NCBI GenBank assembly: GCA_963704885.1
Contig: CAVPIB010000004.1
Location: 64,001 to 128,000 of the forward strand
Direction: 5' to 3'
Origin: an uncultured Actinomycetes bacterium
Lineage (GTDB): Bacteria > Actinomycetota > UBA4738 > HRBIN12
DNA: 64,000 nucleotides
Position numbers and translations under genes: made by a program
Part shown: positions 1 to 64,000 of the stretch, in pieces
Numbering within the stretch: position 1 is the stretch's first letter
Layout: each line of letters opens with the position of its first letter
Notes under the pieces: generated by a model
What the model saw: the letters and a program-made list of their open reading frames with translations, nothing else
Databases searched by the model: none
Told to the model about the DNA's origin: nothing

Positions 1-252
1 GCGGTCGTGCTGGCGGATCGCGAGAGATACCGCCCACTCCCTTGCGTCCTGCGGATGCTGGAGGCGCTCGACGCGGCGCACACGCTGCTTCACCTGGGCG
101 GCCGTCGTCTCCGATCCATGGTGGAGGCGCTCCATCCCATCGTGATCCCCGAGGCCACGTGGTCGGCCATGGATCCCGCAAGGAGAACGCTCTTCGACGT
201 GGACGAACCGGGTGATCTTGCCCTCACGCCCACAACACTCCGAACCGAGTGA
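1..252 (+). CDS. Molybdenum cofactor guanylyltransferase (MobA-like), C-terminal part, truncated by window start
   Basis: Open frame from base 1; RPLPCV...LFDVDEPGDL resembles the MobA C-terminal FxNVNTPEDL motif. Confidence 0.55.
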   Translation, partial: AVVLADRERYRPLPCVLRMLEALDAAHTLLHLGGRRLRSMVEALHPIVIPEATWSAMDPARRTLFDVDEPGDLALTPTTLRTE

Positions 253-262
253 GTTCCATGGT

Positions 263-292
263 GTTGCCCTCGTGATCTCGGACGAGGGCAAC
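263..292. terminator. Perfect 11-bp inverted repeat (possible terminator or operator)
   Basis: GTTGCCCTCGT-N8-ACGAGGGCAAC just after the stop at 252; no U-tract. Confidence 0.45.
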
Positions 293-395
293 CTGCGGCC
301 GATATGCGCGCGCGTCGGCATGGGATAGGCTCCGAGCCGAAGAGCGGGGAGGCTCGGCCACCCGCGCATCACATCTCTCCCGGAAGGACTGTGCC

Positions 396-1712
396 ATGAA
401 GCGTCGTGTCCTGATCATGGGAGCCGCGGGCCGCGACTTCCACAACTTCAATACGGTGTACCGCGACGATCCCAACACCGAGGTCGTGGCGTTCACGGCG
501 ACCCAGATCCCATTCATCAACGACCGCATGTACCCGGCCGAGCTCGCCGGTCCGAACTATCCGGACGGCATCAAGATCCACGACGAGTCCGAGCTGACGC
601 AGCTGATCAAGCGAGAGCGCGTCGACGACGTCGTGTTCGCGTACTCGGACGTGTCGCATGTCTACGTGATGCACAAGGCGAGCGAGGCGATGGCCGCTGG
701 TGCGAACTTCCTGCTTCTGGGCGCCGATGCGACCATGCTCGACGCCGAGGTCCCGGTGGTCTCGGTCTGCGCCGTGCGCACCGGGTCCGGCAAGAGCCAG
801 ACGACGCGCGCGATAGCCGGGACCATGAAGGACGCGGGTAAGCGCGTCGTCGCGGTCCGTCACCCCATGCCCTACGGCGACCTGAACGCCCAGCGCGTGC
901 AGCGCTACGCCACTCTCGAAGACCTCGACAGCTACGACACCACGATCGAGGAGCGCGAGGAGTACGAACCGCATATCACGTCCGGAACGATCATCTACGC
1001 CGGCGTCGACTATGCGGACATCCTCGCGCAGGCACAGAGGGAGTGCGACGTGCTCCTGTGGGACGGTGGGAACAACGATCTGCCTTTCTACCGGCCCACC
1101 GTGAGCGTCGTGGTCGCCGACCCACTCCGCGCCGGGCACGAGATGACGTACTTCCCCGGCGAGACGAACTTCCGCATGGCCGACGTGATCGTGATCAACA
1201 AGGTGGACTCGGCCTCGACGGAACAGATCGGTCAGCTGGAGGACACCATCCGAGCGGTGAACCCAGGGGCGACCGTCGTGAAGGCGAACAGTCGCGTGAC
1301 GGTCGACGATGCTGGCGCGATCGCCGGGAAGCGGGTGCTCGTGGTCGAAGACGGGCCGACCCTCACGCACGGTGAGATGAAGTTCGGCGCCGGCGTCGTG
1401 GCGGCGCGCCTGAACGGAGCCGCCGAGATAGTCGACCCGCGCCCCTGGGCGGTGGGGACCATCGACGAGACGTTCCGCAAGTACGACGTGGGCCCCGTGC
1501 TGCCGGCCATGGGGTACTCGGACGGGCAGCTCGCGGAGATGGAGAAGATCATCGATGCGGCAGACGTGGACCTGGTGGTGATCGGGACCCCGATCGACCT
1601 GCGGCGCGTGATCTCCATCTCGAAGCCGGCGGTTCGCGTGCGTTACGACCTGGACGTCCTTCCAGATTCACCGCAGCTGACCGACATCTTGTCGCCCGTT
1701 CTGACGGGCTGA
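396..1712 (+). CDS. COG2403 P-loop enzyme (cyclic 2,3-DPG synthetase family), likely arginine synthetase ArcE-like
   Basis: MGAAGRDFHNFN N-terminus, RTGSGKS P-loop, TIEEREEYEPH, WDGGNND and VEDGPTLTHG motifs; followed by carbamate kinase. Confidence 0.85.
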   Translation: MKRRVLIMGAAGRDFHNFNTVYRDDPNTEVVAFTATQIPFINDRMYPAELAGPNYPDGIKIHDESELTQLIKRERVDDVVFAYSDVSHVYVMHKASEAMAAGANFLLLGADATMLDAEVPVVSVCAVRTGSGKSQTTRAIAGTMKDAGKRVVAVRHPMPYGDLNAQRVQRYATLEDLDSYDTTIEEREEYEPHITSGTIIYAGVDYADILAQAQRECDVLLWDGGNNDLPFYRPTVSVVVADPLRAGHEMTYFPGETNFRMADVIVINKVDSASTEQIGQLEDTIRAVNPGATVVKANSRVTVDDAGAIAGKRVLVVEDGPTLTHGEMKFGAGVVAARLNGAAEIVDPRPWAVGTIDETFRKYDVGPVLPAMGYSDGQLAEMEKIIDAADVDLVVIGTPIDLRRVISISKPAVRVRYDLDVLPDSPQLTDILSPVLTG

Positions 1713-1738
1713 TCCCGAACCGGAGCGAGGCGGCGATC

Positions 1739-2677
1739 GTGGAGCGGGTGGTCATCGCGCTCGGTGGCAACGCGCTGCTGCGTCGTGGCGCCGAGGACAC
1801 CTTCGACGAGATGTATCGAGCCGCCCGTTCGGCAGCTGAGCGGATCGCCGAGATCGCGGCCGCCGACTGGGAAGTCGTCGTCACCCACGGCAACGGACCG
1901 CAGGTTGGACGGATCCTCCTGCAGCAGGAGGCCGCCAAGGATGTGGTCAACCCGATGCCTTTGGACGTCTGTGGTGCGGAGAGCCAAGGACAGATCGGGT
2001 ACCTGCTGCAGGTCACGATCGGCGATGTGTTCTTCGAGCGCGGCATGGAGCGTCCGGTCGTCACGATCCTCACGCTGACGCGCGTCCGATCCCAGGACCC
2101 CGCGTTCCGCAACCCAACGAAGTTCGTCGGACCCTACTACGACGAAGTGCAGGCCAAGGAGCTCGAGACGGCACGCGGCTATGTGATGAAGGCCGACCCC
2201 CATGGTGGGTGGCGTCGGGTCGTTCCGTCTCCCAGGCCTTACTCGATCGTAGAGACCCCCGTGATCACGCGGCTGGTTGCCGACGGCGCGATCGTGATCG
2301 CGGCCGGCGGAGGAGGTGTGCCCGTGATCGAGAAGGGCCCTCGCCTGATCGGCAAGGAAGGCGTCGTGGACAAGGATCTTGCGGCTGCGATCTTGGCCCA
2401 CGAGGTCGGTGCCTCGGTGCTACTCATACTCACGGACGTGAAGAAGATCCAGCGGGGTTACGGGTCCCTTTATCCGGAGGATCTCGATCGGATCTCCGTG
2501 AGCGAGGCGAAGGCCCTCCTCAAGAAGGGTGAGTTCGGAGCGGGCTCCATGGGCCCGAAGGTCCAAGCGGCCGTGAACTTCGTGGAGGCAGGGGGCGCGC
2601 GCGCAGTGATCGCCGAACTAGATGACGCACCGGCAGCGCTTCTCGGGAACGCCGGGACCGAGCTAGTGGCCGACTGA
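1739..2677 (+). CDS. arcC: Carbamate kinase
   Basis: VIALGGNAL, VTHGNGPQVG, PTKFVGP, WRRVVPSP, GSMGPKV. Confidence 0.95.
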   Translation: MERVVIALGGNALLRRGAEDTFDEMYRAARSAAERIAEIAAADWEVVVTHGNGPQVGRILLQQEAAKDVVNPMPLDVCGAESQGQIGYLLQVTIGDVFFERGMERPVVTILTLTRVRSQDPAFRNPTKFVGPYYDEVQAKELETARGYVMKADPHGGWRRVVPSPRPYSIVETPVITRLVADGAIVIAAGGGGVPVIEKGPRLIGKEGVVDKDLAAAILAHEVGASVLLILTDVKKIQRGYGSLYPEDLDRISVSEAKALLKKGEFGAGSMGPKVQAAVNFVEAGGARAVIAELDDAPAALLGNAGTELVAD

Positions 2678-2776
2678 CTCCGGCGGGCTACGGAAGGAGC
2701 GCCGAAGTGTCGGATCGCGAGCCGGTTCGCGTTGATGTCGCACTCGAAGACCGAGCGGCCACGATCTGATCCGGGT

Positions 2777-2899
2777 TCACCTAGCCGGGTTCCTGAATAG
2801 CTGCACGGCCACGAATAGCGCGAACGCGCCGACGGCCATGACGAGGAACGCCAGCATCCCCACGAAGAACCATTCGAGGAAGCCTTGGATGGCCAGCAC
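2777..2899 (-). CDS. 40-aa single-TM small membrane protein (not in ORF track)
   Basis: GTG start, MLAIQGFLEWFFVGMLAFLVMAVGAFALFVAVQLFRNPAR; TAGGAT -10 box 6 nt before the start; GC3-rich codons. Confidence 0.65.
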   Translation of the reverse strand: MLAIQGFLEWFFVGMLAFLVMAVGAFALFVAVQLFRNPAR

Positions 2900-2997
2900 G
2901 CAGCCATCCTATCGGAGCTGCCGCCCGTGACGATCGAAGTTCCGCCGGTTCCCGGCTCCCGGCCACGTGCCCGTCGGCCGGACTATGCTGTCCCGCT

Positions 2998-3216
2998 ATG
3001 GACACACCGCGCGAAGACACGGAGAGGGAGCCACCGAAGGACGAGAACGACGAGACCAAGCCCGCAAGCGAGGTCGAGTCCTACGAATCCGAGTGGTACC
3101 AGGTCTTGAAACGGCGGGCCGAGGAACTCGAGGGGCAAACGGAGCCGGCCGAGGGCGATGGCGAAGAAGAACTCGAGGAGCAGGGCGAGGGCGAGGGCGA
3201 GGGCGCCGAGGCTTGA
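2998..3216 (+). CDS. Small highly acidic hypothetical protein (72 aa)
   Basis: TATGCT -10 box 8 nt before the ATG; core YESEWYQVLKRRAEEL flanked by E-rich tails. Confidence 0.65.
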   Translation: MDTPREDTEREPPKDENDETKPASEVESYESEWYQVLKRRAEELEGQTEPAEGDGEEELEEQGEGEGEGAEA

Positions 3217-3245
3217 GGGCCCGGCCGACCCTTGAGCATCCATCC

Positions 3246-4265
3246 ATGCGGCTGGGGATCCTGACCGGCGGCGGCGACTGTCCCGGGCTGAATGCCGCGA
3301 TCCGGGCCGTGGTCCGGTCCGGTGAAGACCGAGGGATAACGATCCTGGGGTTCCGAGACGGCTGGCGAGGGGTGCTCGACGGCCAGGCTCGCGAACTCAC
3401 CCTGGAAGACGTGAGAGGGATCCTGCCCAGGGGGGGCACCATCCTGGGCACTTCGGGAACGCAGCCCCACCTGATAGACGGCGGATCCGATCTGGTCCGA
3501 GACGCCATGGAGGTCCACGCCCTCGACGGGTTCGTCGTGATCGGAGGCGAAGGAACCATGGGGGCCACCGCGGCGATGCCCGATGTGGCGGCCGTCGGGA
3601 TCCCCAAGACGATCGACAACGACATCGGGGGAACCGACTCCAGCATCGGGTTCTGGACCGCCGCGCAGATCGCCACCGATTCGGTAGATCGCCTCTACAG
3701 CACCGCCGAGAGCCACAACCGCGTGATGGTGTGCGAGGTGATGGGTCGGAGCGCTGGTTGGATCGGACTGACCGCCGGCATGGCGGGCGGCGCCGACATC
3801 ATCCTGATCCCGGAGTATCCGTTCGACATCGAGGCCGTCTGCCGCCGTATCCGCCGGGTCCACTCCGAACGGAGGCCGTTCTCGATCGTCGTTGTCTCAG
3901 AGGGAGCCGAGCCGATCCCCGGCACCATGTCGGTGCCGGAGTACGCACTCGACGAGAACGGCTGGCCGCGGCTCGGGGGGATCGGGAGCCTGGTGGCCGA
4001 CGAGATCCATCGGCGGATCCGATCGGAGACCCGGGTGACCACGCTCGGCCACGTCCAGCGGGGTGGTTCGCCGGTCGCGTTCGACCGCGTGCTGGCCAGC
4101 CGGCTCGGCATGGCCGCTGTGGACGAGGTCCTCGCCGGCCATTGGGGGAATCTGGTCGGAGTCCGGGGTGGGGAGATCGTGACCACGCCGCTCGCCGAGG
4201 TGGGGGCTCAGCCCAGCCTGGTACCGGCCGAGCTCCAACGGATCCCCGAGATCCTCTGCACGTGA
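3246..4265 (+). CDS. pfkA: 6-phosphofructokinase, PfkA family (predicted ATP-dependent)
   Basis: [49 protein letters not shown]. Confidence 0.92.
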   Translation: MRLGILTGGGDCPGLNAAIRAVVRSGEDRGITILGFRDGWRGVLDGQARELTLEDVRGILPRGGTILGTSGTQPHLIDGGSDLVRDAMEVHALDGFVVIGGEGTMGATAAMPDVAAVGIPKTIDNDIGGTDSSIGFWTAAQIATDSVDRLYSTAESHNRVMVCEVMGRSAGWIGLTAGMAGGADIILIPEYPFDIEAVCRRIRRVHSERRPFSIVVVSEGAEPIPGTMSVPEYALDENGWPRLGGIGSLVADEIHRRIRSETRVTTLGHVQRGGSPVAFDRVLASRLGMAAVDEVLAGHWGNLVGVRGGEIVTTPLAEVGAQPSLVPAELQRIPEILCT

Positions 4266-4304
4266 CCGGCTGATAGGGCCCCTCCCCGTAGTAGCGTTCC
4301 GCGC

Positions 4305-5453
4305 GTGAAGGTAGGCATCCTGACCGGCGGGGGCGATGTCCCCGGACTGAACGCCAGCATCAAGGCGGCCACGATGCGCATGGCCTCGGATGGCCACCAG
4401 GTACTGGGCATCCGCCGCGGATGGGCCGGGATCTTGGAGACCGATCCCGATGATCCATCGACCGCTACTGCGAACACGATCACGCTGGACCCGGGCGTGG
4501 TGCGGACGATCGATCGCACGGGGGGAACGTTCCTGCACACCTCCAGGACGAACCCTGCCAAAGTTCGCGCGGCTGAGGAGCCCGCCTTCCTCGCGGGTGG
4601 TCGGCAGGACGACGGTCCGCGGGACCATACGTCGCATGCCCTGCGCGTGCTCGACCATCTGGGGCTCGATGCGCTGATCCCGATAGGCGGCGACGACACC
4701 CTTTCGTTCGCGCTGCGGTTATCGGACGAAGGGGTGCCCGTGGTGGCCATCCCCAAGACCATGGACAACGACGTCCACGGCACCGACTACTGCATCGGAT
4801 TCTCCACGGCCATCACGCGGACGGTGATCTTCATCCACCAGCTGCGCACCAGTGCGGGCTCCCACGAACGGTTGGCGGTGGTAGAGGTGTTCGGTCGATA
4901 CAGCGGGGAGACATCCCTCGTGGCGGCTTACCTCTCTGGTGTGGACCGCGCGATCATCTCGGAGGTCCCGTTCGACATCGAGAAGCTCGCGGGGTTCCTG
5001 ATGGCCGACAAGGCGTCCAACCCGAGCAGCTACGCCATGATGACGATATCCGAGGGTGCCACCTTGATAGGCGGGGAGATGGTCCAGGAGGGTCCCGAGG
5101 ACGCGTACGGCCATCGGAAGCTGGGTGGCGTGGGGCAACAGACGAGCGAGATGTTGAAGGAGATCACGGGTGACGGGATCATCTACCAGCAGATCGGCTA
5201 CCTCATGCGTTCGGGCAGCCCCGACTCGCTCGACCTCATGGTCGCCATCAACTACGCGGTCATGGCAGCGGACCTGGTGATCGAGGGAACGAACGGACGG
5301 CTGGTCGCGCTGCGGAACGGGAACTACGCCAACGTGCCGCTGGAGGTCACCCGTCAAGGTGTGAAGCGAGTCGACGTCGATTCGTTGTACGACGCGGGTC
5401 AATACCAACCGAAGATCCGCCACGTAGACGGCAAGCCGATGTTCCTGTACTAG
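4305..5453 (+). CDS. 6-phosphofructokinase, PfkA family (predicted PPi-dependent)
   Basis: [46 protein letters not shown]. Confidence 0.9.
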
Positions 5454-5465
5454 GCTGTCGCGACC

Positions 5466-6527
5466 GTGGCCTCCTACCGAGTCGATCTGCGTTCAGACAC
5501 CGTCACCACCCCTTCCGCAGCCATGCGCAAGGCGATGGCCGAGGCGGAGGTTGGCGACGACTGGTACGGAGACGACCCCACGGTCAACCGGCTGCAGGAT
5601 CGCGCGGCCGAGCTCACCGAGAAGGAAGCCGCCATGTTCGTGCCCACCGGCACGATGGCGAACCAGATCGGCCTTCGCTTGCATGTGACGGGCTCCGGTC
5701 ACTTGGTCGCAGCAACGGCCGGCGCGCACGTTGCGAGCACCGAGATGATGACCTCCGCGGTCCTGTCGGGCATCACCTGCCGGACAGGCGACCCCGGTCC
5801 GAAGGGATGGATGACGGCGGATCTCGCCCGCTCGCTCGTCGAGGACGAGGATCCCTACGACGTCGAGGTCGTGGATCTGCTGGCCGTCGAGAACACCATG
5901 GGTCATGCAGGCGGCACCGTGATGCCTGTTGAGGAGCTTCGGGCGATCCGCAAGGTGGCCGACGATAACGGCCTGCCGATCCACCTGGACGGTGCGCGTA
6001 TATTCAACGCCGCGGTGGCCGCCGGGGTGGACGTCAGCGAGTTCGCCCGCGAAGCGGACACGATGATGTTCTGCGTCTCGAAAGGCCTGGGAGCTCCGAT
6101 CGGATCGCTCGTGTGCGGCACGCGTGAGCACATCCGTGAGGCGCGGAGGCTCAAGATCCTGTTCGGCGGCGCCTGGCGACAGGCCGGGATCATGGCCGCC
6201 GCCGGCCTGGTCGCCCTGGAGGGCGGTCGCGAGCGTCTGCACGAGGATCACGAGCGCGCGCGGCGACTAGCCGACGGGGTGGCCGAGGTTCTTCCTGGTT
6301 CGCTCGATCCCGCAACGGTCGAAACGAACATGGTCTACGTCGACACGGACGCGGTGGGGCTGCGGTCCCTGGACGTGATCCGTCGGCTCGCGGACCTCGG
6401 CGTGGGAGCGACGCCCGTCTCCGGGAAGGTTCGGATGGTCACCCACGTTGACGTTGACGACGACGGACTGGCATTGGCTCTGGACGCCTTGCGCTCCGTC
6501 GTCGTGGACGCCGCGAAGGAGACATGA
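5466..6527 (+). CDS. ltaE: Low-specificity L-threonine aldolase
   Basis: [37 protein letters not shown] (PLP lysine), RMVTH. Confidence 0.92.
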
Positions 6528-7150
6528 TGGCCTTGTTCACGAAGAACTACCCCGATGAGATCGCAGCACGGGTGCCGCCGGGTCAGCGCTTGGTCAAGAC
6601 CTGGCCGGTCCTGCACTACGGTCCGATCCCGGCGTTCGACGGTACGGACTGGGACTTGGAGGTCACGGGCCTGGTCGACAACCCGCTCACGTTGTCCTAC
6701 CAGGAGCTCCGGGCGCTCCCCAACGTGGTGGTCGGAGCGGACATGCACTGCGTGACCGGATGGAGCACCCTGGACAACACGTGGGAGGGCGTTTCATTCC
6801 GGACGCTACGGGAGATGGCCGAGCCCACGTCCGAGGCCAAGTGGGTGATCGCGCACTGCGCGCACGGGTACACCTCGAACCTGTCCTTGCAGGCTATGGA
6901 CGACGACGACGTCTTGGTCGCCTGGCGGAACAACGGTGAGGACCTGAGCGCCGAGCACGGATGGCCCCTCCGACTGGTCGTGCCCAAGCGATACGCCTGG
7001 AAGAGCGCCAAATGGCTCACCGGTCTGGAGTTCAGCGCCAAGAACAAGCGGGGGTTCTGGGAGGTGCGCGGATACCACATCCACGCTGAGCCGTTCGGCG
7101 AGGAGCGCTACAGCCACCAGGAAGGTTCGCGCGCCGAGCTGGAGCCGTGA
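6524..7150 (+). CDS. Sulfite oxidase-like molybdopterin oxidoreductase
   Basis: [46 protein letters not shown]. Confidence 0.9.
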
Positions 7151-7935
7151 CCGAGGATCTTGACCTTCAGGCGTACCTGGCCAGGATCGGCTACACCGGC
7201 GATCTGGCCCCGACCATCGAAACGCTGACCGGCATCCACCGGGCGCACGTCCTTTCGATACCGTTCGAGAACCTGGACATCCTGCTCGGCAGGCCGATCC
7301 GGCTTGATATGGAGAGCCTCCAAGAGAAGCTGGTTCGCTTAGGGCGCGGAGGTTACTGCTTCGAGCAGAACTCGCTCTTCGCTGCCGTGATGGAACACCT
7401 CGGGTTCCAGGTCACGCGTCTGGCCGCGCGCGTCCGGATGGGCGACGAGCGCTCAACGCCTCGAACCCACATGGTCCTGGCGGTCGATATCGACGGGGCC
7501 AGGTGGCTCGCCGACGTCGGGTTCGGAGGCGACACCCTGCTCGACCCGATCGCGCTCGAAGGCGATGAGCCAGTTCGCCAGGGGGCATGGGCGTTCCGGA
7601 TGGGCTTGGAGGACGAGGTCCGCGTTCTGCGGGGCCACCGAAGCGACGGGTGGATGGACCTCTATGCATTCACGGAGGAGCCGCAGCTGCCGGTCGACTA
7701 CGAGGTTGCCAACCATTTCACGTCGACGTGGCCTCGTTCGCCCTTCGTCAGCAAGGTCGTCGTTCAGCGTTCGGGCCTGGATGAGCGGTGGATGCTGATC
7801 GATGACGAGGTAAGGGTCGAGCGTCCGGGCGGGACCGAACGCCACACGGTCGCCTCGCCCCAGGAGCTGCTCTCGGTCCTCGCGGACAGGTTCGGCCTGG
7901 TCTTCCCGGAAGGCACACGCTTCGAGCGGGCGTAG
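7147..7935 (+). CDS. nat: Arylamine N-acetyltransferase
   Basis: YLARIG, IPFENL, RGGYCFEQN, TH, DVGFG (Cys-His-Asp triad). Confidence 0.93.
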   Translation: MTEDLDLQAYLARIGYTGDLAPTIETLTGIHRAHVLSIPFENLDILLGRPIRLDMESLQEKLVRLGRGGYCFEQNSLFAAVMEHLGFQVTRLAARVRMGDERSTPRTHMVLAVDIDGARWLADVGFGGDTLLDPIALEGDEPVRQGAWAFRMGLEDEVRVLRGHRSDGWMDLYAFTEEPQLPVDYEVANHFTSTWPRSPFVSKVVVQRSGLDERWMLIDDEVRVERPGGTERHTVASPQELLSVLADRFGLVFPEGTRFERA

Positions 7936-7942
7936 GCCGAGA

Positions 7943-8772
7943 TCAGCCTGCGAGGGACCGAAGGAGGGCGATGTCCTCGGCGTGCCGTGCGGCGTCTCCG
8001 GGGGTCTCCAGCACAAGGGTGAGGTCTTCGAGCTCGGGACGGGTCACGAGCGCCCGCCATCCGTCCATCCCGATGAAGCCATCGCCGATGTCCTGGTGCC
8101 GATCTCGGCGCTCACCTCGGGGGTATAACGAGTCGTTAGCGTGGATCAAGGCAACGCGTTCGGTGAGGTCATGCTCATGCATCTCGTCGAAGAGCTCTGC
8201 GACGCCGTCAGGTGTGTCCAGACCATAGCCGGCCGCGAATAGGTGGCAGGTGTCCAGGCAGAGGCCGAGCGTCTCGACGTCAGCCGACGCGAGCAGCCGG
8301 GCGGCCTCCGCGATCGTCGAGGCGACCGCCCCGGAGGTCCCGGCCATCAATTCGACCACGACCCGGACGTGCTCGGCCTGATCGGCCGCGATCCGGAGGG
8401 TGGTCGTTGCCCGCTCGAGCGCGGCGTCGGGCTCGGATGGGCCACCGGCCCCGGCGTGAAGCACCAGCAGGTCGACGCCGAGCGCATCGCAGGCTCGAAC
8501 GGTGGAGCCGGCCAATGCCCGCGTCTTAGCGAGGAATTCTTTGTTGGGGGAGGCGATGTTCACCAGGTAGGGGGCGTGCGCGATGAGCAGGCCAAGACCG
8601 GAGGCCACCCATCCGTCGTGGAAGGCGGCGGCGTCCTCGTCCGACACGTGCGGCCCAGCCCAACCGCGGGGGTTCGAGATGAAGACCTGCGCCGCGTCCG
8701 CGCCGCGGATCCGGCATTCCTCCACCGCGCTCTCGACCCCCCCGGATCGCCGACGGACGTGCGCTCCGATCT

Positions 8773-8776
<4 letters not shown>
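7943..8776 (-). CDS. nfo: Endonuclease IV (AP endonuclease)
   Basis: IGAHV, QVFISNPRGW, HAPYLVN, CLDTCHLFAAGY, HANDS, DRH, LETP; GTG start overlaps the kinase stop (GTGA). Confidence 0.93.
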
Positions 8777-10656
<1,880 letters not shown>

Positions 10657-10733
10657 GGTCGACCTCCCTGGGGGAAGCGCTCAGGAGCACGGGAGCGCGT
10701 CCGTTGGCGATTCTACGGTGGGGAACAGGCGGG

Positions 10734-11447
10734 ATGGCTGAAGCTCCGGCAAGTGGACCTCCCGATCTGGGTGCCGCTCTCGATCGCATCGAAGCGGCCG
10801 TCGAGGGCGGGAACACAGATCTGCGGGCTCTTGGGTTCTGGCCGATCGTAGCGAGGGTGAAGCCCGATCGTGTGCTGGTCGACCGCCACGCCGACCAGAT
10901 CGGAAGGATCGACGGGATGGCTTTCCGGGCGCGCGTTCGGTTGCGGGTCCCCGTCTGGCTGGGGAACACGTCGTTGCTGATAGGGGTGGCCATCGGTCTT
11001 GGCGCGGCGATCGTCGCGCGGACGACGGCACCGACGGGGCTGGCCGGCACCCTGCTCCTGGCCGCCGGGGTCATCTGGTCGGTGGCCATCCACTGTCCCG
11101 CACACTGGGTCGTCGGTCGTCTGGTAACCATCCGCTTCACGGACTACTTCCTGGGTGGCCCTCCACCTCCCCGGCCCGGGCTGAAGACCGACTACGCAAC
11201 CTACCTCCGGGCGGATCCCGCCAGCCGCGCGTGGATGCACGCGTCGGGAGCGATCGCCACCAAGCTCGCTCCGTTCGTTGCGCTCGCCTTCTGGCCGGGG
11301 TCCGGGGCCCCGTGGTGGAGCGCGGCGGGGCTGATCGCGCTGGGGCTGATCCAGATCGCAACCGACTTCACGCTCTCCGTGAAGGTGAGCGACTGGAAGA
11401 AGTTCTCGCGCGAGCGCGCCGTGGCCCGGGCGCGGGCCGCGGGCTGA
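10734..11447 (+). CDS. Hypothetical membrane protein
   Basis: About 4 hydrophobic segments; HCPAH and WMHASGA motifs; fills the gap between the kinase and the riboswitch. Confidence 0.7.
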   Translation: MAEAPASGPPDLGAALDRIEAAVEGGNTDLRALGFWPIVARVKPDRVLVDRHADQIGRIDGMAFRARVRLRVPVWLGNTSLLIGVAIGLGAAIVARTTAPTGLAGTLLLAAGVIWSVAIHCPAHWVVGRLVTIRFTDYFLGGPPPPRPGLKTDYATYLRADPASRAWMHASGAIATKLAPFVALAFWPGSGAPWWSAAGLIALGLIQIATDFTLSVKVSDWKKFSRERAVARARAAG

Positions 11448-11473
11448 GCTCCGGCTCTATACTGCGACCGACT

Positions 11474-11566
11474 TACCGGGGAGCTCGGGAACTACCGGGC
11501 TGAGAGGCCGGCTACCGATCGTCGGCGACCCGCATACCTGAACCGGGTAATACCGGCGGAGGGAGG
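11474..11566 (+). promoter_or_regulatory. TPP (THI-box) riboswitch
   Basis: GGGGAGC...GCTGAGAG...GACCC...ACCTGAACCGGGTAATACCGGCGGAGGGAG directly before thiE; TATACT -10 at 11458-11463. Confidence 0.93.
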
Positions 11567-11570
11567 ATCG

Positions 11571-12218
11571 ATGCTCGATCCACGCAGGCTCGAGGTCTAC
11601 GTCGTCACTTCCGGAGCGTTCGGACCGGGCCGCGACCATCGGGACGTCGCGGCCGCCGCGATCGCCGGCGGGGCCACGGCGATCCAGCTCCGAGCCCCCG
11701 AGCTCCCCGACGAGGAACTGCTGGCCGCAGCGGCGGACATCGCCGATACGTGTCGCAGCGCGGGCGTGCTGTTCATCGTGAACGATCGTGTAGACGTCGC
11801 GATCGAGAGCGGGGCCGACGGGGTGCACGTTGGCCAGGACGACGACACCGCGAAGGTCCGCCGGCGGCTCGGCCCGGACGGAGCGCTCGGGGTGAGCGTA
11901 GGGACCCTCTCCGATGTTCACGAGGCGGAGCTGGCCGGGGCGGACTACCTCGGTGTCACGGTGTGGTCCACTCCGACCAAGCCCGACGCGGTACCGCGCG
12001 GGCTGGAGGGCTTCCGTGACCTGGCGCACGCGACCGCGCTCCCAGCGGTCGGGATCGGCGGCATCTTCGCCTCGAACGGTACGTTGGTCCTGGATGCGGG
12101 CGCCGCGGGGCTCGCGGTGATCTCGGCCGTCGCGGCAGCGCCGGACCCCGTCGCGGCAACGCGCGAGCTGGTCGGCGTGGTTCAGCGCTTCCGGAGTCGC
12201 GGGGAGGTGCCGTCGTGA
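11571..12218 (+). CDS. thiE: Thiamine-phosphate synthase
   Basis: IQLR, FIVNDRVDVA, ADGVHVGQDD, ADYLG, TPTK, GIGGI. Confidence 0.95.
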   Translation: MLDPRRLEVYVVTSGAFGPGRDHRDVAAAAIAGGATAIQLRAPELPDEELLAAAADIADTCRSAGVLFIVNDRVDVAIESGADGVHVGQDDDTAKVRRRLGPDGALGVSVGTLSDVHEAELAGADYLGVTVWSTPTKPDAVPRGLEGFRDLAHATALPAVGIGGIFASNGTLVLDAGAAGLAVISAVAAAPDPVAATRELVGVVQRFRSRGEVPS

Positions 12219-13273
12219 GTGAGCAGCGCACGGGCAAGGCCACGGCGGAGCTGTTCGAGCAGGTGATCCTGCGCCGGCTGGGGGCCACGGATCCAGATGT
12301 CCTGGTCGGGCCCAAGCACGGATTGGACGTTGGGGTGGTGCGGGTCGCCGACGGTGTTGCGATGGCGGTCACCACCGACCCGGTGTTCGTGGTCCCGGCG
12401 TACGGCTGGGAGCGGGCGGCGTGGTTCGCGGTACACATCCTAGCGTCGGACGCGGCGACCAGCGGCCTGCCTCTTCGTTGGATGGCCGTCGACCTCAACC
12501 TGCCACCCGAGGTCACAGACGATGATCTCAGCGCGCTGTGGGACGCGTTCTCTCGCGCGTGCGACCAGCTGGGGATCGCGGTTGTGACCGGACACACGGG
12601 CCGCTACGACGGATGCGCCTGGCCAATGGTGGGCGGGGCGACCTGCATGGCCTTGGGGCCGGCCGACGCGTTCGTGACGCCGACCATGGCTCGACCCGGC
12701 GACCGGATCGTGGTAACCAAGGGTGCGGCGATCGAAGCGACAGCTCTCTTCGCGGCAACGTTCCCGGAGCGCCTCGCGGCGGGCGTGGGAGATGTGGTGG
12801 TGAAACAGGCCGACGCGCTGTTCGAGCAGATGACGGTCGTGCCCGAGGCGCGCGTGGCGGCGGCGTTCGGCCTGAGGGATGCCGGTATCACCTCGATGCA
12901 CGATGCCACCGAGGGTGGCGTGCTCGGCGGTCTGCTGGAGGTGGCCGTCGCATCGGCGACGGGCGTCCGTGTGCAGCTCTCGGCGATCCCCGTCCGCCCC
13001 GAGGTACGGGCCGTGTGCGATCACGTGGGGATCGATCCCTATACGTCGATCTCGGAAGGGACGTTGATCGCGACGGTCAGGCCGGAACGGGCCGACGACT
13101 ACGGCCGGGCGCTCGATGACGCGGGGATCGACGCGGCGATCGTCGGCGAGGTCACCGAGGCGTCGACGGGATACGTCCTGGTCGATGGTTCGCGCGAGCG
13201 TCCGCTCGAGCATCCCGGCCTGGATCCGTTCTGGGGCGCGTTCAGGGCGTGGGCGATGCAGGCCTCAACGTAG
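12215..13273 (+). CDS. AIR synthase-related (PurM/HypE/ThiL superfamily) protein of unknown function
   Basis: GK..ELFEQVI, VLVGP..GLD, TTDP, VVTGHT, ARPGD, MHDATEGG, SEGTL; start overlaps the thiE stop. Confidence 0.85.
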   Translation: MSEQRTGKATAELFEQVILRRLGATDPDVLVGPKHGLDVGVVRVADGVAMAVTTDPVFVVPAYGWERAAWFAVHILASDAATSGLPLRWMAVDLNLPPEVTDDDLSALWDAFSRACDQLGIAVVTGHTGRYDGCAWPMVGGATCMALGPADAFVTPTMARPGDRIVVTKGAAIEATALFAATFPERLAAGVGDVVVKQADALFEQMTVVPEARVAAAFGLRDAGITSMHDATEGGVLGGLLEVAVASATGVRVQLSAIPVRPEVRAVCDHVGIDPYTSISEGTLIATVRPERADDYGRALDDAGIDAAIVGEVTEASTGYVLVDGSRERPLEHPGLDPFWGAFRAWAMQAST

Positions 13274-13303
13274 GAGACGCGCATACCGATAGGCTCTGCG
13301 GCC

Positions 13304-14179
13304 GTGGACCTGATCACGGTGGGCGACGTCATGGTGGACGTGCACGTCGAGGCGCCCGCACTCGCGCGTGGCGGGGACGTGCACGGCCGCGTCCGCCTGC
13401 AACCGGCGGGAACGTCGGCCAACGCCGCGGTGTGGGCCGCATGGGACGGCGCGAGCGCTCGCGTGCTGGGCAGGGTCGGCGCGGACCTGGCGGGCCGGCT
13501 CCTCGAAGAGGCGCTCATCGAGCGAGGGGTGGAGCCCCGGCTCACGTTCGACGCGGACGCGCCCTCGGGCACCATGTTGGTCGTCGTCGAGGAGGGCGAA
13601 CGATCGATGGTGGCCGACCGCGGGGCCAACGCCCGCCTCAAGCCCGACGATCTTCCGGCCACGCTGGAGTGCGGTGCTGTCCTCGTCTCCGGCTACCTGT
13701 TGCTGCAGGACCCGACGACCCACGCTGCGGTCGAGGCGCTCGAACGCTCCCGGTCGGGGTTCGTCGCCGTCGAGGCTTCGTCGTGGCCGCTGCTCGAAGC
13801 GTTCGGGCCGGAGCGCTTCCTGAGGGCTTCTTCCGGCGCAGGAGCCGACACGATCCTGGCTAACAACGAAGAGGCTCAGGTCCTGAGCGGTCGCTCGGGG
13901 GAAGACCCGGCGCGCGCCTTGGGTGAGCGTTTCCGCGTCGCGTGCGTCAAGCTGGGCGCGGAGGGAGCGGTCATGTCCTTCGACGGAAGCATGGTCCGGG
14001 TGCCGGGTGAGCGGATCGTCGAGATCGACCCGACCGGGGCGGGCGACGCTTTCGACGGAGTGCTCCTGGCGGCGCTTGCGGGAGGCGCTGAACCCGAGGC
14101 GGCCCTGCAACGCGCGTGCCACGCCGGCGCGTTGGTCGCTGCGAGCGACGAGATATGGCCGGAAGTGGTGCCCCGATGA
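13304..14179 (+). CDS. PfkB-family carbohydrate kinase (probable pseudouridine kinase)
   Basis: VGDVMVD, GTSANAA, DRGAN, KLGAEGA, DPTGAGDAF; coupled to psuG. Confidence 0.85.
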   Translation: MDLITVGDVMVDVHVEAPALARGGDVHGRVRLQPAGTSANAAVWAAWDGASARVLGRVGADLAGRLLEEALIERGVEPRLTFDADAPSGTMLVVVEEGERSMVADRGANARLKPDDLPATLECGAVLVSGYLLLQDPTTHAAVEALERSRSGFVAVEASSWPLLEAFGPERFLRASSGAGADTILANNEEAQVLSGRSGEDPARALGERFRVACVKLGAEGAVMSFDGSMVRVPGERIVEIDPTGAGDAFDGVLLAALAGGAEPEAALQRACHAGALVAASDEIWPEVVPR

Positions 14180-15081
14180 CGGAGGCGTTCGCTGTGACCG
14201 ACGAGGTTCGGTCGGCTCTCGCCGATGGGCTGGGCGTGGTAGCCCTTGAGACCAGCGTGATCGGCCAGGGTCTGCCCGCGCCCAGGAACTGGGAGTGCGT
14301 AGAACGGATGAGCGCCGCGATCAGAGCGGCGGGAGCCGTGCCCGCATGGATCGGCGTGGCTGACGGCTCGGTGGTGGTCGGGTTGACCCCAGAGCAGCTC
14401 CGGCGCTTCGCCGAACCGGGCAGGGCCTCGAAGGTGGCGCGCCGCGACTACCCGATGGCCGTGGCGAGCGGCGATCTGGGAGCCACCACGGTCAGCGCCA
14501 CCATCTGGGCCTCGGCCAAGGCTGGCATCGCCGTCGCTGCGACGGGCGGCATAGGAGGCGTGCACCACGGTGATGACCCTGATGTGAGCGCGGATCTCCT
14601 GGAGCTGGCGAGAACGCCTGGGTTGTTGGTGTGCTCGGGTCCGAAGTCGATCATCGACCCGGTCGCAACGGCTGAGAAGCTCGAAGAGCTCGGTGTGGCG
14701 ATGGTCGGATACGGCGTGGACCGTCTGCCCTTCTTCCTGGCCCGTGAGGCACCCGTCGAGCTCGAGCATCGCGTGGACACTCCCGGCGAGGCTGCCTCGC
14801 TCGCACGCGCAGTGGGAGCCCTGGGTGGAGGGAGCACGGTCCTCTTGTGCAACCCGATCCCCGCGGAGCACGCCATGGACGCCGCGGAGGTTGCCGCCGC
14901 GGCCCACGATGCCGAGGCCCGCGCCGAGCGCGAAGGGGTCCACGGCAAGGCGCGCACCCCGTTCCTACTCGCCGCACTCACGACCCTCACCGATGGTCGG
15001 AGTCTCGAGGCCAACCTGGCGCTCTTGGAGGACAACGCTCGTCTGGCAGGGCTGGTCGCCGCGGGAACCGCTAGTTCCTAG
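14176..15081 (+). CDS. psuG: Pseudouridine-5'-phosphate glycosidase
   Basis: VVALETS, GLP.PRN, GATTVSAT, ATGGIGGVH, DVSADL, TPFLL, SLEANLAL. Confidence 0.93.
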   Translation: MTEAFAVTDEVRSALADGLGVVALETSVIGQGLPAPRNWECVERMSAAIRAAGAVPAWIGVADGSVVVGLTPEQLRRFAEPGRASKVARRDYPMAVASGDLGATTVSATIWASAKAGIAVAATGGIGGVHHGDDPDVSADLLELARTPGLLVCSGPKSIIDPVATAEKLEELGVAMVGYGVDRLPFFLAREAPVELEHRVDTPGEAASLARAVGALGGGSTVLLCNPIPAEHAMDAAEVAAAAHDAEARAEREGVHGKARTPFLLAALTTLTDGRSLEANLALLEDNARLAGLVAAGTASS

Positions 15082-16124
15082 CGCAGCCAGGTCTGGATGA
15101 TGACCTTAGAGAAGTTCCAGCCGTACTTGAGGGACTTCGGCTTCTTCGACTTCCCGCCCTTACGGGCGAGGATGGTGATGGGGACCTCCACGATCCTAGC
15201 CCGGTGGCGCAGAGCCTCGATCAGGATCTCGCTCGTCCAGAACTGATCCTGCTCGAGCACCAGGTCTTCGAGCAGATCTGCCCGTGCCGCTCGGTAGCCG
15301 CTGGAGATGTCGGTCACCCGCGTTCCCGTCAGCATGGTCACCACCCTCGAGAAGAAGTGAACGCCAAGGTGACGGATGGTGGATTCCTTCTCGAAATCGC
15401 CCAACAAGCGGGAGCCGTTCACGTAGTCGGCCTCGCCACGCAGGATGGGGCCGATCATCACCGGGAGCTCCTCGGGAAGATGCTGTCCGTCTGCGTCCAG
15501 CGTCACCACTATGTCGGCCCCCAGCTTCAGCGCCACTTCGTAGCCCACCCGTAGGGCCAGTCCTCCACCCCGCCTGATAGGGAGCTCCGCCACGAACGCG
15601 CCGGCTTGGCGCGCGGTGTCGGCGGTCCGATCCTCCGACCCATCGGACACCACCAATGGGACGACGTGGTAGCCCTCCACCATGGACGGGATGGACTTCA
15701 CCACAGCCCCCACGTTCTCGGCCTCGTTGTAGGCGGGGGACACGGTGATCAGCCGCGGGCCCTCGGGCAGCGTCTCCGCCCGGGCCCAGTCGAACCGCTC
15801 CTGTCCCAATGCCTCTACCAACAGGCGGATGCTCCGTTCGTTCACGTCCGCGATGGACTGAACGCGCAACAGGAGCGCGAAAAGCACGAGGACCGCCACC
15901 ATCAGGACGAAGATCAACCGGCGGTCGTTCCCGGGGCCGAAGTTGAAGCTGGTGAAGAGCGGGTTGAAGAGGGACGGCGCCAGCGACAGAAGGATGATGA
16001 CCGTCGCGATCGCGCAACTGCTGATCATGTTCAGCCGGCTGATCTGCCGGCGTCGGTATCGTCGGATCGACGCCACGAAGAACGCGAGCGCCGCGATGAC
16101 TCCCAGGATCCGGAGCGCGGGCAT
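15078..16124 (-). CDS. DUF2304 membrane domain fused to a DPM1-like GT2 glycosyltransferase
   Basis: Three N-terminal TM helices; PAYNE, DGSEDRT, DADGQH, GSR, DISSGYRA, EVPI. Confidence 0.85.
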   Translation of the reverse strand: MPALRILGVIAALAFFVASIRRYRRRQISRLNMISSCAIATVIILLSLAPSLFNPLFTSFNFGPGNDRRLIFVLMVAVLVLFALLLRVQSIADVNERSIRLLVEALGQERFDWARAETLPEGPRLITVSPAYNEAENVGAVVKSIPSMVEGYHVVPLVVSDGSEDRTADTARQAGAFVAELPIRRGGGLALRVGYEVALKLGADIVVTLDADGQHLPEELPVMIGPILRGEADYVNGSRLLGDFEKESTIRHLGVHFFSRVVTMLTGTRVTDISSGYRAARADLLEDLVLEQDQFWTSEILIEALRHRARIVEVPITILARKGGKSKKPKSLKYGWNFSKVIIQTWLR

Positions 16125-16130
16125 CGGCGG

Positions 16131-17306
16131 CTACGCGCTGGGAGCGGCCACGCCCGGCCGCCACCGGTCCTGCGGCAAGATGTGATCCACGATCACCCGA
16201 TCACGGTAACGCGTGATCGTCGAGAACATCGACTCGATCAGCGTCTCGCTCAACAGATGTGGCTTGAGGCCCAGGTCCAGGAGCTTCGTGTGGGTCGCGT
16301 TGTAGTAGTGCTCCTCGGCCTCCACCCGGGGGTTGTCGATCGGATCGACCACGACATCGATCCCGACCTCGGCGCCGGCCTTCTGCACGTGCTCGGCGAG
16401 CTGCAGCACCGAGAATTGCTCGGTGAACTGGTTGAAGACGCGGTACTCGCCAGCCTCCGCGGGATGGGTGACGGCCAGCTCCACACACCGCAGCGTGTCG
16501 ACGATGTTCAGGTAGCCGCGGGTCTGACCACCCTTGCCGTAGACCGTGAGCGGGTGGCCGATCACGGCCTGTACGCAGAATCGGTTGAGCGCCGTTCCGA
16601 AAACGTCGTCGTAGTCGAAGCGCGTCATCAGGCGATCGTCCAGCGCGGTTTCCTCGGTCTCTATGCCGTAGACCACGCCCTGGTTGAGGTCGGTCGCACG
16701 CAGACCACGGACGCGACAGGCGAAGTGGATGTTGTGGGAATCGTGGACCTTGGACAGGTGGTAGTAGCTACCGGGGAGCTTCGGGAAGGGCAGGTAGTCA
16801 GATCGCCCGTTGTGTTCGATCTGGATGAAGCCTTCCTCGATGTCGATGTTGGGCGTGCCGTACTCGCCCATGGTGCCCAGCTTGACGAGATGGCATCCGG
16901 GGACGAAGCGTTCGATGGCGAAAAGCACGTTCAGAGTGTTGACCACGTTGTTCGTCTGGGTGAAGACCGCGTGCTCCCGATCCTTCATGGAGTAAGGGGC
17001 GGACGGCATCTCCCCGTAGTGCACGACCGCATCGGGCTGGAACTCGCGGAAGACCCGCTCAGTGACGGCCCAGTCACACAGGTCACCCTCGGTGTATCCG
17101 ATCTCGTGACCCGTGACCTGGTGCCATGCGGCGACCCGCTCGGGCAGACCGGGAAGGATGGGCAAGAGCGAATCCGTTCCCGCCTCCGCGTGGGCGCGCC
17201 GGCGGAGGTAGTCGTCGACCACGTGCACCTCGTGTCCACGGTTGGAGAACCTCATCGCGGTAGGCCACCCGAGGTAACCGTCGCCGCCCAGGATCAGGAT
17301 GCGCAT
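16131..17306 (-). CDS. sqdB: UDP-sulfoquinovose synthase
   Basis: GGDGYLGWPT, SAPYSM, HLVKLGTMGEYGTPNIDIEEG, YHLSKVHDS, TDLNQGVVYG, FNQFTE. Confidence 0.96.
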   Translation of the reverse strand: MRILILGGDGYLGWPTAMRFSNRGHEVHVVDDYLRRRAHAEAGTDSLLPILPGLPERVAAWHQVTGHEIGYTEGDLCDWAVTERVFREFQPDAVVHYGEMPSAPYSMKDREHAVFTQTNNVVNTLNVLFAIERFVPGCHLVKLGTMGEYGTPNIDIEEGFIQIEHNGRSDYLPFPKLPGSYYHLSKVHDSHNIHFACRVRGLRATDLNQGVVYGIETEETALDDRLMTRFDYDDVFGTALNRFCVQAVIGHPLTVYGKGGQTRGYLNIVDTLRCVELAVTHPAEAGEYRVFNQFTEQFSVLQLAEHVQKAGAEVGIDVVVDPIDNPRVEAEEHYYNATHTKLLDLGLKPHLLSETLIESMFSTITRYRDRVIVDHILPQDRWRPGVAAPSA

Positions 17307-17357
17307 GACATGCCTTTCAGAGCTCGTGGGAGTCGGTGGGATTGTACCGAGGAGGGC

Positions 17358-19421
17358 TCAGGACGCGCCCAGCGGTTCCAGCTGAGCCCGCAGAGCCTCC
17401 GCCTCCGTCACCGGGAGCCGGCAGACGAACCCCTCGCACACGTAGGCGGTCGCCGCTCCGTCGCGGGCCTCGCGGTCCCGCAGCAACGGGATGATCTGCT
17501 GTGCGTGCTCGTCACCAGGATGGCCGACGGCAAGCACCACGTTCGGACGGAAGACGCGCCCGGTGACCTCCTGGACCAGCGTTCGCGTGTCCGGGGAGGC
17601 GAGATCGCCCACTATCGCCACCTCCCGAGCCGGGCCGACATATAGGTCGAGCGCCGACAGCGCATGGCCGAATCCGGTCGGTGCGCCGGCCATCGCGTCG
17701 CGGACCAGCCGCAGCGCGGAGAGTCCCGCGGTCTCGTAGCCCGCGTCCCCCGTCAGGAGCGCCAGGCGGAGCAAGACCTCGGCGGCCACCGAGTTGCCCG
17801 ATGGAACGGCGTTGTCGTACAGCTCCTTCGGACGCAGGACCAGCCGCTCGGCGTCGGATGCCGTCTGGAAGAAACCACCTCGTTCATCGTCGCGGAACGA
17901 TCGGAGTAGGTCATCGGCCAACACCCGCGCCTGCTCGAACCACCGGAGCTCGAACGTCGTCTCGTACAACGTTAGACACGCCGACGCCATCAAGGCGTGG
18001 TCGTCGGCGAAGCCCGGCCTGCCCGCCACGCCGTTACGCCACGAGCGCAGCAGCCGGCCTTGGTCGTCCCGGAGGTGGGTTAGCACGAAGTCGGCGCATC
18101 GTTCGGCTGCGCTCACGAAGGCGGGTTCGCCGAACGCCCGCCCCGCTTCGGCGAACGCACCGATCGCCATCGCGTTCCATGCCGTTAGCGCTTTGTCGTC
18201 CGTCGCCGGTCGGACTCGCCCCTCGCGTATCTCGAAGAGCGTCGCGAGAGCGTCGGCGACCTCCTCGACCAGCTCATCGGGATCGAGCCCTTCAGCCGCG
18301 GCGACCTGAGCGATCGGTGCCGGCCGCCACAGGACATTCGTCCCTTCCCAGTTGCCCTCGGGCTTGGCGCCCAAGGCATGGGCGACGGGTTCGCCGACGA
18401 GTGGGGTCAGCTCCTCCCAGGTCCAGGTGAAGAACTTGCCCTCGACCCCTTCGCTATCGGCGTCTTGGGAGGACCAGAAGGCTCCCTCTGGGTGCTGCAT
18501 CTCGCGGAGGAGGTACTCGAAGGTCTGGGTCGCCACGCGCCGGTACCGGTCATCGTGCGTCACCTGCCAGGCGCGCGTGTAGAGACGTGCCAGCTGCGCG
18601 TTGTCGTAGAGCATCTTCTCGAAGTGCGGGACATGCCAGGTCTCGTCGGTCGCGTACCGCGCGAAACCGCCTCCCACGTGGTCGTAGATGCCTCCGTCGG
18701 CCATCCGATCGAGCGAGGTCGTGACGATCTCCATCGCGGGGGCCCAGTCGCGTAGGGCGCAGCGAAGCACGAACTCCAGGGTCATAGGTTGCGGAAACTT
18801 GGGGGCGCCACCGAAGCCGCCCCACCGGCTGTCGAACGCCTGATGCAGCCGAGCGAACGCCCCGCGGGTGACCGAATCATCCAGCGGCTCGTGCGACGGC
18901 GCGAGCTGTCCCACCTTCCCGATATGCGCCGAGATCTGGGCCCCGTGCTCCACGACCTCCTCTCGCCGTTCCTGCCATGCCTCGGCGATGCCTCCGAGCA
19001 CCTGGCGGAACGACGGGAGCCCGTGTCGAGGAACCGGTGGGAAGTACGTTCCGGCGAAGAAGGGCTCGCCCGTCGGCGTCAGGAAGGCCGTCAGCGGCCA
19101 CCCACCGCTCCCGCTCAAGGCCTGCGCCGCGTCCATGTATATGGCGTCCAGGTCCGGTCGCTCCTCGCGATCCACCTTGATCGAGACGAAGTGCTCGTTC
19201 ATCAGCGCTGCCGTCCGTTCGTCTTCGAATGACTCGCGTTCCATGACGTGGCACCAGTGACAGGCTGCGTAGCCGATCGACAGCAGGATCGGCCGATCTT
19301 CGCTCCTCGCCCGCTCCAGTGCCTCCGGGCCCCAGGGGTACCAGTCCACCGGATTGTGTGCGTGCTGCAGCAGGTAGGGGCTGGTCTCGTCCGCCAACCG
19401 ATTCGCCCGCCTGGTGGTCAT
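17358..19421 (-). CDS. YyaL/SPATA20-family thioredoxin-domain protein (DUF255)
   Basis: [45 protein letters not shown]. Confidence 0.95.
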
Positions 19422-19446
19422 GGCGACAGTGTCTCGCGAACGCTCT

Positions 19447-19474
19447 TCAGGCGGGGCGGGGTCCGTGCCGATGC
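19447..19474 (+). promoter_or_regulatory. Putative sigma28/WhiG-type promoter
   Basis: TCAGG-N15-GCCGATGC, 15 nt before the ATG at 19490. Confidence 0.55.
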
Positions 19475-19489
19475 AGTCACAGAGAGAAG

Positions 19490-20152
19490 ATGACAGAAGA
19501 TATCCGCGTGCTCGTCGTGGACGAGAGCCCCGGCCGAACGGAGGGGCTGATCGGCTGCATGCCGGGGGACGGTGTGCAGCTCCTGGGCAGTGTGTCGGAT
19601 GCCGGCGCGGCCCTTCGGATCCTGGATGCCGACCCGATCAACCTGATCCTCGTCGACCTGGATCGATCGGGCGGGGACGGGATCGAGACCGTCCGGATCA
19701 TCCGCGAAGGAGCGGAACGGACGCGGGTCCTCGGCATCACGCAGGAGCACGGTCCCGATCTGGCTGCCGGCGCGCTGGCTGCCGGAGCGTGCGGCGTCGT
19801 TTCGCCGGAACCAGACGGCGAGAGCATGTCATCGGCGTTCCGTCGCGCGATGGCGGGTGAGCTGGTCCTGCCGGCGGTTCACCTCTCGAGCCTGGTCGAC
19901 CGGCTCCGTGGGAACAAGGCAGCGGCGGCCGCCAGCCGGCTGGACTTCCTCACCGGCCGCGAGAGCGAGATCCTCCGGGCCCTGGCCGACGGGAACTCCA
20001 CCCTGGAGATCGCTCGTTCACTAGGGATCCGACCCATGACGGTCCAGAGCCATGTGAAGAACATCCTGGCGAAGCTCGGGGTGCATTCGAAGGTCGAGGC
20101 GGTCACGCTGGCGTGGCGCCTGGGGCTCGGGTCCGCCACGCGCAGCGCATGA
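19490..20152 (+). CDS. NarL/LuxR-family response regulator, atypical (conserved Lys absent)
   Basis: IRVLVVDE receiver; LTGRESEIL...[18 protein letters not shown]. Confidence 0.9.
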
Positions 20153-20176
20153 GCCCGCGGGGGTAGCCTTCCCGGG

Positions 20177-20848
20177 ATGATCGAAGAGGGGTCGGCCCGG
20201 GCAGCCAGGCTGGTCGTGGCCGACGCCCATCCGATCGTCCGCCGTGCCGTACGGATGTCCTGCGAGTCGACGCCCGGGTTGGAGGTCGTCGGCGAGGCTG
20301 ATTCGGTGCCCGAACTGCTCGCCGTTTGCGAGGAGCGGCGCCCGGATGTCGCGATCGTGGATATCGCGCTCCCCGACGGGTTCGAAGGGATCCGGGGGTT
20401 GACCGAGCACAAGCTGGCCGGGGCCATCGTCGTCCTGACGGATCGAGTCGAGGGGTCGGCCGTGATCGGGGCGTTGAGGCTCGGTGTGGAGGGATACCTC
20501 GTGAAGGCGTCTGCCCTCGCCACCGTAGGACCGCAGATCCGTCGGGTTCTGGCCGGCGAGCGCGTGATCTCGCCCGAGGTCGAGCAGATCGCCGTGGCCG
20601 AGCTGGGGCGGTTCGCCCGATCGGCTCGCGAGGGCAGCGAGGTTCGCGCGTCCCTCACTCCAAGGGAGTACGAGATCCTGCTGCTGGCCAGCCGAGGGCT
20701 CACCATGCGCCAGATGGCGACGAGGCTGGGCATCTCGCCTCGCACCGTGGAAACGCACATGGCCAAGCTCTATCGCAAGCTGGAGGTCCGCACTCGCGTG
20801 CAGGCCGTGTCCCGGGCCGTCTCGTTGGGCCTCATCGAGCTTCGCTGA
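20177..20848 (+). CDS. NarL/LuxR-family response regulator
   Basis: DVAIVDI, VLT, GYLVK; LTPREYEIL...TVETHMAKLYRKL HTH; TAGCCT -10 7 nt before the ATG. Confidence 0.92.
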   Translation: MIEEGSARAARLVVADAHPIVRRAVRMSCESTPGLEVVGEADSVPELLAVCEERRPDVAIVDIALPDGFEGIRGLTEHKLAGAIVVLTDRVEGSAVIGALRLGVEGYLVKASALATVGPQIRRVLAGERVISPEVEQIAVAELGRFARSAREGSEVRASLTPREYEILLLASRGLTMRQMATRLGISPRTVETHMAKLYRKLEVRTRVQAVSRAVSLGLIELR

Positions 20849-20870
20849 TCGGTTAACCGAGGGCGCCCGC

Positions 20871-20898
20871 TCAGTCCCGGAGGCTCATCGGCCGATAG
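20871..20898 (+). promoter_or_regulatory. Putative sigma28/WhiG-type promoter (leaderless)
   Basis: TCAGT-N15-GCCGATAG, exactly 7 nt before the ATG at 20906. Confidence 0.65.
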
Positions 20899-20905
20899 TG
20901 GAGGC

Positions 20906-21616
20906 ATGAGCAAACGTCCCGTCAACGGGTCGGCATCCACGCCTGCCCAACGTCGACGCCTAGGGGTGATCGTCGTGGACCCGCTGCCGGTCGTTCGGGC
21001 GGGTTTGGGTCTGCTTATCGACGACCGCCCCGACATGGAGGTCCTGGCGGAAGCCGGTACAGCGGACGAGGGGATCGAGGCGATCCAACGTGTTCGCCGA
21101 AGCATGGTCGTCGTCCTGGTCGGGCTGGGCCTCTCCGGTGACCACGACGCGTATTGGCTGATCCGAACGCTCCGCCAGCGTTACCCAACGCACGCGATCC
21201 TGGGATGCGGGGCGAACGCGGATCCCACGGCGATCAGCCGGGCGCTCTTCGTCGGGGCAGACGGCTTCGTGGACAAGAACATCGATCCGGTCGACTTCCT
21301 TCAGGCTCTGAGGAAGGCGGCCACCCGCGAGATGGTGCTGGCGACGCCGACGTCGTCGGTGGTGGGCCAGATCGTAGAAGGTATCGATCGCAGGCGCGAG
21401 GTCGAGGTGAAGCTCACCGATCGCGAACGCGAGGTCTTGGTGGTAGCCGCTGAGGGGCTCACGGCCCGCCAGATGGCCACCCGCCTCGGCGTGCGGGAAC
21501 GCACCATCACGACTCACCTCGCCCGTATCTACGGCAAGCTGGGCGTCGGCAGTCGGTTGGCGGCGATCCGGATGGCCGCCCAGTCCGGCCTCGTGAGCGT
21601 CGGCGCCCCCGAGTAG
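20906..21616 (+). CDS. NarL/LuxR-family response regulator, atypical (phosphoacceptor Asp replaced by Gly)
   Basis: VIVVDPLP, VVLVGLGL, GFVDK; LTDREREVL...TITTHLARIYGKL HTH. Confidence 0.9.
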   Translation: MSKRPVNGSASTPAQRRRLGVIVVDPLPVVRAGLGLLIDDRPDMEVLAEAGTADEGIEAIQRVRRSMVVVLVGLGLSGDHDAYWLIRTLRQRYPTHAILGCGANADPTAISRALFVGADGFVDKNIDPVDFLQALRKAATREMVLATPTSSVVGQIVEGIDRRREVEVKLTDREREVLVVAAEGLTARQMATRLGVRERTITTHLARIYGKLGVGSRLAAIRMAAQSGLVSVGAPE

Positions 21617-21629
21617 CAGCTCAGGGGTC

Positions 21630-21651
21630 GTGCGTACGTAGAAGTACGCAC
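21630..21651. promoter_or_regulatory. Palindromic operator candidate upstream of flp
   Basis: GTGCGTAC-N6-GTACGCAC, about 45 nt upstream of the TACGGT -10-like hexamer (21697-21702). Confidence 0.55.
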
Positions 21652-21765
21652 ACATCCTGCGGGAAACGCGGAATTCCCCCTGTGAGGGACTCCTCCTACG
21701 GTTGTGCATGGCGGCGAGGACGTCGCCCGGGTTCTCGCCCGCTGGTCCTTCGAGAGGAGGTGTAC

Positions 21766-21966
21766 ATGTTCCTTCGTCTCTACACCGGCACACAGGTTTG
21801 GTGGAACGATCTCAAGACTCGCGCAAGCGAGGAGGGTGGGGCCACCGCCGTGGAGTACGCGCTGATGGTCGCCCTGATCGCGGCCGTCATCATCGTTGCG
21901 GTGACCACGCTCGGCGAAAACGCCGAAGAGAAGTTCGTTGAGGTTGGTACCGCGGTCGGCACGTAG
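21766..21966 (+). CDS. flp: Flp family type IVb pilin
   Basis: G/ATAVEYALMVALIA prepilin motif; GAGGAGG SD. Confidence 0.95.
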   Translation: MFLRLYTGTQVWWNDLKTRASEEGGATAVEYALMVALIAAVIIVAVTTLGENAEEKFVEVGTAVGT

Positions 21967-21995
21967 CCGATCCTCTCCATAAGAACGAGCGGCCC

Positions 21996-22040
21996 TCGCC
22001 GGCCGCTCACTCCCGAGGCGGGGGAGTGAGGGGCCGGCGA
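21996..22040 (+). terminator. Long GC-rich hairpin after flp (terminator or mRNA stabiliser)
   Basis: TCGCCGGCC-G-CTCACTCCC pairs with GGGAGTGAG-G-GGCCGGCGA. Confidence 0.65.
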
Positions 22041-22107
22041 ACCCGTCTGGTGGAACACGCGACCGAGGGTTCACCCATCCGCCCGCAGGATCTCAAGACA
22101 CGAGGGG

Positions 22108-22134
22108 TCCAGAACACGGCTGCGGCGCCGATAA
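22108..22134 (+). promoter_or_regulatory. Putative sigma28/WhiG-type promoter for cpaB-tad genes
   Basis: TCCAG-N14-GCCGATAA (perfect sigma28 -10). Confidence 0.65.
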
Positions 22135-22170
22135 CGAACGAGCGAAGCGGTCTCGAAAGGAGACGAACAC

Positions 22171-22965
22171 ATGAGGTCTCGAGGTCTGGTGGTCGCCCTC
22201 GCCGTGCTGCTCGCCGTGATGGCAGCCGCGGCGGTCGTCCTGTACACGAACGGCATCAAGAAGGAGGCGGAGTCCGGCGGTGAGCTGACGACCGTGATCG
22301 TCGCCACCCAGAGCATCCCCGCCGGCACGAGCCTGGACGCCCTGATCGAATCGGGTGCCTTCAAAGAGTTGAACGTCCCGACGGATGCCGTCGTCCAGGG
22401 CGCGGTCACGGGCCTTTCGGAGCTCCGCGGACAAACGATCACCACGCCGATCGTGGCCAACCAGCAACTGGCGACATCCAGCCTCTCGAGCGGTGAGCAG
22501 GTCGAGGGCGGCATGCTCGGCATCTCCAAGGGTCACGAAGCCGTCACGATCAAGCTCAATGCTCCGCAGGGCGGTGATGGCCATATCCAGCGCGGCGACA
22601 ACGTCACGGTGTTCGCCACTTTCACCGGCGTCTCCGTGATCAAGGGCACGCTGGATCAGTTGACCAACCCTGCCGCCACGGGCACCACCGACCGGCAGGA
22701 CCTCCCCGACTTCACCGCCGTGCTCATCCCGACGGTGCGTGTCTTGGATGTCTCGAACCCCGGCGTGGACGAGAACGGCGAGCCCACGGGAGACGCGGTC
22801 ACGATCACCCTGGACCTCCTCCCGAAGGACGCGGCCAGCCTCGTTTACGCGCAAGAGAACGGGAAGATCTGGCTGGGCCTCCTGCCTCCGGGCGAGGAAG
22901 GACAGCAGTTCCCCGCGGTGCAGGTCCCGGTCCAGCTCCTCCTTGGGAAGAAGGCAGCCGTATGA
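22171..22965 (+). CDS. cpaB: Flp pilus assembly protein CpaB/RcpC
   Basis: N-terminal TM, SAF domain VIVATQSIPAGT, GHIQRGDNVTV, VRVL. Confidence 0.9.
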   Translation: MRSRGLVVALAVLLAVMAAAAVVLYTNGIKKEAESGGELTTVIVATQSIPAGTSLDALIESGAFKELNVPTDAVVQGAVTGLSELRGQTITTPIVANQQLATSSLSSGEQVEGGMLGISKGHEAVTIKLNAPQGGDGHIQRGDNVTVFATFTGVSVIKGTLDQLTNPAATGTTDRQDLPDFTAVLIPTVRVLDVSNPGVDENGEPTGDAVTITLDLLPKDAASLVYAQENGKIWLGLLPPGEEGQQFPAVQVPVQLLLGKKAAV

Positions 22966-24176
22966 CAGAAGCCAGCGTCGTCGCCGTCGGGACGCCGCAG
23001 TCCTTCCGCCAGCAGATCGCCAGGGCTCTGGAAGTGGAGCCCGAGGAGATCGGATGGGCGCAGTCCGCCACGGTGGCAGAGGAGCTCCTGATCAACGCCT
23101 TCAGCGCCATCGACGTGCTGGTGCTGTCGCCTGAAGTGAAGGAGCCGGACGCGCTGGGCCTCGCCGAATTCGTGGGGCGCCAGGCGCCGGGAACCGCCAT
23201 CGTCCTGGTACGCGACCACACATGGAACGGCTTGCTGCCGGCCGCTATGCGCGCGGGCATCCGCGATGTGGTCGACATGACCCAAGGGGCCGAGGAGCTC
23301 CGCGATGCAGTGGAACGGGCCGTGGCATGGGCCACGAACCTCCGGTCCGTAGGCGGTCAGACGGCCGAGTCTTCCATGCAGCAGCGTGGCCACATCCTTT
23401 CGGTGTTCTCGTCGAAGGGTGGCAGCGGCAAGACGTTCCTGACCACCAACCTGGCGGCGGCGATCGCCGACGTCACGGGACAGGACACGGCCGTCGTCGA
23501 CCTGGACACCGATATGGGCGACGTCTTCACCTACTTCGGCCGCGAGCCGATCGCCCGGGTGGACGATCTGATGGGTATCGGCGAGGGGGCCGACCACGAC
23601 AAGATCCGGGAGATCGGGGTGCCGTTCGGCGACCACCTGTGGGGTTATGGATCACCGCCGGATCCGGCGGCCGAGCCGCCCGCAGGCGAGGCGGTCGGCA
23701 AGTTCCTGAGGACGCTCCGTGCCGACTTCTCCTACGTCGTGGTGGACGCGTCGGTCGACTACTCGGACTCGGCGCTCGTCTGCTTCGACCTGTCCGACGC
23801 GATCTGCCTGGTGACTCCGCTCGACGTCGTAGGGGTCAAGCACCTGTCGAAGGCTCTCGACACGCTCCTCACGATCGGGTTGCCGCGTGAGCGGTTCCGG
23901 GTCGTCCTGAACCGAGCGGACAGCAAGGTGGGTCTCGACTCGACCGACGTGGAGCGGGTCATGAAGATCACGGTCGACGCCATGATCCCATCCAGCCGGT
24001 TGGTGCCCACGGCGTTGAACAAGGGCCGTCCCGTCGTCTTGGACGAGCCGACCTCGGACGTCTCCCAGGCCGTGCGGCACCTGGCGGCCAAGTTCACCGG
24101 GCAGTTCGGGTCGGCGATCGAGACCAACGGCGAAGGCAAGGCCGTCAAGAAGCGCAAGCGGTTCTCGAGGACCTAA
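22962..24176 (+). CDS. cpaE: Pilus assembly ATPase CpaE/TadZ (receiver-like + MinD-like)
   Basis: AMRAGIRD, KGGSGKT, VDLD..MGD, VLNRAD. Confidence 0.9.
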   Translation: MTEASVVAVGTPQSFRQQIARALEVEPEEIGWAQSATVAEELLINAFSAIDVLVLSPEVKEPDALGLAEFVGRQAPGTAIVLVRDHTWNGLLPAAMRAGIRDVVDMTQGAEELRDAVERAVAWATNLRSVGGQTAESSMQQRGHILSVFSSKGGSGKTFLTTNLAAAIADVTGQDTAVVDLDTDMGDVFTYFGREPIARVDDLMGIGEGADHDKIREIGVPFGDHLWGYGSPPDPAAEPPAGEAVGKFLRTLRADFSYVVVDASVDYSDSALVCFDLSDAICLVTPLDVVGVKHLSKALDTLLTIGLPRERFRVVLNRADSKVGLDSTDVERVMKITVDAMIPSSRLVPTALNKGRPVVLDEPTSDVSQAVRHLAAKFTGQFGSAIETNGEGKAVKKRKRFSRT

Positions 24177-24187
24177 AGGAGGCCCCA

Positions 24188-25507
24188 ATGTCCCTGGCAG
24201 ATCGACTCGCGAACGCATCCCAGCGGGATCGACTCGCCGACGTCCGCCTCCGGGTGCAGGAGCGCCTGGTCGAGGTCCTCGGTCCCCGGCTGTACGACTC
24301 AACCCTTTCGGACAACGAGCTCGAGGGCTTGGTGCACCAGCGCCTGCGCGAGTTGCTGGACGAGGAGGAAGGACCGCTCTCCTCGCAGGAGAAGCTCCTC
24401 ATCGTTCGGCAGATCGGCGACAGTGTCCTTGGTCTAGGTCCGCTGGAGCCGTTCGTCCGCGACCCCGATGTCACAGAGATCATGGTGAACGGCTGGGACA
24501 CGATCTATGTCGAGCGCGCCGGCAAGCTCTACTGGACCGGTACCAAGTTCCATGACGAGCAGCAGCTCCGACGCACGATCGACAAGATCGTCGGGAAGGT
24601 GGGACGCCGTGTCGACGAGGCGAGCCCCTACGTGGACGCGCGTCTGCCCGATGGTTCTCGTGTGAACGCGATCATCCCCCCGCTGTCGATCGACGGCCCG
24701 GCGCTCACGATCAGGAAGTTCTCCGCCGACCCATACGGGGCCGACGACCTGATCCAGTTCGGCACCATGACTTCGGCCGTGAGCCAGTTCCTGGACGCCT
24801 GCGTCAGGGGTCGCACCAACATCATGGTCTCCGGCGGAACCGGTGCCGGGAAGACGTCCACCCTGAACGTGCTTTCGTCCTTCATCCCCGACGACGAGCG
24901 CATCGTGACTATCGAGGATGCGGCCGAGCTCCGGCTCCAGCAGCCGCACGTGATCCGATTGGAGTCCCGCCCGCCGAACATCGAGGGCAAGGGCGCCGTC
25001 TCGATCCGTGATCTGGTCCGGAACTCGCTGCGCATGCGGCCCGACCGTATCGTGGTCGGCGAGGTCCGTGACGCCGCGGCGCTCGACATGCTCCAGGCGA
25101 TGAACACGGGGCACGACGGCTCGATCTCCACCATCCACTCCAACTCGCCGCGCGACTCGCTCGCTCGTTTGGAGACGATCACCCTGATGGCGGGGATGGA
25201 CCTGTCGCCACGTTCGATCCGTGAGCAGATCGCCTCAGCCATCCAGCTGATCGTTCATCAGCAGCGGCTGAAGGACGGCACGCGCCGGTTCACGCATGTC
25301 ACCGAGATCGAGGGCATGGAGGGAGAAGTCATCACCCTTCAGGACATCTTCCTGTTCGACTTCGCGGCAGGCGTCAACGACGAGGGCAAGTTCCGCGGCC
25401 GGCTCAAGTCGACCGGACTCCGGCCCAAGTTCCTTGACAAGCTCGAGGAGCGGGGCGTCTTCGTGGATCCGGAGGTCTTCGCGCTCGAATCGAAGGGGTT
25501 CGAGTGA
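24188..25507 (+). CDS. tadA: Tad secretion ATPase CpaF/TadA
   Basis: GLGPLE, DARLPDGSRVNA, GGTGAGKT, LRMRPDRIVVGEVR, MNTGHDG. Confidence 0.96.
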   Translation: MSLADRLANASQRDRLADVRLRVQERLVEVLGPRLYDSTLSDNELEGLVHQRLRELLDEEEGPLSSQEKLLIVRQIGDSVLGLGPLEPFVRDPDVTEIMVNGWDTIYVERAGKLYWTGTKFHDEQQLRRTIDKIVGKVGRRVDEASPYVDARLPDGSRVNAIIPPLSIDGPALTIRKFSADPYGADDLIQFGTMTSAVSQFLDACVRGRTNIMVSGGTGAGKTSTLNVLSSFIPDDERIVTIEDAAELRLQQPHVIRLESRPPNIEGKGAVSIRDLVRNSLRMRPDRIVVGEVRDAAALDMLQAMNTGHDGSISTIHSNSPRDSLARLETITLMAGMDLSPRSIREQIASAIQLIVHQQRLKDGTRRFTHVTEIEGMEGEVITLQDIFLFDFAAGVNDEGKFRGRLKSTGLRPKFLDKLEERGVFVDPEVFALESKGFE

Positions 25508-26520
25508 TGGCTTCTGCCGCAGCCTCGACCTTCTGGGGAAGCCCCGCCGCATTAGCGCTGTCGGTTGCCCTCGTGGTGTTGTCCGCGTTCCTGCTGGGCG
25601 TCATGCTCTTCGGGACCGCGGCCCGCAAGCGTCAGCAGCGGATCATCGGAGAGCGGATGGCGGCGGTCGGGAATCGCGGCAAGTCGTCCTCGCAGATCCC
25701 GCTGGAGAAGGGCTCCGGTGGCTGGATCCCCAGCCGCGTCACCCACTTCGGCCGTCGCTTCGCCGATTCGCGAGGGTTCAGCTCTCGACTGGATCTCGAG
25801 CTCGAGGCAGCGAGCGTCAGCCTGCGGTCGGGGGAGTTCGTGATCGTGACCGTCGCGGCCGCGTTCGGCGGCCTGATCCTGGGGTACTTGATCCTGCAGA
25901 GCCCGTGGTTGGCGCTCGGCGTCGCCGCGGCGGCCGGCGCCTCTCCCACGATGGCCCTGCGCGTCGCGCTGGATCGTAGAGCGGAGAAGCTGCGAGAGCA
26001 GCTGCCGGACGTCCTGACGATCATGGCGAGCTCGCTCCGTGCCGGACACAGCTTCCTCCAGGCGCTCGACACGGTCGCCAAGGAGATCGCTCAGCCGGCT
26101 GCCACGGAGTTCCAGCGGGTCGTGGCGGAGATCCGCCTGGGTCGAAGCGCCGAAGACGCGCTAGGGGCATTGTCCGAACGTGTCGGCAGCGCCGACTTCA
26201 AGTGGGCGGTCCTCGCCGTGAACATCCAGCGGGAGGTGGGCGGCAACCTAGCCGAGATCTTGGACAACGTGGCCGACACGCTCCGGGAGCGTGCGACCAT
26301 GAGGCGCCAGATCCGCGTGCTGACCTCTGAGGGGCGCCTCTCGGCGTGGGTCCTTGCGCTGATGCCGTTCGGGATCGGCGCTTACCTGTTCGCGACGAAC
26401 CCGGAGTACATCGGGCTGCTGTTCTCTTCGAAGATCGGCATCCTGATGGTGATCTTCGCGGGGATCATGCTCCTGCTCGGTGTGCTCTGGATGAGGAAGA
26501 TCGTGGATATCGATGTCTGA
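25504..26520 (+). CDS. tadB: Tad inner-membrane platform protein TadB
   Basis: QLPDVL..MASSLRAGHS, QREVGGNLAEIL, EGRLSA. Confidence 0.93.
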   Translation: MMASAAASTFWGSPAALALSVALVVLSAFLLGVMLFGTAARKRQQRIIGERMAAVGNRGKSSSQIPLEKGSGGWIPSRVTHFGRRFADSRGFSSRLDLELEAASVSLRSGEFVIVTVAAAFGGLILGYLILQSPWLALGVAAAAGASPTMALRVALDRRAEKLREQLPDVLTIMASSLRAGHSFLQALDTVAKEIAQPAATEFQRVVAEIRLGRSAEDALGALSERVGSADFKWAVLAVNIQREVGGNLAEILDNVADTLRERATMRRQIRVLTSEGRLSAWVLALMPFGIGAYLFATNPEYIGLLFSSKIGILMVIFAGIMLLLGVLWMRKIVDIDV

Positions 26521-27460
26521 TCTCTGGTTCCTCGTTGCGGTCGCGTGCGTGTTCTTCACCGTCATCCTGGTGGGTTTCGCGGTCGATGCGACGGTCACCG
26601 ACAAGAAGCGCGCGGTGAAGCTCTTGGAGTCGCAGGTGAGCGGGTCTTCCTCGGTAGCGGAGTCGAGCAACCTGCGCGACCGCGAGATGGCTAGGAGCTT
26701 CGGCGATCGCGTGCTGGTTCCGTTCGTCGGAGGCGCCGGGCGGGTCGCCAAGAGGGTCACGCCGCTCGACGCACGCGATCGTGTGTCGAAGAAGCTGCTC
26801 CTGGCGGGGAGCCCCCCGGGCTGGGACGCGGAGCGCGTTATCGCGTTCAAGGTGATCGGCGCCGGCGCCGGCCTCGTCGGTGGCATCGCCGTGGCGGCCG
26901 GGCTCTTGCACTTCAACGGACTTCCGATGATGGTGACGATCGCGCTGCTCGCCTTCGTCGGGTTCGTGATCCCCGACTCGATGCTCGCGCGCAAGGTGCA
27001 GGAGAGGCAGCGGGAAGTGCTCGGGACCCTGTCCGACACGCTGGACCTGCTCACGATCAGCGTCGAGGCCGGACTCTCCCTGAACGCCGCCATCGCTCAG
27101 GTCGTGCAGAACGTCCCTGGAGTTCTGTCGGCGGAGTTCGCCCGGATGCTCCAGGAGATCCAGCTGGGCGTCCCGCGCTCAGAGGCGTTCAGGCATCTCG
27201 CGGAGAGGACGGACGTCGAAGAGCTGAACAGCTTCGCTCTAGCCATGATCCAGGCGGACGTCTTCGGAGTGAGCATCGCGAGCGTCCTTCGGACGCAGGC
27301 GAGCCAGCTCCGGATCAAGCGGCGTCAGGCCGCCGAGGCGAAGGCCCAGCAGACGCCTGTGAAGATCGTCTTCCCGCTGATCCTCTGCATCCTGCCGGCC
27401 CTGTTCATCGTGATCATCGGTCCTGGAGCGATCCGGATCATGGACACGGTTCTCAAGTAG
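26513..27460 (+). CDS. tadC: Tad inner-membrane platform protein TadC
   Basis: DLLTISVEAGLS, QADVFGVSIA, KIVFPL..CILPALF. Confidence 0.93.
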   Translation: MSDLWFLVAVACVFFTVILVGFAVDATVTDKKRAVKLLESQVSGSSSVAESSNLRDREMARSFGDRVLVPFVGGAGRVAKRVTPLDARDRVSKKLLLAGSPPGWDAERVIAFKVIGAGAGLVGGIAVAAGLLHFNGLPMMVTIALLAFVGFVIPDSMLARKVQERQREVLGTLSDTLDLLTISVEAGLSLNAAIAQVVQNVPGVLSAEFARMLQEIQLGVPRSEAFRHLAERTDVEELNSFALAMIQADVFGVSIASVLRTQASQLRIKRRQAAEAKAQQTPVKIVFPLILCILPALFIVIIGPGAIRIMDTVLK

Positions 27461-27478
27461 CGCCTTCTCCGTTCCGAC

Positions 27479-27507
27479 TCAAGCTTTCGGTGGTTCCGAG
27501 CCGATAC
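27479..27507 (+). promoter_or_regulatory. Putative sigma28/WhiG-type promoter (leaderless)
   Basis: TCAAG-N16-GCCGATAC, exactly 7 nt before the ATG at 27515. Confidence 0.65.
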
Positions 27508-27514
27508 CTCCTTC

Positions 27515-27667
27515 ATGCGGAGTACGGATCGCACGCTCGATCGGATCCTGGAGGCGTTCGCCGATGCGGTGGCCGCCGCCGAGTTCGAGAAGGCCGAAGG
27601 ATGGCTGGCCGTGGCCAGGTGGGCCCAGGGAGCCAGCGAGACCTCGACACCCGCTCCCGTCCGCTGA
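27515..27667 (+). CDS. 50-aa small helical protein (not in ORF track)
   Basis: MRSTDRTLDRILEAFADAVAAAEFEKAEGWLAVARWAQGASETSTPAPVR; GC3-rich codons and a promoter motif. Confidence 0.65.
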   Translation: MRSTDRTLDRILEAFADAVAAAEFEKAEGWLAVARWAQGASETSTPAPVR

Positions 27668-27794
27668 AGCGAGCCCTCTCGGGGCCGAAGGACGTAGGTC
27701 GTCGGTCGCATTGCAGCCTCCCCCAGCCATGCCCTAGACTCTCGGCTGTCCGGATGGTCCGTTGGGACCAAACGGATCGAGAGAAAGGCGTGTG

Positions 27795-28040
27795 ATGAAG
27801 CGCATCGGGTTCCTGCTCGCCACGGCAAGTGTCTTCGTGCTGTGCGTGGCCGCACCCGCTCTCGCTGGCGATGGTTCCTCCGTGCCGAACAGGCCGGGCG
27901 GTCCCGGGGTCAGCGGGTCGGGCGGCACCGCCTTCACGGGCGCGAACGTGTCGACGAGCATGATGTACCTGGTCGCGTTCGTGGTGGTCGGTGCGTTGGC
28001 CGTGTACTTCGGCCGGCGCCGCACGCTCGCCGCGCGCTAG
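27795..28040 (+). CDS. Small secreted protein with sortase-like sorting signal
   Basis: Signal peptide ending APALA, G/P/S linker, TAFTG motif, TM helix, RRR tail; GAAAGG SD. Confidence 0.75.
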   Translation: MKRIGFLLATASVFVLCVAAPALAGDGSSVPNRPGGPGVSGSGGTAFTGANVSTSMMYLVAFVVVGALAVYFGRRRTLAAR

Positions 28041-28054
28041 ACGCGATCACCCAC

Positions 28055-28083
28055 GAACAGGCTCCTCACGGGGCCTGTTCTTT
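28055..28083 (+). terminator. Rho-independent terminator between convergent genes
   Basis: GAACAGGCTCC-TCAC-GGGGCCTGTTC-TTT. Confidence 0.75.
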
Positions 28084-28119
28084 CATGTCCGACGTCGCGG
28101 AGCATCACTGCCGATCGCT

Positions 28120-30098
28120 TCACGTGACCTTGTCGATCAGTGAACGCCACAGACGCACCGGGAGCGACGGAGCGAACGTCGTCCGCAGGTCGAGGTTCCC
28201 CGCAGGCATCCCGTCGAACACGAGCGATCTGCCCTGGCGGGACAAGCCGTCGCTCCATGACGTGAATCCGCATCCCCTCAGGGGCCTGGATCACGATGCG
28301 AACGCGCGCCGGGCGGATAGTGGATTGCCCCACGAACGTGAGCCGGTATGCACCACCCGTGTTCGAGCCGACCCATGCGTCCGTGAGCAGGAGGTCGACC
28401 TCGATGGTCGCCGTGTCGCCCGACGGCGTTCTCACGTAGTCCTCGAAGTAGGGGAACCCGTCGGTCGAGTACCTCTCCAGCTCCACCGGCTCGCCGTTGC
28501 GCGTCCCGTCCCGCAGGATGCATCCTCTGTCGCAGTAGAGATCGACGACGGCGACGTTCTCACCCGGCTTGGTGGAGTAGGTCTTGTACGGTCCGATCAC
28601 GTACGGCGGGTAGCCTGAGGTCGGCGAGTCGTTCCTGCAGATCGGTGCGCAGGCTCGCCGTCGCGGTTCCTCCGGGACCGAGGTGCACCTCGTAGGTGAC
28701 CGTTCGCTCCTGGTAGAAGTCGAGCTTGGTTCCGGAGGCACTGTTGGTGATCACCGAGACGACGTCGGTTCCCTGGGGATCGAACGCGCCCCCAGCCGCA
28801 GTGAGCTCAAGTCCGGACTGCATGTCGGGTTCGGCGCTCCACACCTTCACGTGTCCGTCGTCGAACGCGCGTAGCATCGCCCTCTCGCGCCGGAGGTCGT
28901 CTCCCTCATCCGACAGGAACGCGTCGAGGACGGCCTGGGCCACCCGTCCCAGCACCAGCTTGCGCTGCTCGTTGGTGTCGAAGAGCGCGTAGGCCTCGTT
29001 CGTGACGAAGCGGACAACGGTGCGGTCCGTCAACTCGATCTCGGTCCCCCTGACCGTGACAGGGCCCGTCACCCGCATCAGCGCCTGAAGGGCGAACGGA
29101 TCGGCCACGATGACCCCGTCTAGCTCCTCGCCGGTCGCCCCGGCATAGGAGAGCCAGAGCGCTTCGGCCGCCAGGGGGAAGTCCGGCGTCATGTTGGCGT
29201 TCACCCAGAAGCCCACGCCGGTCCGGTAGTAGTCGAAGTTGGTCGAGTACTCGGGAGACGGGGACACGTGCCGATCCAGGTCGAGGATGGGTAGCGATTG
29301 GATCGGCCGAAACTCCGACAGATCTAGACGGCCATCGTCGACCGTGAGGATGGCGTAGGCGCCGATCAGCCCTCCCGTGCCTCGCAGCTCCGCGGGGTTC
29401 GAGGCACCGAAGAGGTAGTGCTTCGGCTCATCCGCCCCGAGGAAGGAAGGCAGCTCCCGCAGGATGGTCGCTCCCGCCAGCAGCTGTCGATGCGTTCGCT
29501 CCAACTCCCTCAGCGCCTCATCGCGGGCCGAGGCGACGGGCGGAAGCACCAATGAAGTCGGGGCTGCACGCAGCGTCTCGAGTGCATCTGCAGCGAGGAT
29601 CTCGGCCTGAGTGACGGCCTTCGCCAGGCCTGCCAGCCGCTCCAGGGGTATCCCGTCGGTCGCGGGGGCCAAGGCGCCCAGGCCTCCCGGAAGGTCGTTC
29701 ACGGCATCATCCAAGAGGGAGGCCGCCTTCGAGGTCGTCTCTCCCGCCTCAGCGATCGCGCGGACGGCGTCGGCGGTGTTGCCCAGCCACGGGACGGCTC
29801 CTGCGAGGCCGATCAGCGATGAGTCCGCGGCTCCGGAGAAAGCGCCCTCAGCGACATCGAACGCCTGCGCGGCCTCTTGGGAGCGACCGGCGACGAGCGC
29901 CGACTTCCCTCGCTCCAGCGCGTCGCGTCCGCGCTGGAGCTCCGACCGGATACCCGGTGCGGCGACCGCAAGGGCCGCGAGGAGCACGACCAACGCGGTC
30001 CCAAGGGCTGCCAGCCCGAGCATGACCCATCGACGCCATCGATGGGGGCGAGGCGGCGTCCGTTCGGTCGCTCCGGAGGGCTCAGGGGGTGTCTGCAT
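28120..30098 (-). pseudogene. DUF4012 domain protein with two +1 frameshifts (about 28637 and 28266), real or sequencing error
   Basis: NPAELRGTGGLIG, NMTPDFP, DGVIVADP, TKLDFYQ; domain continues in a second frame (NDSPTSGYPPYVIGP) and a third (FTSWSDGL...LWRSLIDKVT). Confidence 0.8.
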
Positions 30099-30192
30099 GG
30101 TCGGGTGGCGCCCCGACACTTCGCGGGGACGCGTTCCACCGTAACAGGGAGGAAGACCCATCCGGCGCAGGGGCGCTGTACCCTCTGGCGTC

Positions 30193-31014
30193 ATGAAGGT
30201 GGCCTATCAGGGCGAGCCCGGCGCCTACAGTGAACGGGCGGTTCAGACGCTCTTCCCCGACGGCGAGCCGATGCCCTGTGCCACCGTTCGCCTGGTGTTC
30301 TCGCGAGTGACGAGCGGCGAGACGGCCTTCGGCGTGGTTCCGCTCGAGAATTCCCAAGCCGGCTCGGTGAACGAGACCTACGACCTGCTGCTCAACACGA
30401 ACCTGCTCCGCATCGTGGGGGAGACGCTCGTCCGTGTGGACCACGCGTTGCTCGGGCGGCCGGGAGCCCGGCTGGAGGGGATCCGTCGCGCCCACTCGCA
30501 CTGGCAGGCGCTCGCGCAATGCGAGGAGTTCTTGGCGTCGATGCGGATCGAGCCGATCCCCGTCCATGACACCGCGGGCGCGGCCCGGATGATAGCGGCG
30601 TCGGGCGGCGACGAAGACGGGGCGATCGCCAGCGTCGAAGCGGGAGCGCGATCCGGTCTCTCCGTGCTGGCCGAGCGGATCCAGACCGAGAAGGAGAACT
30701 TCACCAAGTTCGCTGTCATCGGCACCGGGGACCCGGATCTAGGACCTCACGATAAGACCTCGCTGGTCATGGCCGTACTGGACGAGCCGGGCTCGCTGTT
30801 GGGGGCCCTGGAGCCGTTCGCCGCCCGCGGGATCAACCTGCACAAGATCGAATCGCGCCCGCGGCGCGGGAAGCCGTTCGAGTACGTGATGTACGTGGAC
30901 GTGATGGTGGCGGGCGACGCCCCGGCGCTCGCGGAGGCGCTGGACGAGGTCGCCACCCATACGTCCATGATCCGTGTCCTGGGCTCGTACCGGGCCGCCG
31001 CCGACCCCGCCTGA
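30193..31014 (+). CDS. pheA: Prephenate dehydratase
   Basis: VAYQGEPGAYSE, VPLENS..GSV, SHWQALAQC, KIESRP ACT domain. Confidence 0.95.
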   Translation: MKVAYQGEPGAYSERAVQTLFPDGEPMPCATVRLVFSRVTSGETAFGVVPLENSQAGSVNETYDLLLNTNLLRIVGETLVRVDHALLGRPGARLEGIRRAHSHWQALAQCEEFLASMRIEPIPVHDTAGAARMIAASGGDEDGAIASVEAGARSGLSVLAERIQTEKENFTKFAVIGTGDPDLGPHDKTSLVMAVLDEPGSLLGALEPFAARGINLHKIESRPRRGKPFEYVMYVDVMVAGDAPALAEALDEVATHTSMIRVLGSYRAAADPA

Positions 31015-31018
31015 GTCC

Positions 31019-32584
31019 ATGACCGGACGAGCCGGCCGGCACGCGGTTCGCTCCAAGGTCCCGTTCCCGATGCTGCTCCTGGCCTTAGCGCTCGTGGCGG
31101 GTGGGATCACGCTGTGGCAGGTGCTCCGCAGCGATGACCGGGATCGGGCCGGTGCGCCGGTATCCACGACCTCGGGACCCACGAGCGCGGCGTCGTCCGT
31201 GGCCTCCTCCGCGGCCCCGTCGGCCCCGCCTACGGACCCCGTGGCCACGCCCGGCCCGATCAACACTTCGTTCCGCGGGATCACGACGTTCCGAGGTAAC
31301 GCCACCCGCACGTACTACGGCGAGGGACCCGTCCCCATGGACCCGGTGATCCGGTGGCAGTCCCCGGAGGGCGGCGGCTTGTGCTCGACCTCCTCAGACC
31401 AGTTCGGATCGAGGCTCTGGTGCGGGACCGGGTGGACGGGCCAGCCCAACGTCATCGTGCATGACGACGGCACGATCGAGATCCGTGAGGGCGCATACGA
31501 CGGCAACTACCACTTCCTCAACGGCCGGACGGGGCGTGCGATCCGTCCCGAGCTGGTGACCGGGGATCTGGCGAAGGGGTCCGCCACGTCGGATCCCGAG
31601 GGGTACCCGCTCTTCTACGCCGGCTCTCGGGACGACCTGTTCCGGATCATCGCGCTCGACCGCCCCTCGCCGACCGTCCTGTGGTCCATCGACAGCGGGT
31701 CCACAGTCTCGAGGCCTCTATGGAACAGCGACTGGGATGGGGCCGCGCTCGTCATCGGCGACTACCTGCTGGAGGGAGGCGAGAACAGCTGGCTCTACGT
31801 GGTGAAGCTGAACAGGAGCTACGACGACGAGGGGAAGGTCCAGGTCGACCCGAAGATCGTGGCGACGATCCCGGGTTTCGACGATCAGTTGCTCTCGGAC
31901 CTGGGCGACCAGGAGGTATCCATCGAGAACTCGGTCGCGTTCCGCGACGGGGTCGTGTACTTCGCCAACTCGGGTGGGTTGGTCCAGGGTTGGGACATAT
32001 CGGATCTGCTCGAAGGCGGGGAGAAGTACCGGAGGGTGTTCCGGTTCTGGACCGGAGACGACACCGACGCCTCGATCGTGATCGACGACGACGGCGCGCT
32101 GTACGTGGCGAGCGAGTACCAACGGTTCAACGAACGATCTCAGCAGCTGGGACAGCTCATGAAGCTCAACCCCGCGCACCCGAACGCCCCGGTCGTGTGG
32201 AGCATCCCGGCAACGGAGATCGGATTCGAGGGGGCCGGAGGGAGTTGGTCGACGCCGGCGCTCTACGGCGACCACGTCTACTTCACGACGGCGGCCGGCC
32301 GCGTGTTGGAGGTCGATCGCGAGACCGGTGAGATCGTGTGGGAGCTGGATATCGGGTCACCCGCGATCGCGTCGCCTGTCGTGGTGGACGGCGTGTTGAT
32401 CCAAGGGGACTGCACGGGGGCGCTGTACGCCTGGGACGTGTCCGACCCCACGAAACGGCCACCCCGGCTCTGGACTCTCCACCTCCCCGGCTGCGTGGAG
32501 TCGACCCCGGCGGTGTGGCACGGGTGGATCTATGTGGGCACCCGAGCAGGACAGCTGTACGGGCTGGCGGATCCTCCCAAGTAG
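31019..32584 (+). CDS. Membrane-anchored PQQ-like beta-propeller repeat protein
   Basis: N-terminal TM and S/P/T linker; TFRGN..R..YG; repeated WxxxxG/STPA/SPVV blades. Confidence 0.8.
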   Translation: MTGRAGRHAVRSKVPFPMLLLALALVAGGITLWQVLRSDDRDRAGAPVSTTSGPTSAASSVASSAAPSAPPTDPVATPGPINTSFRGITTFRGNATRTYYGEGPVPMDPVIRWQSPEGGGLCSTSSDQFGSRLWCGTGWTGQPNVIVHDDGTIEIREGAYDGNYHFLNGRTGRAIRPELVTGDLAKGSATSDPEGYPLFYAGSRDDLFRIIALDRPSPTVLWSIDSGSTVSRPLWNSDWDGAALVIGDYLLEGGENSWLYVVKLNRSYDDEGKVQVDPKIVATIPGFDDQLLSDLGDQEVSIENSVAFRDGVVYFANSGGLVQGWDISDLLEGGEKYRRVFRFWTGDDTDASIVIDDDGALYVASEYQRFNERSQQLGQLMKLNPAHPNAPVVWSIPATEIGFEGAGGSWSTPALYGDHVYFTTAAGRVLEVDRETGEIVWELDIGSPAIASPVVVDGVLIQGDCTGALYAWDVSDPTKRPPRLWTLHLPGCVESTPAVWHGWIYVGTRAGQLYGLADPPK

Positions 32585-32587
32585 CGG

Positions 32588-33529
32588 TCAAGAAAGGAAC
32601 GGGAACTCGGCCCGCAGCTGCGAGGTGTGCCAGGCGACGAGCGCGAACCCCGCCAGGATCAGTCCGCCGAAGCCGAGGATGAGGATGGCTCGCCGCTGGG
32701 GGGCCGACCCAACGCCTTCAGCCGCGAACCCCGCGACCAGTCCTGCCAGGAACCCGCCGACGTGCGCGCGCCAGTCGATCCCAGGTACCGATAGCGAGAA
32801 CACCGCGTTGATCACCAAGAGCATCACGGCACCTCGAAGGCGCGCCGACGCGATCGCCAGATGCCGGCGACGGTAGTTGTAGGTCACGAACGCTCCGAAG
32901 ATCCCGAAGACTGCCCCGGAGGCGCCCACCCCCACGGCGTTCGGGCCGAACGCGTAAGACGCAGCGCTCGCGAAGAACCCGGCCGCGAAGAAGATCAGCA
33001 GGAACCGCAGATGTCCGAGCTCCCGCTCGACCACCGAGCCGAATATCCAAAGGGCATACGCGTTGAACGCGATGTGGAACAGGCCGGCGTGAAGGAACAC
33101 CGCCGTCATGAGCCGCCAGTATTGGCCCGTGGCGACACCGATCAGTCCGCCGTCAGCGCTCTGGGCCAAGGCCACCGACGCACCCAGGTCGACCAACCTA
33201 TCTATGGACGGCCCGGTCATGAGTGAGCCGGCCCCGCCCGAGACGATCTCGAGCAGGTACGCCGCCCCGATCAAGCCGAGCAGGATCGACGTGGCAGTGG
33301 CTCCTCTGCGGATGTTCGCCACGGCGACCCGTCGTCCCGGGCCCTTGCGGTACTCGCTGCGGGCCTCGGCCACGCAGTCGGGGCAGTGGTGGCCGACCGG
33401 CGCGGGGATCATGCAATCGGGGCAGATGGGGCGCCCACAGCGCGTGCAATGCACACCTGTCTCGACCTCCGGGTGCCGGTAACAGCGCTCTGTGGTCGGC
33501 GGGGGTGGGAGCGTGGCCGCCTCGTCCAT
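32588..33529 (-). CDS. Rhomboid intramembrane serine protease with N-terminal B-box-like zinc finger
   Basis: CYRHP..CTRCGRPICPDC; WRLMTAVFLH, HIAFN, GASG, AHVGG. Confidence 0.93.
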   Translation of the reverse strand: MDEAATLPPPPTTERCYRHPEVETGVHCTRCGRPICPDCMIPAPVGHHCPDCVAEARSEYRKGPGRRVAVANIRRGATATSILLGLIGAAYLLEIVSGGAGSLMTGPSIDRLVDLGASVALAQSADGGLIGVATGQYWRLMTAVFLHAGLFHIAFNAYALWIFGSVVERELGHLRFLLIFFAAGFFASAASYAFGPNAVGVGASGAVFGIFGAFVTYNYRRRHLAIASARLRGAVMLLVINAVFSLSVPGIDWRAHVGGFLAGLVAGFAAEGVGSAPQRRAILILGFGGLILAGFALVAWHTSQLRAEFPFLS

Positions 33530-33568
33530 CCGGCCATGGTACGGGTCGGGACCGGCTGCGTTGGCGGA

Positions 33569-34510
33569 TCAGGTCGGAGCGTGCGATCCGTGTTCGTGGG
33601 GATCGACGTGAACCGAGACCTCGCCCAAGCGCGGGACCTGGCTGAGCAGTGCCGCCCGGACGCTCTCGGCGATGTCGTGCCCCGACTCAACAGATATGCG
33701 GGGAGCGACGTCGATCGCCAGCTCGGCACGCAGGCTGTGTCCGATCCACCGAGCTCGGGTCTCCGTGACGTGCTCCACGCCCGGGACGGCCGCCGCCGCC
33801 GTTTCCATCAAACGGACCGTCGCCTCATCCGTCCCGTCCAGGATGCGATGCAAGACCGCCCTGGTCGCTTCGATGAGCGTGTAGATGATCACGAGTGAGA
33901 TCAGCAGGCCGAAGAACGCATCGGCCCTGGCGAAACCGGCCATGACTCCCACCGAGCCGGCGACCACACCCAGCGACGTGAGGCCATCGGCGCGTGCATG
34001 GAGGCCGTCCGCCACGAGAGCCGCTGAGCCGATCCGGCGCCCGACCCGGATGCGATATACGGCGACCGCTTCGTTGCCGGCGAACCCGATGATGCCGGCC
34101 GCGAGTACGACGCCGACGTGGCGGAGCGACGTCGGGTGTCTCAGCCGGTCGATCGCCTCGACGGTCGCGAAGACCGCGGACGCGGCGATGAGCAGAACGA
34201 TAGCCAGGCCCGCGACGTCCTCGGCACGGTGGTACCCGTAGGTGTACCGGTGGTTGGCGGGCCGTCGGCTCAGCCGGAAGGCGATCAACAGCGGGACGGC
34301 CGTCAGCGCGTCCGTGAAGTTGTGGATCGTGTCGGCGAGCAGAGCGACGGACCCCGTCAGCAGGACGACCACGAGTTGCGCGACGGCGGTAAGGCCGAGG
34401 AGACCGAGGGAGATCCACGTGGTGCGAACTCCGCTCGCGGTGGCGAGCAACGCGGCGTCGGGGGTCCCGAAGTGTTCGTGCGGATGTAGGTGCCGTTCGT
34501 CGTCTACCAT
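33569..34510 (-). CDS. Cation diffusion facilitator (CDF) transporter
   Basis: SVALLADTIHNFTD, YTYGYHRAED, ADGLHARAD, VHVDP; His-rich N-terminus. Confidence 0.93.
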   Translation of the reverse strand: MVDDERHLHPHEHFGTPDAALLATASGVRTTWISLGLLGLTAVAQLVVVLLTGSVALLADTIHNFTDALTAVPLLIAFRLSRRPANHRYTYGYHRAEDVAGLAIVLLIAASAVFATVEAIDRLRHPTSLRHVGVVLAAGIIGFAGNEAVAVYRIRVGRRIGSAALVADGLHARADGLTSLGVVAGSVGVMAGFARADAFFGLLISLVIIYTLIEATRAVLHRILDGTDEATVRLMETAAAAVPGVEHVTETRARWIGHSLRAELAIDVAPRISVESGHDIAESVRAALLSQVPRLGEVSVHVDPHEHGSHAPT

Positions 34511-34528
34511 CGGTTGGACCGATGGTAG
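34504..34528. promoter_or_regulatory. Perfect 11-bp inverted repeat covering the CDF -10 box and start codon
   Basis: CTACCATCGGT-TGG-ACCGATGGTAG. Confidence 0.55.
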
Positions 34529-34554
34529 TCAGCGCGAGGCCGCGAGGTCAGGAG

Positions 34555-34586
34555 TCATGCGCTCATGCGCTCATGCGCTCATGCGC
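34555..34586. repeat. Tandem repeat (TCATGCGC)x4
   Basis: Four exact 8-mers spanning the lipoprotein stop codon and the CDF upstream region. Confidence 0.9.
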
Positions 34587-35560
34587 GGAAGTTGGGCCAG
34601 CTCCTCGGCGATCTCGTCCTGATCGAAGAGCGGTCCCCAACGGTCCACGATGATCCCGTCGGAACCGATCAGGTAGACCCACGGCTCCGTGAGATCGCCG
34701 TTTCGAAAGAGCCAGTCCGCGGCAGCCTTGTTGATGACCTGCTCCGAGGCGTTGCGCCAGATCTCGACGTGTATGAAGACGGCGCGGTCCGAGTAGCGCT
34801 CGGCGAGGTCGGCCACCGAGTCCACCTCGGGGCCGCAGAACAGGCTCACGCAGAACGTTGGGGTGGCGAAGATCACGACGATCGGCCGGTGCGCGATGAG
34901 CGCGTCGGCGATCGTGGTCGCGTGCAGCTCGGGGTCGGGCACGTCCTCCCCGTCGAGGGCGCGCGAGTCGATCGCCGACGCAGGAGCGTCCGTCGAGTCC
35001 ATGGTTAGGTTCTCTGTGCGGAGGGCTTCGTCGCCCGGTGCGGGCAGCGTGTGTAGTTCTCCGACCGGGAACGTCGTAGTGAGGGTTTGTGTGCCGGAGC
35101 CCGGGATGTCGGCGGTGACCTCCGCCTGCCAGACGCCGGCCTGTTCGAACACCACCCCTTCCGCCTGATAGATGCCTCTGGCCTCGGAGGGCGCCGACAG
35201 CTCAGGAGTGGCTCCGCCCTCCGGCATGCCGAAAGCGCTCAGGTAGGTCCCTCTCACGTCTTGTCCCGGCTCCGATGAGCTCGATCCGTCGCCGAGGAAC
35301 GTGAAACGGAACGTGACCTGGCCGAAGGTGAGCAACTTCACGCCGTCTGCGTCGCTCGAGAAGATCCCGAGCGAGAACCTCTGCGGCGAACCGGCGGCCA
35401 GGTCGGCGCTCGCGACCGACGCCGCGAGCGAGGAAGCCGCGGTGGCGGATGAGGACGGATCCGCGACGACGGGGTCGTCCGATCCCGTACAGGCGCCCGC
35501 CAAGAGACCGACGGTGAGCGCGATCGATAGGAGGATCCGGCGGGAGGGCATCGCGTTCAT
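34571..35560 (-). CDS. Lipoprotein with C-terminal thioredoxin-like domain
   Basis: Lipobox LAGAC; FATPTFCVSLFCGP, FIHVEIW, TEPWVYLIG.DG. Confidence 0.8.
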   Translation of the reverse strand: MNAMPSRRILLSIALTVGLLAGACTGSDDPVVADPSSSATAASSLAASVASADLAAGSPQRFSLGIFSSDADGVKLLTFGQVTFRFTFLGDGSSSSEPGQDVRGTYLSAFGMPEGGATPELSAPSEARGIYQAEGVVFEQAGVWQAEVTADIPGSGTQTLTTTFPVGELHTLPAPGDEALRTENLTMDSTDAPASAIDSRALDGEDVPDPELHATTIADALIAHRPIVVIFATPTFCVSLFCGPEVDSVADLAERYSDRAVFIHVEIWRNASEQVINKAAADWLFRNGDLTEPWVYLIGSDGIIVDRWGPLFDQDEIAEELAQLPRMSA

Positions 35561-35588
35561 CTTCTCGCGTCCGGCTCGTAACGACCGG

Positions 35589-36098
35589 TCAGAGCGAGCC
35601 CTCGTGGCGAAGGAGCCATCGCTTGCGGTCCTCGAACCGGCCGTACCCTCCGACCGTCCCTCCCACATGAACGACGCGATGGCAGGGCACGTAGAGCTCC
35701 ATGGGGCAGCGGCTCAAGGCGTTCCCCGCGGCCCGTCCGCCCCTTGGGGAGCCGGCTGCGGCCGCTATGTCTCCGTAGGTGGCGAGCTCCCCGAACGCGA
35801 CCCTGATCGTTGCGTCCAGGACCCTGCGCCCGAACCCTCCCGGAGCTAGCGAGAGATCCACAGGGGTTCGGAACGGACGGGGAGAGCCACCGAAGTAGCC
35901 GCCGATCTCCCGGCGAACGGATGCGAGCCCCCGACCGTGACGCGCGATCGGGACATCGAGTCTCTGCTCGATCCGCTCGAGCTCCACGTCGAGGTCCCCG
36001 TCGTCGAAGGACGTAGCCACGACACCCCGAGGGGTCACCACGATGGCGAGCCTCCCGAGAGGCGTCTCGACCGTGGTGCAGACCGGTACGTCCATCAC
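35589..36098 (-). CDS. ogt: Methylated-DNA-protein-cysteine methyltransferase
   Basis: TPLG, TYGDIA, RAAGNA, PCHRVV, KRWLL.HE. Confidence 0.93.
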   Translation of the reverse strand: MMDVPVCTTVETPLGRLAIVVTPRGVVATSFDDGDLDVELERIEQRLDVPIARHGRGLASVRREIGGYFGGSPRPFRTPVDLSLAPGGFGRRVLDATIRVAFGELATYGDIAAAAGSPRGGRAAGNALSRCPMELYVPCHRVVHVGGTVGGYGRFEDRKRWLLRHEGSL

Positions 36099-36805
36099 AC
36101 CGGCGGCCAGGGATAGGGACGTCCCGGTCCCGGCTCGGGGAAGGCGCCGGTCTCGATCACCGTCTGGATCCGGTCGCCGAGCGCCTGGAGTTCCTCGACC
36201 GACAGCAGCTCGGCCAGTTCGTCACGGAGCGCACCCTGTCCCAGGCGCTCTCGCAGCTGAGTCAGGTCTGCCAGGATCTCCGGCTCGATCGTCTCGCCGA
36301 CGAACCTCCAGATCACCGTGCGGAGCTTCGCCTCGTGGTGGAAGCAGACGCCGTGATCCACCACCCAGATCGTGTCGTCGGGGGCTAGGAGGCAATGGCC
36401 CCCTTTGCGATCGGCGTTGTTGGCGATGAGATCGAACACGGCGACGCGCCGGAACACGTCGTCCCTCGTTCCCTCCAGGGTGAAGTAGTGCTCGGCAGGG
36501 TCGAACTCCATGAACAGTTGCACCGAGCCGGGACCCTCGGGGCCGTCCCGGAGCAGGGTGGGAGGAACATCGGGCCATCCGAGCTCGCGAGCGACCAGGT
36601 ACGCCGCAACTTCCCTCTGACAGAGGGTCCCTCGCGGGAAGTCCCACAGGGGCGTCTCGCCCCGTCTCGGCTTGTACACGGCCAGGACATCGCGCTCCGG
36701 GGTCCGCGCGCGTGCCAAGAACGTGTAGTTCGATGAGTTCGGTAGCAGGCCAAGGAGCTCGATCTCTCCGGAGGCTAGGGCGGAGAGCTCCAGCGGATGG
36801 GTCAC
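36095..36805 (-). CDS. SCO1664-family PI3/4-kinase-like protein
   Basis: SNYTF, VYKP..GE.PLWDFP, REVAAY, NNADRKGGH, DHGVCF, YPWPPV. Confidence 0.9.
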   Translation of the reverse strand: MTHPLELSALASGEIELLGLLPNSSNYTFLARARTPERDVLAVYKPRRGETPLWDFPRGTLCQREVAAYLVARELGWPDVPPTLLRDGPEGPGSVQLFMEFDPAEHYFTLEGTRDDVFRRVAVFDLIANNADRKGGHCLLAPDDTIWVVDHGVCFHHEAKLRTVIWRFVGETIEPEILADLTQLRERLGQGALRDELAELLSVEELQALGDRIQTVIETGAFPEPGPGRPYPWPPV

Positions 36806-37326
36806 GCGCGCTTCGAGTGCCCGTTCATGGCGGGGCATGCGTGGAGGCCCTCCGGGTCGAGCGGGTTGCCGCAGAACTGACACGTGGGGCGTCCGCGGTC
36901 GGCCACCTCCGCGGAGTGTCGCGAGAGGGCGAACATCTGCTCACGCGTTGCCCACAGGCGGAGGATCTCGGCCTCGGAGCGGAGGAGTAGCTCCGGGTCA
37001 CCTTCATCGAGGTCGGGTTGGAACTCCTCGATCTCCAACATGAACAGGTCGGAGTCCTCCTCGTAGCCGATCGACAGCCGCCCGGCGCGCCACCGCAGTT
37101 CGAACGGCTCTTCTAGATCCAAGGCGTCCTCGTCTGGCCCTGTCCCGGTCTCGAGGCCGATCGTGGCGAGCAGATCGAGCACCGACGCTGCGAGGAGTTG
37201 CACCTGCTCCTTCTCAACGAGCACCGTGACCAGGTCGTCGCCACGGCGCGCCTGAAGGTAGAACGTGCGCGCTCCAGGCTCCCCGATGGCGTCCGCGGTG
37301 ATGCGATCCACGCGGTCGAGGTCCAT
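36802..37326 (-). CDS. DUF3090 family protein
   Basis: AIGEPGARTFYLQA, EKEQV, GRPTCQFCGNPLDPEG.HACP.MNGH. Confidence 0.9.
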   Translation of the reverse strand: MDLDRVDRITADAIGEPGARTFYLQARRGDDLVTVLVEKEQVQLLAASVLDLLATIGLETGTGPDEDALDLEEPFELRWRAGRLSIGYEEDSDLFMLEIEEFQPDLDEGDPELLLRSEAEILRLWATREQMFALSRHSAEVADRGRPTCQFCGNPLDPEGLHACPAMNGHSKRA

Positions 37327-37331
37327 GCCGC

Positions 37332-37976
37332 CTATCCTCGCAGGTTCCGTTTCGGGCGCGGTGGGGGAGCGAAGCGCGCCAGGCCGCCGCCGTCATCGTT
37401 CACCAGCAAGACGTGTGGTTCTCCCTGTCCGAGGTGCACCACAGACACGGAGGCCGGGTCGACGACAGTACGTTGGAAGCGATCCAGGTGCGCGCCGGCA
37501 TTGTGGGCCACGAGCATCCGGATCACGTCGCCGTGCGAGCCGACCGCCACGCGGCCACGCGGATGGCGGGCGACGATGGCATGCACCTCGGCCAGCGCCC
37601 GCGCCATCGCCTCGGCGAACGATTCTCCCTCAGGGAACCGGAAATGCGATGGTCGCTCGATAACCTCCCGCCACAACCGGGTGCGGCGGAGCTGCGCCAA
37701 AGAGCGGTTCGTCCAGGTGCCAGTGTCCATCTCGACCAGACCGGCACGTGGCACGACCTCGAGTTTCTGGCGGGCGCCCAGAGGCTCCATGGTCTGCATG
37801 CAGCGTTCCAGCGGGCTCGAATAGAGGGCGGTGAGGCGCACACTCGAGAATCGTTCGGCCAGCCGTTCGGCTTGAGCGCGCCCGCGATCGTCGAGCGGTA
37901 TGCCGGGCGTCCGGCCGTAGAGGGTCATGCCGGTGACGGCCGTGAGTCCGTGACGGATCAGGAAGAGGGTGGTCAT
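37332..37976 (-). CDS. Histidine phosphatase family protein (MSMEG_4193-like)
   Basis: LIRHG, GRTPGI.LD, SSPLERC, SHGDVI, HLDRFQR. Confidence 0.9.
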   Translation of the reverse strand: MTTLFLIRHGLTAVTGMTLYGRTPGIPLDDRGRAQAERLAERFSSVRLTALYSSPLERCMQTMEPLGARQKLEVVPRAGLVEMDTGTWTNRSLAQLRRTRLWREVIERPSHFRFPEGESFAEAMARALAEVHAIVARHPRGRVAVGSHGDVIRMLVAHNAGAHLDRFQRTVVDPASVSVVHLGQGEPHVLLVNDDGGGLARFAPPPRPKRNLRG

Positions 37977-38014
37977 GGGCGCCCGCAGCATACGCGGCGG
38001 CCGGACCGTCCGAG

Positions 38015-39196
38015 CTACGTGGGGATCGGTTCCGACCCGGGGTCGGTCCCGATCGGCAGGCGAACCTCGAACGTCGAGCCGCGGCCCAGCTCGCTTCGCA
38101 CCGTCACGGTTCCTCTGTGGTTCTCAGCCACATGCCGCACGATCGCCAAGCCGAGTCCGGTGCCCCCGGTCTCACGCGATCGCGCCCGATCCACGCGGTA
38201 GAAACGTTCGAACACGCGGGGGATGTCCTTGGTCGGGATGCCTACCCCGGAATCCTCCACCCGCAGGACCACCTCGTTCGATACGGCTGACACTGTGACG
38301 TGCACGGTGCCTCCGGAGGGCGTGTATCGGATGGCGTTGTCCAAGAGGTTGCGTACCAGGAGGCCGAGATCTCGCGCGGAGCCTTGGATCGAAGGAACGG
38401 GCTCGACGTCGATCGTCAGCGACAGGTCGGTCTCGCGTGCGGCTTCCTGGAAGCGCCGTCCCTCATCGTGAACCAGTCGATCGATCGGAACGGCGTCGCT
38501 CAGTTCGCTCCCGGACTCCAAGCGGGACAGGTCGAGTAGGTCGCTCACGATCCGCGACAGTCGGATCGCCTCCCGCTCCAGCTGTTGGGCGAAGTGTTGG
38601 ACCGCGTCCGGGTCATCCTGAGCGGCGTGCCGAAGGGTCTCCGCGGCGGCTCGGATCGACGCGGCGGGCGTCTTCAGCTCGTGCGATGCGTTCGCCACGA
38701 AGTCCCTCCTGATGGCCTCGAGGCGCCTTGCCTCGGTCACGTCGCCGATGACGACAACGACGGATCCGTCGGCGCCCGCAGGCGTGGTGGTGACGCGTAG
38801 CCAACGGCTGGGCGATCCGATCTCGAAGTCGGCGATCTCGGCGTACCCCGTTTCCGCCGTCCGACGGATCATCTCCCGAAGCCCCGAGGGGAATACCTGC
38901 GCGAGCGCCTGGGGGCGCGACCCGAGGTGCCGCTCGATCGCGTCGTTGGCGAACGCCGTCCGCCAGCCGCCATCGAGGAGGAGCACGCCCTCCTTCATGG
39001 ATCCGAGGATGCGATCTTGTGCCTGTCGCTCCTCGCTCGCCGCCAGGGTGTGATCTTCGAGCTCCTCGGCCGAGCGTCGAGCGGCGCCCTCGAGAGCACG
39101 TATGCGGGCTCTTACGGAACGTCGTCCCGCCAAGTAGCCGGCGACGCCGGCGATCGCCCCGGCCACCAGCGAGCCCGTCACCATCGTCGTGCTCAT
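38015..39196 (-). CDS. Phosphate-regulon sensor histidine kinase (SenX3/PhoR-like)
   Basis: RRDFVANASHELKTP, NLLDNAIRY, DSGVGI, FERFYRVD.ARSR.TGGTGLGL; divergent from pstS. Confidence 0.9.
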   Translation of the reverse strand: MSTTMVTGSLVAGAIAGVAGYLAGRRSVRARIRALEGAARRSAEELEDHTLAASEERQAQDRILGSMKEGVLLLDGGWRTAFANDAIERHLGSRPQALAQVFPSGLREMIRRTAETGYAEIADFEIGSPSRWLRVTTTPAGADGSVVVVIGDVTEARRLEAIRRDFVANASHELKTPAASIRAAAETLRHAAQDDPDAVQHFAQQLEREAIRLSRIVSDLLDLSRLESGSELSDAVPIDRLVHDEGRRFQEAARETDLSLTIDVEPVPSIQGSARDLGLLVRNLLDNAIRYTPSGGTVHVTVSAVSNEVVLRVEDSGVGIPTKDIPRVFERFYRVDRARSRETGGTGLGLAIVRHVAENHRGTVTVRSELGRGSTFEVRLPIGTDPGSEPIPT

Positions 39197-39257
39197 CGAG
39201 CGCAGTGTAGGGGCCATCTGAGCTGCGGGTTCGCTGCGGTGGGCGCGCCTGCGGCGC

Positions 39258-39312
39258 GTTCACGCTCCGTTCATCCTGGGGCCCTCGACCGGACATCCCT
39301 ACTCCCTAGCAT
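39258..39312 (+). promoter_or_regulatory. PHO-box direct repeats and -10 of the pstS promoter
   Basis: GTTCAC (39258), GTTCAT (39269) and GGACAT (39291) in 11-nt register, then TAGCAT (39307). Confidence 0.7.
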
Positions 39313-39340
39313 CGTCTCGACACCCACGAGGAGGTAAGGG

Positions 39341-40339
39341 ATGCGGCAGGTGCGGCAGACTGGCATCGTCGTTGGGGTTCTCACTCTCATCCTCGTATCG
39401 ACCGCCTGCGGTGGGGATGCCAACGGTGGCGCCGGCGGAGCGGATCTCGCGGGGTCGCTCAGCATCTCGGGTTCGTCAACGGTCGAGCCGATCACGTCGC
39501 TCGTGGCCGAGAACTTCCGGTCGAGCAACCCTGGCGTCGACATCGTCGTCAACGGCCCCGGGACGAGCGATGGCTTCGCGCTCCTGTGCAACGGCGAGAC
39601 CGATATGAACGATGCCTCGCGTCAGATCAAGGACGAGGAGATCGCCTTATGCCAGGAGAACGGGATCGACTACCTCGAGCTAGCCATCGCGAAGGACGCG
39701 CTCACGGTCGTTGGCAACCCCGACAACCCGGTCGATTGCCTCTCGCTCGGTGACCTGTACGCGCTCTTCGGACCGGAATCCCAGGGCTTCGAGGATTGGT
39801 CGCAGGCGAACGCATTGGCGCAGGAAGTGGGCGGCAACGGCGGCTTCCCCGAAGTGCCCCTCACCATCGTGGCACCGGGTGAGGAGTCGGGCACGTACGG
39901 CTCGTTCATCGACCTCGCGACGAAGAGCATCGCCGAGGAGCGAGGCCAGGATCCCGATGACGTACTCCGGCCCGACTACCAGATCTCGGCCGACGACAAC
40001 GTGATCATCGACAGCGCGGGAGGGACGCCGGGCGGCCTCGGGTTCGTTGGTTTCGCCTACGCGCAGAACGCGGGCGGGTCGGTCAGGGAGTTCCAGATCG
40101 ACGATGGCGGAGGCTGCGTCGCGCCGAGTGAGGATACGGTGAACGATGGGACCTATCCGCTCGGGCGAACGCTCTATGTCTACGTAGGCAGAGAGAAGCT
40201 CGCCGGGAACGACGCCCTGGAGGCGTTCGTTGACTTCTACCTGAGCGACGAAGGACTCGCTGCGGCCACCGATGTCGGATACATCGCGTTGCCGGGGTCG
40301 GACCTCGATACGTCACGGGCAACCTGGGACTCCAGGTAG
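39341..40339 (+). CDS. pstS: Phosphate ABC transporter substrate-binding lipoprotein
   Basis: Lipobox STAC; GSSTVEP, DASR, SGTY..F, YPLGR.LYVY. Confidence 0.93.
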   Translation: MRQVRQTGIVVGVLTLILVSTACGGDANGGAGGADLAGSLSISGSSTVEPITSLVAENFRSSNPGVDIVVNGPGTSDGFALLCNGETDMNDASRQIKDEEIALCQENGIDYLELAIAKDALTVVGNPDNPVDCLSLGDLYALFGPESQGFEDWSQANALAQEVGGNGGFPEVPLTIVAPGEESGTYGSFIDLATKSIAEERGQDPDDVLRPDYQISADDNVIIDSAGGTPGGLGFVGFAYAQNAGGSVREFQIDDGGGCVAPSEDTVNDGTYPLGRTLYVYVGREKLAGNDALEAFVDFYLSDEGLAAATDVGYIALPGSDLDTSRATWDSR

Positions 40340-40365
40340 GGGGCCCAGCGGAGCGGAGGCTGAAC

Positions 40366-41304
40366 GTGCAGGCGGCCACCGAAGGACCCATCACCGCGGA
40401 GGCGCTGCGGGGCAACCCGGCACGCCTCCATCGTGAACGCCGCATGAGAGGGCTGTTCTTCGCCGCCGCCCTCGGCTCGGTCGTCATCAGCCTTGCCATC
40501 GTCGCGAGCCTGGCCGGCGGAGCGGCCGATTTCCTGTCCAAGATCCAGCCATCCGATCTTTGGTCCGAGGGTTGGTTCCCTCGGAGGAACCTCTTCGATG
40601 TGAAGACGATCGTCGCTGGCACCCTGATCGTCGCGGGCATCGCCATGGTGGTCGCGGCCCCGCTCGGGCTCGGCGCAGCCCTGTATCTGTCGGAGTATGC
40701 CTCGCTTCGCGCGCGACGGTTCCTCAAGCCGATCGTCGAGACCCTCGCGAGCGTTCCGAGTGTCGTGATGGGTTTCTTCGCGCTCCGGGTCATCAGCCCG
40801 GACGTCATCCAGCGTTTCTTCGGATCGGACGTCCCACTCTTCAACCTGGCGGCCGGTGGACTGGCGGTGGGCCTGCTGGTCACGCCGCTCGTGGCCTCCG
40901 TGGCCGAGGATGCGATGCACGCGGTGCCCCACGCCTTGCGCGAGGCATCGTTCAGCCTGGGTGCTCGACGCCGGGCAACGAGTCTGCGCGTGGTGTTCCC
41001 GGCCGCGGTCTCCGGCATCACCGCCTCACTGATCCTCGGGGTCTCCCGAGCGATCGGCGAGACCATGATCGTCGCGATAGTGGCCGGCGGAACCGGGGGG
41101 TCGTTGTTCAACCTCGACCCGCTTCAGGGAGGTCAGACCATGACCGCGGCGATCACGGCTCTGGCTACGGGTTCCGATCAGGTCCGGGGCAGCGGCCCCG
41201 CCTACCCAAGCCTCTTCTTCGTAGGGATGCTGCTGTTCCTCATCACCCTCGCGCTCAACCTGGCCTCTGAGCGATTCGTCCGGCGTGTGGGGAGGCGGTA
41301 CTGA
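40366..41304 (+). CDS. pstC: Phosphate ABC transporter permease
   Basis: LKPIVETLASVPSVV.GFF, EDAM.AVP, SRAIGETMIV. Confidence 0.94.
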   Translation: MQAATEGPITAEALRGNPARLHRERRMRGLFFAAALGSVVISLAIVASLAGGAADFLSKIQPSDLWSEGWFPRRNLFDVKTIVAGTLIVAGIAMVVAAPLGLGAALYLSEYASLRARRFLKPIVETLASVPSVVMGFFALRVISPDVIQRFFGSDVPLFNLAAGGLAVGLLVTPLVASVAEDAMHAVPHALREASFSLGARRRATSLRVVFPAAVSGITASLILGVSRAIGETMIVAIVAGGTGGSLFNLDPLQGGQTMTAAITALATGSDQVRGSGPAYPSLFFVGMLLFLITLALNLASERFVRRVGRRY

Positions 41305-42252
41305 TGAGTGCTCGGGTCGCGGTCACCCGAGCGACGAGAGACGAGGTGATACGGGCGATCAGCGGCCGCCGGCACAACCCCAGAGAGACCGCGTTCAGCC
41401 TGCTCCTGTTCCTGGCGCTCGTGGTTGTCCTAGCGGTCCTGATCACTCTCCTCCTTCACGTCGCGCAGACCGCCATCCCGGTCATCGGCGATCGAGGGGT
41501 GACGCTCTTCCAGAACGGATACTCGTCGCTTCCGGCCAAGGCCGGGCTCAAGCAAGGGCTGATCGGCTCGCTTTACCTGATGGCCTTCGTGGTGGTCGCT
41601 GGCGGTCCCGCTCGGCGTCGGGGCGGCGATCTACATGGAGGAGTACGCACGGAACACACGTCTCACGCGGTTCATCAACGCGAGCATCCGCAACCTGGCG
41701 GGCGTTCCAGCCATCGTCTACGGGATCTTGGGGCTCGCGCTCTTCGTCCAGCTCCTGAAACCGCTGACGGGACCGGGACCCGTTGAGGGCAAGAGCCTGC
41801 TGGCGGGTGGACTAACGATCTCCCTGATGGTTCTCCCCATCATCATCATCACCACACAGGAGGCCCTCCGCGCAGTACCCCTCAGTATCCGGGAGGCCGG
41901 CTTCGGCGTGGGCGCGACCCGGTGGGAGGTCATCCGCAGCCACGTTCTCCCGAACGCAGCACCAGGCATCCTCACCGGGTCGGTGCTCGCTATGGCTCGC
42001 GCGCTAGGGGAGACAGCGCCTTTGATCATGGTGGGCGCAGCGACGGGATTCCTGGCCACCAGCGGAGGCGTGCTGGCATCGCTGCAACAGGCCTTCACCG
42101 CGCTCCCGACGTTGATCTTCTCGTACGTTCGGAAGCCGCAGCCTGAGTTCCAAGAACTAGCGGCTGCGGCCATCCTGGTCTTGATGACCCTGATCTTCCT
42201 GGTGAACCTGACCGCGATCCTGCTGAGGAACCGCTATGAACGAAGGTGGTGA
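41304..42252 (+). CDS. pstA: Phosphate ABC transporter permease PstA with a +1 frameshift near 41598
   Basis: [10 protein letters not shown] before the shift; [36 protein letters not shown] after it. Confidence 0.88.
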
Positions 42253-42256
42253 AAGG

Positions 42257-43090
42257 GTGGAGGCGCAGATGATGGTCAAGGTGCCCGGCGAGACCGTCGC
42301 ACCTGACGAGGAACGTGAGGTCGTCTTCGATGTCCGGGACCTGTCCGTCTTCTACGGCGACTTCCGAGCCATCCGCGACGTCACGCTGCCGATCTTGCAG
42401 AACGAGATCACGGCGCTCATCGGTCCATCCGGCTGCGGTAAGACCACGTTCTTGCGCTGCTTGAACCGTATGAACGACCTGATCGACACGGCGCGGATCG
42501 AGGGGCAAGTCCTCTACCACGGCGTCGACCTCTACGGCGAAGCGGTGGATCCGGTCGAGGTGCGCCGAAGGATCGGCATGGTCTTCCAAAAGCCTAACCC
42601 GTTCCCCAAGTCCATCTACGACAACATCGCGTTCGGCCCGAGGATCGCGGGCATGAAAGGCGACCTGCGCGATCTGGTCGAGGAGTCCTTGCGTCGTGCG
42701 GCGCTCTGGGACGAGGTGAAGGACAAGCTGAAAGAGTCCGGGCTCGCGCTCTCAGGTGGGCAGCAGCAGCGTCTGTGCATCGCGCGAGCGATCGCCACCC
42801 GGCCTGACGTGATCTTGATGGATGAGCCCTGCTCGTCGCTGGACCCCATCGCCACGGCCAAGATCGAGGACCTGATGCAAGAGCTCGTCTCCGACTACAC
42901 CATCGTGATCGTGACCCACAACATGCAGCAAGCCGCACGGGTGAGCGACCGCACGGCGTTCTTCACGGTCGAGGTGACAGACTCTGGACAGCGGACGGGC
43001 AGGGTCGTGGAGTTCGACCGAACCGAGGCGATCTTCACCAACCCGACGGACCCACGGACGGAGGACTACGTGACAGGGCGGTCCGGATGA
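42257..43090 (+). CDS. pstB: Phosphate ABC transporter ATPase
   Basis: [35 protein letters not shown]. Confidence 0.96.
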
Positions 43091-43764
43091 CAAGGGAGAG
43101 CTTCCACGAGTCTCTGGAGCGGATCGAGCTCGAGCTCCTCAGCATGGGGGAGCTGGCGGGGACTTCCGTTCGAGGAGCGGTCGATGCGATCGTCGAACGC
43201 GACGAGACCAAGGCCCAAGCCGTGATCGACGCCGACGATGCGATCGATGAGCTATACCTGCGGATCGACCAGGAGATCCTCCAACTGCTGGCGCTCCAGG
43301 CCCCGGTTGCGGCTGATCTTCGGCTGATCTCCGCCATGCTCCACAGTTGTCTACACCTGGAGCGGATCGGAGATCAGGCCGTGAACGTCGCCAAGCTGTA
43401 CATCGCCACCAGGGACGAGCCCGGGAGTCAGACCATGCGCCAGCAGCTCGCCGAGATGGGGGACGTGGTGGTACGGATGCTGAGGACCGCCATGGAGTCC
43501 TTCGCCCGACGCAACCTCGAGCTCTGCCTCACGCTTCCCACCATGGACGACCCAGTCGACCGACTGAATCGGAGTACACACCTCGAGGCGCTCAAGCTCG
43601 CTGATGATCCTCGCAGCCTCGATTGGGGACTCCACATGAACATGGCCGCCCGGGCGCTCGAGCGCGTCGGAGACAACGCCGTCGACATCGGGGAGCAGGT
43701 GAGTTTCCTTCTCACGGGCGAGTTCCGCGAGTTCACGGACGCCTCTCACCCAGCGGACGCTTAG
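43087..43764 (+). CDS. phoU: Phosphate signalling protein PhoU
   Basis: [24 protein letters not shown] repeats. Confidence 0.93.
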
Positions 43765-43768
43765 GTCG

Positions 43769-44467
43769 ATGGACGCCGACGCCCGACCCAGGATCCTGAT
43801 CGTCGAAGACGAGGAACCTCTGGCAGATTCCGTTCGATACAACCTAGAACGTGAAGGGTTCGCCGTGACGGTGGCCACCGATGGTCGTCAGGCGCTGGAG
43901 CGTTTCCGCGAGGAGTCGCCCTCGCTCGTGATCTTGGACCTGATGCTCCCGGAGGTATCGGGTCTGGATCTGTGCCGATCCATCCGCGCCGGATCCGACG
44001 TGCCGATCATCATGGTCACGGCGAAAGACTCCGAGGCCGACAAGGTGACCGGCCTGGAGCTCGGTGCCGATGACTACGTGACGAAGCCGTTCTCGGTGCG
44101 GGAGCTCGTGTCGCGGGTACGCGCGCTCCTGCGCCGCTCGCGGATGCAGTCGGACGCCCCACCGGAAGACGTCGTGGCCGGAGGGCCGGTTCAGTTGGAC
44201 GTGGTCAGGCACGAGGTGCGGGTGTCAGGGGAGGCCGTCGCCTTCCCCCCGAGAGAGTTCGAACTTCTCGAAGTCTTCCTCCGCAGGAGAGGGCGCCTGC
44301 TCACTCGGGACTTCCTGATCGAACAGGTCTGGGGAGCGGACTATTTCGGTGACACCAAGACCCTCGACGTTCACGTGAAACGCCTCCGCAAGAAGATCGA
44401 GACGGACCCCCATAACCCGGTACACCTGGTGACGGTGAGGGGGCTCGGCTACAAGTTCGTCGACTAG
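43769..44467 (+). CDS. regX3: OmpR-family response regulator (RegX3/PhoP-like)
   Basis: LDLMLP, GLELGADDYVTKPF, VWGADYFGDTKTLDVHVKRLR. Confidence 0.85.
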   Translation: MDADARPRILIVEDEEPLADSVRYNLEREGFAVTVATDGRQALERFREESPSLVILDLMLPEVSGLDLCRSIRAGSDVPIIMVTAKDSEADKVTGLELGADDYVTKPFSVRELVSRVRALLRRSRMQSDAPPEDVVAGGPVQLDVVRHEVRVSGEAVAFPPREFELLEVFLRRRGRLLTRDFLIEQVWGADYFGDTKTLDVHVKRLRKKIETDPHNPVHLVTVRGLGYKFVD

Positions 44468-44511
44468 GTCAACGGTGGACGCGGTGGGTGACCCGCGAGT
44501 AGCGTGCAGCT

Positions 44512-45129
44512 GTGGCGTTCCAGGTGATCCCGCGGCAACGAGCGTTCTACGACCTCCTCGAGCAGGTCGCCGACACGGTCGCGGCCGGTGCTAGGGAGTT
44601 CGCGGGACTCGTTGAGTCGTTGGAGGATCCCGCCGGCCATCACCGTCGCATCCGTGATCTTGAGCACGAGGGCGACGAACTCACCCATCGCATCGTTGAG
44701 ACCCTCAGTCTCACGTTCGTCACGCCCTTCGACCGTCAGGACATCCACCGGTTGGCGTCGAATCTGGATGACGTCCTGGACTCGATCGAAGCGGTGTCGG
44801 ATCTGCTGGTCCTACATCGGGTCGAGACGCCGCTGCCAGCGATCCGCCAGCAGTCCGATGTTCTCGTCAAGATCACCCACGCCGTCTCGACGGAGGTTCG
44901 CCATCTCCGCTCGCTGTCCGCCATCGAGCGTGACTGGGCCACGATCAACCGACTGGAACGAGAAGGAGACCGTATCTACCGAAGGGCTACGGCCGAGCTG
45001 TTCTCAGGCGAGCACCCCGCCATAGAAGTCCTGAAGTGGAAGGACATCTTGGACCAGATCGAGGACGCGATCGACCGGTGCCAGAGCATCTCGAACACGA
45101 TCGAGTCGATCGCGCTGAAGTACGCGTAG
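44512..45129 (+). CDS. DUF47 family phosphate transport regulator
   Basis: EHEGD, TFVTPFDRQDI, EREGD, KWKDI. Confidence 0.9.
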   Translation: MAFQVIPRQRAFYDLLEQVADTVAAGAREFAGLVESLEDPAGHHRRIRDLEHEGDELTHRIVETLSLTFVTPFDRQDIHRLASNLDDVLDSIEAVSDLLVLHRVETPLPAIRQQSDVLVKITHAVSTEVRHLRSLSAIERDWATINRLEREGDRIYRRATAELFSGEHPAIEVLKWKDILDQIEDAIDRCQSISNTIESIALKYA

Positions 45130-45145
45130 TCTGAGACGGACTAGT

Positions 45146-45370
45146 TCAATCGGCCGCGGGTGGGTCCGCGGAGGGAAGCTCCTCTGCCGGGATATCCACG
45201 GGAAGGCGCCGACCCAGCAGATCCTCGATCCCTAGCAACGTGGCCCAGAAGAGCGCAAGACCCGCCATGGTCAGGTTGAGCCAACGGAACTCCGGTGGTG
45301 TCGGGGGGATCATGAGCAGGAAGATCGCCGAGACCGCGAGGAAGAACAGCGCGCGACGGGAGACCATCAT
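45146..45370 (-). CDS. Small two-TM membrane protein coupled to pit
   Basis: MMVSRRALFFLAVSAIFLL...WLNLTMAGLALFWATLL; start overlaps the pit stop. Confidence 0.7.
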   Translation of the reverse strand: MMVSRRALFFLAVSAIFLLMIPPTPPEFRWLNLTMAGLALFWATLLGIEDLLGRRLPVDIPAEELPSADPPAAD

Positions 45371-46359
45371 CTGAGCTCCAAGAGCAGCAGCGAGATGAAG
45401 TAGGCCACGACGAACGCCCCGGGTATGGTGAGTACCCAAGCCCATACGACCCGGCTCGCCACGCCCCATCGCACGGCGGACAGGCGCTGGGTGGTGCCCA
45501 CCCCGACGATCGCTCCGGTGATCGTATGCGTCGTGGACACGGGGATCCCCGCGCTTGCAGTGAAGAAGAGCGTGGCCGCCGCTGCCGTCTCGGCGCTCAT
45601 CCCGCCGACCGGCGTTAGTTTGGTGATCTTCGAACCCATGGTGTGCACGATCCTCCACCCGCCGAAGAGGGTCCCCAGACCGATCGCCGTGTGCGCCGAC
45701 AGCACCACCCACAGCGGGACGCTCGCGTCAGACGGCAACTGTCCGTTGGCGATCAGGAGCGCCAGGATCACCCCCATGGTCTTCTGAGCGTCGTTCGCAC
45801 CGTGGCCCAGGCTGAATGCGGCCGCTGATACCAGCTGCATCCTGCGGAACCCGCGGTTCAGGCGATCCACCGCGGTCTTGCGGTGGAACAGCCAGTACAC
45901 GCTGACCATGATCGTGAAGCCGAGCAGTAGACCGATCAGGGGCGACAGCACGATGAAGACCGCGATCTTCTGAAGCCCCGAGCCGATCAGGGCCGCCCAT
46001 CCACCGCTCGCCACGGCAGCGCCCGCCATGCCACCGACCAGCGCGTGCGAGGAGCTGGTTGGGAGCCCCGCGTACCACGTCAATACGTCCCAGACGATGG
46101 CACCCAAGAGCCCGGCGAAGATCACTTCATTGTTCAAGGCGGACTCATTCACTACGTCCTTCGCGATGGTGGCAGCCACCGCCGTTCCGAATATCAGGAA
46201 CGCAGCGAAGTTGAAGAATGCGGCCCACGCCACCGCCTTGCGAGGCGAGAGCACACGGGTCGACACCACGGTCGCTATCGAGTTCGCAGCGTCGTGGAAC
46301 CCGTTGAAGAAGTCGAAGGCCAGCGCGACGCCGATGATGAGTACTACGGTCAGGCTCAT
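45367..46359 (-). CDS. pit: Inorganic phosphate transporter, PiT family
   Basis: NGFHDAANSIAT, PTSSSHA, HGANDAQKTMG, PVSTTH. Confidence 0.95.
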   Translation of the reverse strand: MSLTVVLIIGVALAFDFFNGFHDAANSIATVVSTRVLSPRKAVAWAAFFNFAAFLIFGTAVAATIAKDVVNESALNNEVIFAGLLGAIVWDVLTWYAGLPTSSSHALVGGMAGAAVASGGWAALIGSGLQKIAVFIVLSPLIGLLLGFTIMVSVYWLFHRKTAVDRLNRGFRRMQLVSAAAFSLGHGANDAQKTMGVILALLIANGQLPSDASVPLWVVLSAHTAIGLGTLFGGWRIVHTMGSKITKLTPVGGMSAETAAAATLFFTASAGIPVSTTHTITGAIVGVGTTQRLSAVRWGVASRVVWAWVLTIPGAFVVAYFISLLLLELR

Positions 46360-46364
46360 AGCCT

Positions 46365-46988
46365 CTACGCGTGCTTCAGCACGGTGGACTCGATGATATT
46401 GGCCACGTTCTCGAGCCCGTCGAGAGCCTCCTCGAGATTCTCGATGACTTCCTTCCACTTGAGGACATCCATGGCGCGGTGCTCGCCCGAGAACAGATCG
46501 GCGATCGCTCGCCGGTACAGCCGGTCGCCCTCGTTCTCAAGACGGTTGATCTCGATCCAATAGGGCTCGAGCTGTTCGCGCTTCATCTTCGGCAACTCCG
46601 CGAGCGCCTTCTCGGCTTGGCCCGCAGCCAGCACCAGCACGTCGATCTGGGCCTTCATCTCCGGGAGGGGAGACTCGATGCGGTGGAGGACGAATAGATC
46701 GGCCACCGCCTCGATGGCGTCCATCACGTCGTCCAGCGCAGTGGCCAGTTGGTAGATGTCCTCTCGATCCATCGGCGTTACGAACGTGGTGTTCAGGAGG
46801 CGGATGATCGCGTGCGTCACCTCGTCGCCCTCGTGCTCGCGGTCCGCGATCCGCTGGGCCTTGAGGTCCACGTCGCGAAAATCGCCGATCAGATCCTGGA
46901 GGAGCTCGGCGGCTATCCGGAGGTTCTCGGCAGACTCCGAGAAGAGACCGAAGAACGCGTCGGGGCGATTGGATATCTTCAGCTTCAT
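46365..46988 (-). CDS. DUF47 family phosphate transport regulator
   Basis: EHEGD, TFVTPMDREDI, ENEGD, KWKEV. Confidence 0.92.
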   Translation of the reverse strand: MKLKISNRPDAFFGLFSESAENLRIAAELLQDLIGDFRDVDLKAQRIADREHEGDEVTHAIIRLLNTTFVTPMDREDIYQLATALDDVMDAIEAVADLFVLHRIESPLPEMKAQIDVLVLAAGQAEKALAELPKMKREQLEPYWIEINRLENEGDRLYRRAIADLFSGEHRAMDVLKWKEVIENLEEALDGLENVANIIESTVLKHA

Positions 46989-47040
46989 CCGGCGCTCCTC
47001 GTCTCATGCGGCCCAGCCCGTGCGGCCATCAGGGTAGCGG

Positions 47041-47068
47041 GTTCACCCTTCGTTCACCTACCGTTCGG
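47041..47068. promoter_or_regulatory. PHO-box direct repeats upstream of DUF47-pit
   Basis: GTTCACC (47041), GTTCACC (47052) and GTTCGG (47063), 11-nt period; minus-strand TACCCT -10 at 47032-47037. Confidence 0.7.
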
Positions 47069-47836
47069 TAGCGGACCCTTGGTCGAGGCCAGGCGCCCTA
47101 CTCCGCGGAAACCCAGTCGCTCGTACATCCTCACCACGGCCGTGTCGTCGGGATCGGCCACGAGGCAGACGTCGCGCGTGCCCGCGGCGAACGCCTCCTC
47201 AACCGCGCGTGCGGTCAGCGCCGATGCGTGCCCCTTCCCGCGTCCAACGGGGAAGGTCGCGACGTTGTCCACGTAGCCCACATGCTCCAGGACGACCAGC
47301 GCCGCCAGCGAGGTCAGGACGTCGTCTCGATCGCGAATCCCGAACCATCGCTTCCCGCAGGCCGCGGGCAGGAGCTCCTCGATCGATCTGAGCTGGAGCG
47401 CGACGTCCCGTTCGTTCCCGAACAGCTCCATCGATGCCTCTACCCTGTCCCACAGCTCGGGTCCGGGCTCGAGCTCCTGCACGATCGCGCTGGTCTCGGG
47501 GATCGGCGGACTCTCGGCGATCTGCATGATCAGGTCCCACGACAGCTCGTGCCCCAGGGTGGACAGTTCAGCCAGGAGTTCCGTGGTTTCTTCGGGATGG
47601 AAGACCACCGTATGGAACACCTCGGCGCCGGAGCGGCCTAGCGCCGGAACGAGGGCGGTGGCCACTTCGCCCAGTCGCAGGTCGGAGGCGGGCGCATCGA
47701 TCCGCGCGTAGTTCGCGTCCCACACCGTCGGGAACCTCGGGTCGGTGACGACCGCGCCCCACCACGTCGGCTCCACGAGGCCCAAGCACGCGTCGAGCGC
47801 ACACCAGAATCGATGGAAGTACTCCGGGGTGGGCAC
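47054..47836 (-). CDS. GNAT family N-acetyltransferase
   Basis: VAT.PVGRGKGHA, MYERLGF. Confidence 0.85.
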   Translation of the reverse strand: MPTPEYFHRFWCALDACLGLVEPTWWGAVVTDPRFPTVWDANYARIDAPASDLRLGEVATALVPALGRSGAEVFHTVVFHPEETTELLAELSTLGHELSWDLIMQIAESPPIPETSAIVQELEPGPELWDRVEASMELFGNERDVALQLRSIEELLPAACGKRWFGIRDRDDVLTSLAALVVLEHVGYVDNVATFPVGRGKGHASALTARAVEEAFAAGTRDVCLVADPDDTAVVRMYERLGFRGVGRLASTKGPLPNGR

Positions 47837-47868
47837 GCGCGGAGATTACCGTGCGCTACGCTCGACCT

Positions 47869-48840
47869 GTGATCGACGGGAGGGTCTACGGGGGCGGTGA
47901 ACCCGAGGGCCATCGGTTCGGGCCGGGCTCCATGGAGACGCTCTCCGAGGGCGAGTGGTGCTGGTTCGACGTCGTCGACCCCACCCCGGACGATCTCTCG
48001 ACCCTACAGACCGAGTTGGGTCTGCATCCCCTGACCGTGGAAGACGCTCAGCATCAACAGCAGCGGCCGAGGGTCGAGCTCTTCGCGGATCATGCGTTCG
48101 TCGTGGTGCGTCCGCTGACGGTGGCTGCATCCGGTGACGTCGCTGAGGCCGAGATCCACGCCTTCGTATCTAACCGCTGGCTCGTCACCCTCCGGTTCGC
48201 GCCGGCCTACGATCTCGCCGCCGTGGTGCGACGGTGGGAGGCGAACGGAACGCTGGCGGGCGGCGGCACCGGGGTGGCGCTCTACATGCTGATCGACGAG
48301 GTTGCCGACGGCTACCTGAACCTGGTCGAAACCCTGGAGGACCGCGCCGATGATCTGGAAGACCGCGTCTTCGGCCGCGGGAGGATCGAGGGGGATCAGG
48401 GCGACCTGCAGACGCAGATCCTCCGGCTTCGCCGAGACGTCGTTCGCCTTCGGCGATCCGCGATGCCGCTTCGCCAAGCGATCGACACGCTGCACGATGA
48501 GCTGTGGTCCTTGAACCGGGAGTTGTTGCCTTACTACCGCGATGTGGCAGAGCACCTGCTTCGGTCGGTGGAGCTTGCCGACAACGTGCGCGACTCCCTG
48601 ACGACCATCCTGGAGGTTCGGACCGCACAGGCCGCGAACCAGTTGAACGAGGTGATGAAGAAGCTCACCGCCTGGGCGGGGATCATCTTGGTGCCGACGC
48701 TCATCGCCGGGATCTACGGGATGAACTTCGAGGGCATGCCCGAGCTCCATTGGTCGGTCGGCTACCCGTTGGCCTTGGGGATGATGGCGGTGTCGTCGAC
48801 CGCGCTGTACGTGGTGTTCAAGCGCAACGGGTGGCTCTAG
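47869..48840 (+). CDS. corA: CorA family Mg/Co transporter
   Basis: LHPLTVED, QRPRVE, YYRDV, IYGMNF..MPEL.W..GY. Confidence 0.93.
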   Translation: MIDGRVYGGGEPEGHRFGPGSMETLSEGEWCWFDVVDPTPDDLSTLQTELGLHPLTVEDAQHQQQRPRVELFADHAFVVVRPLTVAASGDVAEAEIHAFVSNRWLVTLRFAPAYDLAAVVRRWEANGTLAGGGTGVALYMLIDEVADGYLNLVETLEDRADDLEDRVFGRGRIEGDQGDLQTQILRLRRDVVRLRRSAMPLRQAIDTLHDELWSLNRELLPYYRDVAEHLLRSVELADNVRDSLTTILEVRTAQAANQLNEVMKKLTAWAGIILVPTLIAGIYGMNFEGMPELHWSVGYPLALGMMAVSSTALYVVFKRNGWL

Positions 48841-48853
48841 TTCGGGGCAGCGC

Positions 48854-49183
48854 ATGTGTCGGGCGTTGAAGGTGCTGTGCGTCGCCGAGGACGACGACGC
48901 GTTGCGAGCCCTCAAGCGAGCGACCGTCTCCGTGGAGTGGGAGTTAGCCGGGGGAGCGACGAACGAGCCCGACGCGATCGGTCAGATCGACGCAGAGCGG
49001 CCACACGTGCTGGTGGTGTTCGGGCCTTTCGAACGGCTTACCGCCTTGGCCCGGGAAGGCTTCCCGGGCATGCGCATCGTCACCGACCGGGACACACCCG
49101 GGGCCACCGTGGTGGCCACCTCCCTGGAGGAGGTCCGGGGGCTCGTGAAAGGCATCCCCCGTCCGGGTGGGCCGGTCGGCTGA
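48854..49183 (+). CDS. Hypothetical protein with a degenerate receiver-like fold
   Basis: LKVLCVAED, RPHVLVV, PGMRIV pattern. Confidence 0.6.
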   Translation: MCRALKVLCVAEDDDALRALKRATVSVEWELAGGATNEPDAIGQIDAERPHVLVVFGPFERLTALAREGFPGMRIVTDRDTPGATVVATSLEEVRGLVKGIPRPGGPVG

Positions 49184-49191
49184 GGTCTGGC

Positions 49192-49635
49192 TCAGGCGCT
49201 CCAGGGCCCCCATCCATCTTCGTGGACCATCCGCATGGTCACCATGATGTTCGCTCTTGCGTTGAAGGCCGACCAACCCTGGAACCCGAAATCAGCGGCT
49301 CTCCCGGGCCAGTAGCGCAGCATGTGCTGGTAGATGCCTGCGCAACCGGAGGAGTTGTAGGCGCTCGGATAGAAGTTCGATTCGCGATCCGCTATGTAGA
49401 GCGCAAGTCTGGCTCCTCCCGGAACCTTCCAGCGCTCTGCGGCGCAGCGGATCAGCTTTCTGACTTGGAAGGTGCCCTTGCGCCAGTCGTAATCGCAGAC
49501 CTTGGCGGGCACCTGTGCGTCTCGCCGGGCTCCTACGGTGGCCGCCTGCGATATCGAGGCGGGCACGACCGAAAGGATCGCGGCGATGGAGAGCGCTGCC
49601 ACCATGTGGCGGCGCATCTTCATGAGATATGTCAT
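49192..49635 (-). CDS. Secreted lytic transglycosylase (SLT/lysozyme-like)
   Basis: Signal peptide; IADRES.F.P.A.N, AGIYQ, ANI, GWGPW. Confidence 0.8.
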   Translation of the reverse strand: MTYLMKMRRHMVAALSIAAILSVVPASISQAATVGARRDAQVPAKVCDYDWRKGTFQVRKLIRCAAERWKVPGGARLALYIADRESNFYPSAYNSSGCAGIYQHMLRYWPGRAADFGFQGWSAFNARANIMVTMRMVHEDGWGPWSA

Positions 49636-49639
49636 AGCA

Positions 49640-49904
49640 GGATCCACCCCCGCGGTGGCCCAGAGCTGGCGGCTCCGTTCCTTGCGACCGGACGGCTACG
49701 GACTCCGCCGGAGCCGGTCGACCCGCGATAGGTCGTGGGTGCGCGCATCACCTCCTGTGGTCGATGGTCTCTGTGTGACCTATCGCCCACATCCGTCCGG
49801 TCGTCCCGGCTCCCCCAGCACGCGCGCATGCGCCAACCGCCCTGGGAAGGTGGAAGCGCACTCGTGTGCGGGGGGAAGGAACGGACGACCGTCCGTCGTG
49901 GACC
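49640..49904 (-). ncRNA. Candidate structured RNA or long 5' leader of unknown family
   Basis: TTGTCA-N18-TAGGGT promoter (49939-49910), three long stems and complementary ends. Confidence 0.5.
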
Positions 49905-50012
49905 TGCAAACCCTAGACCAGACGTTCAGGATGTGACAACTCGGACCTGACCGCGAGTCACAACCCGAGGATCATGGATCGGGTCGTCGGAGGTCCGGCT
50001 ACCATGGGGGAC

Positions 50013-50960
50013 ATGACAGGCAAGGTGCTATTGGCGTCGCCTCGTGGATACTGCGCCGGCGTCGATCGAGCTGTGGACGCCGTGGAGCGGGCGCTCGCCA
50101 AACACGGCGCACCCGTATACGTGCGCAAGCAGATAGTCCACAACCTGCACGTCGTCCGAGATCTGGAGTCCAAGGGCGCCGTGTTCGTTGAGGAGGAGAC
50201 CGAGGTTCCCCCGGGTGCGGTGGTCGTTCTCTCCGCCCACGGCGTGGCGCCGGAGGTCTACTCGAACTCGAGGGTTCGAGACCTCGAGGTGATCGACGCC
50301 ACGTGCCCGCTCGTGACGAAGGTCCACGTGGAGGCGCGGCGGTTCGCGGCGGATGGTCGGACGATCGTGCTCATCGGACACGCCGGTCACGAGGAGGTCG
50401 TCGGCACCACCGGCCAGGCCCCCGACCGGACGATCTTGGTGCAGAGCCCGGCGGAGGCCCGGACGGTGGAGATCCCGGACCCCGGGGACCTCTCCTACCT
50501 GACCCAGACCACGCTTTCGGTCGACGAGACCAACGAGATCCTGCAGATCCTGCGCGACCGGTTCCCGGGCATCGAAGGTCCTCCTCGTGAGGACATCTGC
50601 TACGCGACCCAGAACCGCCAGGATGCCGTGAAGGCGATCGCGCCACGGGTTGACGTGCTCCTGGTGATCGGCTCCAAGAACTCCTCGAACTCCAACCGCC
50701 TGGCGGAAGTCTCCCGCGAAAGAGGAACGCCCGCCCACCTGGTGGATGACGAGACGGACGTCGACCCTATGTGGCTGGTGGATGCCGTCACCGTCGGTCT
50801 CACCTCGGGGGCGTCCGCACCGGAGTGGTTGATCGACCGGATGCTCGATTGGCTGGCCACGCACGGGTTCGCCGACGTGGAGGTGGTGACGCTCGCGGAG
50901 GAATCCGTTCGGTTCTCGTTGCCGGCGGGCGTGCGAGAGGTGCCGCTGCCCGGCGCCTAG
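50013..50960 (+). CDS. ispH: 4-hydroxy-3-methylbut-2-enyl diphosphate reductase
   Basis: PRGYCAGVDRA, IVHN, SAHG, DATCPLVTKVH, ICYATQNRQ, NSSNS. Confidence 0.97.
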   Translation: MTGKVLLASPRGYCAGVDRAVDAVERALAKHGAPVYVRKQIVHNLHVVRDLESKGAVFVEEETEVPPGAVVVLSAHGVAPEVYSNSRVRDLEVIDATCPLVTKVHVEARRFAADGRTIVLIGHAGHEEVVGTTGQAPDRTILVQSPAEARTVEIPDPGDLSYLTQTTLSVDETNEILQILRDRFPGIEGPPREDICYATQNRQDAVKAIAPRVDVLLVIGSKNSSNSNRLAEVSRERGTPAHLVDDETDVDPMWLVDAVTVGLTSGASAPEWLIDRMLDWLATHGFADVEVVTLAEESVRFSLPAGVREVPLPGA

Positions 50961-50962
50961 CC

Positions 50963-51514
50963 CTAGCTCCAGGCGCTGAACTGATCGCGGTCCTCGTCGG
51001 GTTCCTCGTACAGGATCGACACCAGCGTCTTCGTGGAACGAACACCGGGGAGCGAGTGGATCTGTTCGAGTATCACGCCGCTCGCGATCTCCCAGGGCTG
51101 CACGACGCAGGCCATCAGGTCCCATTCGCCACCCAGCACCGCCACGCCGGCCACATCGGGCATCTCCGAGATCCGCTCGACGAGGCCGGCCGCCGCGCCC
51201 GGATCGATCTGCATGTGTACGTAGCTCGCGCCACCCACGATGGCGGGGGCCTCTAACGTGCCGAACCCGGCGATCCCCACCCGGTCCGCTGGTACGGCCG
51301 GAGCCGTGAGCGTGCGGGTCACGCCTTCGACGCTGTGGATCTGCGTCAAGACCGTCGTGGCGATCTGTTCCAGGTCTGTGCCCTCCACCTGGATCAGGAC
51401 GTCGTAGTCGCCGATCACCGCGATCGAGCGGCGGAGCCCCGCCCGCCCGGCGAGCTGGGTGAGGACCGAGCCGACCTTGCCGGGCTCGACCTGTAGGTAC
51501 ACGTAAGCGTCCAT
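50963..51514 (-). CDS. Tandem Lrp/AsnC ligand-binding (RAM) domains without HTH
   Basis: Two repeats of AYV...EPG...GxYD...I.S..GV..T.T. Confidence 0.8.
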   Translation of the reverse strand: MDAYVYLQVEPGKVGSVLTQLAGRAGLRRSIAVIGDYDVLIQVEGTDLEQIATTVLTQIHSVEGVTRTLTAPAVPADRVGIAGFGTLEAPAIVGGASYVHMQIDPGAAAGLVERISEMPDVAGVAVLGGEWDLMACVVQPWEIASGVILEQIHSLPGVRSTKTLVSILYEEPDEDRDQFSAWS

Positions 51515-51516
51515 GC

Positions 51517-52713
51517 TCAGCCCTCCACCAGGGCGGATCTGTTGGCCCCGCAGAGCTCGAGGAGCTCATCCTCGCCGTCCTCGGGACCCACGGAGATCAG
51601 CCGGTCCCCGGCGCGGAGCTCGAATCGCGCCCGGGGGCGGTACGTCCAGCGAGGACCCCGCTGGACCGCCAGCACGAACATGCCTGTCTCGGTCTCCACC
51701 CGGAGGTCGCGGAGCGAGTGACCGTCTGCGCGGGAGCCCCCCTCCACGACGGTCTCCGCGAACGTCTCCTCGGTCTCCTCCAAGGCCATCTGCACGACGG
51801 GATGCAGTGGTTCGCCGTGCTCCACGTACCACGTCATGTCGCGCGCGGAATCGCACATGTACTCGCTCGCGCTGGCGAGGCGGAGCAGGCCGCGTAGCTC
51901 GTCGGGGTTGCGAGCCTCTGGTGCCGCTCGGAGAACCCACGACTCGAGCTCGTCGTGCAATATGTCGCTGCGAGCCTCGAGCGCGCCGACCTCCGCCGCC
52001 AGCGATCGATTGTTGAACAGCAGTGACGAGTAGGCGAGCCCGACCGCCGCTTCGGCCAGGTCCTTCATCTCCACCAGGATGTCGACGGCGCGATCGAGCT
52101 CAGATAACGCCGGGACGTCATCACCTTCCATCTCAGGCAGGGGAGGGGCCGCGGCCATCGCCCGAACCAGGTTCACGCCCTCCTCAGGCCCGCGGATCAG
52201 CAGCACGTCCTGCTCGGAGACGACGTCGTGGGGTCCGGGGTCGAACCGCCAGTCCATGCCGCTGCGGATCGCAACTACCCACATGCCGGTCGCGGTAGGT
52301 AGCGAGAGATCCCGCAGCGTTTGGCCGGCCGCGACCGCGTCCGGGCGGATCTTCACGCGGGCCGTCATCTCGTCGGCGTGGCGGAGGTCGTAACGCAGAG
52401 CGTCGGGGATGCCCAGCCTGGCGGCCACCACCCGCGCGATATCGGACGCGGCATCGCCTATCCGCTCGATCGCATCGGCGATCCACAACACCCCAGCCAT
52501 GCCCTCCGCGTCCTCAGGACTACGGGCTGCGAGCATGGCCATGGTGCGCAGTCGCCGCAGGTAGAACGTCATGCGCTCGTCCAGCCGTCCGACCTCGCGA
52601 GCCAGCTTCTCCTCGTTGAAGAAGACGGCCGCGTAGGCCAAGTCGACCATGAGCTCGGAAGCGTCCTTCAGCTCGACGAGCAGCTCTTTGACGGTCTTCG
52701 GTTCGTCATCCAT
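51517..52713 (-). CDS. Duplicated PhoU + TrkA-C (RCK_C) domain protein
   Basis: ELKDASELMVDLAYAA and EMKDLAEAAVGLAYSS repeats, each followed by L.DL.L.T.TGM.V.A.R. Confidence 0.85.
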   Translation of the reverse strand: MDDEPKTVKELLVELKDASELMVDLAYAAVFFNEEKLAREVGRLDERMTFYLRRLRTMAMLAARSPEDAEGMAGVLWIADAIERIGDAASDIARVVAARLGIPDALRYDLRHADEMTARVKIRPDAVAAGQTLRDLSLPTATGMWVVAIRSGMDWRFDPGPHDVVSEQDVLLIRGPEEGVNLVRAMAAAPPLPEMEGDDVPALSELDRAVDILVEMKDLAEAAVGLAYSSLLFNNRSLAAEVGALEARSDILHDELESWVLRAAPEARNPDELRGLLRLASASEYMCDSARDMTWYVEHGEPLHPVVQMALEETEETFAETVVEGGSRADGHSLRDLRVETETGMFVLAVQRGPRWTYRPRARFELRAGDRLISVGPEDGEDELLELCGANRSALVEG

Positions 52714-53941
52714 ACGGCAGCACTCCCGATACTGACATAACGAACAGGACGCAGGCGACCCCCGCCAGATCCATGACGCTCGTGATGATGGGAACGGTGT
52801 GGTTGTCGGGGTCAAGGCCGAACCGGTACGTGACGATCGCCAGGTAGTAGCTGGTGACGATCGTGAACGGCGTGACGATCATCCCGGCGACGAGCGAACC
52901 CGCGATCACAGCCCCCGGCGAGATGGGGGCATGGCCCGTGAGCGTGGCCAGTCCGACCGCGATCGTGCCGATCAGCGAGAACACCGCCACCGCCAGGATG
53001 AAGACGACGGTGCCGTCCACGAGCGCCGGTGCCTCCGGCAACCCGCGCGGTGTGATGACCCCGATCTGGAGCTTGGAGCTGATACGCGAGGCGAAGATCC
53101 CGCCGAGCGCCCCCGCTTGCGAGACGAATGGGGGGATCAAGATCAACAGGACCGGGACCGCCGTGAGCTCCGTGAGGCGGTTCTCCTGGAGGGTTCCAGC
53201 CAAGACATCGAGGATGGGCGTCAGCAGGATCACGGCGGTCATCTCGAGCACGATGCGGTGCACGGCCGAGGAGTCCACGGTGTACGCGCGGACGATCGCG
53301 TATAGCCCGGCCAGAACGCACAGGCCCGATACCACCGCGTTCATCGTGTCGTTGCCGACCAGGAACGTTGCCAGATACAGAGTGGGCAGCGTGGCCATGT
53401 CGCCCAGAGCGGTGACCATGGGCGTCGACACGGAATCCAGGTCCCACCCCCGTCGGTGCGAGAGCACCGACAGGGCCACGGTGATCAGGAGGATCAGCAA
53501 CGAGCCGAGCGCTCCACCCACGACGGAGATCGTGATCAGGCTCCACACGGAGATCGTCGGCGCGCCGAACGCCGACCCGGCCAGCTTCGCAACAACGGCG
53601 AGCCAGAGCGACGACGCGAACGTGGTCACCACGGCGACGTAGACATTCTGGTACAGGACGCCGCCGCGACGGCGCGTCACCTCGAACGTCCCGGCGGCGT
53701 TCGAGGTGCCCAGCCGAGCACCGATCGCGCCGAAGATCGTGCCGCGCATGCCGACGGCGGCTGGGATCAGGACCAACAGGCCGGGGAGAGATCGGAGCGT
53801 GTCGCTGATGCCTGAGAGCGTCAGCCCTGCGATGAAGCCCGCGACCGTGCTGAGGATGAGCGCGACCATGCCCTGCCGGAGCGTCCGACGCTCCGCTCGC
53901 AGGGACCGGAAGACACGCTTGGCGCGGCGAGGCATCGCCAT
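52706..53941 (-). CDS. Duplicated MgtE-type membrane-domain transporter (COG1824-like)
   Basis: P...GMRG.IFG....RL, DLDSVSTPMVTALGD and DPDNHTVPIITSVMD. Confidence 0.88.
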   Translation of the reverse strand: MAMPRRAKRVFRSLRAERRTLRQGMVALILSTVAGFIAGLTLSGISDTLRSLPGLLVLIPAAVGMRGTIFGAIGARLGTSNAAGTFEVTRRRGGVLYQNVYVAVVTTFASSLWLAVVAKLAGSAFGAPTISVWSLITISVVGGALGSLLILLITVALSVLSHRRGWDLDSVSTPMVTALGDMATLPTLYLATFLVGNDTMNAVVSGLCVLAGLYAIVRAYTVDSSAVHRIVLEMTAVILLTPILDVLAGTLQENRLTELTAVPVLLILIPPFVSQAGALGGIFASRISSKLQIGVITPRGLPEAPALVDGTVVFILAVAVFSLIGTIAVGLATLTGHAPISPGAVIAGSLVAGMIVTPFTIVTSYYLAIVTYRFGLDPDNHTVPIITSVMDLAGVACVLFVMSVSGVLPYG

Positions 53942-54040
53942 AACGGCACGCTCACGGTTCGCATCCTTCTTCGATCAGGGGCAAGGACCCGATGGGTCCG
54001 AAGGGAGTATGGCCTGCGATGGAGGCCGGAACAACCTCAC

Positions 54041-54958
54041 TCAGACGACCCAGTCTCTGGTCACGAACAACCAGAACGCGAGTCCCGCGTGCTCGCCGTA
54101 CCGGCGGAACCGGCGCTCGATCTGCCGATCCGGGACGCTCTTCCTCCCCACCAGGCGCGCGTACGTTGGGCGCGTCCACGAATCGAGGATCAATCGTGAG
54201 TTGCGGCCGATGGTCATCATGATGTGCGCCGCCGCGTAGGGACCGACGCCGGAGAGCGCCAAGAGCCGTTGCTCGAGATCTGCGTCGGGGAGCTCCTGGG
54301 CAGTGGATCGTGCGAGCGCCTCGAGGTCGAGCTCACCGCTCGCCACCGACCGCGCCAGGGCGATCAGGTAGGCGCCGCGATAGCCGGCGCGAACGACCTC
54401 CCGGTAGAACGCTTCGGGGGTCGATGCCATCGCCTCGGCCGTCGGGAACGCGTTGGTCCTCGGGCCGTCGCCACCTACGGCAGGATCCCCGAGGTGCTCG
54501 ACGAGGGCGTTCACCATCCGTACGGTTCCGCTCCACGCGCAGTTGGTCGTGCAGATGGTCTTCACCACGTCCTCGAACACCGTCGGGCTCTGGAGCATCC
54601 GCCCGGCGCCCGTCGCCGCCCATGCCAGCTCGGGATCGTCGCCGAGCGCCGCATAGAACCCCGCGAGATCGTGATCGAGTCGGAGCACGTGACGCACTCC
54701 CGCCAGGACGTCATCGCGCACACGGGCGCCCGCGACCGGTCCGAAGATCTCGATCGAGGCCTTCCCTCGCCGACCTTCGGCGATCCGGACGCGCCGGGGG
54801 CGACCTCCCCGAACCCGGAGCGTGACGTCCAACGTCCGGGCTTGCTCGTCGAGTCGCGTGGGCGCTAATTCGGCGAACCCGTGGGAATCCATGGTTCTCC
54901 AGAGGTCCACGGGTTCATCCCCGGGGCCTACGAGAGGAAGGGCCAGCCGAGTCGTCAT
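54041..54958 (-). CDS. HhH-GPD DNA glycosylase family protein
   Basis: PTVFEDVVKTICTTN, AFPT, GYR, LSGVGPYAA. Confidence 0.85.
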   Translation of the reverse strand: MTTRLALPLVGPGDEPVDLWRTMDSHGFAELAPTRLDEQARTLDVTLRVRGGRPRRVRIAEGRRGKASIEIFGPVAGARVRDDVLAGVRHVLRLDHDLAGFYAALGDDPELAWAATGAGRMLQSPTVFEDVVKTICTTNCAWSGTVRMVNALVEHLGDPAVGGDGPRTNAFPTAEAMASTPEAFYREVVRAGYRGAYLIALARSVASGELDLEALARSTAQELPDADLEQRLLALSGVGPYAAAHIMMTIGRNSRLILDSWTRPTYARLVGRKSVPDRQIERRFRRYGEHAGLAFWLFVTRDWVV

Positions 54959-55050
54959 CCCCGCGTGGGTGCAGCCGCGATAGCGTCGTGTCTGTCCATG
55001 GCAGGCATCGTAGTCGGGGAGGTTCCCGGTCCACTCCGTAGACTCCCCAC

Positions 55051-55308
55051 GTGATCGAGCTGACGGACGCCGCGTGGACGCTGATGCGGGTCGCTTCTAC
55101 GGCCGCGCGCCGGTTCGTGCCGGACGCAGGGATCCGGATCGCCGCGGTGGAGGAGGTAGTGAGGTTCGGATTGGCGGATGCCCCGCTCGCCGGAGATCTG
55201 GTCTTGGAGCGGGATGACATCAGGTTGTTCGTGGCTTCGGACCTGGATGGGGTCGTCGACGTGGTCGAGCCTCATGGAACCCTCGTGCTCCGCCCCGCCT
55301 TGATGTAG
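55051..55308 (+). CDS. HesB/IscA-fold-like small protein lacking cysteines
   Basis: MIELTDAA, AGIRI, P..GD.V.E...IRLFV; TAGACT -10 6 nt before the GTG. Confidence 0.6.
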   Translation: MIELTDAAWTLMRVASTAARRFVPDAGIRIAAVEEVVRFGLADAPLAGDLVLERDDIRLFVASDLDGVVDVVEPHGTLVLRPALM

Positions 55309-55346
55309 GGCGAGGACGGGACCTAGCGGCTAGCTCAGAGGTTCTG

Positions 55347-56606
55347 TCAGGCGCCAGCTCGCGCGATCTCCTCGAGCGCGACGAGGACCCGATCGACATC
55401 TTCGATCGAGTGGTAGTGGCAGAACCCGATCCGAACGGCGCCGCCGGTGTCGAGCAATCCGAGGCGCTCCATGATGGTTATCGCGTAGTAATGACCGTCC
55501 CACACGTATATGCCTCGCCTCGCGAGCTCCGACGCGGTCTTCAACGGATCCTCATCACCCAGCCGGATCGCGAACGTAGGTGTTCGCTCGGCGAGTCGCG
55601 CCTGATCCGAAACCCCCCACAGCCGCAGCCCAGGCACGTCGGTGATCCCCTCCAGGAACCGGGCCGACAGGTTGCGCTCGTGGCCGCCGATCGCGTCGAA
55701 CCCCGCGACGATCTCTTCGCGCCTGTCGTCGCCGGCGGGAGCGCCGAACGTCCTGCCCAGCTCGGCCAGGTAGTCCACTGCGGCGGTCATGCCCGCTAGC
55801 CCCTCGTGGTTCTGGGTGCCGGTCTCCCATCGCTCCGGCGCCTCGTCTGGGGCCGGGCGAAGCTTGTACGGCATCCACGTCTCGAGCAGTTCCCGGCGGA
55901 CGGCGAGCACGCCCAGATGCGGCCCGAAGAACTTGTACGGCGAGCATGCGAGGATGTCGGCCCCGAGCCCGTGCAGGTCGAGGGCCCGATGCTGCGCCAT
56001 GTGCACGCCGTCGACGGCCGCCAACGCGCCGGCGTCGTGAACACGCCGGACCAGGTCTGCGGCCGGCGGGATCGTCCCAACGGCGTTCGACGCCAAGGTG
56101 AACGCGACCAGCCGGGTGCGCTCCGAGAGCGCAGCATCGAACGAGACCAGGTCGATCGTCACGTCGTCATCCAGGATGTCGACCCATCGCACGGTCGCGC
56201 CGGCGTCCTCAGCCGCAAGGATCCACGGGCGCACGTTCGCGTCGTGATCGAGCTTGGTGACGACGACCTCGTCTCCCGGCCCCAGGGTCTTCGCGAACGA
56301 ACGAGAGAGATGCAGCAGCAAGGTGGTGGCGTTCGGTCCGAACACGATCTCGCCCGGATCCGCGCCGGTGAGGTCGGCGGCGGCGGCCCGAGCAGATGCG
56401 ATCAGTTCGTCCGTCTCCTCGCTCGCGGGGAACGCTCCGTGCGTGTTCGAGATGCCGCTGCGGAGATGTTCGGCCATCGCATCGATGACGGTGTCCGGAA
56501 CCTGGGACCCGCCCGGTGCGTCCGCGTAGACCACCGGGCGTCCATCGTCGCCGGCTCGTGCGAGGGCAGGGAACCGGGCGCGGATGCGACCGACGTCGAG
56601 AGTCAT
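55347..56606 (-). CDS. Cysteine desulfurase-like class V aminotransferase
   Basis: IRARFPAL, DAPGGSQVP, LDHDANVRPW, CSPYKFFGPH, WETGT, RTPT. Confidence 0.92.
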   Translation of the reverse strand: MTLDVGRIRARFPALARAGDDGRPVVYADAPGGSQVPDTVIDAMAEHLRSGISNTHGAFPASEETDELIASARAAAADLTGADPGEIVFGPNATTLLLHLSRSFAKTLGPGDEVVVTKLDHDANVRPWILAAEDAGATVRWVDILDDDVTIDLVSFDAALSERTRLVAFTLASNAVGTIPPAADLVRRVHDAGALAAVDGVHMAQHRALDLHGLGADILACSPYKFFGPHLGVLAVRRELLETWMPYKLRPAPDEAPERWETGTQNHEGLAGMTAAVDYLAELGRTFGAPAGDDRREEIVAGFDAIGGHERNLSARFLEGITDVPGLRLWGVSDQARLAERTPTFAIRLGDEDPLKTASELARRGIYVWDGHYYAITIMERLGLLDTGGAVRIGFCHYHSIEDVDRVLVALEEIARAGA

Positions 56607-56622
56607 CTCGATGCGATCCGGC

Positions 56623-57480
56623 CTACGCGTTCGCGGACAGCTCTGATCGGAGCGTGTCCGCGGAGAGCGCCTCGCTCCTGGCACGCAGATCCAGATAGAG
56701 CAGCACCGAGACCAGCGCGGAGAACGGCGCCGTGATGACCGTCGCGATCGCGGTGAAGATCCAGCGGACGATCCAAGCACTCCCGCCGATCGACCCGATC
56801 ACACTGCCGATGACGCCCGTGATCAAGCCGGCGACGACGATCACACCCACCGCGTGCCAGAAGTGCCCCTTGACCAGGTTCCACGATCGACTCATGGCGT
56901 CGGTCCCGCGTCGGTTCTCCACCACCAGAGCGGGGATGGAAACGCTCAGGAACACCGCGAAGATGAGCCCGGGGATGATCAGCAGGATCAGGCCCCCCAG
57001 GACCGCTAGGCCGACCAGTAGCGAGACCAGGATCACGCTCCCGAGGCGCTTGAAGCCGTACCTGTAGCTCGCCTCGGTATCGACGGGATCGCCGATCGTG
57101 GCCTGCGCGGCCGCCCTCAGGATGGCGGCCTCCAGGACCGCCCAGATGATCACCGAGATCGCGGCTCCGATCGCGGCTACCAGCAAGAACATGAAGATGC
57201 CGCGCGAGTCCACGACGTCGGCAGGCTCGCCCAGGACCACGATCCGAGTCGTCCCGGGCGCGAAGACGACGCTCGACAGCAGTGCGCTGACGAACGACAG
57301 CGGCACGACCACGACCGCCACGATGACGGCGAGCTTGGCGATGTTCGCCTTATACATGTTGAAGGCCGCCGAGAGGATCTCGCCGAGCGTCTTCGGCGGG
57401 ATGCCGCCCTGCTGACCGCCCATCATCGGTGGGGGAGGAGGCGGTGGTGGGGGCGTCGGGCCGCCGGGGATGTCGCTCAT
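56623..57480 (-). CDS. Integral membrane protein with Pro-rich N-terminus
   Basis: LGEILSAAF, LVVE, AMSRSWNLVKG, LYLDLR.R.E. Confidence 0.8.
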   Translation of the reverse strand: MSDIPGGPTPPPPPPPPPMMGGQQGGIPPKTLGEILSAAFNMYKANIAKLAVIVAVVVVPLSFVSALLSSVVFAPGTTRIVVLGEPADVVDSRGIFMFLLVAAIGAAISVIIWAVLEAAILRAAAQATIGDPVDTEASYRYGFKRLGSVILVSLLVGLAVLGGLILLIIPGLIFAVFLSVSIPALVVENRRGTDAMSRSWNLVKGHFWHAVGVIVVAGLITGVIGSVIGSIGGSAWIVRWIFTAIATVITAPFSALVSVLLYLDLRARSEALSADTLRSELSANA

Positions 57481-57521
57481 GGATGGCTCCTTAGGGATGA
57501 CTGGAACCGCAGCCTAATCGC

Positions 57522-58124
57522 TCAGACGACGTCCCACCCTGGTGGGAGCTCGGGCGCGGACCACGATGTATCGGGGCGCCAGTCCTCCCAGGGCTCGTCG
57601 AACGGCGGCAGCCGCAGTAGCACGTGCTCGATCGCGCGTTCCCCCCAGTAGCGGAGAGCGACGGCCTCGTCCTCGGTGAACAGGCCGACTGCGATGCCTT
57701 CGGCCAGCTCTTCCTCGTCCTTCCACGTCCACGACGACCGATCCATCGGGATCAGGACGTCGAGCAGGTGGTCGACGGTGTCGAACCCGATCGACGTGCG
57801 CGCAAGCGGCGCCTGCATGTTCACGTACCACCCACGCGGCGACCCGTCGGGCTCCATGAGCAGCAGGACCGAGTAAGGAGTGTCGGGCCACGCGAACGAC
57901 AGCACGCCGAAGTCCCCGCGTTCGCGGACGTACAGGTGCCACGGCCGGTCGGGGAAGCGGAGCTCAATGCCCGCGTCGTCGATCGCAACGCCGCAGCGGA
58001 CGAACGGCGCGACGAATAGCGTCGTCTGTTCCGGCAGATCCGCGACGACGGATGCTGGCCGGGCCTCGAAGACCTGCCCGTTCCAGAGCTCGCGGATCGC
58101 TACCACGTCGCCCGGGGACCACAT
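57522..58124 (-). CDS. DUF402 family protein
   Basis: WYVNMQ.P, DTVDHLLDV, WKDEEE. Confidence 0.85.
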   Translation of the reverse strand: MWSPGDVVAIRELWNGQVFEARPASVVADLPEQTTLFVAPFVRCGVAIDDAGIELRFPDRPWHLYVRERGDFGVLSFAWPDTPYSVLLLMEPDGSPRGWYVNMQAPLARTSIGFDTVDHLLDVLIPMDRSSWTWKDEEELAEGIAVGLFTEDEAVALRYWGERAIEHVLLRLPPFDEPWEDWRPDTSWSAPELPPGWDVV

Positions 58125-58198
58125 GGGCGGACCGTACCCCGGCCCCGAACGTCCGTCTTGACGGCTGTCGGAGGTCGGGAGTAGATTCATCTTCCCTC

Positions 58199-58214
58199 TC
58201 GAACATACGTTCGA
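58199..58214. promoter_or_regulatory. LexA (SOS) box
   Basis: TCGAAC-ATAC-GTTCGA downstream of the TTGACG-N18-TAGATT promoter (58158-58187). Confidence 0.9.
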
Positions 58215-58235
58215 TTCCCGAGGGCGTCAGATGGG

Positions 58236-58490
58236 ATGGAACGGGTGTCGAAGCGCTACGACGAAGACGTCCAGGTGGAACGCGACGCCGGGATGCCCTC
58301 GATCTTCGTGTGGCGCGGCCGGCGCTACCAGGTCGTCGACGTGATCGGCCGATGGCGGATCGAGGGCCGGTGGTGGGCCGACGGCCGCGACCGCGAGTAC
58401 TGGCGCGTCGAGGCCAAGGGAGGCGCGGTATGGGACCTGTACCACGACCTCAAGCGCAACGCCTGGCATATGGAACGTCTCTGGGACTGA
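58236..58490 (+). CDS. DUF6504 family protein
   Basis: P..FVWRGRRY.V..V..RW....WW, EYWRVEA, DL, W..ERLWD. Confidence 0.88.
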   Translation: MERVSKRYDEDVQVERDAGMPSIFVWRGRRYQVVDVIGRWRIEGRWWADGRDREYWRVEAKGGAVWDLYHDLKRNAWHMERLWD

Positions 58491-58521
58491 ATGAGGACCA
58501 CTGTCATCAACCTCCCCCTCC

Positions 58522-61500
58522 GTGCACCTGAACGTCCGGTCCTGTTTCTCTATGAAGGAAGGTGCCTTCACCCCAGAGCAACTCATAGCCCGGGCCGCCG
58601 AGCTAGGCATGCCGGCCGTGGCGCTCACCGACCGCAACGCCCTCTACGGCGCCGCGAGGTTCGTCAAGGCATGCGAACGCGAAGGGATCAAGCCCATCCT
58701 CGGCGCGTCGCTCACCGTCCGGTCACAGCCGGTAGAAGGGAGGGTGTCGTCCGCAGCGTCGTCGAGGCGGCGAGCGCAGCGAAGCCGTCCGAGCAGCGAG
58801 GAACGACACCCGACCGCCATCGACCGCGACCACCACGTCACGCTCCTCGCCCAAGACGTCGAGGGCTATGCCAACCTCTGCCGCCTGATCACCGACGCGC
58901 ACATGTTGGGGGAGCGCGCGGACCCATCGCTCACCACGACCCAGATCTGCGCGCACGCCGCCGGCTTGATCGTGCTCCTGGGTCAGAGCTCGGCTCCCGG
59001 TCGCCTGGTCGTCAAGGGCTCAACAGACGCCGCCGCCCGAGCGGCCGGTCCGTTCCGCGAGGCGTTCGGTGCAGACCGGTGCTTCGTGGCTGTCGAGAAC
59101 CGCATCGAGGCCGGCTCCCACGACGAGGTCCGAGCGATGCTCCGGTTCGCGCGGGCGCTCGACGCGCGCGCGGTCGCGACGAACCCCGTCCGGTACCTGG
59201 TGCCCGAGGATGCGTTCTTGGCCGACGCGCTCGAATGTATGCGCGCGATCGTGCCGATCGCCTCGAACCACGTAAGCCGTCAGAACGCCGAGGGCTGGCT
59301 GAAGCCAGCCGCCCAGATGCGCGCGCTCTTCGCTGAGCGGCCGGATCTCTGCGACGCCACCCTCGATATAGCCGAGCGCTGCTCGTTCGACCTGGGGCTC
59401 AGGAGGGTGCACTTCCCGGACTTCCCGGTGCCGGCCGGGCGCTCCGCCACATCGGTCCTGGCGGAACGATGCTGGCGCGGGATCGAGGACCGCGGCGTGG
59501 AGGCCACCGCCGAGGTCACGGAACGCCTGAACCACGAGCTCGCCATGATCCACCGGCAGGGGTTCGCCGCGTACTTCCTGACGGTCGCCGACATCGTTTC
59601 GGACATCAAGTCGATGGGGATCCGCTGCGCGTGCCGCGGCTCGGCCGCGGGCTCGCTCGTCTGTTACCTGACCGGCATCTCCGACGTCGACGCCGTCCGC
59701 CACGACCTGGCGTTCGAGCGGTTCATGAACCCTATGCGCGACGAGCCGCCGGACATCGACATCGACGTGGAGTCGGCGCGTCGCGAGGACGTGTACGACA
59801 TGGTGCTCTCGCGTCACGGCGACGATCGAGCGGCGTGCGTCGCCATGATCGACACGTACCGGGCGCGCTCGGCGGTCCGCGAGGTGGGTAAGGCACTCGG
59901 CCTTCCCGACGCGGAGCTCGGGGTCGTGGCCAAGGCGTTCCCGCACATCTCGGCCCGGCATCTGCGCGAGGCCGTCGAGCGTCTGCCGGAGCTCCACGGC
60001 ATCAACCTGCCGATGCCCCAGCTCGAGCTGTTGTTCCGAGTGGCCGAGCGCCTGGACGGCTTCCCGCGCCACATCGCGTTGCACCCGTGCGGGATCGTCC
60101 TTTCCTCACACGACCTGGTCACGCGCGTCCCTCTCGAACGCAGCGCGAACGGTCACCGGATGATCCAGGCCGACAAGGACGACGTCGAGCTTCTCGGGTA
60201 CCTGAAGCTCGACGTGCTCGGGATCCGGATGCTCTCTTCGATGCGCCACGCCCTGGACGAGATCGCGCGCACCACCGGCGAGAAGGTCGACCTCGACCGG
60301 ATCCCGCTCGACGACGAGCTCACGTTCGAACGGATCCGCGCATCCGACACGCTCGGGTGCTTCCAGATCGAATCGCCCGGCCAGCGCGAGCTTCTCCAGA
60401 AGCTCCAGCCCACGCGGTGGGAAGACCTGATCGTCGACATCTCGCTCTTCCGGCCAGGGCCGGTGAAGTCCGACATGATCCGGCCGTACCTGCGTCGCCG
60501 CTCGGGCATGGAGCGACCGGTCTACATCCATCCGGACCTGCGGCCGGCCTTGAAAGAGACGTTCGGCGTGATCGTCTACCACGAGCAGGTGATCCGGACG
60601 CTTGCGGCGCTCGCCGGCTACGACCTGACCTACGCCGATCACATCCGCCGCAACCTCGACCGGGAGGACCTGCTCCCGGGGTTCCGCGCCGACTTCCTGC
60701 GACGCGCGATCGCGCGCGGGGTCGATCCGAGCGCTGCCGAGGAGACCTGGAAGGCGGTGGCGGAGTTCGCGAGCTTCGGGTTCTGCAAGGCGCACGCGGC
60801 GGCGTTCGCGGTTCCGACCTACCAGTCGGCGTGGCTGAAGACGCACTACCCGGCTCAGTTCCTGGCCGGGATCCTCACGCACGATCCGGGTATGTACCCA
60901 CGGCGCCTGCTGTTGGAGGACGCCCGCCAGCACGGCGTTCCGATCCTGCCGCTGGACGCGAACCTGAGCGAGTCCGAGTACGTGGCCGAGGAGACAGGCG
61001 ATGGCTCGCTCGGCATCCGGCTGGCCCTCCAAGAAGTGCACGGCATCTCGGACGCCGAGATCCGGTCCATCCTGCAAGCTCGGGCCTACCGTCCGTTCCA
61101 CGATGTGGGGGACTTCCTGCGCCGAACCGCCGTCTCGAGGCCGGTGACCGAGGCCCTGGCGCACGCCGGGGCCTTCGACAGGCTCCGGAGCGCAGGCGAG
61201 GGCAGCGCGAACCGGCGGACGCATCTGTTCACTGCCATGACGGCCGCGCCCGAACGCGAAGGCGACCAGCTCACGCTCGCCGACGCCGCCGTCCCGACGC
61301 ACCGGTTCGCCGACTACTCCGACGCCGAGGTCGTGCGCGCAGAGCTGGAGGTGCTCGGCCTGGACGCCTCCCGTCACATCGTGAGTTTCTTCGAGCCGCT
61401 CCTCGCCGATCTGGGCGTGACCCGGACGAAGGACCTGCACCGTCACCGCGGCGGCGAACACCTGATGGTCGCCGGCGTGAAGGTCGCCTCGCAGACGCCG

Positions 61501-61818
61501 GCGATCCGCAGCGGCCAGCGGATCATCTTCCTGACCCTCGACGATGCGACCGGTCCGATCGAGGTCACTATCTTCGAGTCGGTCCAGTCGAAGGTGGCCA
61601 AGACCGTCTTCCACTCCTACGCCATGGCGGTGTGGGGCGAGCTCCGTCGGACCGGCGTGAGGGGCGTGAGTATCATCGCCGAGGAGGTCTGGGACCTCAC
61701 CGCGCTGCATCGCGCGCGGGGGGAGGGACGCTTGCGGGAGGCGATGGGGACGGAGCGGATCGAGCCCGCCCTCCCGTCGCGCCGACTGTGGCACTCGAGC
61801 CCGGGCTCGGCGGGATGA
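58522..61818 (+). CDS. dnaE2: Error-prone DNA polymerase III alpha subunit
   Basis: PHP domain ALTDR..LYGA, RGSAAGS, PDIDID, KLDVLG, FGFCKAHA, C-terminal HSSPGSAG. Confidence 0.95.
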   Translation: MHLNVRSCFSMKEGAFTPEQLIARAAELGMPAVALTDRNALYGAARFVKACEREGIKPILGASLTVRSQPVEGRVSSAASSRRRAQRSRPSSEERHPTAIDRDHHVTLLAQDVEGYANLCRLITDAHMLGERADPSLTTTQICAHAAGLIVLLGQSSAPGRLVVKGSTDAAARAAGPFREAFGADRCFVAVENRIEAGSHDEVRAMLRFARALDARAVATNPVRYLVPEDAFLADALECMRAIVPIASNHVSRQNAEGWLKPAAQMRALFAERPDLCDATLDIAERCSFDLGLRRVHFPDFPVPAGRSATSVLAERCWRGIEDRGVEATAEVTERLNHELAMIHRQGFAAYFLTVADIVSDIKSMGIRCACRGSAAGSLVCYLTGISDVDAVRHDLAFERFMNPMRDEPPDIDIDVESARREDVYDMVLSRHGDDRAACVAMIDTYRARSAVREVGKALGLPDAELGVVAKAFPHISARHLREAVERLPELHGINLPMPQLELLFRVAERLDGFPRHIALHPCGIVLSSHDLVTRVPLERSANGHRMIQADKDDVELLGYLKLDVLGIRMLSSMRHALDEIARTTGEKVDLDRIPLDDELTFERIRASDTLGCFQIESPGQRELLQKLQPTRWEDLIVDISLFRPGPVKSDMIRPYLRRRSGMERPVYIHPDLRPALKETFGVIVYHEQVIRTLAALAGYDLTYADHIRRNLDREDLLPGFRADFLRRAIARGVDPSAAEETWKAVAEFASFGFCKAHAAAFAVPTYQSAWLKTHYPAQFLAGILTHDPGMYPRRLLLEDARQHGVPILPLDANLSESEYVAEETGDGSLGIRLALQEVHGISDAEIRSILQARAYRPFHDVGDFLRRTAVSRPVTEALAHAGAFDRLRSAGEGSANRRTHLFTAMTAAPEREGDQLTLADAAVPTHRFADYSDAEVVRAELEVLGLDASRHIVSFFEPLLADLGVTRTKDLHRHRGGEHLMVAGVKVASQTPAIRSGQRIIFLTLDDATGPIEVTIFESVQSKVAKTVFHSYAMAVWGELRRTGVRGVSIIAEEVWDLTALHRARGEGRLREAMGTERIEPALPSRRLWHSSPGSAG

Positions 61819-61831
61819 GAGCCGTGAGATC

Positions 61832-63004
61832 GTGAGACCGCCGGAGCCGATCCTGCACGTAGACCTCGATGCGTTCTACGCCTCGGTCGAGGTGCTGAAG
61901 GACCCGTCTCTCGCGGGCAAGCCGGTCGTCGTGGGCGGAGCTGGCACGCGAGGCGTGGTCGCCTCGGCCTCCTATGAGGCCCGGAAGTACGGCGTCCGCT
62001 CCGCGATGCCGGCGGTCCGTGCGCGGCGACTCTGTCCCGACATCGTCTTCCTGCCCGCTGACTTCGAGGCGTACCGCGCCCACTCCCACCGGTTCCGCGA
62101 GGTGTTGCTGGCCCATACCCCGCTCGTCGAGCCGATCTCGCTAGACGAGGCCTTCCTGGACGTAGCCGGCGCCACCACGCTGTTCGGCCCGCCGGTCCAG
62201 ATCGCCGCCAAGATCCGAGCCGACGTAGCCGAAGAAGTGGGCGTCACCTGCTCGGTAGGGATCGCGCCGACCAAGTTCATCGCCAAGCTTGCCTCCGATG
62301 GCTGCAAACCCGACGGGCTGCTGCATGTGCCGACCGATGGTGTGGAGGCGTTCCTCGCCCCCTTACCCGTGGGACGGCTCTGGGGGGTGGGGGAGAAGAC
62401 CGGAGAGACGCTCGGGCGCCTAGGTATCCGCACCATCGGCGACCTGGGCCGCACTCCGGAAGCCATCTTGAGACGTGTCCTCGGCGATGTCTCGGCGCGA
62501 CACCTATGGGAGCTCGCCAACGGGATCGACCCCCGCGACGTGATCCCGTACGAGCCGCCTAAGTCCGTGAGCCACGAGGAGACGTTCGAACGCGATCTCG
62601 ACGCGAACCAGGACATCCTGAGGGAGCTGTTGTCCCTGGCGGGGCGGGTCGCATCACGGCTGCGAGAGGACGGCTACCAAACTCGTACGGTGGTGCTGAA
62701 GGCACGCCTGGCCAACTTCCAGACCCTCACCCGGTCGCGGACCCTGTCCGACCCGACCGACATCGGCGCCGACCTGTACCGCACGGTCGCCGAGCTCTAC
62801 TCGGCGCTCCCGGGCGAGCGTAGGAGGATCCGGTTGCTGGGGGTCCAGGCGACCAGCTTGGTGCCTGCGGGCGCCGAACAGCTCGCCCTCCTTCACGGCG
62901 AGCGGTGGGGTGATGTGGAGCGAGCGATCGACCGGATCGAGCGCCGGTTCGGTCGCGGGGCGGCTCGTCCGGCATCGCTGATCGACCGTGATCGGAGGCG
63001 CTGA
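61832..63004 (+). CDS. dinB: DNA polymerase IV
   Basis: ILHVDLDAFYASVE, ASYEAR.YGV.SAMP, SLDEAFLD, AKLASD..KPDG. Confidence 0.96.
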   Translation: MRPPEPILHVDLDAFYASVEVLKDPSLAGKPVVVGGAGTRGVVASASYEARKYGVRSAMPAVRARRLCPDIVFLPADFEAYRAHSHRFREVLLAHTPLVEPISLDEAFLDVAGATTLFGPPVQIAAKIRADVAEEVGVTCSVGIAPTKFIAKLASDGCKPDGLLHVPTDGVEAFLAPLPVGRLWGVGEKTGETLGRLGIRTIGDLGRTPEAILRRVLGDVSARHLWELANGIDPRDVIPYEPPKSVSHEETFERDLDANQDILRELLSLAGRVASRLREDGYQTRTVVLKARLANFQTLTRSRTLSDPTDIGADLYRTVAELYSALPGERRRIRLLGVQATSLVPAGAEQLALLHGERWGDVERAIDRIERRFGRGAARPASLIDRDRRR

Positions 63005-63107
63005 GGCTCAGCCCTCAACCATCCCGGATCGCGCTATCCCTTCGAGCATCCGGCTCACGTCCCTATAATCGAACCACGGCAGTTCCCCGCCCGAGGCAGG
63101 AAGACAG

Positions 63108-63491
63108 ATGCCCCTAAGCGAGCACGAACAACGGATCCTCGAAGAGATCGAGAAGCGCCTCGCGGAGGAGGATCCGCGCCTGGACGAGCAGGTCGGCCGA
63201 ACCGACCTCTACACGCATCTCGCGCGGCGTATCCGCATCGCCGTGCTGGCGTTCGTGGTCGGTCTGCTTCTGCTGCTGCTCTTCGTCGTCAACCCGCTGG
63301 TGGCCGCGGCTGGATTCGTGATCATGGTCCTCGCGGCGCTGTTGATCTACCGGTACCTCGGGCAGCTTGGTCGGGATCAGATCCGGGAGATGCAGGCGTC
63401 CGGCCGATTGACGCTCACCGGTTTCCTCGGTCGCATCGCGGGACGGTTCGCCGGGGGGCAGACGCCACCGAGCGACTCCCCAAAGAGCTGA
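63108..63491 (+). CDS. DUF3040 family membrane protein
   Basis: MPLSEHEQRILEEIEKRL..EDP plus two TM helices. Confidence 0.92.
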   Translation: MPLSEHEQRILEEIEKRLAEEDPRLDEQVGRTDLYTHLARRIRIAVLAFVVGLLLLLLFVVNPLVAAAGFVIMVLAALLIYRYLGQLGRDQIREMQASGRLTLTGFLGRIAGRFAGGQTPPSDSPKS

Positions 63492-63714
63492 CTCGCCCGC
63501 CGATCGCTAACGCCGTCTCGATCTAGCCCGTCCGGGTGGTTTGTCGATGCCTGTGACCTCAGCGCTTGCCAGGGTTCCGCGCGCTGCTGTACAAAGGGCA
63601 TCCTTCCCTAGGGCGCGTGACGGTTCACCCGAGGTTGAGTCTTCCTCCGGGACCCGATCCGTGCGATGGCATCGACGGTGTGGCAGGCGAGTGGTTGCGA
63701 AAGGGCGCGCGTCC

Positions 63715-64000
63715 ATGGAGGGATTCACGGCTCACCAGGCGAGCAAGTTCACCGGCTGCACATCCAGGCAGCTCCGTTACTGGGATCAGATAGAGCTGGT
63801 GCAACCGTCGGTCCAGGGAACCGGCGGCCGCCCGGGGGTTCCTCGGCTCTATTCATTCAGGGACCTGGTCGCCCTTCGCGTGGTGAAGTCGCTCCTGGAC
63901 GGCGGCATGTCTTTGCAGCGGGTCCGCCGAGCGTGGGAGTTCCTCAACAAGAAGGCGGGTCTGGATCGACATCTGTCGGACGTGAAACTGGTCACCGACG
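63715..64000 (+). CDS. MerR-family regulator (Rv1830-like), truncated by window end
   Basis: MEGFTAHQASKFTGCTSRQLRYWD...LVQPSV...RLYSFRDLV.LRVVKSLLD.G.SLQ. Confidence 0.88.
   Translation, partial: MEGFTAHQASKFTGCTSRQLRYWDQIELVQPSVQGTGGRPGVPRLYSFRDLVALRVVKSLLDGGMSLQRVRRAWEFLNKKAGLDRHLSDVKLVTD

Follow-up and report, generated by a model that had tools for sequence, protein, structure and literature searches.

What does an uncultured actinobacterium (assembly of 3.0 Mb, 97% complete) do with UDP-sulfoquinovose? The earlier note proposed that sulfoquinovose (SQ) is loaded onto a lipid carrier rather than built into a sulfolipid. The window, the whole stretch of 64,000 nucleotides that was analysed, carries sqdB and, 6 nt downstream of it, a gene for a glycosyltransferase of family 2 (GT2) fused to a DUF2304 domain. 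Both genes lie on the minus strand, with sqdB first. The features are as follows.

15078-16124, minus strand: DUF2304-GT2 fusion gene (P0001, 348 aa), predicted polyprenyl-phosphate sulfoquinovosyltransferase (Pfam, NCBIfam, fold)
15081-15755, minus strand: GT-A catalytic domain, residues 124-348, with DAD at 210-212 and the C-terminal helix end TWLR
15807-16115, minus strand: DUF2304 (GacJ/Rv3632-like) membrane domain, residues 4-106, three helices (Pfam PF10066, hydropathy, model)
16125-16130, minus strand: 6-nt gap between sqdB and the GT2 gene, read as stop TAG, CCGCCG, start ATG
16131-17306, minus strand: sqdB (P0002, UDP-sulfoquinovose synthase, 391 aa; ORF, homology)
17307-17357, minus strand: 51-nt region 5' of sqdB, with TACAAT at 17341-17346 and GAAAGG at 17313-17318 (sequence reading)
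17358-19421, minus strand, as sqdB: DUF255/thioredoxin-like gene, 51 nt upstream of sqdB

The two-gene operon with a TACAAT -10 described in the earlier note is present as far as both ORFs, the 6-nt gap and the position of TACAAT, 35 nt ahead of the sqdB ATG on the minus strand, are concerned. However, its promoter did not hold up equally well, as a scan of 14800-17700 for two-hexamer consensus promoters returned 0 sites. A promoter 5' of sqdB is possible, judging from one hexamer (TACAAT). Read-through from the DUF255 gene into sqdB is also possible, because the two genes are on the same strand with only 51 nt between them. The DUF255 gene was considered as a third member of the module, but it adjoins sqdB in none of 80 sqdB loci, 90%-identical relatives included, and was therefore left out.

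The product of sqdB closely matches the SQD1 structures 1qrr and 1i24 (E 3e-161), with residues 2-384 aligned to residues 3-384 of 1qrr and an identity of ~65% to Arabidopsis SQD1. Thr145, Tyr182 and Lys186, which we take to be the catalytic residues of SQD1, and His183, presumably specific to SQD1, are conserved here with identical numbering and do not vary across an alignment that takes in cyanobacterial SqdB. The NCBIfam model NF041015 scores 489.9 bits, below its curated cut-off of 575, and no other family exceeds 45 bits. In a control on 14 named genomes, 12 matched the model, Synechococcus elongatus among them, and only 1 of the 14 exceeded the cut-off; the cut-off was thus judged to be narrow. 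On these sequence grounds P0002 is a UDP-sulfoquinovose synthase, as the earlier note had it, and is predicted to form UDP-SQ from UDP-glucose and sulfite. The source genome has one copy of sqdB, and its CysH-type reductase is a possible source of sulfite.

The fusion protein P0001 has a DUF2304 domain (PF10066) at residues 4-106, with 33.0 bits against a cut-off of 25.5, and a Glycos_transf_2 domain at residues 129-288 with 59.8 bits. Hydropathy indicates three membrane helices (2-20, 31-49 and 70-88), in agreement with the helices of the AlphaFold model (2-24, 30-48 and 66-109; pLDDT 89.2). The best PDB match in sequence is Pyrococcus furiosus DPMS (5mlz, 1.6e-13 by phmmer, aligned over residues 124-328), and the best Foldseek matches are the same DPMS, ArnC and GtrB. 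The catalytic domain has a GT-A fold, and its DxD motif, DAD at 210-212, is invariant. Also invariant in the alignment are Pro130, Ala131, Glu134, Asp161, Asp165, Gly213, Gln214, Ser238, Arg239, Asp272, Arg278, Lys327, Lys328 and the C-terminal Trp346-Arg348. The DPM1-like GT2 fused to a three-helix DUF2304-like domain that had been read from the sequence is thereby substantiated. Sequence and modelled fold both assign the GT2 to the polyprenyl-phosphate-sugar synthases, the DPM1/ArnC/GtrB/PpgS kind. All NCBIfam matches are far under their curated cut-offs, namely AglJ (100.2 bits, cut-off 325), DolP-hexose transferase (89.5, cut-off 375), PpgS (87, cut-off 370) and ArnC (37.3, cut-off 529). 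These scores place P0001 in a distinct subfamily outside every one of these named equivalogs.

GpgS, an enzyme with a soluble acceptor, is as close to P0001 in fold as ArnC, and its structures are among the best matches in both fold and sequence. By analogy, the GT2 domain could make a soluble sulfoquinovosyl compound such as sulfoquinovosyl-(phospho)glycerate. We regard this as highly improbable. The sequence match to GpgS spans only the N-terminal half of the domain (residues 114-234), and the NCBIfam score for GpgS is 38 bits against 87-100 for AglJ and PpgS. Moreover, the GT2 domain shares its polypeptide with a three-helix membrane domain in P0001 and with a GT-C in other lineages.

GacJ and Rv3632, which are DUF2304 homologues, bind or stimulate GacI and PpgS, respectively, and GT2-DUF2304 fusions are known, as reported in bioRxiv 10.1101/180810. 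Polyprenyl phosphate is a probable acceptor for P0001, as suggested by its family and by the linkage or fusion of its relatives to GT-C proteins in other lineages, and the gene context points to UDP-SQ as the putative donor.

The linkage of the two genes was examined within the order and across the phylum. Both genes are present in 37 of 41 genomes of the same order and neither in the other 4, which include incomplete assemblies (70, 81, 89 and 97% complete). The genes are adjacent in all 37 carriers; they are co-directional, with sqdB followed by the GT2 gene, in 36 and convergent in 1. The gap between them ranges from -28 to 32 nt in the co-directional loci of the relatives. In a hand tally of 301 Actinomycetota genomes (GT2 at E ≤ 1e-35, SqdB or SqdB-like at E ≤ 1e-50), the GT2 was found in 80 and SqdB or an SqdB-like protein in 83; both were found in 74, only the GT2 in 6, only SqdB in 9 and neither in 212, although related genomes in these counts are not independent. 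Among 80 sqdB loci collected by sqdB alone, a P0001-type GT2 lies within 6 kb in 42, in varied arrangements, the co-directional one among them. The two genes are divergent in Solirubrobacterales MAGs, and in family f9 most genomes with both genes have them far apart or on different contigs. The neighbourhood check thus showed that the linkage is conserved across the order and recurs in other actinobacterial lineages.

The sugar that the GT2 loads onto the carrier could instead be glucose or some other common one, with the adjacency of the GT2 gene to sqdB reflecting shared regulation or history and UDP-SQ being used by a separate, unlinked transferase. Since SQ is glucose modified at C6, an enzyme specific for glucose might take either sugar. 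In the Rubrobacteraceae-like family, whose GT2 has a homologue of 69% identity in Rubrobacter calidifluminis, the GT2 cluster always includes an SDR epimerase, and in six loci it stands without an adjacent sqdB, so the substrate of this family's GT2 could be UDP-glucose or a different UDP-sugar. In one genome of a related family sqdB is paired instead with an SqdX-like GT4 (310 bits against the Caldilineaceae SqdX type), and the GT2 cluster, which includes an SDR epimerase, is unlinked to it. No SqdB-type gene was seen in 6 of the 80 GT2-bearing genomes. However, the adjacency in 37 of 37 carriers of the order with joint loss in 4, the 74 genomes of the phylum sample with both genes against 6 with the GT2 only, and the persistence of the linkage through several rearrangements make a common sugar quite unlikely. 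The source genome also contains no other candidate SQ transferase of known type.

Sulfolipid is made through SqdB and SqdX in cyanobacteria (SQD1 and SQD2 in plants) and through SqdB, SqdD and SqdC in Rhodobacter and Sinorhizobium, as described in PMC13436972 and bioRxiv 10.1101/2022.08.18.504050. The locus shares with these routes, as outlined there, the first enzyme, which forms UDP-SQ from UDP-glucose and sulfite. However, it has a DPM1-like GT2 in place of a GT4 or GT8, and the predicted acceptor is polyprenyl phosphate rather than diacylglycerol or glycerol. No SqdX orthologue was found in the 3.0-Mb assembly, of which all but 16,000 bases were searched. The best match to the Anabaena SqdX-type GT4 has 62.6 bits and 27% identity, whereas true SqdX-type proteins score 310-372 bits against each other. 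Glyco_transf_8 (GT8, the SqdD type) had no match in the source genome. The lack of sqdX and sqdD that the earlier note saw in the window thus extends to the assembly as searched.

Several loci of other lineages place the GT2 and sqdB beside genes for GT-C proteins. Two PMT_2 GT-C genes lie between the GT2 gene and sqdB in three loci, and a GT-C gene adjoins sqdB in three others. Three loci of the Rubrobacteraceae-like family combine sqdB and the GT2 gene with genes for a Wzx-like flippase, a TMEM260/PMT_2-like GT-C and DUF6541 membrane proteins. In loci L099, L100 and L101, which belong to three families, a gene beside sqdB encodes a fusion protein in which an N-terminal polytopic domain of ~480-500 aa precedes the orthologous GT2 domain. 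Hydropathy gives 9 segments for each of these proteins, one of those of L100 lying inside the GT2 part. The similarity of the polytopic domain to PMT is E 8e-8 for L099 and 9e-4 for L100, with none for L101.

Four GT-C candidates are encoded in the source genome, two of GT87 and the others PMT-like and PIG-V-like. Neither in the source genome nor in the loci of its order that were examined does the pair have a linked GT-C or flippase. An HMM of 11 sqdB-linked Solirubrobacterales GT-Cs had no match in the source genome at E ≤ 1, and neither did the TMEM260-like GT-C, DUF6541, Wzx and 698-aa proteins of the Rubrobacteraceae-like family in phmmer searches. The PIG-V-like GT-C of genome G186 was the only phmmer query to match one of the genome's own GT-Cs (56 bits). 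Phyletic profiling covered the two GT87 proteins and found each of them in 40 of the 41 relatives. All four sqdB-less relatives are among these, so the profile lends no support to a role of the GT87 proteins with the sqdB pair. A GT-C dedicated to the pair was accordingly not identified in the source genome, with no homologue of the sqdB-linked GT-Cs found by the HMM or by phmmer with the TMEM260-like protein, and with GT87 profiles that do not discriminate. The genome-wide search for partners thus found no SqdX or SqdD, and four GT-C candidates that are not linked to the pair.

The bare two-gene module, with no GT-C or flippase linked to it in the source genome or the examined loci of the order, would also suit a GT2 that makes a terminal sulfoquinovosyl membrane lipid. 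Such an enzyme would be a non-homologous replacement of SqdX or SqdD that transfers SQ to diacylglycerol, a phospholipid phosphate or another membrane acceptor, with no flipping or GT-C step. Other bacteria do pair sqdB with varied lipid-type glycosyltransferases, the GT4 SqdX in Anabaena and Chloroflexota and GT2/GT21 types in Acidobacteriota. However, the named GT2 relatives of P0001 by sequence and fold act on polyprenyl or dolichyl phosphate, and its orthologues are linked or fused to GT-Cs, which consume polyprenyl-phosphate sugars, in other lineages. In the systems described in bioRxiv 10.1101/180810, DUF2304 partners accompany only polyprenyl-phosphate-sugar synthases. We therefore consider a terminal membrane lipid unlikely.

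The probable product of the pair is polyprenyl-phosphate-sulfoquinovose, which would serve as the sugar donor for extracytoplasmic glycosylation. The loading of SQ onto a lipid carrier, put forward in the earlier note, stands as a prediction that is favoured by the GT2 type, the DUF2304 fusion, the conserved linkage and co-occurrence of the genes, the GT-C, flippase and fusion loci elsewhere and the lack of SqdX and SqdD. In the proposed pathway, SqdB would convert UDP-glucose and sulfite to UDP-SQ in the cytoplasm. The GT2 fusion, held at the inner face of the membrane by its GacJ-like three-helix DUF2304 domain, would transfer SQ from UDP-SQ to polyprenyl monophosphate, forming polyprenyl-phosphate-sulfoquinovose. 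We infer that this lipid would then be flipped across the membrane and that a GT-C-type transferase would move SQ from it to a cell-envelope polymer or a surface protein. The sqdB gene and the GT2 fusion gene would form a self-contained two-gene module, and SQ is predicted to reside on the cell surface, not in a classical plant-type sulfolipid.

The PpgS (Rv3631)/Rv3632/Rv3779 system of mycobacteria is likewise actinobacterial, and in it a GT2 with a DUF2304 partner serves a GT-C. Rv3779 is the GT-C of that system and places galactosamine on arabinogalactan. The system differs from the pair in its sugar and in having as separate genes the domains that are fused here, and the PpgS score of P0001 is far under the cut-off. 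The roles of PpgS and Rv3632 in this polyprenyl-phosphate-GalNAc system are cited in bioRxiv 10.1101/180810. The same source describes GacI, GacJ, GacK and GacL of Streptococcus pyogenes, which serve the GlcNAc side chain of the group A carbohydrate and likewise combine a GT2 polyprenyl-phosphate-sugar synthase with a three-helix DUF2304 partner. The Rubrobacteraceae-like loci, with a Wzx-like flippase and a GT-C beside the GT2, resemble the arrangement with gacK and gacL outlined there. In contrast to the Gac system as described, the predicted donor here is UDP-SQ rather than UDP-GlcNAc, DUF2304 is fused at the N terminus, and neither a flippase nor a GT-C is linked to the pair in the source genome. 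The three-component logic of the GacI/GacJ/GacK/GacL, PpgS/Rv3632/Rv3779 and GtrA/B/C systems would here be applied to a new sugar.

Agl3 of Sulfolobus acidocaldarius provides UDP-SQ for N-glycans, and agl3 adjoins agl1, the gene of a membrane-bound glycosyltransferase (PMC4388408). The likeness lies in the use of SQ for a surface glycoconjugate rather than a lipid, and in a synthase gene beside a gene for a membrane-bound glycosyltransferase. However, the system is archaeal, its SQ is thought to be added from UDP-SQ to a dolichol-linked glycan, and the account in that source describes no polyprenyl-phosphate-sulfoquinovose intermediate. The low-salt glycan of Haloferax volcanii was considered as a precedent for DolP-bound SQ and set aside, as the sugar is described in PMC3892788 as a DolP-bound sulfated hexose, with Agl7 named as the enzyme that sulfates it on the lipid. 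Literature searches on SQ together with DUF2304 found nothing, and those on SQ with polyprenyl-type carrier phosphates or GT-C gave archaeal work only, among the matches listed. No work on SQ in Thermoleophilia or Rubrobacter genera was among the matches listed. The view that this chemistry is not known from actinobacteria is consistent with these searches, in which no published description of a polyprenyl-phosphate-sulfoquinovose route was found.

A broader reading, for and against which we are evenly balanced, is that polyprenyl-phosphate-sulfoquinovose is a real and undescribed donor, that envelope sulfoquinovosylation is common in deep-branching soil and sediment Actinomycetota and that several GT-C families are sulfoquinovosyltransferases. 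The lineages meant are the source's uncultured order, Solirubrobacterales, Gaiellaceae and the Rubrobacteraceae-like family. The GT-C families meant are the PMT_2-like and TMEM260-like ones and perhaps DUF6541. On this reading, the environmental SQ pool would gain a large non-phototrophic source.

In PMC13436972, phototrophs, with their SQDG, and a few archaeal N-glycans are regarded as the sources of SQ, and models of SQ cycling build on this view. If the proposed pathway operates in abundant non-photosynthetic soil and sediment actinobacteria, these would form a new guild of SQ producers, and their SQ-bearing polymers would be new substrates for sulfoglycolysis. A strongly acidic sulfonate sugar would join those delivered by three-component glycosylation systems. 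A function would also be assigned to a large family now annotated just as 'glycosyltransferase family 2' or 'DUF2304 family protein'.

The coupling of sqdB to a gene for a DUF2304-GT2 fusion is confirmed. As the earlier note had read it, two genes lie 6 nt apart and encode a SqdB and a DPM1-like GT2 with DUF2304, and sequence, Pfam and fold bear this out. The pair and its neighbours are arranged as follows:

15078-16124, minus strand: DUF2304-GT2 fusion (P0001, 348 aa)
16131-17306, minus strand: sqdB, SDR enzyme (P0002, 391 aa)
17358-19421, same strand, upstream of sqdB: DUF255 thioredoxin-like, six-hairpin protein
Downstream of the pair, convergent: psuG, pfkB kinase, thiL and thiE

The junction reads TAG, CCGCCG and ATG, and GAAAGG lies 6 nt 5' of the sqdB ATG. 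The promoter is the weak part of the observation: the TACAAT hexamer claimed as a -10 element is present at 17341-17346, but a consensus scan around the pair returned no promoter. The same-strand gene upstream, encoding the DUF255 protein, ends 51 nt from sqdB. It was ruled out as a module member, being absent beside sqdB in all 80 sqdB loci from other genomes, and its place is held in relatives by a class-V aminotransferase. Thus, the module consists of two genes only. Elsewhere in the window, the plus strand carries three tandem LuxR-type response-regulator genes and, after them, genes of a Flp/Tad pilus (for RcpC/CpaB and a TadZ-like ATPase), at 19319-21616 and 22171-24176, and the minus strand encodes at 8773-10572 a Ser/Thr kinase that is PknB-like and has four PASTA repeats.

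P0002 aligns along its full length with the solved SQD1 of Arabidopsis (residues 2-384, E 3e-161). On NF041015, the NCBIfam UDP-sulfoquinovose synthase family, it scores 489.9 bits, below the cut-off of 575; no other NCBIfam family is strong (next 45 bits). The cut-off is narrow, since 12 of 14 named control genomes matched the family and only one passed. T145, Y182, H183 and K186, the catalytic residues of SQD1, keep their SQD1 numbering in P0002, and none of them varies in an alignment including a cyanobacterial SqdB and more distant homologues.

In P0001, Pfam places DUF2304 at residues 4-106 (33 bits vs. a cut-off of 25.5) and Glycos_transf_2 at residues 129-288, and three hydrophobic segments span residues 2-20, 31-49 and 70-88. 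The AlphaFold model, computed with 39 homologues (pLDDT 89.2, pTM 0.81), shows three helices at the N terminus and then a GT-A domain. Foldseek ranked dolichyl-phosphate mannose synthase (5mlz) top, ArnC next and GtrB lower, and 5mlz is also the best PDB sequence match (1.6e-13). Mycobacterial GpgS is as near to P0001 in Foldseek as ArnC; a rival explanation is that the product is a soluble SQ-glycerate-type compound. The best NCBIfam families are AglJ, the haloarchaeal DolP-hexose transferase and PpgS, each far under its equivalog cut-off. Because fold and sequence matches agree, yet the NCBIfam scores fall under the cut-offs, P0001 is a polyprenyl-phosphate-sugar synthase in kind that lies outside every named subfamily. 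The same genome holds a 773-aa ORF (contig C4, 255508-257829, plus strand) that ends in a DPM1-like GT2 domain sharing ~31% identity with P0001; its architecture resembles the mycobacterial Ppm1 fusion, and it may be the genome's polyprenyl-P-mannose synthase.

The own assembly (3.0 Mb, 20 contigs, 97% complete; all but 16,000 bases covered by the searches) contains one sqdB and one DUF2304 gene. The lack of sqdX and sqdD noted for the window extends to this whole assembly: the best match to the Anabaena SqdX-type GT4 encoded 3' of sqdB scores 62.6 bits (27% identity), with true SqdX-type proteins scoring 310-372 bits among themselves, and a search for Glyco_transf_8, the SqdD family, found none. 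A CysH-type reductase is a possible sulfite source. Four GT-C candidates are present:

C4, 907543-909081: PMT-type
C4, 1026974-1028554: GT87
C1, 535198-536442: GT87
C1, 534032-535201: PIG-V-like

The order sample comprised 41 genomes from 8 families and 26 genera, including G008, G029 and G037 (flagged unpublished); these are related genomes, and the counts are not independent observations. The full GT2 fusion occurs in 37 of them and sqdB in the same 37, and the four genomes with neither gene are 70, 81, 89 and 97% complete. The linkage is thus kept in the order: the genes adjoin in all 37 carriers, in 36 of them with sqdB followed by GT2 on one strand and in one (G030) convergently. In three genomes sqdB appears as two or three pieces (G004:C3:567850-569932, where GT2 also appears split, G011:C15:115418-116591 and G028:C1:204235-205406); the breaks come from frameshifts, pseudogenes or misassembly.

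A scan by sqdB only gave 80 loci, spread over Actinomycetota, Chloroflexota, Acidobacteriota, Cyanobacteria and further groups. A P0001 homologue (>150 bits) lies within 6 kb of sqdB in 42, and fragments in two more. The two genes run in the same direction in the own clade, in Gaiellaceae and in one Nitrospina MAG, and diverge in Solirubrobacterales MAGs, GT2 (minus) preceding sqdB (plus). Where this GT2 is absent, other transferases accompany sqdB: in Anabaena, Caldilineaceae and Chloroflexaceae a GT4 of SqdX type, and in Acidobacteriota GT2/GT21 types. Glyco_transf_21 or another GT2, not SqdX, adjoins sqdB at L056:7252-8406 (minus), L073:7221-8408 (plus) and L045:5001-5756 (plus), in Acidobacteriota and a 'delta proteobacterium' MAG; these enzymes may be further unstudied sulfoquinovosyltransferases. 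Outside Actinomycetota, the pair occurs in a MAG labelled Planctomycetaceae (L008) and the Nitrospina MAG (L064), which has a long branch in the tree. The L008 SqdB is 85% identical to that of the window and L008 falls inside the own clade, suggesting mis-binning or recent transfer.

In a phylum-wide sample of 301 genomes, each at least 85% complete (unpublished G041, G057, G085, G154, G204, G254 and G265 included), hand counts at E≤1e-35 for GT2 and E≤1e-50 for SqdB or SqdB-like proteins gave GT2 in 80 and SqdB in 83: both in 74, GT2 alone in 6, SqdB alone in 9 and neither in 212. The SqdB-like genes form a second, divergent family (L108:4904-6121 and L109:554-1750, both plus strand; also G079, G107, G259 and others) with 42-46% identity to P0002, ~333 bits on NF041015 and T145, Y182, H183 and K186 kept; in some genomes, including those of L108 and L109, the gene lies directly upstream of the GT2 fusion.

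The earlier note called for a search for GT-C partners, and linked GT-C genes and fused GT-C-like domains were found in other lineages. Two paralogous PMT_2 GT-C genes separate GT2 from sqdB in L033, L035 and L043, and the same GT-Cs adjoin sqdB in the truncated loci L039, L072 and L075. In the Rubrobacteraceae-like family f19, loci L092-L094 group a sulfatase, an SDR epimerase, GT2, a Wzx-like Polysacc_synt immediately 3' of GT2, DUF6541 polytopic proteins, sqdB and a TMEM260/PMT_2-like GT-C; in L108 a TMEM260-like GT-C lies on the far side of the SqdB-like gene from GT2. The envelope clusters of L092-L094 and L104-L111 encode a sulfatase-family protein of ~495 aa and DUF6541 proteins of ~680-700 aa, either a single one or two paralogues. 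Three actinobacterial families have 734-771-aa proteins, encoded beside sqdB, that end in the orthologous GT2 domain:

L099, 4897-7149, minus strand: PMT similarity at E 8e-8
L100, 2743-4947, plus strand: PMT similarity at E 9e-4
L101, 1794-4109, plus strand: no PMT match

Their N-terminal ~480-500 residues are polytopic, and they have no DUF2304 part. Fusion of a lipid-sugar synthase to a GT-C-like domain is expected if the GT-C consumes the GT2 product. However, no homologues of these sqdB-linked GT-C, DUF6541 or Wzx proteins were found in the own genome, and each of its GT87 candidates is present in 40 of 41 relatives, including all four without sqdB. Both results stand against a donor role in glycosylation; a rival explanation makes the GT2 product a terminal SQ-lipid.

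Three further results also count against the donor reading. Family f9 has both genes in nearly all genomes, mostly unlinked; f19 GT2 clusters always contain the SDR epimerase and in many cases lack sqdB next to them (L104-L107, L110 and L111); and the actinobacterial genome G121 has at L116:6173-8518 (plus strand) sqdB followed by a SqdX-like GT4 (310 bits to the Caldilineaceae type), with a separate DUF2304-GT2/Wzx/DUF6541/SDR cluster (L110) elsewhere on the chromosome. Another rival is that the GT2 uses UDP-glucose or another sugar. In a quick tree, whose rows were mostly ascertained via sqdB and so do not measure GT2 frequency without it, the f19 GT2s branch apart from a 49-row clade (support 96) that unites the own order, Solirubrobacterales, Gaiellaceae and f9 with the forms fused to a GT-C-like domain; the two clades may therefore differ in donor specificity.

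GacJ and Rv3632 belong to DUF2304 and stimulate the GT2 that each works with, and GT2-DUF2304 fusions exist, according to bioRxiv 10.1101/180810. GacI/GacJ/GacK/GacL and PpgS/Rv3632 are the closest systems, from which the window's pair would differ in the sugar. SQ is known in SQDG via SqdX or SqdD/C (PMC13436972; bioRxiv 10.1101/2022.08.18.504050) and in Sulfolobus N-glycans via Agl3 (PMC4388408). No literature linking sulfoquinovose to DUF2304 was found; among the matches listed, those on sulfoquinovose with lipid carriers or GT-C described no bacterial route of this kind, and those on Thermoleophilia or Rubrobacter did not mention sulfoquinovose.

Genomic context, the fusion, co-occurrence and the lack of SqdX and SqdD support, as a prediction, the earlier proposal of lipid-carried SQ. 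SqdB would make UDP-SQ, a well-supported step. The DUF2304-anchored GT2 would then move SQ onto polyprenyl phosphate at the inner membrane face, as we infer from its family, fusion and conserved context. By analogy with other lineages, the lipid-linked SQ would be flipped, and a GT-C would place the sugar on a polymer of the envelope or on a protein. The pair thus probably makes a polyprenyl-phosphate-SQ donor for glycosylation outside the membrane.

Follow-up and report, generated by a model that had tools for sequence, protein, structure and literature searches.

A Tad/Flp pilus locus of an uncultured actinomycete with a putative two-tier circuit of WhiG and NarL-type regulators

Results

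Gene organization of the Tad/Flp locus

We analysed a window of 64,000 nucleotides (contig CAVPIB010000004.1, positions 64,001 to 128,000) from an uncultured Actinomycetes bacterium. Within it, three regulator genes (RR1, RR2 and RR3) precede the pilin gene flp, the Tad machinery genes and two small genes. The features, in coordinates of the window, are as follows.

19447..19474, + strand: predicted WhiG-type promoter of RR1, TCA-N17-GCCGATGC (TCA 19447-19449, 17 nt, GCCGATGC 19467-19474; RR1 ATG at 19490)
19490..20152, + strand: RR1, NarL-type response regulator without the conserved Lys (Pfam REC+GerE, NarL alignment)
20164..20169, + strand: TAGCCT, TANNNT-type -10 of RR2, 7 nt before the RR2 ATG (sequence)
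20177..20848, + strand: RR2, NarL-type response regulator with Asp/Thr/Lys kept (Pfam, pocket columns)
20871..20898, + strand: predicted WhiG-type promoter of RR3, TCA-N17-GCCGATAG (TCA 20871-20873, 17 nt, GCCGATAG 20891-20898, 7 nt, ATG at 20906)
20906..21616, + strand: RR3, aspartate-less NarL-type regulator (Pfam; NarL alignment, D59 to G and S87 to G)
21635..21674, + strand: composite operator made up of the 7-2-7 palindrome TACGTAGAAGTACGCA, an 11-nt gap and the box GGAAACGCGGAAT
21697..21702, + strand: TACGGT, predicted -10 (TANNNT) for flp transcription, 22 nt beyond the box
21766..21966, + strand: flp, major pilin (Pfam Flp_Fap, 47.4 bits)
22108..22134, + strand: predicted WhiG-type promoter of the cpaB-tadC operon, TCCAGAA...GCCGATAA (TCC 22108-22110, 16 nt, GCCGATAA 22127-22134; cpaB ATG at 22171)
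22171..27460, + strand: Tad machinery, five genes (Pfam; gene order conserved in relatives)
22171..22965, + strand: cpaB (Pfam RcpC/CpaB)
22962..24176, + strand: cpaE/tadZ, CpaE/TadZ-like ATPase (Pfam CbiA/ParA)
24188..25507, + strand: cpaF/tadA (Pfam T2SSE ATPase)
25504..26520, + strand: tadB (Pfam T2SSF)
26513..27460, + strand: tadC (Pfam T2SSF)
27479..27507, + strand: predicted WhiG-type promoter of orf50, TCA-N18-GCCGATAC (TCA 27479-27481, 18 nt, GCCGATAC 27500-27507, 7 nt, ATG at 27515)
27515..27667, + strand: orf50, conserved 50-aa cytoplasmic protein (9 orthologs, 15 invariant residues)
27795..28040, + strand: small secreted protein (translations of 11 orthologs)
28055..28080, + strand: terminator-like hairpin (consensus scan)

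All three regulators combine REC and GerE domains (Pfam). No kinase was found among the neighbours scanned with Pfam, in agreement with the first-pass annotation of this DNA. Aligning the pocket residues to NarL (1A04) and to orthologs bore out its further claim that the two regulators behind sigma28-type motifs have broken phosphorylation pockets and that the middle one keeps Asp/Thr/Lys; the TANNNT-type -10 of the latter was read from the sequence. RR1 carries Pro at the position of NarL's Lys; its orthologs have Pro or another residue there (Lys in 0/9), and Asp is kept in 8/9. The orthologs of RR3 show Gly at the phospho-Asp position in 13/14 cases (one Ser) and Gly at the Thr/Ser position in 14/14; the second acidic residue of RR3 is Pro, and Lys is kept in 13 of the 14 orthologs. 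For RR2, Asp (12/12 orthologs), Thr/Ser (11/12) and Lys (12/12) are retained, and Asp-Ala replaces the acidic pair. Pairwise identity among the three regulators is just 28-33%. The best conserved of them is RR3, with 85-88% identity within the genus and orthologs in 25 of the 41 genomes of the order. The order RR1-RR2-RR3-flp is kept across most of 80 related loci, which stem from kindred genomes, so that counts are not independent events, and part of which were drawn from the same genomes as our related-genome set.

Predicted WhiG-type promoters at the locus and across the genome

The first-pass annotation had described four sigma28-type motifs, all intergenic and in sense orientation. All four could be read directly from the sequence at the stated positions, with that placement and orientation, and the ATG lies exactly 7 nt after the -10 in the two cases it had singled out, namely the RR3 site and the site at 27479. 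The genome also encodes a matching factor: a single FliA/WhiG-family sigma factor scores 354.4 bits and passes the cut-off of 343 of the NCBI WhiG equivalog (NF004935), and the next matches to the family profile, at 113 and 106 bits, both fall below it. Genes for xerC and an M23 peptidase stand on either side of whiG, with rpsB-tsf-pyrH-frr downstream. A WhiG-family sigma factor is present in 39 of the 41 genomes of the order, 36 of which have one above the cut-off. We found no flagellin in this 97% complete genome. For rsiG, suggested for a search alongside whiG, a six-frame search for an RsiG-like c-di-GMP motif returned none.

Across 2778 upstream regions (400,431 nt), defined by our own crude gene caller, TCA-N16-18-GCCGAT[AG] occurs 22 times versus 1, 2, 2, 3, 4 and 7 times at six control spacings, an approximately sevenfold genome-wide enrichment; three of the 22 sites belong to the locus described here. 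Similarly, TCA is found 16-18 nt from GCCGATA at 9/41 upstream sites versus 5/281 coding sites of this genome. For the TCC variant, the genome-wide counts (10 versus 5-13 at control spacings) show no enrichment. Among the 80 related loci, the motif has a background of 0.016 per search window versus 0.83-0.92 for RR3 and RR1, and its spacer measures 17 nt in 59 of 64 sites. The -35 element reads TCA/CTCA instead of TAAA, which fits consensus forms quoted in a 2026 preprint (bioRxiv 10.64898/2026.01.14.699351).

The motif is also kept in orthologous loci before RR1, RR3, cpaB and the 50-aa ORF, as predicted. At RR1, ttCAGg...tGCCGATG is found in 9/9 orthologous loci shown, with variable spacer sequence, and 61/66 related loci have a motif in the 150 nt upstream of the gene. 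The RR3 promoter is kept across the genus with a gap of 6-7 nt to the ATG, and 64/77 related loci carry the motif before this gene. When the RR3 sites were anchored on CCGATA alone, T, C and A still appeared at -21 to -19 in 66, 57 and 59 of 69 sites, respectively, showing that the -35 is not imposed by the search pattern. RR2 differs in having its motif position empty in all related loci (0/69 with a sigma-28 motif); the sequence gggTAGCCTtcc at its promoter is common to the genus-level orthologs shown, and we predict this promoter to be leaderless and WhiG-independent.

Before cpaB, a gTCCAGAA-like -35 followed by (G/C/T)CCGATA(A/C/G) is kept in 9/10 genus-level loci, among them locus L035 with TTCAGG as its -35; the exception is locus L037, which has lost the -10. 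The case for this site comes entirely from its conservation in orthologous loci. A TCA-type motif precedes cpaB in just 5/49 wider loci, and direct control of cpaB by WhiG would be mainly limited to this genus.

Downstream of the machinery genes, cTCAAG...CCGATACC followed by 7 nt and an ATG is found in 8/9 loci holding orf50; locus L043 has GCCGACAC, with the ATG still 7 nt on, and locus L039 has lost orf50 and retained both its promoter motif and the next small gene. Homologues of orf50 populate 147 metagenome protein clusters (E<=0.001), and the protein has no match in Pfam or PDB. The small gene, possibly co-transcribed with orf50, encodes a secreted protein that shows a C-terminal GGTAFTG motif, hydrophobic stretch and RRR, and for which a Pfam search gave no match. 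Elsewhere in the genome, candidate WhiG targets include a PAS-GGDEF-EAL protein, kinases, a response regulator and a pilin-like gene within a PilB/PilT/PilC cluster. Judged from these sequence patterns, WhiG very probably reads the predicted promoters.

A composite operator precedes the pilin genes

The pilin genes lack a WhiG motif and carry a rigid composite operator instead, which is the new element of this locus. A WhiG-type motif occurs before flp in 1/62 related loci and is absent at flp in the present genome. The operator consists of a 16-bp 7-2-7 palindrome of the general form TACGTAGnnCTACGTA, exactly 11 nt and a box, GGAAAnnnGGAAT. In the flp upstream regions of related loci the palindrome is present in 61/62 and the box in 56/62, and the gap between them is 11 nt in 55/55 regions having both. 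A cTACCGT-like hexamer follows the box at about equal distance in most of those related loci that were read by eye. Both the missing WhiG motif of flp and its conserved operator had been overlooked in the earlier annotation.

This genome has just two copies of the composite operator, one at flp and one upstream of an unlinked tadE (PF07811) and tadG-VWA (PF13400) pair, where the distance from the box to TAGCGT is again 22 nt. It is present in 20/41 related genomes, with no occurrence of a reversed control pattern, and when 12 more sites were sampled in relatives, eight preceded tadE-tadG and one a second flp. NarL sites comprise two inverted heptamers starting TAC with 2 bp between them (7-2-7). 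The operator likewise has inverted heptamers that begin TAC and stand 2 bp apart, but it differs in half-site sequence and in its GGAA direct-repeat box at a fixed 11 nt.

The operator is the likeliest place for the regulators to act. It occurs in 18/25 genomes with an RR3 ortholog versus 2/16 without one, usually lies between a few hundred bases and ~1.7 kb from RR3 in related loci, and is lacking in three genomes (G020, G025 and G028) that have Tad genes and no RR3 ortholog. We consider binding by RR1, RR2 or RR3 to be a serious prospect, at a little under an even chance, and binding as heteromers to be rather unlikely.

Discussion

Taken together, our analysis favours, with somewhat better than even confidence, a circuit in which two transcriptional tiers, WhiG and then NarL-type regulators, govern this Tad/Flp (type IVc) pilus locus. 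In the first tier, WhiG would transcribe from gCTCA-N17-GCCGAT(A/G) promoters the genes of the Lys-less RR1 and the Asp-less RR3 (the latter leaderless in this genus), the leaderless gene for the 50-aa protein and, in this genus, the cpaB-tadC machinery operon as well. RR2, with its largely intact pocket, would run from its own leaderless TANNNT-type promoter. In the second tier, flp and tadE-tadG(VWA) would use a TANNNT -10 with the composite operator at a fixed distance upstream, to which the NarL-type regulators of the locus may bind. The outcome would be a feed-forward loop, with WhiG producing the regulators, which in turn permit the pilins to be made.

A reading that takes the WhiG promoters as real but has another regulator bind the operator, with RR1-RR3 controlling other genes and their position reflecting conserved synteny only, is unlikely. 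A separate NarL-type regulator does lie ~3.3 kb downstream of tadE-tadG (C4:871951-872598), and in seven of the 25 genomes that have an RR3 ortholog no operator appears at <=3 mismatches. However, the conserved RR1-RR2-RR3-flp order with the operator close to RR3 argues against this, the operator tracks RR3 rather than Tad genes as such, and a 7-2-7 palindrome is the geometry of GerE/NarL-type dimers, as in the BldM site (PMC4125116).

The circuit proposed here recalls Streptomyces, where sigma-WhiG drives WhiI, which forms a heterodimer with BldM (PMC4125116). RR1 resembles WhiI as described there in being an orphan, Lys-less NarL-type regulator behind a predicted WhiG promoter, and RR2 beside it resembles BldM in its largely intact pocket and WhiG-independent promoter (PMC4125116). 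The palindrome matches the 16-bp 7-2-7 geometry of the BldM homodimer site and offers a candidate target site, TACGTAGnnCTACGTA here versus TCACcCgnncGgGTGA in Streptomyces (PMC4125116). In contrast to Streptomyces, the output consists of pilin rather than sporulation genes, and a third, Asp-less and predicted WhiG-dependent regulator, RR3, is present, with all three genes adjacent. The stronger proposal, that the three orphan regulators pair combinatorially as heterodimers homologous to WhiI/BldM, in the ancestral form of the Streptomyces sporulation module and serving piliation here, strikes us as quite improbable. The three genes remain together in most related loci, and two unlike operator halves always 11 nt apart would suit two different DNA-binding partners, but the palindromic half suggests a homodimer and the regulators share little identity with one another. 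Orthology of RR1 with WhiI found no support: regulators from other orders come no closer to it (at most 95.8 bits, 35% identity) than its paralogs from the same genome do (99 bits), and its eight best matches in three genomes of the phylum, 7.5-9.2 Mb in size, all have a canonical pocket and lack a sigma-28 motif. RR1 may thus work like WhiI, its status as an ortholog being unsupported by these best-match tests. Of the WhiG-regulator cascade put forward in the first-pass annotation, the sigma factor, the motif and the pockets were supported, and WhiI orthology was not.

That the bipartite motif reflects another sigma factor, another protein's binding site or chance, as its deviation from a TAAA -35 and the unenriched TCC form might hint, is very improbable given the sole family match over the cut-off, a -10 equal to the sigma-28 GCCGATA(A) core, a spacer fixed in length and variable in sequence, promoter-like orientation and start-codon distance, and the frequencies of the TCA form over both backgrounds.

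Known two-component regulators of Flp/Tad loci in Proteobacteria, PprAB of Pseudomonas aeruginosa and the OmpR-type two-component system adjoining flp/tad in Pectobacterium (PMC3767616), likewise adjoin their loci and activate flp/tad transcription. They are canonical kinase-regulator pairs, whereas the regulators here are orphans, two of three with degenerate pockets, whose synthesis is predicted to need an alternative sigma factor.

In Rubrobacter radiotolerans, a non-flagellated, unicellular actinobacterium, a (RsiG)2-(c-di-GMP)2-WhiG switch governs a type IV pilus cluster, with WhiG promoters in pilus clusters and before a GGDEF/EAL gene (PMC8325347). The PilB/PilT/PilC cluster of the present genome similarly has its sigma-28 site before a pilin-like gene, and the other candidate targets, including the PAS-GGDEF-EAL protein, kinases and response regulator, are reminiscent of that regulon (PMC8325347). 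The named targets in Rubrobacter are pil genes with mapped TSSs; here, the promoters are predicted and belong to a Tad/Flp locus (cpaB, tadZ, tadA, tadB, tadC), two regulators come in between, no such motif precedes the pilin genes themselves, the six-frame search found no RsiG motif, and the -35 is TCA, not TAAA. A preprint on predicted WhiG regulons across the phylum assigns predicted WhiG promoters, in several actinobacterial families, to response regulators (some of them BldM-like), genes of type IV pili and genes for c-di-GMP enzymes (bioRxiv 10.64898/2026.01.14.699351). The words Tad, Flp and Thermoleophil are absent from its main text, and it describes no pilin-gene operator. The already known link between WhiG and pili would be extended by this locus to a different pilus type, the Tad pilus.

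Three orphan regulators precede a Tad/Flp locus

The source genome comprises 3.0 Mb in 20 contigs at 67% G+C, with the window on contig C4. Between 19.4 and 28.1 kb we found a gene cluster, entirely on the plus strand, in which three adjacent NarL-type regulators (RR1, RR2 and RR3) stand upstream of flp and the Tad genes.

Genes of the regulator-Tad locus (window positions)
19490-20152, +, RR1, REC+GerE, NarL-type
20177-20848, +, RR2, REC+GerE, NarL-type
20906-21616, +, RR3, REC+GerE, NarL-type
21766-21966, +, flp, Pfam PF04964
22171-22965, +, cpaB, Pfam PF16976, CpaB/RcpC
22962-24176, +, CpaE/TadZ-like ATPase, Pfam PF01656
24188-25507, +, CpaF/TadA ATPase, Pfam PF00437
25504-26520, +, tadB, Pfam PF00482
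26513-27460, +, tadC, Pfam PF00482
27515-27667, +, orf50, 50-codon ORF
27795-28040, +, small secreted-protein gene, 81 aa

As judged by Pfam, the core set of a Tad/Flp (type IVc) system is complete at this locus, with Flp, CpaB/RcpC, TadZ/CpaE, TadA/CpaF, TadB and TadC. The minor pilins TadE (PF07811) and TadG with a VWA domain (PF13400) are encoded elsewhere (contig C4, 874431-876307), and the sole A24 prepilin peptidase seen in the genome sits in a separate PilB/PilC cluster. The upstream neighbour of the RR1-tadC cluster is an opposite-strand gene for a DsbH-like thioredoxin. In agreement with the first-pass annotation of this DNA, which had seen no adjacent kinase, a Pfam scan of the flanking genes found no kinase domain, leaving RR1-RR3 as orphan regulators.

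Further copies of these genes, and an insert in relatives, were seen. The source genome holds a second cpaF/tadB/tadC set (contig C1, 520902-523531; cpaF 54% identical) and two extra flp paralogs (contig C9, 6308-6487, and contig C11, 8867-9046), each 50% identical to the flp of the window. In the related genome G001 the whole RR1-RR3-flp-tad locus occurs in two copies, on contigs C15 and C4 (loci L102 and L101). The gap between RR3 and flp measures ~1.7 kb in most relatives and holds an opposite-strand ORF of 500 aa (2514-4016, minus strand, in locus L036) that gave no Pfam match; this insert is missing from the window and from the orthologous loci L037 and L043.

Predicted sigma-28-type promoters at the locus and their probable sigma factor

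The first-pass annotation had located four sigma-28-type motifs at this locus, and reading the sequence directly reproduced their positions exactly.

Sigma-28-type sites
Site 1, +, before RR1, TCA-N17-GCCGATGC
Site 2, +, 7 nt before the RR3 ATG, TCA-N17-GCCGATAG
Site 3, +, before cpaB, TCC-N16-GCCGATAA
Site 4, +, 7 nt before the orf50 ATG, TCA-N18-GCCGATAC

The sigma-28 consensus for the -10 element is GCCGATAA with an invariant central CGA (PMC8325347 and a 2026 preprint, bioRxiv 10.64898/2026.01.14.699351, each cited from the portion of its text available), and the preprint gives the WhiG/FliA forms as T(A/C)AA-N16-GCCGATAA and CTCA-N16-17-GCCGAACT. Compared with the -10 box, sites 1-4 read GCCGATGC, GCCGATAG, GCCGATAA and GCCGATAC, each agreeing with it. 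For the -35 element, taken as TAAA, T(A/C)AA or CTCA at 15-17 nt from the -10, sites 1, 2 and 4 carry cTCAg or cTCAa at a matching distance; site 3 has TCCA, a form without genome-wide enrichment. Since the promoter class fits the published consensus forms and WhiG is the sole factor of its family in the source genome, we consider sites 1-4 very probable WhiG promoters.

RR2, for which a TANNNT-type -10 had been proposed, indeed carries TAGCCT 7 nt upstream of its ATG. Before RR3 and orf50 the distance from the -10 to the ATG is 6-7 nt and is kept across species, which implies that both predicted mRNAs are leaderless; the GGAGG-like bases within this interval are, we infer, too near the ATG for a ribosome-binding site. 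A scan with the E. coli-type sigma-70 consensus returned 0 sites, this consensus being uninformative for an actinobacterium of 67% G+C. A look-up of sequencing data for window 19400-28100 turned up no RNA dataset, and eight DNA entries that cover small shares of it.

The sigma-28-family factor that the first-pass reading called for is present as a single gene (contig C4, 464342-465196, minus strand). It scores 268 bits against FliA_WhiG (TIGR02479; cut-off 189.6) and 354.4 bits against the NCBI WhiG equivalog NF004935 (cut-off 343), while the next-best sigma-family matches in the genome reach 113 and 106 bits. The gene is flanked by xerC (NCBIfam) on one side and an M23 peptidase gene on the other; further out lie dprA and a comM-like gene against rpsB-tsf-pyrH-frr-cdsA on the other side, named by eye from the translations. 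These surroundings are presumably those of whiG in Streptomyces as well. NF004935 matches occur in 39 of the 41 genomes of the order, the source genome included, and 36 of them exceed the cut-off. The source genome, 97% complete, has no match to flagellin (PF00669). Searching its called genes and six frames for the c-di-GMP motif of RsiG, E(X)3S(X)2R(X)3[Q/H](X)3D as printed in the available part of PMC8325347, in strict or relaxed form, yielded no credible ORF, although a divergent RsiG would escape this search, which covered all but 16 kb of the genome sequence.

The predicted promoters of RR1 and RR3 are conserved across the lineage

Of the 41 genomes of the order, 30 hold a CpaB relative, and 20 loci were fetched. 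Nine of these loci belong to the genus of the source genome (genus 1) and one, L043 of genome G017, to a sister genus; gene order is kept in these ten, as are all four motifs, with varying spacers. The RR1 motif reads ttCAGg...tGCCGATG in 9/9 loci shown. The RR3 motif, cTCA(g/t)...GGCCGATA(G/C) with the ATG 6-7 nt on, occurs in 8/9 genus-level loci shown; it lies farther upstream in G017, and none was found in the more distant locus L046 (genome G022). For cpaB, a gTCCAGAA-like -35 is combined with (G/C/T)CCGATA(A/C/G) in 9/10 loci; in a single locus the -35 is TTCAGG, and another is without the -10. The orf50 motif, cTCAAG...CCGATACC followed by 7 nt and the ATG, is found in 8/9 loci holding the ORF, and L043 has GCCGACAC, again with 7 nt before the ATG. 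One genome without orf50 retains the motif and the downstream gene.

For a wider view, 80 loci were collected with an alignment of RR3 orthologs. All derive from uncultured MAGs, some being the same genomes as those of the order analysed here; 79 carry the title Actinomycetota, Actinomycetes or Actinobacteria bacterium, while 1 is labelled simply 'bacterium'. The pattern TCA-N15-18-NCCGAT[AG] was sought within 150 nt upstream of each gene, against a background of 0.016 per such window.

Loci with the motif upstream of each gene
RR1, 61/66
RR2, 0/69
RR3, 64/77
flp, 1/62
cpaB, 5/49
cpaE, 1/52
cpaF, 1/51
tadB, 0/46
tadC, 0/34

The spacer is 17 nt in 59/64. When the upstream regions of RR3 were anchored on CCGATA alone, T, C and A stood at -21..-19 in 66, 57 and 59 of 69 sites, with G at -1 in 61. 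The gCTCA -35 thus emerges when only the -10 is used for anchoring, and is no artefact of the search pattern. The motif is conserved in orthologous loci as the first-pass reading had required, at genus level for all four sites and more widely before RR1 and RR3. This distribution marks the predicted WhiG-type promoters of RR1 and RR3 as an old, stable trait of the lineage; the putative cpaB site and the orf50 unit belong to the genus of the source genome and its closest relatives. The relatives are kin, so that the counts are not independent; the tallies of CpaB, WhiG, composite-operator, RR3 and RR1 matches over genomes include the unpublished G008, G029, G037, G041, G057, G085 and G104, and no claim is made on these alone.

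The sigma-28-type motif is enriched genome-wide in its TCA form

To place the motif in its genomic background, we used a simple codon-usage caller, which gave 2778 genes and 88% coding sequence. The two strands of the source genome together contain 342 copies of GCCGATA, 61 of them between genes; 37 of these 61 are oriented towards a gene no more than 200 nt away, versus 20 facing the opposite way. TCA stands 16-18 nt upstream in 9/41 upstream sense GCCGATA sites, against 6 in all over 17 other offsets, and in 5/281 coding sites. In all upstream regions (400,431 nt), TCA-N16-18-GCCGAT[AG] was found 22 times versus 1, 2, 2, 3, 4 and 7 times at six control spacings, and the -10 variant [ACT]CCGATA 8 times versus 0-4. 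In the same regions, TCC as -35 (10 versus 5-13) and GCCGAC as -10 (22 versus 8-18) showed no enrichment. The motif described in the first-pass annotation therefore exceeds background in its TCA form and not in its TCC form. The TCC -35 and the GCCGAC, GCCGAA and GCCGAG -10 variants were left out of the promoter class for want of enrichment. Three of the 22 enriched-motif sites fall inside the 8-kb Tad locus.

Allowing any base before CCGAT[AG] gave 43 sites, and 34 downstream genes, together with 3 behind TCC-type sites, were scanned with Pfam. They include genes for a PAS-GGDEF-EAL protein, a pilin-like N_methyl protein, several histidine kinases, an OmpR-type regulator and an M23 peptidase; the remainder look housekeeping and may match by chance. 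The pilin-like gene is the first of three N_methyl pilin-like genes in a type IVa-like pilus cluster (contig C4, 346101-356269), which also encodes PilB carrying an MshEN domain, PilT, PilC and the A24 prepilin peptidase; TCA-N-GCCGATG lies 79 nt upstream of this first pilin-like gene. These candidate targets, the GGDEF-EAL gene and the pilin-like gene of the PilB/PilT/PilC cluster, resemble the WhiG regulon of R. radiotolerans, where the available text of PMC8325347 lists 12 TSS-verified WhiG promoters, 3 in a type IV pilus cluster and 5 before DGC/PDE genes.

A gene of 201 aa occurs twice (contig C4, 675764-676369, and contig C5, 4574-5179), with an identical TCAAG...CGCCGATGA 4 nt upstream of each copy. 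No Pfam family covers it, and it represents either a repeated element or a duplication introduced by assembly.

Two of the three regulators have degenerate phosphorylation pockets

Alignment to NarL (1A04) shows Pro at the position of the conserved Lys in RR1, and Lys is found in 0/9 and Asp in 8/9 of its orthologs. The acidic pair of RR1 is Asp-Glu in the window, is degenerate in 7/9 orthologs, and is intact only in the window and L043. In RR3, Gly replaces both the phospho-acceptor Asp and the Ser/Thr residue, the second acidic residue has become Pro, and Lys is retained; 13/14 orthologs have Gly at the Asp position and one has Ser. RR2 keeps Asp, Thr and Lys, which its orthologs share (Asp 12/12, Thr/Ser 11/12, Lys 12/12). 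The broken pockets ascribed in the first-pass annotation to the two motif-bearing regulators, and the intact one ascribed to the middle regulator, are thus borne out, the former being kept in orthologs. RR3 orthologs (>290 bits; paralogs <=244 bits) occur in 25 of the 41 genomes.

The WhiI pocket is degenerate: it lacks one Asp of the acidic pair as well as the conserved Lys (PMC4125116, from the text available). The pocket of RR1 is of this WhiI type, while the defect of RR3, phospho-Asp to Gly, is a different one. The proposed homology to WhiI fared less well. The three regulators share 28-33% pairwise identity, and the best matches of RR1 outside its order reach <=95.8 bits versus 99 bits for paralogs of its own genome. 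In three genomes of the phylum, 7.5-9.2 Mb in size, the 8 regulators that RR1 matches best all have canonical pockets, and none is preceded by a sigma-28 motif. In this proxy test, which covered RR1 and used best hits in place of authentic WhiI or BldM sequences, orthology with WhiI/BldM is unsupported, and sequence comparison does not support membership of RR1 in that family by descent.

A composite operator precedes the pilin genes

No sigma-28 motif is found upstream of flp in the window. Instead, the region holds a composite element of 7-2-7 palindrome, 11 nt and box.

Elements upstream of flp (window positions)
21635-21650, 16-bp 7-2-7 palindrome, TACGTAGAAGTACGCA; ideal form TACGTAGnnCTACGTA
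21662-21674, box, GGAAACGCGGAAT, exactly 11 nt after the palindrome
21697-21702, TACGGT, TANNNT-type -10 of flp, 22 nt after the box

A leader of ~60 nt follows TACGGT; it is conserved and belongs to no known RNA family, as Rfam gave no match at E<=1 over 19000-28600. Among 62 related flp upstream regions, 61 have the palindrome (<=2 mismatches) and 56 the box, and the gap between them is 11 nt in 55/55 regions with both. The composite occurs only twice in the source genome, the second copy (contig C4, 876372-876411, minus strand) preceding the TadE-like gene (PF07811, 64 bits) and the TadG-like gene with its VWA domain (PF13400), with 22 nt to TAGCGT as at flp. Across the order, the composite (<=3 mismatches) is present in 20/41 genomes, 1-4 times each, and the reversed pattern has no match in the 41 genomes. 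Twelve further sites from relatives lie before tadE-tadG orthologs (8), before a second flp (1) and before nothing recognisable (3). The composite is found in 18/25 genomes with an RR3 ortholog versus 2/16 without, which, these being kin genomes, describes a pattern and is no test. In genomes G020, G025 and G028, Tad genes occur in the absence of both RR3 and the composite. In G020 (locus L053, position 2643 of the reoriented locus) a sigma-28-type motif stands 48 nt before flp and may represent direct wiring that bypasses the regulators.

The BldM homodimer site is a 16-bp 7-2-7 palindrome (PMC4125116, in its available part), and the palindromic half seen here has the geometry of a GerE/NarL-type dimer site. 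RR1-RR3 are the obvious candidate binders, an assignment whose chances we put slightly below even. A competing candidate is a further NarL-type regulator with an intact-looking receiver (contig C4, 871951-872598, minus strand), encoded ~3.3 kb downstream of tadE-tadG. The operator consists of a palindromic and a non-palindromic part. Such unequal halves, set at a rigid distance, point to two different proteins bound next to each other. A heteromeric arrangement of RR1-RR3 would be compatible with these halves, and we rate it as rather unlikely.

orf50 and the small secreted protein

The window copy of orf50 has no Pfam family, two of nine orthologs gave weak DUF6931 matches (best E 0.012), and comparison with the PDB returned one match at E 1.7. 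By these Pfam and PDB comparisons, orf50 is not recognisable as RsiG, FlgM or another known family. The 81-aa protein, likewise without a Pfam family, is kept in 11 loci; it carries a signal peptide along with a conserved GGTAFTG(A/S) motif, a stretch of hydrophobic residues and RRR at its tail. This arrangement looks like a cell-wall sorting signal, the motif of sortase E being LAxTG. A terminator-like hairpin (28055-28080) follows its gene, which may be the distal member of the orf50 transcription unit.

A predicted WhiG-dependent circuit for Tad piliation

In the circuit that we propose, WhiG would make RR1 and RR3, both of which would stand outside control by normal phosphorylation, RR2 may bring a phosphorylation signal into the circuit, and pilin synthesis would follow, the whole forming a feed-forward loop. 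Taken together, our data confirm the first-pass annotation as an observation and partly support its interpretation of a WhiG to WhiI/BldM-like cascade.

WhiG control of type IV pili was established in Rubrobacter by TSS mapping (PMC8325347) and predicted in several families by the 2026 preprint, which counts BldM-like regulators, too, among the predicted WhiG targets beyond Streptomyces; in Streptomyces itself, it is established that the atypical regulator under WhiG control pairs with another regulator (PMC4125116; all three as far as their available text goes). WhiG is known as a sigma factor of sporulation in Streptomyces and of pili in Rubrobacter, and a third, well-conserved predicted wiring is found here. 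The words Tad and Flp are absent from the main text of the preprint, whose Tables S4-S6 may bear on novelty. In the literature searched we found no link of WhiG to Tad/Flp pili, the three terms co-occurring in an unrelated biofilm transcriptome study. What is new is that the predicted target is a Tad/Flp system, that a three-regulator module including an Asp-less member is conserved over dozens of species, and that the pilin genes have an operator of their own.

With dozens of species-level examples in an uncultured lineage, the promoters and the operator are defined by phylogenetic footprints instead of one sequence. The data point to a predicted sigma-factor-dependent synthesis of phosphorylation-incompetent regulators outside Streptomyces, and a sharply defined 40-bp operator with three candidate binders is testable with purified proteins, without culture. 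Possibly, RR1-RR2-RR3 and the pilin operator form an ancient WhiG-dependent module, in which atypical receivers made through the sigma factor, one Lys-less and one Asp-less, would pair with a phosphorylatable partner in adjacent positions on DNA and so license pilin synthesis, and which may be a forerunner of WhiI-BldM; we give this reading a low probability. If it were true, the module would follow the same logic as Streptomyces WhiI-BldM, the sporulation heterodimer would have evolved out of a circuit controlling pili, and WhiG of non-flagellated Actinomycetota would originally have served piliation.
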